A stretch of DNA of 64,000 nt from Phaeosaccion multiseriatum (taxonomy: Eukaryota > Protista > Ochrophyta, other classes): positions 1,550,001 through 1,614,000 of the forward strand of contig OZ218956.1 in assembly GCA_965112735.1 (NCBI GenBank), read 5' to 3'. This document shows, in pieces, positions 1 to 64,000 of this stretch (positions are counted from its first letter, which is position 1; each line of letters begins with the position of its first letter). The notes beneath the pieces are model-generated. The model saw only the letters and a list, made by a program, of their open reading frames with translations. It made no database searches and had not been told where the DNA came from. Position numbers and translations under genes: made by a program.

Positions 1-3000
1 GCGAGGGCATGGTGCTGACGAGCGAGCCCGCCTACGCCTCCATCTACGCAAAGACTCGCGTCAAGTTCTATGTGGTGCCGCAGGAGGACATCAACGAGGG
101 CATTAGTCTGCAGACGAGGGAGATGATGGTCCGGGATCACTCCATTCGCATGTTCAACATGAACCACGTCAACGACCTCTGGGACGTTATCAAGTGAGTG
201 TGTGTGTGCATGTGTGCGTGTGTGTGCGTGTGTGTGTGCGTGTGCGTGTGTGTGCGTATGTGTGTGTGTGTGTGTGAGGGTTAGTATGTGTGGTGAGAGA
301 GTGTGTGTGTTGTACTTCTATGTATTTGTGTGAGGAGCAGCAGTTGGAGAAGGAGGATTGGTGATGGAGGGGTGCTCTCGTTGCGTGACTGGCGCGGATG
401 ATGACGCGGATGCTGCCGCTGCCCCTCCTTCCCTCCCTCACCACCTCAATCACCCACCCACCAACCCACCTCTCCCTAACCCTCAGACACGACCCCGAGG
501 GTATGGACGCACTGCGCGAGTTTTGCCTGGAATACAAGACCAACGAGGGGCCCATCCTGCTGTACGACGAGATCAACAAGTTCAAGGAGGAGTGTCGCCG
601 CCCGGGCGCCAAGCCCAAGTACCTCGTCAAGGAGGCTTATCGTATCTACGGTGAGAGCGAGGAGGGCTCATGCTTTGTAGGATACAGGAGGGTTATTTAT
701 TGACTTAATAGGAATCACCTAAGAAACTGAAAGTGTGATTGTGTGTGTGTGCGTGTGTGTGTGTGCGCGTGTATGTGTCTCTGTGTCTCTGGGGCCCACG
801 AGTAGGATACGGCAGTGTAGCGTGTATCACCAACTGCTGCTGCAGTAGAAGTGCGGAAGTGGGATCGAAGTGGGGTGAAGCGAACGAACAGGGCTAATCC
901 CCTCCCTCCCTCCCTCCCTCCCTCCCCCTATCCCCTTTCCCCTCTCTATCAGAGACGTACCTGGCCAGCGGGCAGGGCCAACGCAAGCTCAACGTCAACC
1001 CCGATCTGCGCGGGGAGCTCGAGCGGAACCTGCAGAAGGAGAAGGCCAAAACGGAACACGAGCACACCTCCTTCCTCTCTTCGCTGTGGCCTCACTCGCA
1101 CTCCAACAAGGGAAGTGCCCGCAGCGGCAGCAAAGACGGGAGCAAGCAGCAGCAGCAGCAGCAGAAGCAGCAGAAGCAACAGCAGCAGCAGTGGGTGTTG
1201 CCATCAGGAGGTGGCGGAGCAGGGGCGGGGGTGGAGGCAAAAGAGCCGGGAACTGAGGGAGAGGAGGAGGGGACAGAGCTTACTGGGGGGGGGGAGAAGC
1301 CGTCTGCGGAGGCGACGCCCAACCGCAGGAAGAGCAGGATGAGCCTCCTTGTGAAAATGGGGCGGCAGAGCTCCATCGCCTTTATGGGGGGAGTCAATCG
1401 AAGGGCATCATTTCGAGGAGGAGGAGGAGGAGGAGGAGGAGGAGAGACAAGCGGCAAGGACAAGGGCGCAGCAGCAGCAGCAGCAGCAGCGGAGGGAGAG
1501 GATGCTGCCGTACCCGCTGGAGCAGCCGCAGGAGCAGCAAGTAAGCGGCCGGTCTTTGCAAAGGGCGGAACTTTCTTGATGAGCGACCACGAGAAGGGAG
1601 AAGAGATCCTCCAAGCGCACAAGAAGAACGCCGTGACGTTGGATACCATCTTTGACGCCCTCATGGTCAAGGCCGTCATCACCACCATCAACTACGATGT
1701 CATGCCTGCCTTCCAACAGAGCCGCTGTTATCGACTGGTGCGTGCGTTGCACTGGGGGGGCGTGGGCAGGACGGGAGGGAGGGAAGGGAGGGAGGGGAGG
1801 AGGGAGGGAGGAAGAGAGGGAGGAAGGGGAGGAGGGAGGGAGGCGAGGGAGGAAGGGTGAGAGGATGAGCTCCTTCCTACGAGACTTACGTGCTGCACGC
1901 TTTTGAAGCCGCGGAGAGCCTTACATCTCGTTCACCGCATCTCCACCTTTCTAACCACGGAAATTGGCTCCCTCCCTCCGTCCCTTCCTCCCCCCCTCCC
2001 TCCCTCCCTCCCTCCCTCCCTCCCTCCCTCCCTCCCTCCCTCCCTCCCTCCCTCCCTCCCTCCCTCCCTCCCTCCCTCCCTCCCTCCCTCCCTCCCTCCC
2101 TCCCTCCCTCCCTCCCTCCCTCCCTACCACCCTTCTCCTCCAACTCCCCCTCCAATCAGTACCTGGGGGCGGTTCTCTTCCCCTGCCCGGGAAAGCCTCG
2201 CGAGACCTTCGCGGTCGCCAAGCGAGTCCTGCCCATTCACGGCACCACTCAATACCATCAGTATGGAGAGGACGGATCCCCGTTCGATGACACTCCCGTC
2301 ACGAACTTCTCCTCCTCCTCCTCCTCCTCCTCCAGGTCGTCCGATGGGGGGAGGGGAGACAGTGATGGAGAGGAGGGAGGGGGGGAGGGGGGAGGTCGCC
2401 AGCACCACCACCACCACCACCACCACCACCGCAGTAGCCGTCATAGTCCGAGCAGGGGCGGCAACACGTTGCAGAATAAAGGTGGAGGTAGCGTGGAGAA
2501 GGAGAAGGAGAAGGGCAGGGGCCCGAAACACCCGGCCATGCTCGAGAGGAGGGACAGGGCGGGAACCTTCCGCCGGACTTTCCGTAACCTCCACATGGGA
2601 GGAGGAGGAGGAGGAGGAGGAGGAGGAGGAGGGAACAGTGGTATAGGCAGCGGGGCTAAGCTGCTGGAGGCCACCAAGAAGGGCTTGGGGGGTATTGTCA
2701 AGACCTTCACCAGCACCTTCCGACACCTCGACATTTATGCCGATGATGACGACGACGTGTCCGAGTTTTCGGCGGTTGGAAGGAGGAGCGGGCGCAGAGT
2801 GGTAGGGAAAGGTGGAGAGGGAGGGAGAGGGGAAGGAGGGAAAGGAGGGGAAGGAGGGGAAGGAGGGGAAGGAGGTGAAGGAGGGGGATGGGGAGGGGGG
2901 GGAGGTGGGGAGGGGCTGATGGACATGGAGGAAGGAAGGGAGAACCTGAGTAGGAGCAGGAGCGGAACGAGTGGCATCATTGGTGCCATTACTGTTAAGG

Positions 3001-4907
3001 ATGTCACTAGGGAGGGTGGAGGGGGAGGAGGAAGTTCGAGTAAAGCATCTACGGCCTTTTCGGTGTCCCCTCAGGGAGGAGGAGCAGAAGGAGGAGGAGG
3101 AGGAGGAGGAGGAGGAGGAGGAGGAGGAGGAGGAGGAGGAGGAGGAGGAGGAGGAGGAGGAGGAGGAGGAGGAGGAGGAGGAGGGGGAGGGGGAGGGGGA
3201 GGAGGAAGCGGCATTGATGGCTGCCATGGCACTTCCTTTCCAGCAGCAGCAGTTGGTGATACGACAGCAGAGCAAGAAGGGAGAAAGCCTCCACCTCCTC
3301 GCATGGGATTCACCCACAGAGAGGGGCACAGGGGCAACATGTGGGCCGAGCACGACGATGATGATGGAGCTAGCGACACGGCCAGAGGAGGGGTGGGGGA
3401 GGGGAAGAGGGAGGGGGAGGGGGAGAGGGAGCGGTGGGCAACAGGGGCTGCGGCTGTCGGGGGCGAGGAGGCCAAGGCCACGGAGAAGCCGCAGCAGGAG
3501 GTACCAGGCTGCTCCGACGTGCCGTTCGATTCGTTTTCGGGTAACAAGAGTGGAAAGAAGGACAAGTCGAGGACCGAAGACTCCTACCCGGAGGAGGAGG
3601 CGGAGGACTTAGTAGAGTCACTGTATATGTGCGAGGGAGACAGAAGGGATAGAGGTGGTGGTGGTGGTGGTGGTGGTGGTGGCGGCGCTTGTAGGGGCGA
3701 CGCGGGGAGCACAGAGGGGGGAGGTGTAGCAGCAGCAGGAGGGAAGGCCAAGGAGAAGAGGGGGGGTGAGACAGGCAAGGACCTCCCTCCGCTGAACAAG
3801 GGGCAGCAGCAGCGGGAGGAGGGGGGTGGGGGTGGTGGTGATGGTGGTGATGGCGGAAAGGCGGACGGGGGCGGTGTGGATGCGATGAGGAGCGGCCTCG
3901 GCATTCCAACCAGTAGCACTAGCAGTAACGGCGGCCTGAGGGTCGAGCATGTGGGCGACCACCATGCCGACGATGGCACCGAATGTCAAGCAGCAGCAGC
4001 AGGGGAGGGGGCTCAAGAAGGAGGGGTTGGAGCAGCAAGAGCCGCACCCGGGAAGGAGGAGAAAGAGGAAAGGGGGGACGCAGGAAAGACCGTCGCATTC
4101 GTGTCATCATCCTCGGAGGCTGAGGCGAAGGAGGAGGAGGAGGAGGAGGAGGAGGAGGAGGAGGAGGAGGGGGAGGAGGAGGATGGTGACGTCATTGCCG
4201 AGCCCACCAGCTGCAGCAGTGCCAGGGATAGGATGGGGCAGAATGGGATGCTCCACACCGGGGAAGTGGCTCGGTACGACATGTCGGCGTTCATGGGACG
4301 AAGGGGGCTACGGGGAGGAGGAGTAGAAGGAGGAGGAGAAGAAGAAGAAGAAGAAGAAGAAGAAGGAGGAGGAGGGGGAGTAGAAGGAGGAGGAGGAGGA
4401 GGAGGAGGAGGAGGAGAAGGAGGAGGAGGAGGAGGAGGAGGAGGAGGAGGAGGAGGAGGAGGAGGAGGAGGAGGAGGAGGAGCTGCTGCTGAAGGAGCAT
4501 GCGGATGCGGAGGGGCGGGGGGAGGGAGAGCGACGCCAGCCTACCACCGTCCGTCATCGGGTACTTTCAATGACACCTCCATGTCCTCAGGAGGAGGACC
4601 ACATGGATACCAAAGCCCGACTCGCACCATCACCAACAATACATACGGCAGCACGTCCGGCTTCATCGCGAGAGTCGATACTGCCATGTCGAGTACATAC
4701 GGGGATGAGACAGCCGGCGGAGGAGGAGGAGAAGGAGGAGCATGTCTGATGAGGGGCGACACAGCGTGGAGGGGTGGTGGTTCCTCAGACCGAGGAGGCT
4801 TTATTAATGATGAGCCTTTGACGGGGTCCGTGGTGGTGAAGCAAGGCTGGATGCGACGGACTTGGCTGACCGTGAGAAGCATGGGTACATCCATCAATCC
4901 GGCATGA
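1..4907 (+). CDS. RGS (regulator of G-protein signalling) domain protein with long Gly/Glu-rich disordered C-terminus; 5' end lies outside the window
   Basis: Exons <1-193, 487-650, 953-1737 and 2160-4907 join in frame at GT-AG junctions. The product contains RGS-like segments DPEGMDALREFCLEYKTNEGPILLYDEINKFK..AYRIYETYL..KLNVNPDLRGELERNL and IFDALMVKAVITTINYDVMPAFQQSRCY. Confidence 0.7.
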
Positions 4908-5131
4908 GGAGGACAGGGGTGGGTGGTGGGTGGGTAGATGGTTGGGTGGGTGGGTGGGGAGGGATGAGATGAAATACCATAGCGACTGAGCGAACAAGAG
5001 TACTGTAGTAGAATGAATATGAATACATGCTCGACGTACATAACTTGGAAGAGAACTGTGCACGCGCACACGCACACACACGCACACACACACACACGCA
5101 CTCGCCCGCCCGGCCGCTGGGCAGGGGCTGC

Positions 5132-5255
5132 GAGTCCAGGAGAGGAAGGTTCTTCAGAGTCCAGGAGGGGAACGTTCTTCAGAGTCCAGGAGCGGACCGT
5201 TCTTAGAATCCAGGAGGGGAACGTTCTTTAGAGTCCAGGAGGGGACCGTTCCTTT
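5132..5255. repeat. ~25-bp tandem repeat, 5 copies (GAGTCCAGGAGGGGAACGTTCTTCA)
   Basis: Directly visible between two convergent 3' ends; the unit contains the palindrome GAACGTTC. Confidence 0.85.
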
Positions 5256-6206
5256 GGGGCTGAGCTCAGCTCAGAGTACGACGTGAGAGGGCTCAAACTT
5301 CTTGTGTGCCATCCTGTGACCCTCTCTCCAGATCAAGAGGACCACACGCTAGCCGAAAGCGCGAGGACCCATCACATACATACAAAGGATACAGGGGACC
5401 ACACGCTGGCAAGTGTGAAGGTCCATCACATTCTGCATCATATCCATTGCATTATCGGTTTCCACTCCTGCATTGCTGGCATGATACCCTGTAATCTTAC
5501 TTATAACAAGCCACCAAACGGGGAGGGACCACGAAAGGCTTCTTTACACCCACATAACCTCACATGTCGCTCTGTTTACAGATGTCACTTGCTCTTCGCT
5601 CTACACAGCAAAGCTAGGTTTAGTCAATAGAGGCCTCAAGCAACACAACAACCGACTCTCTTCACAGATAACCTAGTTCCAGTCAACAGAGACATAGTTA
5701 ACAGAGACATTAAACAACACAACAACCCACTCATGTCGAGGGAGTGGCTCGCACCCGTCAGAGTTCCACCCCTCCTTCCACCCCTCCCTCCCTCCCTTGT
5801 AACGAATACGCCGTAAAGCTCCTAACCTAGATAAAGCAAAGCAAAGGGCGAGGATAGGGGCGAGAGACTCACTCCGCCCCACTCTCTCTCTCTCTCTCTC
5901 CCTCTCACTCACTTACTCACTTGCTCACCCACTTACTCACTCACTCACTCACTCACTCACTCACTAACTCCGTCCGTCCCGTCCTTCCCCACTTCCTCAG
6001 TCACAATTTCCCTCCCTCCCTCTCTCCCTCTGTCCTGCCCTCCCTCCCTCCCTCCCTCCCTCCCTCCCTCCCTCCCTCCCTCCCTCCCTCCCTCCCTCCC
6101 TCCCTCCCTCCCTCCCTCCCTCCCTCCCTCCCTCCCTCACTCACTCTCTCCCTCCCTCCCTCCCTCCCTCCCTCCCTCCCTCCCTCCCTCCTTCCCTCTC
6201 TCCCCT

Positions 6207-6506
6207 TCACTGCCCGGACACTCTCAGACTTGTCTTGATCCGCTCGAGCAGTGCATCGTTGAGCACTGCGCTAATGCTTCTCACGGTGACCCGGTGCGTG
6301 GAGGACGCGGCGTGCGTCTCCACACCGACGAGGGCTCCTACGCTCACGGGCTCGCCTTGAAGGGCGGGGGGGAGGCAGGCAGGCAGGGAGGGAGGGAGGG
6401 AGGGAGGAAAGGAGCGCGTGAGTGAGTGGGGGAGGGAAGGCAGGACAGAGGAAGAGAGGGCAACAGCAATGTACACACACGCACGTACACACGCACGCGC
6501 ACACAC

Positions 6507-6552
<46 letters not shown>

Positions 6553-9500
6553 GCGCACCTGTTGCTGACAATGTCGCCGTCTTGAGCACTCCAGCAGCAG
6601 GGGTCATGACGATACCCCCCTGGGCCACACCCCCCTCGGCCATACCCCCCTGGACCGCTCCCTCCGCGTCGGGACCCACCACAGACAAGCCGAGAGCTTT
6701 GAGAGCGGCCTTGACAGCGGAGGGCTGAGTACCCCCCGGGGATGGGGATTGCACCTGGGCTTGAGACCGCTGAGGCATGGTGGACCAGCGGGCCTGTGGA
6801 GGGAGGGAGGGAGGGAGGGGAGGGGAGGGGAGAGGGAAGGGGCAAAGAGAGAGAGGGCGAGAGAGGGAGAGGGAGAGAGAGGGAGAGAGAGAGGGAGGGA
6901 GAGAGAGAAAGAGAGAGGGAAAGAGAGAGAGTGAGAGAGATATAGAGACGAGGGATTGAGGAGGGAGAGAGAGAGGCCGAATACAGAAGCAGCAAGCGGG
7001 CTTTCAACAACCAACAAGCCCACACCTTACCCCCTTACCGTGCCCCAACTTCGCCACACATTAGCCACACCTTCGCCACACTTGAACCACACCTCAACCA
7101 CACTTCAGCCACCACATTTCAAACCACACCTTACGCACCTGGAAGGCTTCTGTGGTCATGTCGGAGGCCGCAAGGAACTGATCGAGGTGGAGGGGGAGGG
7201 GTACCTTGACACCGTGCTGAGCATCCCCTGCCGCGGAGGAGAAGAAGAGCTCCAGGGAGGCGGCCTCTGTGAAGGGACGCAGGCACTGGGGGGAGGGAGG
7301 GAGGGAGGGAGGGAGGGAGGATCAGGATCTTCCTTTATGGGTACTCCATTCCATTCTACTCCCCTCCACTCCACTCCACTCCACTTTACTCCACTCCACT
7401 CCACTCCACTCCACTCCACACTACTCCCCTCCACTCCACTCCACTCCACTCCACTCCACTACACTCCGCCCTCCCGCATCCCCCTCTTCCCATCCCCCTC
7501 CCTCCCTCCCTTCCTCCCTCCCTCCCTCCCTCCCTCCCTCCCTCCCTCCCTCCCTCCCTCCCTCCCTCCCTCCCTCCCTCCCTCCCTCCCTCCCTCCCTC
7601 CCTCCCTCCCTCCCTCCCTCCCTCCCTCCCTCCCTCCCTCCCTCCCTCCCTCCCTCCCTCCCTCCCTCCCTCCCTCCCTCCCTCCCTCCCTCCCTCCCTC
7701 CCTCCCTCCCTCCCTCCCTCCCTCCCTCCCTCCCTCCCTCCCTCCCTCCCTCCCTCCCTCCCTCCCTCCCTCCCTCCCTCCCTCCCTCCCTCCCTCCCTC
7801 CCTCCCTCCCTCCCTCCCTCCCTCCCTCCCTCCCTCCCTCCCTCCCTCCTCAATCACCTGAGCGCACACTTCAAACACCACAGGGCCACTTCCCGCTCGC
7901 GCTAGTCCATCCCCACCCCCGGAGGGAAGTGGTCGGACGGCGAGGGCGAGGGACAGGGGAGAAGGCCCTCCTCCTCCTGTAGAGGCGGTGGGCGCGGTGA
8001 GGCTCAGGTTGGTGAGGTCGGCGTCTCCTGTTGCCGCCACGCCGAGACTAAAGCCACAAGAGGAGCCGTTGGAGTAGCTAGACAGGCTGCAGTGGGGAGG
8101 GAGGGGGGCAGGAGAGAGGAGCGTACAAGAGGGGTGTTGGGGGGGGGTAAGACGCTTGCTTGACCTGACTTGACTTGAGAGAGACTGTTGTTCAAATTGC
8201 CACCCTTTCCTCCTCCCCTCCCCTCCCCTCCTCTCCCCCTCCCGCCCCCTCCCACCACTCACACTGTCACTCTCGCCAGCCCGGCCACCTCCGCTAGCAC
8301 AACCTCCTGTGCGCGAGGGGGCAAGGGCGGCGCCGTGTTGAACGGCGATGCCGGTGCCGGCGGCTCCACGGCATCAAAGGGATTCAGCCCCTCCTCCAGC
8401 TCCTTCGACACCTGCACCTGCGGCGGTTGCGGCAGATGGCTTCGAGCGACTTGGTCGAAGCTGACCGCCCCACCCCCTCCTCCTCCTCCTCCTGAGCTGG
8501 TGCCCGTCCATCCAAAGGGCGCTCCGCCGTCGGATGATGACGCACCCCCCGGGGTCGCTGGGAAGAAGGCTGCGCTGCTGAAGGCCTGGCTGGTGTTGGG
8601 AGTCAACGAGCCTTCTCCTCCTCCTCCTCCTCCTCCTCCTCCTCCTCCTCCTCCTCCTCCTCCTCCTGCCGCTGCTGCTGCTGCTGCTCCTGCTCCTGGG
8701 AGCATGGGTGAAAGAGGGAAGGCTGCGGGGAGCGCAGGGGCATGTACCTATCGAAGGGGGAGAGGGAGGGAGGGAGGGAGGGAGGGGGTAGGTGGGGAAG
8801 GGGGCGCGGTAAGAGGGAGGGAGAAAGAGGGGGAGAGAGAGAGAGGAGAGAGAGGAAGGGAGAGAGACAGAGAGAGACAGAGAGAGAGCGAGAGAGAGAC
8901 GGAGGGAGCGAGAGAGAGAGGAGAGAGAGAAAGGAGAGAATAGAGAGAGAGGTTCAAGCATCACGCGCACCCAGAACCCCACCCACCCACCCACCCACCC
9001 TCCCACCCACCCACCCACTCACGCACCCACCCACCCACCCACCTGGGCACCGGCGTCGATAGTGAGACCTCCCACCCCGCCCGCCAAGCCCATGATGCCC
9101 ATTGTCGATGTCATTGTCGACGCCATACCCGCTGTGTACGCCAAGTTCGGGCCTACTCCGGCGATGGACAGCGTGGACTGAGTGGACTGAGCGGGCAGAG
9201 TGCTGGTGCTGGTGTTGGTGGTGTTGTTGTTGTTGGTGTGGACGAAGGATTCGCCGAAGAAGTTGGCGCTGCCGGTTTCGTCGTCGTCGTCGTCGTCGTC
9301 GTCGGAGTCAACCCCTTCGAAGTGATCGTCCATCTATCAAGGGAAGGGGAGGGGTGAGACGGGAGTGAAGGCCGTACGGGCGACGAGAGAGGGGGGGACA
9401 ATGAGGATACAAGCGATGCGCACACACCCACACTCACACACGCACACACGCACACACGTACATCGAAGTCGGCGAGAAGGTCCCCGAGGGGCACGGGGCT

Positions 9501-11348
9501 CGTATCGAGGTTCATGCTCTTCTTCTTCTGCCCGAGGCCCTGCTGCTGCTCCTGCTGCTGCTGGTGCCGCAGGCTCTCCGTCTCCCGCCGGTCTCCCTTG
9601 TGCTTGTCCATGCCCTTGCCGTTGCCCCCCGCATGGGCGGCAGCTGAGGCGCTGCCGGAGGGCTGCGCATCCCCCTTCTCCTCCTTGTTTTGGGGTAGCG
9701 CCTTTCCTGCTTGGGGCAGCTCCTGCATCATCTGCATGTACACCATGAACTTCTCGATGAAGTGCTCAATCGTCGTCGCCAGCTGACGCGCCTGTGAGGG
9801 GGGTGTGGGAAAAAAACAATGCGAGTGGAGGAGGTCTGATGGCAAGTAGGCGCCTTTGCTTTGCGCCACTCTGACTCCGACTCCGACTTTGACTCTTACT
9901 CTTACTCTCAGTCTCAGTCTCAGTCTCAGTCTCAGTCTCACTCTCACTCTCACTCTCATTCTCATTCTCACTTTCATTCTCATTCTCACTCCTCAACAAG
10001 TTAAGTGAGAGCTTTGCTGTTCGCTCGGGTCGGCCTCTCTCTCTCGAGTGCGAGTGAAAGTGGAAGCGAGGTGTGTGCATGTGTGTGCGTGGGGGCAAGG
10101 AGTGCAGCCTCCAAACTGAAACTGAAACTGAAAATGAGCCCGTCGGATAGGCTCTGATGAAACTGAACCGGAAGCCGTTGGACGGACCTTAGGGGTGGAC
10201 AGGAGCACCTCCTCTCGTTCGTTAAAGGTTTGATCCTATACAGGAAGAGAGGGCAGTGGATGAGAGGAGTGGTGGCGATGGGATGGATGGCAGTGGATGG
10301 GGGGAGTGGTGGCGATGGGATGGATGGCAGTGGATGGCAGGAGGGGTGGGGATGGGATGGATGGTAGTGGATGGGGGGAGGGGTGGGATGACATGATGAG
10401 ATGTGATGGAAGGATGGGGGACAGGCAGGCCGCCCGGTATACAGCCAGGTATGCAGCCAGGGGCAGGAGGAAAGACACAGAGGGACAGAGGAGCTTTGGT
10501 GTCTATTCGCTGCTCACCGAGAAGATCTTGAGGTCGAGGCCAAACACAGCACCTCTCTTGGAGCACAGCGACCAGCGGTAGAACTCCGTGTAGCAGATGA
10601 AACGGCCCTGGGGAGGCGGATGGAGGGGAGAGGAGGGAAGGGGGAAAGGGGAGAGGAGGGGAGGGGAGGGAAGGGGAGGGGAGGTGCGCGGTTATATACG
10701 CCTGCAAAAGCCTACATAAAGCCGCTACAAGCCTACAAAGGCCTACAAAGGCCTACAAGGCCTACACAAGGTTGCGTATGGATACATAAGACTGCACATG
10801 CCTTGGTGTTGACCATGAACTCCGACGGCGGGCCGGTGTCGTGCTGCACCGGGGGTCCCTCGTACAGATTTGCGCCCATCGCAGAGAGAGAGATTACTCC
10901 ATGGAGGTCCCTGTGTGGAGAGAGGGCGGGGACGGACGGACGGACGGACGGACAGAGGGAGGGAGGGAGGGACGGAGGGAGGGAGGGACGGAGGGAGGGA
11001 GGGAGGGAGGGAGGGAGGGAGGGAGGGAGGGAGGGAGGGAGGGAGGGAGGGAGGGAGGGAGGGAGGGAGAGGAAGAGGCGTGGGGGTTGGGTGAAATGGG
11101 GGGACATTCGTTCGCTTGGTCAAGTTGTTTTCCGACTTCAGAAAGGAAGCAAGGAGGAAGCGCTTTTGCTTGACACTCGCGCTGCTCTCTCTCTCTCACT
11201 GCACCCCACTCACCAACCTACCCGCCCTACCCACCCACCCCACCCACCCTACCCACCCACCCACCCATCCATCCATCCATCCATCCATCCATCCAGTCAT
11301 CCCAGCCCCACGCACACGCGCACGCGCACCCACACACACACGTGCACG

Positions 11349-11379
<31 letters not shown>

Positions 11380-12634
11380 GCCGAACTTGTTGCCATCCTT
11401 CTTGCTGAGCGCACACACAAACTTGTGCCCCTCGTCGTCGAAGACCGCCGCATCTTCATTAACGGCCCTGGTCATGTGCCTGAGCCACGACTGCATGGTG
11501 ACGGGCGTCTCGGCGCAGAGGGTCCAAGAGCGGTCGATGGTGACGATGTCAAAGGCGTGTGGAGGGGTGGCTTTGGCACTCGACACGGGGCGGATGTAGC
11601 AAACCTTTAGGACGGGGAGGGGGGGGGTGTCAGGGGTTAGGACAGCAGGTGCTGTGTGAGCGATCAGCCAGCCACCAGCCAGCCATCAGCCATACATGTT
11701 AGAGGTAGACAGGCATGGTATTGCTCATGTTAGAGGCATATCCGACATGCTGTACATGTTAGAGGCATACCCGACATGGTGCACATGTCAGAGGCATATC
11801 CGACATGGTACACATGACAGAGGCACCACCAACATGGTACACATGTTAGAGGCATACCTTGCAGAGGTCGATGAGGTTTCTCTCCTTGCGATGCTCCGAC
11901 CCACCGCTGCCCCCCTTGGTGCTGGACACGACCTCGCTGAAGAGGGGCACGGAGGGTAGGTTACTGTAGTAGGCCATAAAGTGGCCCTGAGTGTGTGTGG
12001 GGGTAGAGAGGGGCATATCGGTACGGGTAGGCACAGTTTCAGTTTTTGAGTTTCAGTTTTGAGTTTCAGTTTTGAGTTTTCAGTTTCAGGTTCAGGTTCA
12101 GTTCGATATACGGGTTCCACACCTCGGTCCTGTCTAATATCAGTTTGTTCATATATTCATGCGCCCTCTGAATCTTAAGAGTAAAGCCCACCCACCTGTG
12201 AAGTAGAGTAGAGCACAAAGTAGCGCCAGAGCCATTTCTTCATGTTCCCGCCTCTCTTGAGCAGCCAGCCCGAGTAGAGAACCACCTGGTCCCAGTGCTC
12301 GCCAACTGTGGGGTTTTGCAAGAGCTGAGGACGCCTGCCCTTGGCCTTGGGGCTGATGAGGCCTCCTCCCTTCGGGCTTGTACTGCCGAGGCTTCGGCCA
12401 AGCCGGGGGGAAATGGCTTCAGCGGCCTTGACTATGCCTGCAGGGGGAGGGGAGGGAGGGGGGTAGGGGTTATGGGGGAGGGAGGGGAGGAAGGGGAGGG
12501 AGAATGGAAGGTGGCAGAAGGAAGGGTCACAAGGAAGGGAGAAAGGGTCAATCACACGCCGCTGTTGAGCGAAATCATTCGATAATTGATTGATGGAGTG
12601 CTCCATGGAGGGCGTGGGTGGTGGACAGCGAGAA

Positions 12635-12675
<41 letters not shown>

Positions 12676-15600
12676 GAGAGATATCTTCCTCCCCTGCTTC
12701 TCTACCTTTTCCGACGCCCCTCTTTGGGCTGAGGAGGGAGGAGCCCCCAAGGGAAGGAGGCTTGGGAGGGGCCCCGCTCATGTCGTGGATGTCTCCGCCT
12801 TGGGCAGCAGGGGGGGGAGGGGCAGGGGCCTCACCGTTCACAGTCATTACCGTCATCACCTGGGCGGGAGAGAGGAGGAGGAGGAGGAGGAGGAGGAGGA
12901 GGAGGAGGAGGAGGAGGAGGAGGAGGAGGAGGAGGAGGAGGAGGAGGAGGAGGAGGAGGAGGAGGAGGAGGAGGAGGAGGAGGAGGAGGAGGAGGAGGGG
13001 AGGGGTGGTGGGAGCGGGTGGAGGGGAGAGAAGGTGTAAGGAGAGAGAAAAAAGTATGGGGTCTGGACTGACTGATTTTGTTCCCTCTGTACCGAAAGAG
13101 AGCTATGTGATGCCTATCTGATGTCATCCTGCGGCTCCCCTCTTTGTTTTCTGTTCTTCCCTCCCCTCCCCTCCCTCCCCTCCCTCTGCCTACATGTTGT
13201 ACGCCTCTCACCTGCCGGCCGTGTGTAGAGCCGGGCATGCACGGAAGGTTCCTTTGCAGGCGTGCCTTGTTCCAAAAGAACTCAATGGAGGTGCGCAGCG
13301 CTTGGAGGCGTCGAGTGCGGAACGCCATGAAGCCCTTCTTGGTGCTGGGGACGGACGGAGGGAGGGAGAGGGGAGAGGAAGGCAAGGGGAGGAGAGGGGA
13401 GAGAAAGGGAGGGAGGGAGAGAGGGAGGGAGGGAGAAAGGGAGAGAGGGAGGGAGGGAGGGAGGGAGGGAGGGAGGGAGGGAGGGAGGGAGGGAGGGAGG
13501 GAGGGAGGGAGGGAGGGAGGGAGGGAGGGAGGGAGGGAGGGAGGGAGGGAGGGAGGGAGGGAGGGAGGGAGGGAGGGAGAGGGGTCAGGATAGAGTGAGG
13601 AGACGCGCCTGCTTTCTCTGATTGGCCCGGATGGGATGGGATGGTTAGCTTTAAGAAAGGAGCCCTTCCCGTCGCTGCACGAGCTTCATTTTATTCCTTC
13701 ACTTACACACTCAGTCACCCAGTCATTCAGTCACTCACTCACTTCATCACCCAGTCTCTCAATCACTCACTCATTCCCTCCCCCCCTCCCTCCCTCCCTC
13801 CCTCCCTCACTCACTCACTCACTCACTCACTCACTTACTCACTCACTCACTCACTCACTCACTCACTCACTCTTTCACTCACTCACTCACTCACTCACTC
13901 ACTCACTCTCAGCTCACAGAGGTTCTCAGTCCCGTCTCCCCTCCCCTCCCGACTTCTCACCTGTTCCCATTCTTCACGATTAGCTCTAACCCGTTTCCCT
14001 CGTGGGTCTCGTCGCTGCGGTCGAGGATATTCCAATCGTCGATAGCGTCGTACTTGAGCTCCAGTGGAGTGCCTTCACTCTCTACATGAACCGTCAAGTG
14101 CCTTCCGAGTAGAACCGGGCAGGAAAGGGAGTGGGGGGGGGGGGAGGGGAGGGCAAGTACAAGTCCACAGCACAGTCAGAGCCAACCATCGGCAAGACAA
14201 GGTAAGGCGAGGCGAGGCGAAGCAAAGCAAGGCGAAGCGAAACGAGAGGGGGCAGAGGTCACCAAATGTAGGGAGGCAGAGAAAGCGAGAAGAGCCGTAT
14301 GGGAAACAGAACAGCTTTACGATAGCAAAGACGAAGACTGAGGGAACGGAACGGAAGAAATGATCGAGTAGACTGGAGCGGATACCACTTCTCAGTTGGA
14401 GGGGGTGGCAGGGATCGTGGTGGGGGCTTCGGCCTCCAAGTCATCACTCACTTACTCACACACATGCACGCACGCACGCACGCACGCACCCACCCACGCA
14501 CGTACGTACGCAAGCACTCACTCACTCACTCACTCACTCACGTAAAGGTAAAGACGATCTCCCCACAGCAGCGGCTCCCTCCGAAGAGCGATCCCGAGGA
14601 GGACTCGAAAAGATGCCCGACGCGGCCCTGTTGTAAGCAGAATAGGAAGGGCAGTATCAAGGGGTGGGGCTCACCCAAAGGGGCAGGGGCAGGGGTAGAG
14701 GGTAGAGGCAGGAAGGGGTCCTCCTCCAATCCCTGGCATTACGTACGCACATACATACTTCACTGCACTGCTTTACGTAAGTACACACGAACTCATTCAC
14801 TCCTGCCTACCTGGTGGATGAGGTCGAGCCCTTGGTCAGGGCGCTTGGAGGTGCCGAAGAGCACAGGGGCCTTACTACCGAAGAAACCTGCCACTGCAGC
14901 CCTGTGCATGGCCTGAGAGAGCGAGCGAGAGAAGAGAGAGGGAGTGTGTGTGTGTGAGAGAGAGAGAGAGTATGTATGAGTGAGAGAGAGAGAGAGAGAG
15001 AGAAATACATACGCAGGAGAGAAGAAAGAGAAAGAGATGTGTTGGTCTTCCACTCCGTCCTTATCGGCACTGACATCCACCCCCTCATCCACGCACACGC
15101 CCACCCAGCCACCGAGCCACCCACGCACGCACGCACCTGCAGCGACGGAAGGTCTCCCGGGTCGACAGTTGCGGAGAGATTGGGTCGCTTCCTCTGAAAC
15201 GGCTTGGGCTTAGTGGGACCGGCGAACATGCCAAGGTAGAGCGTCTCAGGAGGGACGAATGTGAACTCAGAGGAGTGGGAGGCACGCATGGCCTAGTGGG
15301 GTGGAGCGGGGTGGGGTGGGGGAGGGGGGGAGGGGCGGGGAGAGAAGGGAAAGGAAGGAGAGGAGAAACCAAGAGAGAGCGAAGGGGGCATTCAGTACTT
15401 CAGCTGCACCCTTACTTCGCCCTGGGAGGCACGACTGACTACATGAGTGAGTGAGTGAGTGAGTGAGTAAGTGAGCGAGCGAGCGAGTGTAGTGTATGAG
15501 TGACGGCGCTGCTGCCCACCGTGACTGGCCTGGTCTCCTCCCTTGTACACGTACTCCACCCCACCCCCCCTCCTCCCTCCCCTCTCCCTTTTCTTTCCTC

Positions 15601-16562
15601 CCTCCGTCCCCACCTCAGACGCCAGCCGCTGCTTCATCTCCAGCTCCAGTTCGATGGAGAGCGGCACCGCCACACTCATAAAAATGTCTACCTCCTCCCC
15701 TCCCTCCCCCTCCCCCTCCTCCACCTCCTTGTCCTTCTTCTTGTTCTTGCTCTTCTTCTTATCCTCCTTCTTCTTTTCATTGCCCCCGTCGCTGCTGCTG
15801 GTGCCGCTCTTCCTGCGCACCGCCTCCAGCCGGGCTTCACTGGTCTCGTGGTCCCACGTGAGCTTACGCAACTTGGCGTAGGGCACCTCCACCATCACCT
15901 CTTCACGGAGGGTGCAGTCCACCGTACGCTGCTCGTTATCGGACAGAGAAGGGAGAGGGAGTGAGTGAGAGAGAGGAAGAGAGAGATAGAGAGAGAGAGA
16001 GGTAGGTAGGCAGGAAGGAAGGAAGGAAGAGATGTCGTGAGCCATCAGCGTCGATGTAGAAAGTATGTCGTGAGATGCTCGGGAAAGTGGAAAACCCTCT
16101 CCGATTTGTGACCAATACGTCGAGGGGGATGAATGCACAAGTTCATGCACAAGTGAGGAGAGGGCCGTGGTGCTACCTTTCAAAGGGCACCCCAGATAGG
16201 AAAGAGAGGGAGGGAGAGCGGGAGAGAGGGAGAGGGAGAGGGAGAAAGGGAAGAGAGCGAGGGTTCTCTTCCCACATGCGACCTCGCCCACCTGCACCCG
16301 CGTCCATCCCACTGACCTTGAGGCAGAAGGCCTGCGCTTGGAACTCCATGACGTACTCCTTCCCCGTGCCCCCCTCCCCCTCGGGCAGCAGGCCCTCGGA
16401 GAATTCTGTAACGGTCACCTTGAAGGTGTGCTCAAAGTGGCGCATGGAGATGGCTCCGGCCGTCCCGGTAGCCGCCCCCCGCCCGCCGTAGCCCCCCCCT
16501 CCCACGACATCCTCATCATCGTCGTCTTCCAGCCGGGTGCCCCGGTTCTTGATGAGGTTCAT
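6207..16562 (-). CDS. Multi-exon protein with PH and PH-like domains and a C-terminal alpha-adaptin appendage (ear)-like domain; probable endocytic/trafficking adaptor
   Basis: About 20 phase-compatible exons from ATG 16562 to TGA 6207. PH domain: [59 protein letters not shown]-terminus [74 protein letters not shown] resembles the AP-2 alpha ear platform (ECLRDF..KLPVTINKFF..DFFQRWKQL..GAGIIQT..VGCLLRLE..YRLTLRT, recalled from memory). An NPF motif lies in the linker. Confidence 0.7.
7497..7850. repeat. (CCCT)n microsatellite of ~350 bp in an intron, representative of many such tracts
   Basis: Directly visible. Similar CCCT/GAGG, GT/CA, GAGT/TCAC and GGA/CCT tracts occur throughout the window. 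Confidence 0.95.
11692..11858. repeat. ~29-bp degenerate tandem repeat, ~6 copies (ACATGTTAGAGGCATATCCGACATGGT-like), intronic
   Basis: Directly visible; begins at the donor site AAG|GTATGC of the minus-strand exon. Confidence 0.8.
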
Positions 16563-16671
16563 GGTGGGTGCGGTCTACCCCTCGGCGGCCTGGATGGGGG
16601 AGCACCTGGTGTACTAGTCACGCTACGGGAATGAAGAAGGGGGCGCGAAGAGAAGAATAGAGGCGACGCAG

Positions 16672-16705
<34 letters not shown>

Positions 16706-17296
16706 GAATGTCGAAGAAGGAGCGAAGGGAGATAAAGGGCACCATAGTCTATTCTGCCAAATCCTCCTCAGTATCTGGGCTGGGCACAACAGCAGTCAGC
16801 CCAGCTCAGAGAGGGGAGGCTCCTCGTGTGCATCTCCTTGACCAGACCGGGAAAATCACAGTATCTCTGGCCTGTGCCTCACACTCACGCGCTCACCCTC
16901 GGCAAAGGCGGATGAGCTTGCGAGACAGAGGGGGTGAGATGTCTGATGCTACTCCCGCCTCTGGGACTCAAGGAATCATCATCCCACATCGTCACCCCAC
17001 CCCATCAAGCCAGCCAAGGCAGAGACTGAGAGAGCCTAGATACAGCTGCTCGCTCCCCCTTTTCTTCCTCCCTTTTCCCTCACTTACCTCTTCTCCTCCG
17101 GGACTCTGACCGCGCTGACGCCCTCCTGACTCTCTTTTCTCCTATCTCCACCTCCACAACCCCCTCTTGCTTGCTGCTGCCGTGCTAGGCGTACTCCTCA
17201 CGACGAGGAATCAACAATGCTCGGAGAAATCGACAAGTCGAAAGTCGAAACGCCACGTGTTGTTGACATAATAATTCCTCGAATCGTCCTTCACAA
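16563..17296. promoter_or_regulatory. Probable bidirectional promoter region (PH/ear gene and GPI8)
   Basis: Divergent start codons at 16562(-) and 17297(+). Positional inference only. Confidence 0.4.
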
Positions 17297-18699
17297 ATGG
17301 GCTGCAGGGAAGGGGGAGGGGTGGGGGTAGGGCGGGGGTTGCTACTGCCGCTGCTGCTGCTGCTACTGGCTGTACTGCTCGATGCTTCCCCGGCAGCAGC
17401 ACTGGCGGGGAGTGTCCCGGAGACTGGAGGGCATACCAACAATTGGGCAGTCCTGGTGAGGGAGGGAGGGAGGAGGAAGTTGTTGAGGATACCGTGGAAA
17501 GTGGAGAAAGGAGGGCGGTGGGCTACCTTGCGTTTCCATGTGGAGAGTCTCGACGATGAGAATTACTCCTAACACCTCGCTCCCCTACCTGTCTCGCTTT
17601 CTTCTCTCTCCCTCTTGACTGCTCTCCCCTCGCACGCAACCAAAACACAAAGGTGGGAACCTCGCGCTACTGGTTCAACTACCGCCACAATGCCAACGTG
17701 CTCTCACTGTACCATAGCGTCAAGCGCCTGGGCATCCCAGACAGGCAGATCATCCTCATGATGGCCGACGATATGCCCTGCAACTCGCGCAACCCGTACC
17801 CAGGCCAGATGTTCACCGACCGCCAGCACAACCTCGACCTCTACGGGCCGGACGTGGAAGTAGACTACCGAGGCGACGAGGTAACAGTGGAGAGCTTTCT
17901 GCGCCTGCTCACGGGACGGGTGCTACCGGGCACCTCCTCCTCCAAGACCCTCCTCACCAACAGCCGGAGCAACATCCTCATTTACATGACCGGGCATGGA
18001 GGGGACGGCTTTCTCAAGTTTCAGGACACCGAGGAGATTGGCAGCTTCGACCTGGCCTATGCCCTGGAGGAGATGCACGTGAAGCGACGCTACGGGGAGA
18101 TACTCTTTATGGTGGACACTTGCCAGGCGAGCACTCTCTTTGAGGAGATTGCAAGTCCGCGGGTGTTGTGCGTGGGGAGTAGTCGCAGGGGGGAGAACTC
18201 ATACGCGCACCACACGGACAGCGTCATCGGTCTGGCTGTTATGGACCGCTTCACCTCCGCCACGCTCGACTTTTTCGAGCGACAAGCACATCCGACAGTT
18301 GGTGATACAGCAGCGCCGGCTGCCAATGCGAGCCAGCAGGGCAGAGGCAGAGAGCACTCTTCTTCCTCCTCCTCTTCCTCCTCCTCCTCCTCCTCCTCCT
18401 CGGCCCCTCCGTCCCTACATGACCTGTTCAAATCGTACCGCCCTGCGCAGCTCAAGTCCCATCCCGTCGTCATGGAGGAGCACTGGGGCGCGCCACCACC
18501 AGCAGCAGCAGCAGCAGCAGTTGGTGCTACAGATACAGCAGTTGGTGATCCAACGGGCAGCGGTGTTGCATGGGCCAAGGGGCGGGCGCTACGCTCTGTG
18601 CCCGTAACGGATTTCTTCGGATCGGTGCTGGAGGTGGAGCTCACTTCGGAGTTGTACGCCCTGGAGGGAGACTTGGACTGGGCGGCAGTGGAAGCGTAG
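17297..18699 (+). CDS. GPI8: GPI-anchor transamidase catalytic subunit (GPI8/PIG-K, peptidase C13)
   Basis: Exons 17297-17455 and 17653-18699. Signal peptide, then [10 protein letters not shown]|[29 protein letters not shown]; catalytic [14 protein letters not shown] and VDTCQA motifs. Confidence 0.95.
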
Positions 18700-18797
18700 A
18701 TAGATACGGGCGGCTGCTGCTGGCGTGGCTGGTCCGGTTGTGTATCACCAACTCCTGGCGTGGCTGTGGTTCGGTTCGGTTGTATGTATCACAAACC

Positions 18798-18838
<41 letters not shown>

Positions 18839-18902
18839 AGTTTGAATGCGTGTGTGACGTGTGCAGCAGGGTAGGGCGTTTTTGTGGCTCTGAGTAGTGT
18901 GA

Positions 18903-18972
18903 CGCAAAGAACCGACGGAACAACAAGGAAAGAACCGACGGAACAACACGGCAAGGAACCAACGGAACAACA
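18903..18972. repeat. ~21-24-bp tandem repeat, 3 copies (AAGAACCGACGGAACAACA core)
   Basis: Directly visible downstream of GPI8. Confidence 0.7.
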
Positions 18973-19187
18973 AGACGCATGTCAAGCTCCAACAGCACAG
19001 ACAGCCAAAGCGCCGCCCGAAGGCACGGGACGTAAGCCGTGGACTTTGGCTCATCTCCTTGCTCCGGGCTTGGCTTGGAGAGGAGTAGAGAGCCGGCAGC
19101 GCAGCACGGCAGTACCATTGCCTGCGGCCGGGGCCGAGGCAGAGGCGGATGTGATGAGCAGAGGAAGCGCCCCTGGAGCTGCCCTGA

Positions 19188-19233
<46 letters not shown>

Positions 19234-20684
19234 TGTGTGTCCACGAGGTTGGTTACAGACATCCCCAGGATTGGACCTTGTTTCCAGCCAGCACACCCCT
19301 GGTGGCTTTGGAGGGGTGGGTGGGGGAAGGTGTCCGTCCTTCTGGCCTCTGGTCACCAGGCGCCCCAGTGGCTCCGCCCCCGACTGAAGGCCTGTGCTCA
19401 GTTCATTAGCAGAGCGATAGACCGCACGGCTGCCTACTCTACATACAGTACAGGGGCGAAGGAGGGCGTTGTTGTGGCCTTGCCGTCCTCGCTCGATAAA
19501 CACACACGTCGTAGTATCGCACACTGTGACTCGGTAGGCGGAGAATGAAGAGGGCAGGGGTAGACTTCCAAGCGCAACGAGCTTTTGATACGGTACAATA
19601 CTTCAGTACTTTTCCAATGATTCATGGTCAAGCTCGCTCCCGAGCCAGACATGCGGCCCTACGCCACCCTTCGCTCCGTCCTCCCTCTTCCACCGGTCCT
19701 CACTCCGCCTGGCTCATTCAATCACGAACTCACGCACGCACGCACGCACGCGCCTCCCCGCACAAACGTGCTGTAGTGAATGGGCATAGTATCTATGACA
19801 GCGAGTAGGGGAAAGCCTCATGGAAAAGGATGGTTCGCCTGAGTGAAAGAGATAAGACAGAGGGAGATTGGATGGGTCCTCAGCCGCTGTGGCTCCTACG
19901 CTCCCCCTCAGCCAGCTGTTGTAAGTCGGTGCCAGTTGTGATCTACGCTCCCACTCAGCCCTGTTCAGCCGTACGCACCTAGAGGGGCCCTCTTCCCTCC
20001 CCTCCTCTCTCCCTCCCTCGTCACTCCGTCACCCACTCATTCACTCACTCACTCACTCACTCACTCGCGCAGCATGCACATAAGCGCCAATTCTGACGAG
20101 AGAAGGTCCAAGCAACGCAAAAACACATGTATGTATGTAACAAGTTGTGCTGGACTGATCCCTTCCCTTGCTCCCTCCGCATCATCGGTCCCCGTCTGCC
20201 AAAGATCGGAAAAAACGCCGCCACATCTATACTTACAGCCGATGAGCACCAGCAGGCCAGAGCCCGCGGGTGCGCTGTTGGCGTCTATTGCCTCTATGCC
20301 CTATAGCTTCCCCTCCAGCCCCCCAGCTGACCGCGCTTAGAAGAGACTGTGCGTGCTGTCACCCCCCTCCTCCAACCCCGACCCACTGCAAAAGAGCCCT
20401 GCCACTCCCCGCACGTCCACTGCCATCGCCGCTTGCCTCCAAGAACCTCGCGGCGTCAAGTGGTGTGAACAACCATTGGGGGGGAATGCGCCAGTAGGAG
20501 AGGGCGCCCCGCTTGCCTCGCTCCGGGTCTCGGATAGGCAGGCGTATGGGCAGGAGGAGTACATCGCGGAGATGTTGCCGAGGGAGAGCACTGCTCCGAC
20601 ATGGGGCTGTCCCAAGGCCTCCAGCCCCTGGGACGGGCCGGAACGTCGAAAACAACTGTTCGCCACGTCCATCCATCCATCCCA

Positions 20685-21206
20685 TCAAATACCTCCCATG
20701 CCTGTGTTGCCCTGCGGTATCACCAACTGCTGCTGCTGCTGCTGCTGCCCGTGCGAGCTGCCCGCGGCCTGCTCTGAGCGCTGCTTCTTGTAGGCCGGCT
20801 GATGACTGAGGCCGAAGCCTGTCTCCAGCGGCGACACCTCGCTCTCCTCCATCTGAATCTCTGTTTCACCCGCCCAGGAGGCACCGTACTCGTCTGCTGG
20901 CTCCCACTCCGCTCCCTGCGGCTCAACAGAGGCTGGTGGTAGGGCCGCGTGGTCCTCATGACTATCCTCCTCCGCCTCCTCGTCACCTCTGCTGGCGCTC
21001 ACCTCCGCCTCCGCAGGGAAAACCCCGTTTGGAGTAAGACCCTTCTGTCTGAGGAAGTTGGTGATACACTCTAGAATGGCCTCCCCTCCCTTGCTCTTGA
21101 CCCGATTCTCCGTCATACCCTCACACTTCAACAGCTCTTCCTTGGTCAACGGGACCTTTTCTCAGGCCGCGGAGTACGACGATGTGTGTTTGTGTGTGTG
21201 TGTGTG

Positions 21207-21254
<48 letters not shown>

Positions 21255-23195
21255 GTGTGTGTGCGCGTGCGTGTCCGAGGAGAAAACGTAATAGTGATAG
21301 CAGGGGTCAGGGTTGACATGAAGGGATTGTCAGGGCACGCACGGCGAAAGGAGGGAAACCACTCTCAGTCTGCAGTGGTCGGAACACTCTCACCACAACT
21401 CTCTCTGCCTTGCCACTTCACACAAAGCACAATCGAGATATATAGAGAAAGAGAGCTTGAATGGGTCGGCATCAATCGTCATGGAACGGGACGGTACCAA
21501 CCACAACACCACAGCAGCACACTGAGCAATCAAATCTCAGTAGCCTCCTAGTACGACGAGGGAGGATGGCCCCACCTCCCCTTTGCTAACGCCAAGCAAA
21601 GCCAAGACAAGCCAAGCAAAGGAAAGCCCCTCTTACTTACCCGTCGGGAGAGGTCGAGCAGCACGTCGTGGTTCATGCATGTATACACGATGTACTCCTT
21701 CTGCCCGTCTCCTGTCTTCTTCAGCTCAGTGAGCTCTTTCTCCAAGTCGTGGGTGTCCTTCGCGGGCAACCTGCGCTCGTGTTCCACCTCGTGGTCCGGG
21801 GAGGCGTAGAAGCTCCTGTCGCCATCACCAATACCACCACTACCACCACCGCCACCACCACCATCCATGTTGACAAGGTCCTCAGCACTGAAATCATTGT
21901 CAAATTCGTCCTCCTCGATAGCATCATATTCAGGAGAGCCGGAAGTGGCTGGGGCGGCGGCGGCTGCGGTAGCGGCGTGAGGACTCTTGCCGACGTCCCT
22001 CCAAGAAGGCACTGAAGAAGGCACTGGGTCGCCGAGCTTCAGACTGTTTGAGTTTGTATTTGTGGTTTGTTGTGTTGTGTTGTGTTGTGTTGTGTTGTTG
22101 GGGTTGGGGTTGTTAAGTTGCGACTCCAGGAGAATGAGGAGTGCGTGAGGGTGGGGGGAGAGCCGAGGAGATAGAGGGAGACGAAAGGGAGGAGGGAGAG
22201 GGGGGGAGGGGAGGGCGAGAATGCGCAGTAGGGTGTTGCGAAGACTGCGGTACGTACTGTGAACCATCTCGCCCGGCGCCTATCTACGCGCTCGAAACAG
22301 TCTCTACACGTACTCACCTTGAGCCACCGCTGCCGCTGCCAGTGCCCCCACCGCCTCCGCTGCCTCCGCCTACTCCTCCCCCTCGCGCCTTCTTTTTCTT
22401 CTTCAGTTGCTCGAAGTACGTACTGCTCGAAGCGGCGCCGCCACCTCCTGCTGCGACATCTGTTCTCGCCTTCTCCTCCTCCTGCTTCTTCTTCTTCTTG
22501 TTGGCAGACAAGGACAGCGCGGAGAAAGAAGACGGTCGGCTTCCTTCAAAGTCGTCGGAGGCGTCACTGCTGTCGTCGGAAGATTCGGAGTCCGTCTGGA
22601 ACCCCGCTTTGGACTGGGAGGCACGGCGTGAGGAGGAAGGCTTCTTCTTGACAGCAGGCTTCTTCTTCTTCTTCTGCTGCTGCTGCTGCTTCCGTGCGCT
22701 GCCCCTGCTCAGACTGGAGAGGGGCATGTCTTCGTCTTCGCTGCTGGACCCGCACACGCTAATCGCTTGCTGGGAGGCAGGGTCCTGTCGTAGTAGAGCG
22801 AAGCAGGGAGGGGGAAAGTTGATGGCAGGGGGTGCAGGTGCGGTTAGACATGGCCAGATGAGAAAGACAAGCAGAGGGGTTGAGCGGGAAGGATTTCGAG
22901 TCCCCTGAACGAAGGGAAGGTGGGGGAGTAAGAGCAAGCGATGAAATGGCTCGGGAGAGAGACACAGGCAGAGAGAGAGAGACAGACAGAGACAGACATG
23001 CGAGACGCAAACGCATAGCCGAGCCGACCAGCAGCCAAGACGGACCCACCTGTCGCTTCCTCTTGCTTCCCGTCGCAGTGCTGCCCTTACCCTTGCCCTT
23101 GCCTTTGCCGACGGCGGTGTCACAGTTGGCGCTGCTGCTCGTGTTGCAGGGATTGTTGGCGTTGGCGCGGCTGCGATTGATGCTGATGTTGCTCT

Positions 23196-23226
<31 letters not shown>

Positions 23227-26008
23227 GTTGTGGCTGTTGTTGTTCTTCCTACTCCTGCTGTTGTTGGTGTTGTTGCCACCGCTGCTGCCATCACCAGCTG
23301 CTGCTGCCTTCCTTGTGCCCCCTCCCCCTCCTCCTCCCCGCCTCTTGACCCGGTACTCTATCGAAAACACCTCGCGCCCTCCATTGGCGCCCGCCACAAA
23401 CCCCTGAGCGTCGGGGCCCACTCTGCAGTAGGTCGGAGGGAACTCGCTGGCCCTGCCCCTGCCCGGATCGCCGAGGTAGTCCTCCAGTAACTGCCGCACC
23501 ACCATTCGCTGCCCAATCCTCTCTGCCTCCGCCTTGGTATACTTCTTGCCAACCCCCGCACATCCTCCTCCTCCTCCTCCTCCTCCTCCTCCTCCCCCCT
23601 GCGAGAGAGAGTTGAGGTTTGTCACGTTCCGGAGCGCCTTGCAGTTCTCGCCCCTCCAGAGCTGCACGAGTTGAATCAGCGTGTAGTTGACGCCCTTGTG
23701 TGTGAGCTGCCGAGCCAGCTGCAGCAACTGCAGTGCGGCATCTGTACAGTCCTTTTCCTCCCGCTGATAAGCACCACATCCCTCCCCTCCTCCTCCCCCC
23801 CCTGCCCCGTGTCGGTTGCCACCCCCGTTGCCATTGAGAGCCTCGCAATTGTCGCACGTACCCCTGCAGAGGGCCCGGTCGAATTCCTCTCCAAAGTAGC
23901 CCAGCAGGAAGGTGCGGCGGCATTCCACCTCGTCAATGCCGTACTGCACACACTTGCGAACACTCACGAGCGCGTGCTTCTTGCGCTGAGGCGACATGCG
24001 GGGCCCTCCCCCGTCCTTCTTGCCATCAGTTACCATCCGCTCGATGCGGTTCTTGTCCTTGAAGGCGAAGAAGAGGATACACTCTGCTTGCAGACCATCC
24101 CGACCCGCCCGCCCACTCTCCTGGTAGTAATGCGTCAGGCTCTGCGGCATGGAGTGGTGGATCACATAGCGAACGTCGGGTTTGTTGATTCCCATGCCAA
24201 AGGCTACGGTCGCACAGATGAGCTTTGTCCTCCCTTTGCTCCATTGCCGGTGGACGTGCTGCTTCTCCTGCGTCGAGCGGTCCGCATGGTAGTAATCCAC
24301 GGTGATGCGGTTACGAATCACAGCTGGGTCCTTGAGTAGCTTCTCACACACCGTCTGACAGTCCTTACGGCTGAGGCAGTACACAATGCCAGTGTCGTTG
24401 CGGTACTGGCACGCAACCTTGGCAATCTCATCCACCACCTTTGTGGTCTTGCGCTCCACTCGGTACGAGAGGTTGGGGCGGTTGAAGCTGCGCTGTACGA
24501 GTACCTCATTGCGCATGCCCAACCGCTGCACTGCGTCCTTCACGATGCGTGTATCTGCAGTAGCGGTGAGCGCCATGATGGGCACGTTCGGGTAGTCTCG
24601 CCGCAGGGTATCGAGCTTGAGATAGTCGGAGCGAAAGTCGTGGCCCCACTGACTCATACAGTGCGCTTCGTCAATGACGAATCTGCTGAGGAGGTTGCGC
24701 TCGTACAGCCTGTGGAGCGCACTCCTCATGGACCCACTGTTGGCGAGCTTCTCCGGCGTAATGTACAACACCTTGAGCGACGAGCGCTCGTGCAGGTGGT
24801 ACAGCTTGTCCATCACCACCCTTCCTTCCGTCTCGTAGTCCTGCTCCGAGTTGATGTACGCCGCCTCCACCCCCACATCCTCCAACCCTTGGATCTGATC
24901 GTGCACAAGCGAGATGAGTGGACAAAACACCACGGCCAGACCGACGTCCAGCACTGCAGGCAGCTGATAGCACAGCGACTTCCCGCCCCCCGTGGGCATG
25001 AGCACAAAGACGTCCTTCCCGTGCAGGGCCGACAGAATCACTCTCTCCTGACCGTTACGGAGGCTGCGGTGCCCAAACTGATCCTTGGCGGTCCTGTAAA
25101 TGTCAATGTTGCCCGGCAGAGTCTTGGCTGTGAGGCCTTCACCCCCGTAGCCCTCGTAGCCTGCTTTCTTCTTGCCCTGCCCCCCTCCGTCCCTCCCCGC
25201 TGCTCCTGCAATCCTCCTCATTGGCATCTCTGCTTCCCAACCCCCTCCTCCTCCTCCTCCTCCTCCTCCTCCTCCTCCTCCTCCTCCTCCTCCTCCTCCT
25301 CCTCCTCCTCCTTCTTCTTCACCACTATAGCGTCCAGCAGATCTCGCTCCCTCGACAAAGCTGCCACTGAATGAGCTGTGAGCCCCTTCCCCTCCTCCTC
25401 CTCCTCCTCCTCCTCCTCCTCCACCACCACCACCACCACCGGCATAGTCATAGCCCCCCCCTCCTCCTCCTCCACTACCACCACCACCACCCGCATAATC
25501 ATAGCCGCCCCCGCCTCCAACCCCTCCTCCTCCTCCTCGGACCCCCTCTCCCGCGCCTGGGTCCTCGTCTGCCCATTCGAACTTGCCACAGTCGTCGCAC
25601 TTTCTGAACTGCCGTCCGGCGTTCTTCGCGGTGTGTGCCGTCCTGCAGACCATTGGCTTATCGCAGCACGTGTGTTCTCCACCAGCCTGCTGATGCTGCT
25701 GCTCCCGGGCGTAGTAGCGGCCTGCTCCTTGCCCTCCCCCGCCCCCTCCTCCACCACCCCCACCCCCGTAATCATAAGCCCCCTCCCCCCCTCCTCCACC
25801 TCGTCCTCGATTTGGGTCGTATGCGTAGTCGTCCGGGTTGTTGTGATTGTGGTTGTTGCTGCTGCTGTAGTTGTTGGTGCAGACGTCGTTGCCATAGTCG
25901 TTGTTCTGATGGCCCCCGCCGAAGGAGGTGTCCGTCGCCATCCTGTTGGCGTTGTTGCTGCTACCTTGTCCCCCAAACATCGGAACTGGAGCCTGGTGGT
26001 GATTGGCC

Positions 26009-26044
<36 letters not shown>

Positions 26045-28281
26045 GGCGATACAGACACACGCATGGCCACCATGGGGCGCTGCCTCTCTCGCTTCAAGCC
26101 CGCCTTGAGCTGCGCAAGCTCCTTCGCCTCCTCCTTTTGGACGTCTATCTCCCTCGTGAGCTGTGGCAAGGTGCCGATGGGGTCCGCTGCCATCTTCAGC
26201 CCAAGTGCTGCGAGTCGACTCGCGGTCCTGGAGGGAGGGCGGGAGGAGGAGGCAGGGAGGCAGGAAGGGAGGGAGGGAGGGAGGGGAGAAGAGGGGAGGA
26301 GGGGAGGGAGGGGAGGAAGGAGGGGAGGAAGGGAGGGAGGGGAGGAAGAGAAGAGGGCATGGCATGGGTGAGACCAAGCGGCGAAGGATCGTATCACAGC
26401 GCAGTACGTCAATTGACGACAGCACTGTTGGGTTAGTAAGGATACTCCTGGAAAAGCTCACCACACGCACTATGGACGCCAAAGCACACGTGCCCACACA
26501 CTTACACACACACCCACCCAAACAAACGCACTCACTCACTCACTCACTCACTCACTCACTCACTTTTTCATCTTTTTCTCGAGGGCAGCTACGGCAGCAG
26601 CAGTGTCAGCGGCGGCAGTCGAGTCCCCGGCTCCTCCGGCTCCGTGTGTCGCTCGCTTGGAGCCGGGGCTCTGGCTTTGGCTCTGCTGCTGCTGCTGCAT
26701 GTTCAGGACTTCCCCCTCCGGTACATTGGCAATATAGGCATCGAGATCGGGGTCGCTGCTGAAGCCGTCATCGTTAACCTCTCCAACCCCAAGTCGTCGT
26801 CCTCCTCCTCCTCCTCCTCCTCCTCCTCCTCCTCCTCCTCCTCCTCCTCCTCCTCCTCCTCCTCCTCCTCTTCCTCCTCCATTTCCTCCTCCTCCTCTTG
26901 CTCTGCCTCCGCTTTTGCCAAGCTCGCCACTCGATCCCCCCCCTCCCCGCTGAGGGCCCCATCCGCAGTCCGAGATGATCTCCACGCTGTCTTCGTCGGA
27001 GTCAGAGTCTACAGCGCCTTCGTAGGCTGCCGTCAGCTCTGCCACTTGGCGCTGCTTCTCCAAGGACAGAGGCGGCACTCGCGCCACGGCTCTCCCTTCT
27101 ATTCCTCCTCCTCCCCCTCCTCTGCCGCCTCCTCCTCCTCCTCCTCCTCCTCCTCCTCCTCCTCCTCCTCCTCCTCCTCCTCCTCCTCCTCCTCCTCCTC
27201 CTCCTCCTCCTCCTCCTCCTCGTCCTCGTCTTCCTCGCTGCTGCTGCTGCTGCTGCTGTTGCTGCTGTTGCTGCTGTTGCTGCTGTTGCTGCTGTTGCTG
27301 CTTGGTCTTCGTCTTGTAGGCCGGAGCCGACTGAGGCGGCTTTTTGACTGTCACGCACCTCCGCTGGCCGATGGGCGATGGCCGCCCCTTGCCCCTACCC
27401 TCAGTCTGCTTCACATATCTCGCGAGCTCGGAGTGTGGCACCATTCTCTGCACCTGGACATGTGCATCAACATCGTCTACGCTGCCACTCCCGATAGTCG
27501 GGCTCTCCTGGAGCTGAGCCAGCTGATACTGCATGGGAACGCGAGGTAGCTCCTGCAGCATGCCATGGGAGGCGAGCCTCGGCTGTTCCTGTGCCACCAA
27601 CTGCTGCTGCTGCTGGGCTCTGTTGCCAGCCCTGGCCGGCGCCGCCCCCCCTCCTTCCCCCCCTCCTCCTCCTCTCCGGGCTCCTGCTGTATCACCAACT
27701 GTCGCAGGAATAGGGGTGCGCATGATGCCCCCCAAGGCGGGGTAACGCTCCGCCTGGCAGGGCCAAGGAAGGGGCGAAGGGGGGAGGTGCACAAGGAAGG
27801 AGGAAAAAGAGGGGGAGAAAGTGGGAGGAGAGGAAGAGGAAGAAGATGCGGAGAGGGGGGATCAGAGGGGCGGGAGAGGGAGAATGAGAGTGGGAAAGAC
27901 AGAAGGGAGATGGGAGGACAGAATGAACGAGAGGAAAGGGAGAGGGGTTAAAGAGATGGCAGGATACCAGAGCAGGAGGAAAGAGGTCTTCCTGAAATGG
28001 GAAGGCTGCGACAGGAAAGGGGGGATGAAGGAGGAGAGGGTGTGCGGAGCGCGGGAATGGGGCCCAGGGATCGAAACGAAGGGAAGCACAAGCAGAGAAG
28101 CAGCAACAGCAGCATCAGCAGCAGCACCAGTAGTAGTAGCAGTCAGATGAAAATGGCTCCCTTCCTTCCTCCCTGCCTCCCTCCACTTTCTGCTCCCTTT
28201 CAAATGCACCTGCGTCTCCTCCTGCCACCACTCCACATGCTCGCTGTGGTTCCCCCGTTGCCTCTTCTTGCCGGGTGCCAT
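20685..28281 (-). CDS. BLM: RecQ-family DNA helicase of BLM/Sgs1 type (helicase, RQC and HRDC domains, plus a GRF-type Zn finger)
   Basis: Exons 28281-28210, 27753-26564, 26227-23050, 22784-22318, 22043-21641 and 21155-20685 join in frame. Motifs MPTGGGKS, DEAH, LTATA and YYQESGRAGRDG; RQC cysteines (CRR..CRGTCDNC); HRDC (DLSRR|VPLTKEELLKCEGMTENRVKSKGGEAILECI). N-terminal NHSEHVEWW resembles the Sgs1/Rqh1 N-terminus. Confidence 0.92.
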
Positions 28282-28599
28282 GATTCAGCACCAGAGCACA
28301 ATTTTACTCCCTCACTGTGGTCAGACAGCTGCGTCTGCCCAGCGGCATCCCCCCCCCCCCCCTTTCTCACACAGTGACAGATCAAATACGCCCGGTTTCA
28401 TCCCTTACACCCTCTCCTCCCTCGTCACTGCCTACTCTAGCTCCCCTTCACGCCACTCTCTACCCGTAACCTGCGTTGCAGATGTTCTGTTGATAATATC
28501 TTTTCTCTAACTCACTGAGATCGACCTCCCCTTTATTGGCCATCAAGTGCCATCCAAGGCGTTGGCTATTTTTGGCGCCCTTTTTTTTCCCCCAAAAAC

Positions 28600-28808
28600 T
28601 CGGCCCTGGAAGAGGTTACAGTGTGCGCAATCACGGCTGGCGCCGGTCAAAATCAGTAATCAGACCCGGCTGGCGCCGGCCATAATCAGTAATCAGGCCC
28701 GGCTGGCGCCATAATCAGTAATCAGGCCGGCTGGCGCCGGCAGTAATCAGTAATCAGGCCGGCTGCGCCGGCCGTAATCAGTAATCTGATAACCTCTTCC
28801 AGGGCCGA
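28600..28808. mobile_element. MITE-like element 1 (209 bp) with perfect 19-bp TIRs and a 6-bp TSD
   Basis: TIRs TCGGCCCTGGAAGAGGTTA (28600-28618) and TAACCTCTTCCAGGGCCGA (28790-28808). AAAAAC flanks both sides (28594-28599, 28809-28814). Interior is ~5 copies of CCGGCTGGCGCCGGCCRTAATCAGTAATCAGG. Confidence 0.8.
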
Positions 28809-28811
28809 AAA

Positions 28812-29260
28812 AACCTCTTTTAAAACCTCTTCAACCTCTCAACCTCTCGAACATCTCCAACCTCTTGAACCTCTTGACAACACTCTAACCTCTCCAACCT
28901 CTCCAATGTAAACCTCGTGAAACTTTCCAACCTCTCCAACCCCTGGGGCATCTCCAAGCTCTATCACCTCTTGAACCTCTCCAAGCAAGCCCTCCAACCT
29001 CTTGAACCTCTCCAACCTCTGGGGCATCTCCAAGCTCTATCACCTCTTGAACCTCTCCAAGCAAGCCCTCCAACCTCTTGAACCTCTCCAACCTCTCCAA
29101 CCTCTGTAACCTCTCGGACCCAAGGTGTCCAAGCTCTCCAAGCTCTCCAAGCATGAACGTCAGTTGCCATCCTCTCCCCAGGGTCCTCTCATCAGATCCC
29201 AGTTGCCAGCCTCTCCCAACCTCTCCATCGCCCCCTCCCAGCATCGCTCCAACCTCTTGG
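28812..29260. repeat. Degenerate 9-bp-period array (AACCTCTCC/AACCTCTTG) with a 76-bp higher-order duplication
   Basis: Directly visible; the block starting GGGGCATCTCCAAGCTCTATCACC occurs at 28945 and 29021. Confidence 0.8.
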
Positions 29261-29341
29261 TATTAGCTAGGGGGGATGTGGAAGAATTTAATTTAAAAAA
29301 AGGAGGGAGGAAGGAGAGAGAGAGAGAAAGAATGCGCTCCC

Positions 29342-32159
29342 TCAGAATAGACTCTCCCCGCTGCTCTCGCTCGGGGGGCCGTTCCGAGTAGGCATGGCCT
29401 TGAGCACGTGCTCACATATGTACATGTCCCCGAGAATGTCGCAAGCCACATGCACTTGGGTTCTCTCCTTGCCGCCCAACCACCAGGGCAGGCGGTACCG
29501 CAGTTGCCGGAAGTTGTACTTGGCTGTAGCCCAATGACCGGGCAAGAAGATCACCGCACACGCGATGAAGAGCGCTCCCAAGATGCTCGTCGAAGCAGCG
29601 ATGATGATCATTTCCATCGATATGCCCGCCTCCTCCTCCTCCTCCTTCAACACCGCCCATAGGAGGAAGTTGGCGACAGACACGACACCTACGCTGGCGC
29701 CGAGCTGGAGCACAACATCCGATGCGAATATATCCTGCAGAAGACCACTGCTTTCAGCTTCCAACACCTCGGCCGCAGCGGTGCTACAGTCCAAGGCGGA
29801 GGCAAAGCCCAACACCAAGAAGGACACCTCAACTGCGCTGCTTGTATTGGTCGCGGATGACGACAGCTGTCGCGCTTGCAACTCCATCACTGACGCTTGC
29901 CCTATTTGTCCCGACTCCTCCTCGCCGTTCGCCGTCCAACCGTTTACCCCTCCCCATTCTTCTTGATACCCTCCACCTCCTCCTCCTGTCCCTACTGTAG
30001 CACCTGCCCCTCCTGCTTCCCCTGCCCCTTCTCCTCCTCCTGCCGCCGCTGCTGCCGTCGCTGCCGCTGCTCCTGGGGCTCCTCCTGCTTGTGACCGCGG
30101 TGAAGTTGGCGGGTGTGGTGGAAGATACGACGGACCCTGGAGCTGTAATCGACGCGCCTCTTCCTCTGAGTTCCAGACCACCTCACGAATGGAGTCGATG
30201 TAAATGTTGTCTGAGTCTATGAACGACGACGAAAGGACGTTGAGAGTCAGTTTGAAGGAACCCTGGATGCCGGCATTGAAGGTATCTGCACCAAGCCCGA
30301 CCAGCACGCAAGTCCCGTTGAGGTAGTTCAGAGAATCGACACCGAAGTCGTCCGGAAGCGGCTCGAGTGTCGGAGCTGCTGTTGGGGCCAATGTTGGTGC
30401 TGTGCTTGGGGCGGCTGTTGGAGCTGCTGTTGGGGCTGCTGTAGGTGTTGCTGTCGGGGCTAGTGTTGGAGCTACTGTTGGGGCTGCTGTTGGTGCTGCT
30501 GTGGGCGCCTGAGGAAACGAGAGGGGGAGGAGGGGGGGGGGGCAAGATCAGTCACTATCATCCGTTCAGAGGATAGAAGACTGGGGGCACACTTTGCGCC
30601 CACAAAGGGAGACAAAGAGGAGGCAGAAGGAAGGGGGAGGGAGCGAAGGACAGTCGGAAGTAGGCAACACGAAGTAGTAGGCAACACGAACCTCAGTCGG
30701 GGCAAGGGTTGGGGCAGTGGTCGGAGCCAGCGTAGGCGCCTGAGAGCGACGATTCGAGCACGGGCAAGAGCGGAGGAGAGTGATTATACTACACGGGAGA
30801 GCAAGTAAGGAGGGAACAGGCATGACACAAACGAACCTGAGTCGGGGCAGCAGTTGGTGCAGCGGTCGGAGCAGCCGTAGGCGCCTGACAACGACGATTG
30901 GAAAACATGCATGAATGAGAAGTGGGGTTGGAAGCAATCAAAGCGAAGGAAAGACAATCGACAAAACGAATTTGAGTCTGGGCTTAGCTAAGGTTGGGGC
31001 AGCGGTCGGAGCAAGTAGGCGCCTGAGCAAGACCATTCGAGAAAGGGCAACAGCGGAGGAGGACAGAGATTGTACACGCCGGTCTACAACAGAGACGTAG
31101 ACAGAAGGAGGAAGGAAGGATGGGCAATGGAGAACAGCACGAACCTGAGTCGGGGCCAAGGTTGGGGCGATGGTCGGAACAGCCGTAGGCGCCTGAACAA
31201 GACGATTCGGAAACGCATGGAGAAGTTTGGTCACACAGACTGGCCTCACCGGGACAGGGTAAGGAAGGGGTGAGGGAAACGCCAATACGAACCAGAGTGG
31301 GGGCCACGGATGGGGCGGCGGTGGGGGCAGTCGTAGGTGCCTGAGAAAGACGATTCGGAACAACCCATTCGGAAGGCGAAGCAAGGTGGTGCAGGTGGGC
31401 TAGTTAGAGAACGAGCGAGCAAGGATGATGAAGGAGAGCCAAGAAATGCCAGCACGAACCTGAGTCGGTGCTAAGGTTGGGGCCACGCTCGGAGCAGCCG
31501 TAGGCGCCTGAGCAAGGCGATTCGGGACATCACAAGAATGAGAAACAAAGAACTTCCCTTAGCTTAGTCAGCTAGTCTAGCTAGGCTAACAGCGGTCAAT
31601 TAGTAATGGCAAAACAAACCTGAGTCGGCACTGCAGTTGGTGCGGCTGTTGGTGCTACGGTCGGAGCTGCTGTCGGTGCTACGGTCGGAGCTGCTGTGGG
31701 AGCTCTGGTCGGCGCTGCTGTGGGAGCTGGTGTGGGAGCGTTGGTGTATCCCAGGTCCAACTCTGCAGGAGGCATCTCTCCCGAGTCGTCTCCAATGTCA
31801 GATGTGCTCCCCGAGCCAAGTCTACCACTGAGAAGTTATCGGGCAAAACATCACCGCAAAGGGGCAGTAGATGGGGGCCGGAAACCGAGTAAGAGGAGGA
31901 GGAGAAGTCAGGAGGAGAAGGAGTGAAGAGGAGCAGCGGACAGTAAGGGAGGAGCATTCCGGGAGCAAAGAAGCGGCTGAGGCTGAGGGGGTGGCTGAGG
32001 GGGGGCAGTCAGGATGTGGAGTGGAGGAGGGGTTTCAGGAGGAGTGCGGCACCGAGACAGCGGATGGGGCTTCACACTGATGCAGTGGGTCGAGCACTGG
32101 GTCTATAGACTGCTCACAACAAAGCAAGAAGCACTTTTCTCACGCCCCTCGTCAGGGCA

Positions 32160-32220
<61 letters not shown>

Positions 32221-32937
32221 AGAGAGGCCGACAAGAAAACAGTATTCATAGCTATGATCCAGGTGATCGCTTCGGTTTCAGTTCGTTCACTCACTTGCCC
32301 CCCTCTCCCCAGCAGAATATGTTGGAGTTCGTGTCGAGGATGGCACACATGTGCTCATATCCAGTACACATGGCCACTGCGGTACGGCCTGTGCCGATGT
32401 CAATCTGTCGCACGGGAAAGAGACAAGAGAGAGGGGTCGGAAACGCTGAGGTAGGGCCAGGTGTTGCCTGGCTGGGGCGAGTGGACGGCCATGGAGAGGC
32501 AAGCAAGGGACCGCCGTCGGAGCAGGAGAGAGTCGCCCCAGCTATAACAGACACACTCACGCACCTCCGCCAGACCAGCCATATCCCCGGAAGCATCCCC
32601 AATAGTGCTGTCACCCGACTCCTGCCCCAACTCTCCGTTGAGGTTAGATCCCCAGCACTTTAATGCGCCTGTAAAAATAGATGATAGCGGCATCGAAAGA
32701 CGACGATGAGTGAACTTGAGTTTCGAGTATTCGAACTACAGAACAACAGTCCAGGAGGACATGTGCCTGCCACCTTGCCTTACCATTGTCCAAAATAGCA
32801 CACGTGTAGGACCCCCCACAGGAGACGGCCGTTGCCGTCCGGCCGGTGCCGAGATTGACTGTAACCAGGTCGTCTCCCATAGTACTGGTGACGTGACCAG
32901 CGGACGTCTGTGAGTCAGTTCCCAGCTGCGAGACACG

Positions 32938-32980
<43 letters not shown>

Positions 32981-34374
32981 CAGGGGGGGGAGGACGTAGG
33001 ATAGAAGTGAGAGTAGAAGAAGGAAGAAAAGACAAAAGAGGAGGGGGAAGCATGATACAAGGCAAGCAAAGGGAAGAACGTGGTAGCAATAGGCAGCGGC
33101 GGTGAGGTAGGGGATGGTAGCGCCACGACATAGGGGGTTGTAGCGACACGAGATAGGAGATGGTAGCTAGCACCACGAGATTGGGGATGGTAGCACCACG
33201 AGATAAAGGTCGGTGCTTACCTGGCCTACACGGGTCGACGTGCATGCGGTGTGTGCGCAGCGCAAACGGGCGAGAGGAGCCCGTGGGCAGTGGGGAGAGA
33301 GGCACACGCGAGGAAGACAAGGGGGGAGAGAGGGCGACGAGGGAAGGAATGAACGTACGCGCGTCAAATCCGTGCTGCATTCTGTCCAGACCAGGGGAGT
33401 GGGAAGGAAACCCAACGTCAAACCCAGCCCCTCCTCTACGCTACACCCAAGTTTCGACTCCACTCACGCACCCGAGTTGTTACTTCCCCAGCACACCACA
33501 TCAGCGGTGTCCAGTATGGCACAGGTGTGATAGTCGCCGGCCGATATCGCCACAGCCGTCCGACCCGTCCCGAGGTCGACGTCAGCCGCGGCGGTGTCGG
33601 GGGACAGCACATCGTCAGTGCTCTCCGTACCCAGCTGGCCTTCGTCCCCGCGGCCAAAGCATCTGTAGTGGAGCACAGCGAGGGAACTTGTTGGTGGCCG
33701 AAGAGATTCCTTAGTCAAGCTAACGGACACCAGGTACTAATCATTCTGGATTGAGCGGAGGGAGGCGGACGGATTGAATTACCTGACTGCTCCGTCGTTG
33801 AGCCGCACACATGTGTGCAAGAAGCCGACCGCGAACTCCTCAACGGTCCGGCCTGACAGAAAGTCAAGATTGCTCAGCGCACCCATCTCGCCCGTCATAT
33901 CTCCCTCTCCGACACTCAACACGGAGCCAGTTCCGGCCCCTCCCTCGGGGGATGCGCCCCAGCAATAGGAGCCACCGGAGAAGATGGCACACTGGGTGTC
34001 ACCCTGCCCGTGGCTCACTGAGACGGCGGTGCTGCCTGTTTGTATCATACTGTACGTTCGAATGCAGTTGTTGGGTGGGGGGGGCTCGGGGCTGAGTGTG
34101 TAGTTGTCAAATTCAGGAGAAGGAGGAGCAGGGTGAGACATGCGCTCCCTTCCTTGGGGCAGTGCTCCTAAGGAGGAAGTATGTAAAGCGCTGTGACGCA
34201 TTCACTTACGGCGTGAGGTTGGGAGTGGAAAAGTCTTGGGCGCTGGAAGTGTCGATGCCGAGCTGTCCGTTGGCATTTGCTCCTGTTCACATAGCAGCAC
34301 ATCGAAACCACGTCAGAAGGCAGGGCTGGAGATGCGTTAGGCAGAGAGGGAGAAAGGCGTCTCTCTCTCTCTCT

Positions 34375-34430
<56 letters not shown>

Positions 34431-34928
34431 CCTGTCCCTCTTTCTCTTGCGCCTCTCTCTCTATGTGTGTGTGTGCGTGCTCTAGCTATGGGGGGGGCTC
34501 GATATTGCACGTATTCAAGTCGTAGGCGGAGCCTGCCCTCGAAAGTCATCCAGTACCGAACTTACCCCAGCAGAAATCGACCCATCGCCGTAGGACACAC
34601 ACGTATGATGGGCGCCACCTCCAATCGAAGAGGGCGTCTCCCCGCTGATCGAGGTGGGGAGCTGAACACGGGTCATCGAGCCGCTTACCTCCCCAGAACT
34701 ATCGCCGATGTTGGAGGACCCATCGAAGCCAAGGGTGTTGTCATTCTGCGCACCCCAGCAGGTCACTTCGTCGTTAAACAAGAAGCATGTGTGTTCATCG
34801 CCAGTGTGGCAGGCCGCCGGGGCGGTGATTGCACTGCCTGCCGCAAATCTCTTGGGAAGCAGCAGACACATCCATACTCGAATCATTAGCCTCTGCTGCA
34901 CCATTTTCGGTTGCTGTCTACTAAACAT
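29342..34928 (-). pseudogene. RCC1-propeller / PT-stalk / TM surface protein, copy A; frameshifted in exon 1 (pseudogene or assembly indel)
   Basis: Same exon structure as copies B and C, but CAGAAATCGA at 34571-34580 has one A fewer than CAGAAAATCGA in B and C, turning GDGSIFCWG into GDGSISAG. Confidence 0.6.
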
Positions 34929-35400
34929 GGCTCTTAATGCTCACACAGCCCGCTCTGACGAGGGGAGGCAGGTGCAGACGATGGTGATGGTGTCCACTCT
35001 CGTGTTTATCCCATCTGGTGCTATGTTGAGCAGCCTATAAGGCCCTTTCCTTACACGATCCGTGTCCGAACACATCCTCCTTCCCGGCCGTACAACATCA
35101 TGTTGCTGGTGCCCCCCCAGCTCTCGCTAGAGAATGCACTACCACAGCCTTGCTCCCAATGGTATGTCTCCTATTGGCCTTATGGCTATCTCCTACCGAT
35201 TTATCTCTTGGTAAAATGCTTTCCTTGGCTGGCGGGACCATGACCCCAAACAGTTACAGAATGTTTAGACCGGCACCGCTGGGAGTCCTGACCGAAAATG
35301 AAACTGTAGCTCCGGCGGTTTCGGGCGACCCTCGCGGATTTTCGATAAGACCACGACTCCAGACACGGAAGGATGCGAGAGAGAGAGAGAGCTTGCTCGC

Positions 35401-38400
35401 TCAGAGTAGACTCTCCCCGCTGCTCTCGCTCGGGGGACCGTTCCGAGTAGGCATGGCCTTGAGCACGTGCTCACATATGTACATGTCCCCGAGAATGTCG
35501 CAAGCCACATGCACTTGGGCCCTCTCCTTGCCGCCCAACCACCAGGGCAGGCGGTACCGCAGTTGCCGGAAGTTGTACTTGGCTGTAGCCCAATGACCGG
35601 GCAAGAATATCACCGCACACGCGATGAAGAGCGCTCCCAAGATGCTCGTCGAAGCAGCGATGATGATCATTTCCATCGACATGCCCGCCTCCTCCTCCTC
35701 CTTCAACACCGCCCATAGGAAGAAGTTGGCGACAGACACGACACCTACGCTGTCGCCGAGCTGGAGAACAACGTCCGATGCGAATATATCCTGCAGAAGA
35801 CCACTGCTTTCAGCTTCCAACACCTCGGCCGCAGCGGTGCTACAGTCCAAGGCGGAGGCAAAGCCCAACACCAAGAAGGACACCTCAACTGCGCTGCTTG
35901 TATTGGTCGCGGATGACGACAGCTGTCGCGCTTGCAGCTCCATCACTGACGCTTGCCCTATCTGTCCCGACTCCTCCTCGCCGTTCGCCGTCCAACCGTT
36001 TACCCCTCCCCATTCTTCTTGATACGCTCCACCTCCTCCTCCTGTCCCTACTGTAGCACCTGCCCCTCCTGCTTCCCCTGCCCCTTCTCCTCCTCCTGCC
36101 GCCGCTGCTGCCGTCGCTGCCGCTGCTCCTGGGGCTCCTCCTGCTTGTGACCGCGGTGAAGTTGGCGGGTGTGGTGGAAGATACGACGGACCCTGGAGCT
36201 GCAATCGACGCGCCTCTTCCTCTGAGTTCCAGACCACCTCACGAATGGAGTCGATGTAAATGTTGTCTGAGTCTATGAGCGACGAAAAGACATTGAGAGT
36301 CAGTTTGAAGGAACCCTGGATGCCGGCATTGAAGGTATCTGCACCAAGCCCGACCAGCACGCAAGTCCCGTTGAGGTAGTTCAGAGAATCGACACCGAAG
36401 TCGTCCGGAAGCGGCTCGAGTGTCGGAGCTGCTGTTGGGGCCAATGTTGGTGCTGTGCTTGGGGCGGCTGTTGGAGCTGCTGTTGGGGCTGCTGTAGGTG
36501 TTGCTGTTGGTGCTGCTGTTGGAGCTACTGTTGGTGCTGCTGTTGGTGCTGCTGTTGGTGCTGCTGTTGGTGCTGCTGTGGGCGCCTGAGGAAACGAGAG
36601 GTGGAGGAGGAGGGGGGGGGCAAGATTTGTCACTATCATCCGTTCAGAGGATAGAAGAGTGGGGGCACACTTTGCGCCCACAAAGGGAGACAAAGAGGAG
36701 GCAGAAGGAAGGGGGAGGGAGCGAAGGACAGTCGGAAGTAGGCAACACGAAGGGAGACCAATCAGCCAGTAGTAGGCAACACGAACCTCAGTCGGGGCAA
36801 GGGTTGGGGCAGTGGTCGGAGCCAGCGTAGGCGCCTGAGAGCGACGATTCGAGCACGGGCAAGAGCGGAGGAGAGTGGTTATACTACACGGGAGAGCAAG
36901 TAAGGAGGGAACAGGCATGACACAAACGAACCTGAGTCGGGGCAGCAGTTGGTGCAGCGGTCGGAGCAGCCGAAGGCGCCTGACAACGACGATTGGAAAA
37001 CATGCATGAATGAGAAGTGGGGTTGGAAGCAATCAAAGCGAAGGAAAGACAATCGACAAAACGATTTTGAGTCTGGGCTTAGCTAAGGTTGGGGCAGCGG
37101 TCGGAGCAAGTAGGCGCCTGAGCAAGACCATTCGAGAAAGGGCAACAGCGGAGGAGGACAGAGATTGTACACGCCGGTCTACAACAGAGACGTACACAGA
37201 AGGAGGAAGGAAGGATGGGCAATGGAGAACAGCACGAACCTGAGTCGGGGCCAAGGTTGGGGCAATGGTCGGAACAGCCGTAGGCGCCTGAACAAGACGA
37301 TTCGGAAACGCATGGAGAAGTTTGGTCACACAGACTGGCCTCACCGGGACAGGGTAAGGAAGGGGTGAGGGAATCGCCATTACGAACCAGAGTTGGGGCC
37401 ACAGATGGGGCGGCGGTGGGGGCAGTCGTAGGTGCCTGAGAAAGACGATTCGGAACAACCCATTCGGAAGGCGAAGCAAGGTGGTACAGGTGGGCTAGTT
37501 AGAGAACGAGCGAGCAAGGATGATGAAGGAGAGCCAAGAAATGCCAGCACGAACCTGAGTCGGGGCTAAGGTTGGGGCCACGCTCGGAGCAGCCGTAGGC
37601 GCCTGAGCAAGGCGATTCGGGACATCACAAGAATGAGAAACAAAGAACTTCCTTTAGCTTAGTCAGCTAGTCTAGCTAGGCTAACAGCGGTCAATTAGTA
37701 ATGGCAAAACAAACCTGAGTCGGCACTGCAGTTGGTGCGGCTGTTGGTGCTACGGTCGGAGCTGCTGTCGGTGCTACGGTCGGAGCTGCTGTGGGAGCTC
37801 TGGTCGGCGCTGCTGTGGGAGCTGGTGTGGGAGCGTTGGTGTATCCCAGGTCCAACTCTGCAGGAGGCATCTCTCCCGAGCCGTCTCCAATGTCAGATGT
37901 GCTCCCCGAGCCAAGTCTACCACTGAGAAATTATCGGGCAAAATATTACCGCAAAGGGGCAGTAGATGGGAGCAGGGAAGCGAGTAAACAGGAGAACGAG
38001 AAGTGAGGAGGAGAAGGAGTGAAGAGGAGCAGCGGACAGTAAGGGAGGAGCATTCCGGGAGCAAAGAAGTGGCTGAGGGGGGGCAGTCAGGATGTGGAGT
38101 GGAGGAGGGGTTTCAGGAGGAGTAGGGCGCCGAGACAGGGGATGGGGCTTCACACTGATGCAGTGGGTCCAGCACTGGGTCCATAGACTGCTCACAACAA
38201 AGCAAGAAGCACTTTTCTCACGCCCTCGTCAGGGCAGCACTTTCTAAATGCAGGAGATAGAGAGAGGGGGGGGGGGGGGGGGGAGAAGAAGCAGCCAGTA
38301 CTCGTTCACTCACCTAGCCCCCTCTCCCCAGCAGAATATGTTGGAGTTCGTGTCGAGGATGACACAAATGTGCTCATATCCAGTACACATGGCCACTGCG

Positions 38401-38956
38401 GTACGGCCTGTGCCGATGTCAATCTGTCGCACGGGAAAGAGACAAGAGAGAGGGGACGGAATCGCTGAGGTAGGGCCAGGTGTTGCCTGGCTGGGGCGAG
38501 TGGACGGCCATGGAGCGGGAAGCAAGGGACCGCCGTCGGAGCAGGAGAGAGTCGCCCCAGCTATAACAGACACACTCACGCACCTCCGCCAGACCAGCCA
38601 TATCCCCGGAAGCATCCCCAATAGTGCTGTCACCCGACTCCTGCCCCAACTCTCCGTTGAGGTTAGATCCCCAGCACTTTAATGCGCCTGTAAAAATAGA
38701 TGATAGCGGCATCGAAAGATGACGATGAGTGAACTTGAGTTTCGAGTATTCGAACTACAGAACAACAGTCCAGGAGGACATGTGCCCGCCGCCTTGCCTT
38801 ACCGTTGTCCAAAATAGCACACGTGTAGGCCCCCCCACAGGAGACGGCCGTTGCCGTCCGGCCGGTGCCGAGATTGACTGTAACCAGGTCGTCTCCCATA
38901 GTACTGGTGACGTGACCAGCGGACGTCTGTGAGTCAGTTCCCAGCTGCGAGACACG

Positions 38957-38990
<34 letters not shown>

Positions 38991-40325
38991 CAGGGGAGGG
39001 AGGACGTGGGATAGAAGTGAGAGTAGAAGAAGGAAGAAAAGACAAAAGAGGGGGAAGCATGATACAAGGCAAGCAAAGGGGAAAACACTGGTAGCAATAG
39101 GCAGCGGCGGTGAGGTAGGGGATGGTAGCTAGCACCACGAGATTGGGGATAGTAGCACCACGAGATAAAGGTCGGTGCTTACCTGGCCTACACGGGTCGA
39201 CGTGCATGCGGTGTGTGCGCAGTGCAAACGGGCGAGAGGAGCCCGTGGGCAGTGGGGAGAGAGGCACACGCGAGGAAGACAAGGGGGGAGAGAGGGCGAC
39301 GAGGGAAGGAATGAACGTACGCGCGTCAAATCCGTGCTGCATTCTGTCCAGACCAGGGGAGTGGGAAGGAAACCCAACGTCAAACCCAGCCCCTCCTCTA
39401 CGCTACACCCAAGTTTCGACTCCACTCACGCACCCGAGTTGTTACTTCCCCAGCACACCACATCAGCGGTGTCCAGTATGGCACAGGTGTGCCAGTCGCC
39501 GGCCGATATCGCCACAGCCGTCCGACCCGTCCCGAGGTCGACGTCAGCCGCGGCGGTGTCGGGGGACAGCACATCGTCAGTGCTCTCCGTACCCAGCTGG
39601 CCTTCGTCCCCGCGGCCGAAGCATCTGTAGTGGAGCACAGCGAGGGAACTTGTTGGTGGCCGAAGAGATTCCTTAGTAAAGCTAACGGACACCAGGTACA
39701 TATCACTCTGGATTGAGCGGAGGGAGGCGGACGGATTGACTTACCTGACTGCTCCATCGTTGAGCCGCACACATGTGTGGATATAGCCGACCGCGAATTC
39801 CTCAACGGTCCGGCCTGACAGAAAGTCAAGATTGCTCAGCGCACCCATCTCGCCCGTCATATCTCCCTCTCCGATACTCAGCACGGAGCCAGTTCCGGCC
39901 CCTCCCTCGGGGGATGCACCCCAGCAATAGGAGCCACCGGAGAAGATGGCACACTGGGTGTCACCCTGCCCGTGGCTCACTGAGATGGCGGTGCTGCCTG
40001 TTTGTATCATACTGTACGTTCGAATGCAGTTGTTGGGTGGGGGGGGCTCGGGGCTGAGTGTGTAGTTGTCAAATTCAGGAGTAGGAGGAGCAGGGTGAGA
40101 AATGCGCTCCCTTCCTTCGGGCAGTGCTCCTAAGGAGGAAGCATGTAAAGCGTTGTGACGCATTCACTTACGGCGTGAGGTCGGGAGTGGAAAAGTCTTG
40201 GTCGCTGGAAGTGTCGATGCCGAGCTGTCCGTTGGCATTTGCTCCTGTTCACATAGCAGCACATCGAAACCACGTCAGAAGGCAGGGCTGGAGACGCGAT
40301 AGGAAGAGAGAGAGAGAGGCGTCTC

Positions 40326-40421
<96 letters not shown>

Positions 40422-40913
40422 TTTCTCTTGCGCCTCTCTCTATGTGTGTGTGTGCGTGCTCTAGCTATGGGGGGGGGGCTCGATATTGCACACATTCAAG
40501 TCGTAGGCGGAGCCTGCCCTCGAAAGTCATCCGGTACAGAACTTACCCCAGCAGAAAATCGACCCATCGCCGTAGGACACACACGTATGATAGCGGCCAC
40601 CTCCAATCGAAGAGGGCGTCTCCCCGCTGAGGGAGGTGGGGAGCTGAACGCGGGTCATCGAGCCGCTTACCTCTCCAGAACTATCGCCGATGTTGGAGGA
40701 CCCATCGAAGCCAAGGGTGTTGTGATTTTGCGCACCCCAGCAGGTCACTTCGTCGTTAAACAAGAAGCATGTGTGTTCATCGCCAGTGTGGCAGGCCGCC
40801 GGGGCGGTGATTGCACTGCCTGCCGCAAATCTCTTGGGAGGCAGCAGTAGACATATCCATACTCGAATCATTAGCCTCTGCCGCACCATTTTCGGTTGCT
40901 GTCTACTAAACAT
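35401..40913 (-). CDS. Type I membrane protein, copy B: hydrophobic leader, 7 RCC1/BLIP-II repeats, Pro/Thr/Ala stalk, SEA-like region, TM helix, ~65-aa tail
   Basis: Seven GxxHTC..CWG/CFG blades assemble across GT-AG introns, including the 5-nt exon 39187-39183. 48-nt stalk exons (e.g. 37602-37555, 36834-36787). TM helix [23 protein letters not shown]. Confidence 0.85.
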
Positions 40914-41339
40914 GGCTCTTAATGCTCACGCAGCCCGCTCTGACAAGGGGAGGCAGGTGCAGACGATGGCGATGGTGTCCACTCTCGTGTGTATCCTATT
41001 TGGTGCTATGTTGAACAGCCTAAGGTCCATTCCTTACACGATCCGTGTCCGAACGCTCCTTCCTGTACCAACATGTTGCTGGTGCCCCCCCAGTGAGAAA
41101 AATAAAGAGAGAGAACTAAGGGGTTTCGAGAATGCACTACCACAGCTTTGCTCCCAATCGTATGTCTCCTATTGTCCTTATGGCTATCTCCTACCGATTT
41201 ATCTCTAGGTAAAGAGTAACAAGGAAAAGAAAAAAAGAGGAGAACGTCAGGGCTGGTGGTGGGCCCAGATCGAACATGAAACTGTAGCTCCGACGGCGGT
41301 GTTGGATGATTTTCAAACCACGACTCCAGAGAGAGAGTT

Positions 41340-41622
41340 TCGACCCCTGACACGCTATCGCTCACATTCTCGATAGCGCGCTATCGGCCGCCGGCCAATA
41401 GCGGATAGCGTGCCGGCTGGCGCCGGCCGATAGCGGATAGCGTGCCGGCTGGCGCCGGCCGATAGCGGATAGCGCGCCGGCTGGCGTCAGCTCTCCCCCC
41501 CCCCCCCCCCCCCGGTGCGGTAGCAGCTGACGCTGGCGATAGCGGATAGCGCGCCGGAGATAGCGGATAGCGTGCCGGCTGGCGCCGGCGATAGCGTTAG
41601 CGGATAGCGTGTCAGGGGTCGA
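41340..41622. mobile_element. MITE-like element 2 (283 bp) with 20-bp TIRs and a 6-bp TSD
   Basis: TIRs TCGACCCCTGACACGCTATC and GATAGCGTGTCAGGGGTCGA. AGAGTT flanks both sides (41334-41339, 41623-41628). The paralogous site next to the copy B stop (~35380-35400) is empty. Internal 32-bp repeats GATAGCGGATAGCGTGCCGGCTGGCGCCGGCC. Confidence 0.88.
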
Positions 41623-41635
41623 AGAGTTTGCTCCC

Positions 41636-44600
41636 TCAGAGTAGACTCTCCTCGCTGCTCTCGCTCGGGGAGCCGTTCCGAGTAGGCATGGCCTTGAGCA
41701 CGTGCTCACATATGTACATGTCCCCGAGAATGTCGCAAGCCACATGCACTTGGGCCCTCTTCTTGCCGCCCAACCACCAGGGCAGGCGGTACCGCAGCTG
41801 CCGAAAGTTGTACTTGGCTGTAGCCCAATGACCGGGCAAGAATATCACCGCACACGCGATGAAGAGCGCTCCCACGATGCTCGTCGAAACAGCGATGATG
41901 ATCATTTCCATCGACATGCCCGCCTCCTCCTCCTCCTCCTTCAACACCGCCCATAGGAGGAAGTTGGCGACAGACACGACACCTACGCTGTCGCCGAGCT
42001 GGACCACAACGTCCGATGCAAATATATCCTGCAGAAGACCACTGCTTTCAGCTTCCAACACCTCGGCGGCAGCGGCGCTACAGTCCAAGGCGGAGGCAAA
42101 GCCCAACACCAAGAAGGACACCTCAACGGCGCTGCTTGTATTGGTCGCGGATGATGACAGCTGTCGCGCTTGCAGCTCCGTCACTGACGCTTGCCCTATT
42201 TGTCCGGACTCCTCCTCGCCGTTCGCCTTCCAACCGTTTACCCCTCCCCATTCTTCTTCTTGGTACCCTCCACCTCCTCCTCCTGTCCCTACTGTTGCAG
42301 CTGCCCCTCCTGCTTCCCCTGCCCCTTCTCCTCCTCCTGCCACTGCTGCTGCCGTCGCTGCCGCTGCTCCTGGGGCTCCTCCTGCTTGTGACCGCGGTGA
42401 AGTTGGCGGGTGTGGTGGAAGATACGACGGACCCTGGAGCTGCAATCGACGCGCCTCTTCCTCTGAATTCCAGACCACCTCACGAATGGAGTCGATGTAA
42501 ATGTTGTCTGAGTCTATGAGCGACGAAAAGACATGGAGAGTCAGTTTGAAGAAACCTTGGATGCCGGCATTGAAGGTATCTGCACCAAGCCCGACCAGCA
42601 CGCAAGTCCCGTTGAGGTAGTTCAGAGAATCGACACCGAAGTCGTCCGGAAGCGGCTCGAGTGTCGGAGCTGCTGTTGGGGCCAATGTTGGTGCTGTGCT
42701 TGGGGCGGCTGTTGGAGCTGCTGTTGGTGCTGCTGTAGGTGTTGCTGTCGGGGCGGCTGTTGGAGCTACTGTTGGTGCTAGTGTTGGTGCTGCTGTTGGT
42801 GCTGCTGTTGGTGCTGCTGTTGGTGCTGCTGTGGGCGCCTGAGGAAACGAGAGGTGGAGGAGGGGGGGGGGGCAAGATCTGTCACTATCATCCGTTCAGA
42901 GGATAGAAGAGTGGGGGCACACTTTGCGCCCACAAAGGGAGACAAGGAGGAGGCAGAAGGAAGGGGGAGGGAGCGAAGGACAGTCGGAAGTAGGCAACAC
43001 GAAGTAGTAGGGAACACGAACCTCAGTCGGGGCAAGGGTTGGGGCAGTGGTCGGAGCCAGCGTAGGCGCCTGAGAGCGACGATTCGAGCACGGGCAAGAG
43101 CGGAGGAGAGTGGTTATACTACACGGGAGAGCAAGTAAGGAGGGAACAGGCATGACACAAACGAACCTGAGTCGGGGCAGCAGTTGGTGCAGCGGTCGGA
43201 GCAGCCGTAGGCGCCTGACAACGACAATTGGAAAACATGCATGAATGAGAAGTGGGGTTGGAAGCAATCACAGCGAAGGAAGGCCACTCGACAAAATGAG
43301 TTTGAGTCTGGGCTTAAGGTTGGGGCAGCGGTCGGAGCAAGCAGGCGCCTGAGCAAGACCATTCGAGAAAGGGCAACAGCGGAGGAGGACAGAGATTGTA
43401 CACGCCGGTCTACAACAGAGACGTACACAGAAGGAGGAAGGAAGGATGGGCAATGGAGAACAGCACGAACCTGAGTCGGGGCCAAGGTTGGGGCGATGGT
43501 CGGAACAGCCGTAGGCGCCTGAACAAGACGATTCGGAAACGCATGGAGAAGTTTGGTCACACAGACTGGCCTCACCGGGACAGGGTAAGGAAGGGGTGAG
43601 GGAAACGCCAATACGAACCAGAGTGGGGGCCACGGATGGGGCGGCGGTCGGGGCAGTCGTAGGTGCCTGAGAAAGACGATTCCGAACAACCCATTCGGAA
43701 GGCGAAGCAAGGTGGTACAGGTGGGCTAGTTAGAGAACGAGCGAGCAAGGATGATGAAGGAGAGCCAAGAAATGCCAGCACGAACCTGAGTCGGGGCTAA
43801 GGTTGGGGCCACGCTCGGAGCAGCCGTAGGCGCCTGAGCAAGGCGATTCGGGACATCACAAGAATGAGAAACAAAGAACTTCCCTTAGCTTAGTCAGCTA
43901 GTCTAGCTAGGCTAACAGCGGTCAATTAGTAATGGCAAAACAAACCTGAGTCGGCACGGCAGTTGGTGCGGCTGTTGGTGCTACGGTCGGAGCTGCTGTC
44001 GGTGCTACGGTCGGAGCTGCTGTGGGAGCTCTGGTCGGCGCTGCTGTGGGAGCTGGTGTGGGAGCGTTGGTGTATCCCAGGTCCAACTCTGCAGGAGGCA
44101 TCTCTCCCGAGTCGTCTCCAATGTCAGATGTGCTCCCCGAGCCAAGTCTACCACTGAGAAATTATCGGGCAAAACATCACCGCAAAGGGGCAGTAGATGG
44201 GGGCAGGAAACCGAGTAAGAGGAGGAGGAGAAGTCAGGAGCAGAAGGAGTGAAGAGGAGCAGCGGACAGTAAGGGAGGAGCATTCCGGGAGCAAAGAAGC
44301 GGCTGAGGCTGAGGGGGTGGCTGAGGGGGGGCAGTCAGGATGTGGAGTGGAGGAGGGGTTTCAGGGGGAGTGCGGCGCCGAGACAGCGGATGGGGCTTCA
44401 CACTGATGCAGTGGGTCCAGCACTGGGTCCATAGACTGCTCACAACAAAGCAAGAAGCACTTTTCTCACGCCCGTCCTCAGGGCAGCACTTTCTAAATGC
44501 AGGAGAGAGAGGGGGGGTGGGGGGGGGGGAAGGAACAGAACTCGTTCACTCACTTGCCCCCCTCTCCCCAGCAGAATATGTTGGAGTTCGTGTCGAGGAT

Positions 44601-45196
44601 GGCACACATGTGCTCATATCCAGTACACATGGCCACTGCGGTACGGCCTGTGCCGATGTCGATCTGTCGCACGGGAAAGAGACAAGAGAGAGGGGACGGA
44701 AACGCTGAGGTGGGGCCAGGTGTTGCCTGGCTGGGGCGAGTGGACGGCCATGGAGAGGCAAGCAAGGGACCGCCGTCGGAGCAGGAGAGAGTCGCCCCAG
44801 CTATAACAGACACTCTCACGCACCTCCGCCAGACCAGCCATATCCCCGGAAGCATCCCCAATAGTGCTGTCACCCGACTCCTGCCCCAACTCTCCTTTGC
44901 TGTTAGATCCCCAGCACTTTAATGCGCCTATAAAATTAGATGATAGCGGGAACGAAAGACGACGATGAGTGAACTTGAGTTTCGAGTATTCGAACTACAG
45001 AACAACAGTCCAGGAGGACATGTGCCTGCCACCTTGCCTTACCATTGTCCAATATAGCACACGTGTAGGACCCTCCACAGGAGACGGCCGTTGCCGTCCG
45101 GCCGGTGCCGAGATTGACTGTAACCAGGTCGTCTCCCATAGTACTGGTGACGTGACCAGCGGACGTCTGTGAGTCAGTTCCCAGCTGCGAGACACG

Positions 45197-45245
<49 letters not shown>

Positions 45246-47634
45246 CAGGGGGGGGAGGACGTAGGATAGAAGTGAGAGTAGAAGAAGGAAGAAAAGACAA
45301 AAGAGGAGGGGGAAGCATGATACAAGGCAAGCAAAGGGAAGAACGTGGTAGCAATAGGCAGCGGCGGTGAGGTAGGGGATGGTAGCGCCACGACATAGGG
45401 GGTTGTAGCGACACGAGATAGGAGATGGTAGCTAGCACCACGAGATTGGGGATAGTAGCACCACGAGATAAAGGTCGGTGCTTACCTGGCCTACACGGGT
45501 CGACGTGCATGCGGTGTGTGCGCAGTGCAAACGGGCGAGAGGAGCCCGTGGGTAGTGGGGAGAGAGGCACACGCGAGGAGGACAAGGGGGGAGAGAGGGC
45601 GACGAGGGAAGGAATGAACGCACGCGCGTCAAATCCGTGCTGCATTCTGTCCAGACCAGGGGAGTGGGAAGGAAACCCAACGTCAAACCCAGCCCCTCCT
45701 CTACGCTACACCCAAGTTTCGACTCCACTCACGCACCCGAGCTGTTATTTCCCCAGCACACCACATCAGCGGTGTCCAGTATGGCACAGGTGTGCCAGTC
45801 GCCGGCCGATATCGCCACAGCCGTCCGACCCGTCCCGAGGTCGACGTCAGCCGCGGCGGTGTCGGGGGACAGCACATCGTCAGTGCTCTCCGTACCCAGC
45901 TGGCCTTCGTCCCCGCGGCCAAAGCATCTGTAGTGGAGCACAGCGAGGGAACTTGTTGGTGGCCGAAGAGATTCTTTAGTAGAGCTAACGGACACCAGGT
46001 ACTAATCATTCTGGATTGAGCGGAGGGAGGCGGACGGATTGACTTACCTGACTGCTCCATCATTGAGCCGCACACATGTGTGCTTATAGCCGACCGCGAA
46101 TTCCTCAACGGTTCGGCTTGACAGAAAGTCAAGATTGCTCAGCGCACCCATCTCGCCCGTCGCATCTCCCTCTCCGATACTCAAAACGAGGCCAGTTCCG
46201 GCCCCTCCCTCGGGGGATGCACCCCAGCAATAGGAGCCACCGGAGAAGATGGCACACTGGGTACCACCGTGCCCGTGGCTCACTGAGACGGCGGTGGTGC
46301 CTGTTTGTATCATACTGTACGTTCGAATGCAGTTGTTGGGTGGTGGGGCTCGGGGCTGAGTGTGTAGTTGTCAAATTGAGGAGAAGGAGCAGCAGGGTGA
46401 GACATGCGCTCCCTTCCTTGGGGCAGTGCTCCTAAGGAGGAAGTATGTAAAGCGCTGTGACGCATTCACTTACAGCGTGAGGTCAGGAGTGGAAAAGTCT
46501 TGGGCGCTGGAAGTCTCGATGCCGAGCTGTCCGTTGGTATTATCTCCTGTTCACATAACCGCAAAGCGAAACCACGTGTCAGAAGGCAGGGCTGGAGATG
46601 CATTAGGAAGAGACGGAGAAAGGCGTCTCTCTCTCTGTCTCTCTCTCATCTTCTCTCTCTCTTCTCTCTATCTCCATCTCTATCTCCCTCTCTCTTCTCT
46701 CTCTCTCACTCTCTCTCTCTCTCTCCCTCCCCCTCCCTCTCCCTCTCCCTCTCCCTCTCCCCCTGCCTCTCCCTCTCCCCCTCCCTCTCCCCCTCCCCCT
46801 CCCTCTCCCTCTCTCTCTCCCTCTCCCTCTCCCTCTCCCTCTCCCTCTCCCTCTCCCTCTCCCTCTCCCTCTCCCTCTCCCTCTCCCTCTCCCTCTCCCT
46901 CTCCCTCTCCCTCTCCCTCTCCCTCTCCCTCTCCCTCTCCCTCTCCCTCTCCCTCTCCCTCTCCCTCTCCCTCTCCCTCTCCCTCTCCCTCTCCCTCTCC
47001 CTCTCCCTCTCCCTCTCCCTCTCCCTCTCCCTCTCCCTCTCCCTCTCCCCCTCCCTCTCCCTCTCCCTCTCCCTCTCCCTCCCGCTCCCTATCTCTCCCC
47101 TCTCCCTCTCCCTCCCTCTCTCCCTCCCCCCCTCCCTCTCCCTCTCCCCCTCCCTCTCCCTCTCCCTCTGCTCTGCTCTGCTCTACTCTTACGGTTGGGG
47201 GCTCGGTATTACACACATTCAAGTCGTAGGAGCCCCCCATGAAAGGAAATGGGACCGAACTTACCCCAGCAGAAAATCGACCCATCGCCGTAGGACGCAC
47301 ACGTATGATAGGCGCCCCCTCCAATCGAAGAGGGCGTCTCCCCGCTGATCGAGGTGGGGAGCTGAACACGGGTCATCGAGCCGCTTACCTCCCCAGCATT
47401 ATCTCCGATGTTGGAGGACCCATCGAAGCCAAGGGTGCCGTCACTTGTTTCCTGGCCCCAGCAGGTCACTTCGTCGTTGAACAAGAAGCATGTGTGTTGA
47501 TCGCCAGTGTGGCAAGCCGCCGGGGCGGTGATTGCACTGCCTGCCGCAAATCTCTTGGGAAGCAGCAGGAGACACATCCATACTCGAATCATTAGCCTCT
47601 GATGCACCATTTTCGGTTGCTGTCTACTAAACAT
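41636..47634 (-). CDS. Type I membrane protein with RCC1 propeller, PT stalk and TM helix, copy C (most diverged propeller)
   Basis: Same exon structure as copy B with an intact frame; 5-nt exon 45490-45486; stalk exons 43833-43786 through 43069-43022. Confidence 0.85.
46735..47170. repeat. (CCCTCT)n hexamer expansion specific to intron 1 of copy C
   Basis: Directly visible; copies A and B carry only (CT)n here. Confidence 0.9.
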
Positions 47635-47996
47635 GGCTCTCAATGCTCACGCAGCCCGCCTATCCTATGGTGATGGCGTCCACTCTCGTGTTACCCCATC
47701 TGCTATGCTGCGCAGCCTAAAACCCTTTTTTTACGCGATCCTTGTCCGAACACATCCTCCCTCCTATACAACATGTTGCTTGTGCCCCCCCCCCAGGTAA
47801 GGAGATCGAAAATGAAACTGTAGCTCCGACGGCGGTGTAACCCTCCGTTCTATTTTTTACTTCATTTTTTGGCAAAACACACACTGAAAGCACCCCCAGA
47901 GGACACACACACACGCCGGAGGGGGGTTCTGTCTGGGCACCTCGCTCCATTCTTCGCCCGTTCTCTGTCTCGACGTGCTCCCATTTTCTGCTCTCT

Positions 47997-54371
<6,375 letters not shown>

Positions 54372-54621
54372 TGTGATCCTTTGGGAGCGGGACGTCAAGG
54401 GCCCTCTTCCCTCCCTTTATATCAACTTTCCAGCCACTTTTCTGCAAGAAAGCCTCGGTACTTAGCTCCCCCCTTGCCCTCTCGTCAAAGCACAGCTGCA
54501 GCGTACCAACCCCACTCTTATAATCGCTTTCTTATCTGCCTGGTGGGGTATGTAAGCAGGGGCGCGTGAGCTGAAACTCGAAATTCTCTCTCCTTTACCC
54601 TCTGCACAACCTTGACGATTG
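54372..54621. promoter_or_regulatory. Probable compact bidirectional promoter (PFKFB and CRIPT)
   Basis: Only 250 bp between divergent ATGs. Positional inference. Confidence 0.45.
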
Positions 54622-55026
54622 ATGGTGTGTGAAAAATGCGAGTCGAAGCTGGAGAAGGGGAGCTTGTGCGTCCCCGATAAGTGGAAGGATGGGGCCTTTA
54701 ACACCAACGTGGATGCCAAAGGCGGCCGCTCATCAGCTGCCAGGGGGGGGGCAGGAGGGGCTTCGTCGTCTGGCGGGGGCAGACAAGTGGGCGCTACGAA
54801 CATGCTGCTGAAGCACGGGCCGCAGAAGAAACTCAAGGGCAGCGCTTCCCGTAAGCACGACCCCATTGGCGTTGCTCCGCTGGACAGGAAGTGCCGCATC
54901 TGCAAGAGCACAACGGGCAAAAAGGAGTACTATTACTGTCAAGGCTGCGCCTACCAAAAGGGGATATGCGCCATGTGCGGTCGGAAGGTGCAGGACGTTA
55001 AGAATCGCAACATGAGTGCCAAGTGA
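54622..55026 (+). CDS. CRIPT: Cysteine-rich PDZ-binding protein (CRIPT), intronless
   Basis: MVCEKCESKL..PDKWKDGA..GGR..CRICKS..YCQGCAYQKGICAMCGRKV matches the CRIPT family signature. Confidence 0.92.
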   Translation: MVCEKCESKLEKGSLCVPDKWKDGAFNTNVDAKGGRSSAARGGAGGASSSGGGRQVGATNMLLKHGPQKKLKGSASRKHDPIGVAPLDRKCRICKSTTGKKEYYYCQGCAYQKGICAMCGRKVQDVKNRNMSAK

Positions 55027-57047
55027 AAGAAAATCATGAAAGGAGGAAACAAAGGAGGAGGGGGGCTTGGGGGGGGCGGCGGAGGAGGGCTCGCCTTCTC
55101 TCACTGCTTGCTTCTTGTACGGTGTGTGGGCATTCTCGAGGGCACAGCGGCAGCAGAAGCATATGAGCATACCCTTGTAGTGGTAGAGAGGGCGCGAGAG
55201 CAAGCGGGCGGGAGGGGGGGGTGGGGGGCATTGCGTCCTCTGTTTGGTCCTCGCAGCCCTTCAAAAACGCTACGATACCAGCACCTAGCAGCAGCACGAG
55301 GGGGAAGAAGATACCCTCCCCCCCCCCCCTTTGTCCCTCTAGCGACGAATGATTCCATCGAGGTGGAGACCCTCTCCTCTCCGAGAGGGTCGAAGCGGGT
55401 CGGAGAGGAGCAGAGGTCGCTCGTACGGCAGAACACAGTCCATCCTGACCCATGAGCCTCGTATTTTTGCCCCGCGAACGTTGCTATGTAAGCCACGCTG
55501 TACGCCCACATACCTCTGGAGCTGGTGATGGAAGCTCGGGGGGCAGCGCCTTCGTGGTGCGCTCCGCACTGCAAGCACAATATTCCCACGAGGACGGCGG
55601 CAGACACAACCCAACCACAGTGGGGATCGAGCGGCTCTTGTTTCGTAGAGGGCAGGAGGTGACATATCACAACTGGCACCGACGTACAACAATGTGCGTG
55701 CGGCATGGGGGCAGTGGACGAGGGCTTCGGCTTTGCTTCATGCCGTGTGGGGGAGGGTGGAGGTGAAGTGGACGGGGGACGAACAACGCCGGACCCTTAG
55801 CCAACCCCCACCCCTGGGACCTTTGCGTGTGTGCGTGTGTGCGTGCGTGCGTTCGTCGTGCCGGAGAAGCTCAACGCGGGGTCCCTTCGCTTCTCGAGGC
55901 TTGAGGATTGAGGCGTTGAAACCCATCTGCCTGCCTGGTGCTCTGCCGCAGTGTATGACACGACTTGAGTTGTAGTAGCAGCAGGCGAGGAGGTGGGGAG
56001 TGAGGGCGAGCCGAGGAAGGCCGAGGCGAGAGGGAAGGAGAACCACCCTGCTGACTTGACTGGCTGAGTCGGACGTGGCCGACGAACGAGCGGGCCGAGC
56101 TTGCACGGGCCGACGAACGAAACGAAGGGAAGGACCAGAACCGCGTGGTGCTGCAAGCCAGTCGAGAGGGGTTGTGAGCTGTTTGAGCAAGGCATCTGGA
56201 TTATCTGCATGTTGGCACTCTACAGCACTTAAGAAGAAGCCTGATTGGCTTTGTCCCCTCCGCTCCCTCCAGCATGCCTGACCCCCTTGCCAAGCCCTGT
56301 GCTCATGTTGAAGAGCTGCTGGCGTATGGTGTGGTCTGGGGGATGAGAGAGTAAAATGTGCCGTCAGAGAGAGAGAGAGAGGAAGAGAGAGGAGGAGGAG
56401 GAGGAGGAGGAGGAGGAGGGCAGAAGAAGGAAGCAGCAGCTGCGAGTTCGACAAGGGGGAAATTTCGCTCTTCCACTCATACAATAGTATTCGTTTTAAT
56501 TCGAATTAATTACTGCTATGGGTTAGAGTCAGTACGGCAGAGGAGGAGGCTGAGTTCGCTGAGCAAGCCTTGCTGTTCTGCGCTGCTAAGACACTCATCC
56601 TCCCAAGCCAAAGCCTGGACACTCAACACTTAACTCCCCCGTGATTCCTATTCAGTCAATAAATTTGAAGCGAAATACACATGAAAGCCTTGCAGCGTCA
56701 TCTGTCGGCCGCCTGCATACCGTACGGTACCTCTCAGCTCCATGCTACACGCACTCCTCCGTAACCTGATATGATATGATATGATATGATAGTACACACC
56801 CAAAAAAAAAAACGACCCACCCACCCCACACCTCCCTCCTCCCCTTCCCCACTATGATACAAACCTTCAATCCTTCCTCTGTCGCCCGCCTCTACATTTC
56901 TTAGGTTGACTCCTACACGACTGTTGGGATCACCTACTGTATTGCTTTTATACACAACACAACCACAACCACCAACTAATAACAGTAACAAAAGTAATAC
57001 AAATCGTACACACACCATTACCCCCATTCCTTCCCCTTCCTCCCGTC

Positions 57048-60000
57048 CTAAGGTAACCCCCTCCTCGAACGCGTTTTCTGCTCCCAGGCGCTGTCGTGGC
57101 GGGCCACAAAGTCCGTTCCCCAGGGCCCGTCCACGAGGTAGTCCTCGTCCCTGGAGGAAGACAGGATGAGGTCCCTGTCCCTCACAATGGGCTTGCCTTG
57201 GCTGTCGTGCTTCAGCCGCTGCGTCTCTCCCATGACTCCGCTCCACGTCTCTACACCCACGTCGTTGGGCCTGTGGATGAAGCTCACATCGAGCACGTGT
57301 GCCTCGCACCGCTCCACCTCCTGGCGGTAGTCCACCTGGAAGGAGTACGTGTCGGTGAAGATGTACACACTCGCCCACGAGCCGGGCTCGTTATAGAGGT
57401 TTCTCGACAGGCGCTTGTCCGCGATCCACGCCTCGCAGAGGGCTCTGTCCTCCATCTCGCTCAAACGATACTCCACGGCCATGAGAGCCTTGAGGTCGTC
57501 ATCCACTGCCATCTCCGAGAGGCGGCGAGAGGTCTTGAGCCTCTCGGCCTCGTTGAGCTCCTCCATCATGTGGAGGTCGCGCTTGAGCTGGCAGGGGCCA
57601 AAGGCATTGAAGGCCATGACGGTGCCGCCGTTGGCCATGCTGTAGAGCCCCGGTTTGACAATCTGCTTGCCCTCGATGGAGAGCCTCAGAGAGCCGTAGC
57701 CCAGGATTTGCTCGGAGCGAGGGGAGCTTTCCTCACCGGGAATGTAGTCCGGGTTGTACTTGTCCACGTCGATGACCTCCACCTCCACCCGCGACTCCGC
57801 CACATCGTCCGAGGCGGGGAAGGTGAAGGCGGTGCTTGTCACGTAGGTCTGAGGGCAAGCGAGCGTGTTTGCGTGTGAGTGTAGTGTAAAGGGAAGAAGA
57901 ATAATCGTACGGCGTGCGCGCTTCAACCGCACAATCACCAAAACCAAGGGAAAAGGCCATCGGCAGCAAGTGCTTTGCGCCCCCAATGCAACCCCATGTT
58001 AAACCCCCCTTACTCCGTACTCACTGGCATGGCGCCGTCCTCACAGGTTGGGAAGAGGTGGAGTCTCCAGTTCCACTGGAGATGCTTCTCGGCCAGGGCG
58101 GCGAACCAGGCGTTGAACCCCTTGAAGAGGAAGATCTGGCGCCTGAAGCCCATCACCATAGGGTCACCTTCGGCGATTTCGGCTGAGTAGGAAGGCCCAA
58201 AGGAAGAGACGGAGGGGGAGGGGGATTACAGAAGGTTGGGGGGTGAACGGTGACGGAGGGAGGGGAGAAGAGATCACAAGAACGATGGTGATGAGACGCA
58301 AAAAGAGGATAAGCCACAAGCACACGAGCATGAGCGCCTTCGGTGCCCACCAACGCCCCACCACGGAAACCTCTCCGGAGAGGGACAAGAGAGAGAACGT
58401 GCATGACAAGAGATGAGGTAGTACGAAAAAAAAAAGTATAGAGTGTTTGTGTGCGTGTGCGTGTGTAGATGGTGTGTGTGTGCGCGTGTGTACGTATGGG
58501 TGGGCGTGGGTGTGTGTTGTGTTGGAAGGAAAAGCCTCCCCATTCATCCCCCACTTCCTTTGGCACTCACGGCATGTGGTGATGCTGCTCGGGCTGTTTG
58601 TCGTTGTTGGGTCATGCATGCACGTATCGGGCACAAGCACAACCGGCAAAGGAGGAAGAGACACCGGGTGGGAGCGGAGCGACGAGGACGACGAGGAGGA
58701 GGAGGAGGAGGAGGAGGAGGAGGAGGAGGAGGAGGAGGAGGAGGAGGAGGAGGAGGAGTTGAACATGAGTGTGGAAATAGTGAAAACGTTGTGCATATTC
58801 GACCTCACTGGATCCTCAGGTGTATATCACAAACGGGGGATGGGCGTCCCACAGAAGTCACAGAACAGAGGTCATCGCGACATGGGGAGGGGTGGATTGG
58901 GTGACCAGTATCTTCCTTCTTGCCATCACTCCCTCCCTCCCTCCCTCCCTCCCTCCCTCCCTCCTTCCCTGCCTCCCTCCCTCCCTCCCCTCCCTCCCTC
59001 CCTCCCTCGCTCCCTCCCCTCTCTCCCCCTTCCCTGCCTCCCTCCCTCCCTCCCCTCCCTCCCTCCCTCCCTCGCTCCCTCCCCTCTCTCCCTCCCTCCT
59101 TCATTCACTCACTCACCAAGCGTTGGCGGTGACTGAGATACAGCACGTATTATCATTGGCATCGGCAGTCTGTGTTTTTGTGAGGCGCGAGGCGGAGGGA
59201 GCAAGAGGACGGGGGAGGACGCAGACAGCAGGCGCTCGGTGATGGAAAGACGGGGGGCGGAAAGAAGCCTCAAGCTAGCTGTAGCAAGCCTAGGTGTGAC
59301 CTCTCTCAGACGACACTCTCAGTTACCAGCCAGGCTCCCCGGGCGGTTGACATGAAGGGGCTAATATCCTAAACTGAGACTCACCGTAACGCCCGTCCAC
59401 GTGTCACCGGCTGCAGGATCGCAGGCCGTGCCGCTGCACGACACCTGAGCATTCTCGGAGAGCAGCACTCCCTGAGGATGGCAGTGGATGGAGGGGGAGA
59501 GGGTTGAGTTTCTGGATTTACAGTTGTGTGGACTGGCTGCTTCAGGAGGGTGAGTGAGTGAGTGAGTGAGTGAGTGAGCAAATCTGCCCGAGACGCACGA
59601 CACAAAAAGCGGGTCCGAGTGGGTAGTGCTGAGCTCAGCAGACAATGCCAAAGGCTCGCTCAGCATGTATGTGGACAAGCAGCCAGCCCGCAAGCACGCA
59701 AACTCTCCCTCCTTACTTCACAGGCTTGGTCAACGTCGCAGGAGACCTCCGAAGAGCCTGAGAATTGCGAGAGCTTTGAGCCACGTGTGTGTAGAGGGAG
59801 AGAGAGAGAGGAAGAGAGGGTGTGTGCGGAAGAGGGTGAGGGAGAGAGAGGCAGGAAGAGAGAGTGTATGTGGTAGAGAGGGAGAGGAGGGACAGGGAGG
59901 GAGAGAGAGATGGGGATGGAGAGAAAGACAGAGGGACAGAGAGATGGGGATGGAGAGAAAGACAGAGGGAGAGAGAGAGAGCGCGAGACAAGAGAGAGGG

Positions 60001-63000
60001 CGAGAGGAGAGAGGTAAGAGAGAGGGCGAGAGGAGAGAGGTAAGAGAGAGGGCGAGAGGAGAGAGGTAAGAGAGAGGGCGAGAGGAGAGAGGTAAGAGAG
60101 AGGGCGAGAGCAGAGAGGTAAGAGAGAGGGCGAGAGGAGAGAGGTAAGAGAGAGGGCGAGAGGAGAGAGGTAAGAGAGAGGGCGAGAGGAGAGAGGGCGA
60201 GAGGAGAGAGGTAAGAGAGAGGGCGAGAGGAGAGAGGTAAGAGAGAGGGCGAGAGGAGAGAGGTAAGAGAGAGGGCGAGAGCAGAGAGGTAAGAGAGAGG
60301 GCGAGAGGAGAGAGGTAAGAGAGAGGGCGAGAGGAGAGAGGTAAGAGAGAGGGCGAGAGCAGAGAGGTAAGAGAGAGGGCGAGAGGAGAGAGGTAAGAGA
60401 GAGGGCGAGAGGAGAGAGGTAATAGAGAGGGCGAGAGGAGAGAGGTAAGAGAGAGGGCGAGAGGAGAGAGGTAAGAGAGAGGGCGAGAGGAGAGAGGTAA
60501 GAGAGAGGGCGAGAGGAGAGAGGTAAGAGAGAGGGCGAGAGGAGAGAGGTAAGAGAGAGGGCGAGAGGAGAGAGGTAAGAGAGAGGGCGAGAGGAGAGAG
60601 GTAAGAGAGAGGGCGAGAGGAGAGAGGTAAGAGAGAGGGCGAGAGGAGAGGTAAGAGAGAGGGCGAGAGGGGAGAGGTAAGAGAGAGGGCGAGAGGAGAG
60701 AGGTAAGAGAGAGGGCGAGAGGAGAGAGGTAAGAGAGAGGGCGAGAGGAGAGAGGTAAGAGAGAGGGCGAGAGGAGAGAGGTAAGAGAGAGGGCGAGAGG
60801 AGAGAGGTAAGAGAGAGGGCGAGAGGAGAGAGGTAAGAGAGAAGGCGAGAGGAGAGAGGTAAGAGAGAGGGCGAGAGGAGAGAGGTAAGAGAGAGGGCGA
60901 GAGGAGAGAGGTAAGAGAGAGGGCGAGAGGAGAGAGGTAAGAGAGAGGGCGAGAGGAGAGAGGTAAGAGAGAGGGCGAGAGGGGAGAGGTAAGAGAGAGG
61001 GCGAGAGGAGAGAGGTAAGAGAGAGGGCGAGAGGAGAGAGGTAAGAGAGAGGGCGAGAGGAGAGAGGTAAGAGAGAGGGCGAGAGGAGACAGGTAAGAGA
61101 GAGGGCGAGAGGAGAGAGGTAAGAGGGATAGAGCGCAGAGACATGGATGGAGAGAGAGGGCACGAACAAGTGCAGATACCATGGTGCCAGAGCCAGCAGC
61201 AAGAGCGGGTGATATGCGAATGGATGTAGCGGGACACTCACCACCTCCCTCACCGACTCACTCACACCCGGTTCACTCACCCACTCACTGCCTCCCTCAC
61301 TCACTCACTCACTGCCCCCCTCACTCCCGCCCTCACGAAGTTTTAACTCACCCTACAGGCCTCGGAGAATGTGCAGTGTGCTTCGGACAGGGCAGAGAAG
61401 TTCGCCTCCTGAGATTGGATGGCAGTGGATGGCAGGGAATGGCAGCAAAGGGATGGAGAGTGAAAGAAGAGGGAGGGCAGGAAGTGTGTGTGTGCGGCAA
61501 ACGGATGGAGAGCGAAAGCGAAAGATAGGGGTGAACGGGATGAGAAAACTGAAGCTTCGTAAAATGGACACGAAACAGCAAAGCAAACTCACCTGGCAGG
61601 CGTTAGCTGCATCCGAGCAGGTGGCCTTCGAAGAGCCGGAGAATGAAGCGAGCTAACCAACACCGAGAATGCATGTATGCATGAGAGTTGAGAGGAACAA
61701 GAGCACGACACCGGTCGGGTTATAAGGATTAGTACGTACCGATGTAGGTAGCAGCCTGCCTGCCCACCCCGTCATCTCTGCAGCACCCACCTTACACGAC
61801 AAAGTGGCGGTGCATTCCGCGGATGACATACCAAAAAAGTTCGCCAGCTACAGTATCATGAGGAAGGGAGGGAGGGAGGGAATGGCAAAATAGATTGAAC
61901 GGCGCAAGGGACGGGGGGAGGGCACAACAACGGACTGTGGGTCATGTAAGCTTACCCATGGCCTTGCTTCACTCATCAGCCCACGGGAGGTAGCGCAGTC
62001 ACACACTCAGTCAATCAGTCAGTCAGTCAGCCAGTCAGTCAGTCAGTCAGTCAGTCCGTCCGTCAGTCAGTCAGTCCGTCAGTCAGTCACTCAGTCAGTC
62101 ACTCACTCAGTCTGTCATAGCTACCGCTTCCCTCACCTCGCAAGCATTCTCCACCGAGCAGGTCGCTTTTGAGGTACCCTCGAAGTTCGCCTCCTAAGAT
62201 GGGACGGCGGGGAATGGCAAAGGAATGGAGAGCGAAAGAAGAGGCATGGCAGGCAGGGAATGGCAAACAGATGGAGAGCGAACAGGGAGGGATGGCAGGA
62301 ATGGCGAACAGATGGGGGCAGCATTCGGATGGAGAGCGAAAGACAGAGGTGAGAGAAGAGAGGACAAGATAAGGACGGCAGTGGACGGAATGGGGCGATA
62401 GAGCGAGGGGAGCAACAGACAAGGGAGAGATCAGAGTGGGTACGCACGAAGGGATGGGTCGTAGGTGGCCGTAGTTGGTTGTTGCTGTTGGGTGAGGGGA
62501 CAAAGACTGAGTCACAGACTAAACAATTACGCCACCCCCAGCCAATGCAAGGCCAGTCTGAGTATCTGCGCCGTTGGTTACACGCACCACAACTTGTCTC
62601 CGCGAGGCCACTCACCTTACAAGCGGCGAAACCAGTGCAAGCGACATCACAGTTCTGGCGCGACAGGGCAAAGCGAGACAGATGGAGGGGAGGGAGAGGG
62701 AAGGGAAGGGGGGACAGGGCGGAGTGGGAGTGAAAGTGGTGCGCAGCCGGAGAGCGTGAGTGAGTGACGTGTGCGGTCGCGCGTGTCTGTGTCCGAGCAA
62801 TGATACGGCAAACAGAGCACAAGATGAAGAAGGAAGGTGGTGGTGGGACGAGGGGAGCGAGGGGGGGGGGGAGGGGAAGGGCAGCCTCCGTTGCACGGGA
62901 GGGGAGTGACGGTCCTGGCTTGAACGGGGGCGTGGTCTGTCACTTACCACAAAGTTGATGCCCTGACGAGAGAGAGAGAGAGAGAGAGAGAGTATGGCAA

Positions 63001-63481
63001 CAAGGAAGGTGGGCGCAGCAGCAAGGGGGAGATGGGAAGGGAAGCAGGGAGGAGTGGGAATGGCAGGTTGAGCTCAGCAGGTCTGTGCAGTAGTGAGCGC
63101 CGAAGGAAGAGACGTCCGACAGCCGCACTCAGGGGTCCAGCAAGCAGTCACAACAGGAAGGAGACACCTGCTGGCCTTCCATCCTTCCTTCCTTCCTGCA
63201 CTCCCTTCTTCCTTCCCCCCCTCCCTCCCTCCCTCCCTCCCTCGCCTCTTCCATCCCTCCTTTCCTCCCGGCGCCCCAACACACGAGAGGGTGGCGGGCG
63301 GCAGCGATGCCACAGCAGCGATGACAGTCACATAGCACATAAGATACACCCCTACTCACCACGCATTTGTTTCCAGTGCTATTCGGATCCAGCGAATCAA
63401 AGTCACATGTGATGGGGTTGCCCGTACACGTGCACATGTTCAAACTCCCGTCGTACGCAGCGCAAGCACTCGTATCAAAGT
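57048..63481 (-). CDS. Probable secreted or surface protein with Cys-rich ~19-aa repeats and a GDPM-initiated vWD/root-cap-like C-terminal domain; 5' part unresolved or outside the window
   Basis: In-frame exons 63481-63360, 62962-62948, 62654-62616, 62193-62137, 61847-61791, 61652-61593, 61408-61352, 59773-59717, 59471-59385, 59169-59117, 58593-58571, 58182-58025 and 57848-57048. Contains EGDPMVMGFRRQIFLFKG. Confidence 0.7.
59992..61123. repeat. 26-bp minisatellite, ~43 copies (GAGAGAGGGCGAGAGGAGAGAGGTAA), intronic
   Basis: Period of 26 directly visible (CGAG at 60001 and 60027); lies between exons 61352 and 59773. Confidence 0.95.
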
Positions 63482-64000
63482 CTGGCACGGTGCGGGACAG
63501 GGACAGACACAAGAGTATATTCAGAGAATAGGCACACACGAGGAGGGCGGGGGGTGGGGAGAAAGAAAGAGCGCAGAGGGCATGAGCTTTGGTTGGGTTT
63601 GGTGTGGAGTGGTGTAGTGGTGTGGTTCGTGTTTGCGAATGAAAAAAAGACTGGGGAGAAAGTGTGGTTGTTTCCAAGGGGCAAATCATATCTTCGAGGG
63701 GGTAAGCTCACTCAGAGTGTCGGCTCAGACTAGCAGGGGACAGGAGGTGTTGTTCCGTCGTCAGTAACAATGATGGAAGAGGAGGAAGAAGGAAGGAAGG
63801 GCGAAAAAGACACAGGCAAAAAAAAGCAAGAGCGCTGGGAAAGAAGCTAAGCTTTTCAGCGTTTATCCCTCGTCGGTGGGATGGATTCATCGCTGGTTCA
63901 ACCGAGTCAAAGGCGTTTGGGACCACGAGCTACGTGTACACAACTAACACTCATCAGGGGCATTAACTTACTTTCGGCGAAGACTGCATCGAGAAGCAAA

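Follow-up and report, generated by a model that had tools for sequence, protein, structure and literature searches.

The locus raises the question of why tandem genes with such similar introns should encode proteins that vary on one face of a predicted propeller. In the window (the whole stretch of 64,000 nucleotides that was analyzed), three tandem genes, all on the minus strand, were modeled by hand with GT-AG boundaries, each with 15 exons and with intron positions common to copies A, B, and C. Copy C (47634-41636) is intact and encodes 970 aa from exons 1 to 9 (47634-47265, 46546-46474, 46314-46048, 45927-45737, 45490-45486, 45184-45043, 44927-44824, 44663-44554, and 44153-43946), five 48-nt exons within 43833-43022, and a last exon at 42838-41636. 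Copy B (40913-35401), likewise intact with 963 aa, has exons 1 to 9 at 40913-40547, 40244-40172, 40011-39745, 39624-39434, 39187-39183, 38944-38803, 38687-38584, 38423-38314, and 37922-37715, followed by five 48-nt exons within 37602-36787 and a last exon at 36585-35401. Copy A (34928-29342) shares the 15 exons, but its frame is broken at the end of exon 1, where a T run (34574-34576) has 3 bases rather than the 4 found in B and C; through the frameshift caused by the missing T, translation would end after 146 codons at a premature stop (34045-34047). Only copies B and C are intact as assembled, and copy A is probably a young pseudogene or the product of a one-base assembly error. The original prediction of three near-identical genes holds for the three tandem copies and their shared exon layout, but it had overlooked this frameshift. 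A predicted 5-nt micro-exon, identical in all copies (B, 39183-39187; A, 33221-33225; C, 45486-45490), completes the GQLG motif of blade 5, and only with it are both frame and motif restored.

That haplotypes or read errors were stacked by the assembly into an apparent array is very improbable. Such an artifact would suit the high identity among copies and the homopolymer frameshift in one of them, but the three sequences are distinct, contigs of three DNA runs match the A/B junction exactly, and shared segments have ∼3x single-copy depth (115-121 versus 30-50 in run X1; 309 versus 68-109 in run X4). The spacers have also diverged. The B/A spacer (34929-35400, minus strand) spans 472 nt from the stop of B to the start of A, and a small inverted-repeat element with 21-nt perfect terminal repeats (41339-41623, no strand given) is inserted in the C/B spacer and absent from the homologous A/B spacer. 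The DNA runs, which may come from the assembly's own sample and so test the assembly and not other strains, also support a fourth, more distant paralogue located elsewhere. These observations support three real copies in the array and remove the concern that they are misassembled haplotypes. Spliced transcripts in the RNA-like run X5 match copy C and the fourth paralogue, with intron 7 apparently removed in the copy C records.

The introns are as similar as had been proposed, 12 of them differing by 1.8-2.5%, with introns 1 and 8 (microsatellites) differing more. Because introns differ by ∼2% while the copies have diverged by 17-40% in their upstream flanks, which contain many gaps beyond 100 nt, the near-identical introns are better read as a product of gene conversion than of simple recent duplication. 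Copy-specific differences occur in runs (p=5e-5), indicating mosaic relationships.

The propeller region spans 37844-40811 in copy B (exons 1-9) and 44075-47532 in copy C, both on the minus strand, and comprises seven blades of RCC1/BLIP-II type. The gene model contains seven motif pairs of the RCC1-type repeat (GxxH...WG...GxLG), and a C-x(8-10)-C-W/F-G pair is found in 7/7 blades. Homology searches were run exon by exon, and the joined protein was used only in alignments and in a local comparison with homologues, for which copy A was read through with N at the break. In single-exon searches, Pfam RCC1, RCC1_2, and WD40_RLD matched individual exons of copy B, exon 3 reached an Atlas score of 0.98 against RCC1_2 clusters, and PDB matches included UVR8, ACR4, BLIP-II, and RCC1. 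The best matches of exon 1 in the representative search were repeat-rich proteins at 32-44% identity, with no protein of the host among them. Over the full propeller the nearest homologues show 36-42% identity, with the paired cysteines and the long GDxxGEMG loop in the blades likewise shared, and the close homologues are mostly secreted or lipoprotein-like bacterial proteins. One homologue, 42% identical and aligned over its full length, was modeled as a seven-blade propeller with a pLDDT of 96 and matched UVR8, RCC1, and BLIP-II, with UVR8 as its best structural match (Z 52, rmsd 2-3). The array propeller thus belongs, by its repeat signatures, to the RCC1-like/BLIP-II superfamily, and its seven blades are predicted to close into a propeller, the model being that of the 42% homologue and not of an array protein itself.

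The predicted order of leader, seven RCC1/BLIP-II-type blades, Pro/Thr/Ala stalk, transmembrane helix, and 66-residue tail agrees with Pfam, motifs, and hydropathy, the putative leader by hydropathy only (moderately hydrophobic, with a best 10-residue mean of 2.3). The mucin-like stalk of copy B (36412-37843, minus strand), which has a single-exon Pfam match to PT, is encoded partly by the five 48-nt phase-0 exons, and its length varies among copies. A decayed sixth stalk exon lies in intron 12 on the minus strand (B, 37066-37117; A, 30971-31022; C, 43301-43348), with its donor site lost in 3/3 copies. The membrane-proximal ectodomain (copy B, 35683-36411, minus strand) contains a Gly/Ala-rich insert along with the motifs RRLQ and RQLS; it had no Pfam match, a best Atlas score of only 0.85 (below 0.9), and a pLDDT of 34 in a single-sequence model. 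Calling the stretch that surrounds the RRL motif SEA-like reflects an unconfirmed impression from sequence pattern. The predicted helix and tail follow at 35404-35682 on the minus strand in copy B (helix 35682-35602; hydropathy 2.4 over 19 residues). No homologues of the C-terminal ectodomain, helix, and tail were found in the relatives search, and the cytoplasmic tail has no Pfam match and no recognizable catalytic or known signaling domain. We infer from this layout that the proteins are displayed at the cell surface and that the stalk is glycosylated.

Variation among the copies is concentrated on what we call the top face, that is, the GxxH turns and the loops after WG. Amino acids change at 21 of its 44 codons versus 18 of the 369 other propeller codons (Fisher p=4e-13), and 0/28 positions vary in the hairpins of the opposite face, as expected from the original prediction. 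The motif check in the gene models recovered the listed variants in all blades: GDEH/GDEH/GDQH in blade 1; GAHH/GRYH/GAYH and ANANG/ANANG/DNTNG in blade 2; QGDT/QGDT/HGGT in blade 3; GFLH/GYIH/GYKH in blade 4; GDYH/GDWH/GDWH and SNNS/SNNS/NNSS in blade 5; GSY/GAY/GSY and SNLN/SNLN/SNSK in blade 6; and EGGN/EGAS/EGGN in blade 7. In copy C (minus strand) the variable codons start at 47499, 47454-47439, 47313, 47310, 46544, 46538, 46271, 46088, 46085, 45797, 45749, 45743, 45070, 44901, 44898, 44558, and 44555. Multibase swaps to aromatic or charged residues are likewise borne out, with 10 of the 21 variable top-face codons differing by at least 2 bases (versus 4/88 other differing codons) and 11 of the 21 specifying, in one or more copies, a residue that is aromatic, His, or charged. 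The xx of the variable turns lines up with turn aromatics of BLIP-II as well as with the GWRHT motif of UVR8, and BLIP-II binds via apical turns and interblade loops (10.1101/2024.08.26.609822); alignment and published binding sites agree that the variable face corresponds to the binding face of BLIP-II and UVR8. The variable residues are placed on one face by homology and strand topology, not on the fold of the spliced protein, and by analogy this face may serve as the binding face of the array proteins.

A fixed-site codon model gave a dN/dS of 5.1 for the top face versus 0.35 elsewhere (p=3.5e-8) from three recombining sequences, for which a star tree is approximate, and for sites that were first singled out after the variation had been seen, though known structures suffice to define them. 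With double-base mutations allowed, top-face dN/dS was 3.4 (p=4e-4); estimates off the face lay at 0.3-0.4. The fixed-site signal stays significant when exon 1 or the blade 1 loop is left out, and in turns and loops analyzed separately. The site-blind M1a/M2a comparison gave p=0.003, with 10/14 flagged sites on the top face and no signal in the C-terminal third. The claim of diversifying selection thus stands for the fixed-site tests, with dN/dS >1 at predicted contact residues and purifying selection elsewhere, but its site-blind counterpart falls once the propeller fit includes a double-base rate (LRT 2.2, not significant, possibly a local optimum).

That loss of significance is one reason to consider that there is no positive selection at all, and that clustered multibase mutations or short tracts from older paralogues inflate dN/dS in unconstrained loops. 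Distant homologues vary at the top-face positions as well, the more distant paralogue is a possible donor, and mosaic structure is proven. Nevertheless, among positions variable in the family (45 distant homologues), 20/37 on the top face changed versus 9/143 others, and these other family-variable positions have a dN/dS of 0.35-0.48, which rules against plain loop relaxation. Top-face pN, at 0.12-0.23, is higher than divergence at silent sites (0.03-0.07) and in introns (0.02), fixed-site dN/dS remains ∼3 with double-base mutations, and such mutations are rare here, since only 1 adjacent pair was found among 58 intron substitutions. Silent changes beside the loops are not in excess (5/84 versus 16/285), so that hitchhikers are missing and long tracts imported from distant paralogues are rejected as the main cause. 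An explanation without selection is therefore largely disfavored already, and we regard it as unlikely.

We favor, with a probability of roughly 0.6, a diversifying family of surface binders whose top face is positively selected, most likely by a changing foreign partner in a biotic arms race. The paralogues would be type I membrane proteins, each raising an RCC1/BLIP-II-type seven-blade propeller off the cell by means of a glycosylated stalk, with a fixed, rigid blade scaffold and the short turns and loops of one face forming the binding surface. Gene conversion or unequal crossing-over would keep the gene bodies nearly identical while positive selection drives and preserves amino acid differences on the top face, so that each copy might bind a different partner or evade a different attacker; copies would be gained and lost, as the probable young pseudogene and the fourth copy elsewhere suggest. 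The likeliest driver would be a virus, parasite, or bacterium that is bound by the propeller protein or attaches through it. Of the originally predicted variable surface receptor or adhesin, the variable family with one face under diversifying selection is upheld, while surface location is a prediction, and the putative partner may be a pathogen, prey, self, or a mate.

A same-species partner cell could instead read the propeller, with loop changes setting gamete or self/non-self compatibility. The precedent is PKN, a brown algal female gamete recognition protein under selection on one propeller face, with all positively selected sites on the distal face (10.64898/2026.02.20.706836). Its layout is alike (signal peptide, seven-blade propeller, mucin-like region, one helix, short tail), the array propeller is acidic as in PKN (52-53 D/E versus 11-12 K/R), and the host, as an ochrophyte, is a relative of the brown algae. 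PKN is, however, annotated as quinoprotein-dehydrogenase-like and not RCC1, and it is reported from brown algae only and diverges between species, whereas the array copies diverge within one genome; we consider a PKN-like role rather unlikely. Quite improbable is a tethered or shed enzyme inhibitor, in which the face would block a secreted microbial enzyme and the RRL motif would let the head go. BLIP-II, among the closest solved relatives per blade, inhibits its enzyme via the same face, secreted or lipoprotein-like proteins of bacteria predominate among the close homologues, and an RRLQ motif lies within the membrane-proximal ectodomain; but RRL cleavage is a guess based on dibasic sites, the enzyme target is putative, and the long stalk and anchor suit adhesion or sensing at least equally.

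If the surface-binder reading is correct, the array offers a natural experiment, with >90% identical proteins differing mainly at ∼20 mapped residues of one face; because the copies differ mainly there, head comparisons or swaps could serve to probe ligand specificity. Little is known of the means by which algae outside plants sense pathogens, prey, or partners at their surface; most of the brown algal candidates published so far are repeat proteins of the cytoplasm, and the single surface example, PKN, is recent. More tentatively, ochrophytes may use extracellular RCC1/BLIP-II propellers, mainly of bacterial subtype, as a genome-wide variable repertoire, in which the GxxH turns and WG loops, seven of each, play the part of antibody variable loops, gene conversion among tandem and dispersed copies renews the repertoire with broken copies as possible donors, and microbes, viruses, or compatible cells are recognized. 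If true genome-wide, the RCC1/BLIP-II propeller would join the short list of variable recognition folds. Literature searches on RCC1 surface proteins under selection returned nothing relevant and no case on an RCC1 scaffold.

The logic of diversifying receptors is already known from PKN and from the brown algal ROCO/NB-ARC receptors. In Ectocarpus, ROCO-LRR and NB-ARC-TPR genes undergo birth and death with diversifying selection at predicted ligand-contact residues (PMC3341825); these proteins are cytoplasmic, carry GTPase or NB-ARC domains, and encode one repeat per exon with exon shuffling, whereas the array proteins are predicted to be extracellular, lack a signaling domain, and do not have one blade per exon. 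Membership in either family was rejected, as there is no ROC-COR or NB-ARC domain and the blades are split over exons of unequal length and phase. PKN has the same architecture and one-face selection pattern and is an analogue, not a shown homologue; compared by annotation only, its propeller is IPR011047 with no RCC1 hit while that of the array is RCC1-type by Pfam, and homology of the two is unlikely. The sole mention of RCC1 in the PKN paper (10.64898/2026.02.20.706836) is a product name. UVR8 and intracellular RCC1-like domains have functional residues in the same GxxH turn, whereas the array propellers are predicted to be extracellular with cysteine pairs. UVR8 is defined by the GWRHT tryptophan triad and VP tail (PMC5108777), both absent from the array proteins, whose blades 5-7 read GDWH/GDYH, GGSY/GGAY, and GYEH, and UVR8 membership was rejected.

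CRINKLY4/ACR4 (PDB 7A0J, 7A0K; 10.1101/2020.08.10.245050) resembles the array proteins in being single-pass, with an extracellular RCC1-related seven-repeat propeller in which each blade has C(x∼10)CWG, the motif that defines CRINKLY4 repeats (PMC4617170). These conserved developmental receptors carry a TNFR-like cysteine-rich domain and a kinase, where the array has a long mucin-like stalk; CR4 kinase membership was rejected in the absence of a TNFR-like or kinase Pfam match, with only the stalk and the 66-residue tail present. Also among the closest known systems are BLIP-II of Streptomyces exfoliatus (PDB 1JTD) and, grouped with it, uncharacterized bacterial RCC1_2 repeat proteins of Bdellovibrionota, Myxococcota, and Actinobacteria. 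BLIP-II is likewise an extracellular seven-blade RCC1-type propeller whose GxxH turn and WG loop share one face, but it acts as an enzyme inhibitor in soluble form and has short blades, whereas the array propellers have a stalk and a predicted membrane anchor and, in contrast to BLIP-II and the bacterial proteins, are encoded by an intron-rich eukaryotic tandem array with selection acting between paralogues.

Selection on one face of a seven-bladed propeller is well supported among three tandem genes, which lie in direct repeats of ~6 kb each (29.3-35.2, 35.4-41.2 and 41.6-47.8 kb of the window) that share 93-96% identity across most of their length; no fourth repeat copy was found within the window. 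We built minus-strand gene models by hand for copies A (34928-29342), B (40913-35401) and C (47634-41636), each with 15 exons. Blade 5 is completed in the model only with a 5-nt micro-exon, and the stalk is encoded by five 48-nt phase-0 exons, with a decayed sixth in intron 12. The motif variants that the original prediction had cited for blades 1 to 7 were all correct in these models. The predicted proteins are 963 aa (copy B) and 970 aa (copy C) long, while copy A has one base fewer in a T run (34574-34576) that leads to a stop at 34045-34047, a frameshift absent from the earlier account. We lean toward this frameshift being real rather than an error: part of the depth at this position in the DNA-type run X4 lacks the extra base, though contigs of the copies are merged there, and contigs carrying it are expected anyway from B and C.

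Individual exons matched the Pfam families RCC1, RCC1_2, WD40_RLD and PT and the solved structures of UVR8, ACR4, BLIP-II and RCC1, and every blade contains a C-x(8-10)-C-W/F-G pair, comparable to the cysteine-pair motif of the crinkly repeats in the CR4 receptor ectodomain (PMC4617170). The nearest full propellers among the fetched proteins are 36-42% identical, and many near homologues resemble bacterial secreted or lipoprotein-type proteins, with named relatives in Bdellovibrionota, Myxococcota and Actinobacteria. The full layout, a propeller followed by a Pro/Ser/Thr stalk and a helix at the C-terminus, recurs in a few proteins, among them P0120 from a eukaryotic collection and the metagenomic P0135. 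The latter (L001, 10001-11863) encodes a leader, RCC1 propeller, Pro/Thr/Ser stalk and C-terminal helix in a single intronless frame; the 95-kb metagenomic contig carrying this frame also shows a faint match to an origin-binding helicase. C-terminal to the stalk, the array proteins continue with 240 residues that include RRLQ and RQLS motifs, then a single hydrophobic helix, and end in a tail of 66 residues. The hydrophobicity of the N-terminal leader is no more than moderate, and it is the leader, cysteine pairs, stalk and single helix taken together that suggest an extracellular protein.

The model of the best homologue is a seven-blade propeller (pLDDT 96) in which each blade has three clear strands, and it matches UVR8 (Z 52), RCC1, CR4 and BLIP-II. 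Its strands 1 and 2 are linked by the Gxx turn and the WG loop exits strand 3; by meander geometry, turn and loop would share one face. When aligned with BLIP-II, the variable xx residues of GxxH fall on the aromatic turn residues of each blade, and BLIP-II contacts its target solely via apical turns and interblade loops (10.1101/2024.08.26.609822). In UVR8 the corresponding turn holds the GWRHT motif, including W285 and the dimer residue R286 (PMC5108777). A change in the blade 5 loop also moves N-glycosylation sequons on this face, with one in A and B and two overlapping in C (45743-45749, 39440-39446).

We set the face by motif, as 2 residues per GxxH turn plus 4 after each WG (6 in blade 1), for a total of 44 codons. 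Among copies A to C, 21/44 of these codons vary in amino acid, compared to 18/369 in the rest of the propeller (p=4e-13), and none of 28 positions in the opposite-face hairpins is variable. pN on the face is 0.12-0.23, with silent divergence of 0.03-0.07 elsewhere and 0.018-0.025 in clean introns; across the whole gene, silent sites differ by 3-7% versus 2% in clean introns. For three recombining sequences, with sites first spotted after viewing the data, our own GY94-type codon model on a star tree estimated dN/dS at 5.1 on the face against 0.35 in the remainder (p=3.5e-8), with the face at 3.4 when double-base mutations were permitted (p=4e-4). This fixed-site result was robust to removal of exon 1 or the blade 1 loop and to the use of turns alone or loops alone. 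A site-blind M1a/M2a comparison was also significant (p=0.003): of the 14 sites it flagged, 10 lie on the face, and the C-terminal third gave no signal. Significance was lost, however, when a double-base rate was fitted to the propeller. This caveat is softened because just 1/58 intron substitutions sits next to another one, whereas 10 of the 21 variable face codons differ by at least two bases. Silent changes are not enriched next to the loops, which argues against imported tracts.

The three copies are real, as indicated by exact junction contigs and ~3-fold depth of shared segments. Five runs contain the stretch (region examined, 34470-40300), none labelled as RNA. Three come from one sample, which may be the assembly's own, and cover introns; in each, exact contigs span the copy A promoter as well as the A/B junction. 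Segments shared by the copies are covered about three times as deeply as copy-specific contigs in the DNA-type runs (X1, 115-121 versus 30-50; X4, 309 versus 68-109). Additional contigs at single-copy depth, in which only exon-like pieces align and the blade 1 loop is skipped (joints 34663-34752, 40009-40165 and 35898-36194), we attribute to a fourth paralogue, more distantly related and located outside the window, whose blade 1 loop has no alignment with copy A.

A run from a different sample, X5, behaves like RNA judging by summary tables: one piece is identical to exon 9 exactly, a 1551-nt record spans exon 8 to exon 1 and is too short for introns, and several bins in introns and upstream sequence have no coverage. 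The depth of X5 is unsuitable for ranking expression. The main X5 records match the fourth paralogue, spliced, and two minor records match copy C in how many differences from B they carry (10 of the 10 expected over 38584-38802; 14 versus 15 expected, with a shared 3-nt gap, over 35395-35847). The start of one copy-C-like record coincides exactly with the exon 7 end, and the record extends over exon 8; from the same tables intron 7 appears to have been spliced out.

Copy-specific differences are clustered in runs (p=5e-5), the nearest pair of copies changes along the gene, and upstream flanks show 17-40% divergence and many gaps versus 2% in introns. These features fit an array of older origin that gene conversion or unequal crossing-over has homogenised everywhere but at the binding face. 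Directly after the copy C stop, and confined to the C/B spacer, is a small element (41339-41623) bounded by perfect terminal inverted repeats of 21 nt and carrying internal repeats of 32 nt. A second (28600-28808) has perfect terminal inverted repeats of 19 nt and about five internal repeats, again of 32 nt, and the internal repeats of both contain a common GCTGGCGCCGG core. Directly downstream of copy A is a degenerate array of 9-10-nt CCTCT-type repeats (28817-29270), and a 26-nt unit is repeated ~50 times at 59789-61161. By eye, a long minus-strand open frame (22759-26412) has a putative RecQ-like helicase core with a zinc-finger-like motif (GRF-type) upstream of it. The plus-strand GPI8/PIG-K GPI-anchor transamidase gene (17653-18699), apparently intronless in an otherwise intron-rich genome, has its best matches in Pylaiella, Ectocarpus, Chrysoparadoxa and Ascophyllum, indicating that the host is an ochrophyte alga.

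The feature is real; as to its function, we infer that a fixed propeller scaffold at the stalk end would present ~40 residues on one face, where selection would favour new residues, so that the individual copies would bind different partners or evade different attackers. Conversion would reset the remaining gene body, with copies being born and lost. Under a rival explanation the loops simply drift neutrally; in a control for lack of constraint, restricted to positions variable among 45 distant homologues, 20/37 positions vary on the face compared to 9/143 elsewhere (p=3e-10). The proteins could instead be tethered inhibitors similar to BLIP-II. Mate or self recognition resembling that of PKN, the brown algal female gamete recognition protein, is a further rival; because the divergence lies between copies of one genome, a changing foreign partner (virus, parasite or bacterium) is the likeliest driver.

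In the literature searched, coverage of which is incomplete, no paper described diversifying selection on RCC1-type surface proteins. The brown algal ROCO and NB-ARC-TPR candidates share the evolutionary pattern but differ in fold and location (PMC3341825), and CR4 receptors share the propeller type but have cysteine-rich and kinase domains that are missing here. PKN combines a propeller, mucin and helix with a selected distal face (10.64898/2026.02.20.706836), a mode of working like that proposed here. Its propeller is annotated as quinoprotein-dehydrogenase-like, however, and we therefore do not class the array proteins, with their RCC1-type propeller, as PKN.
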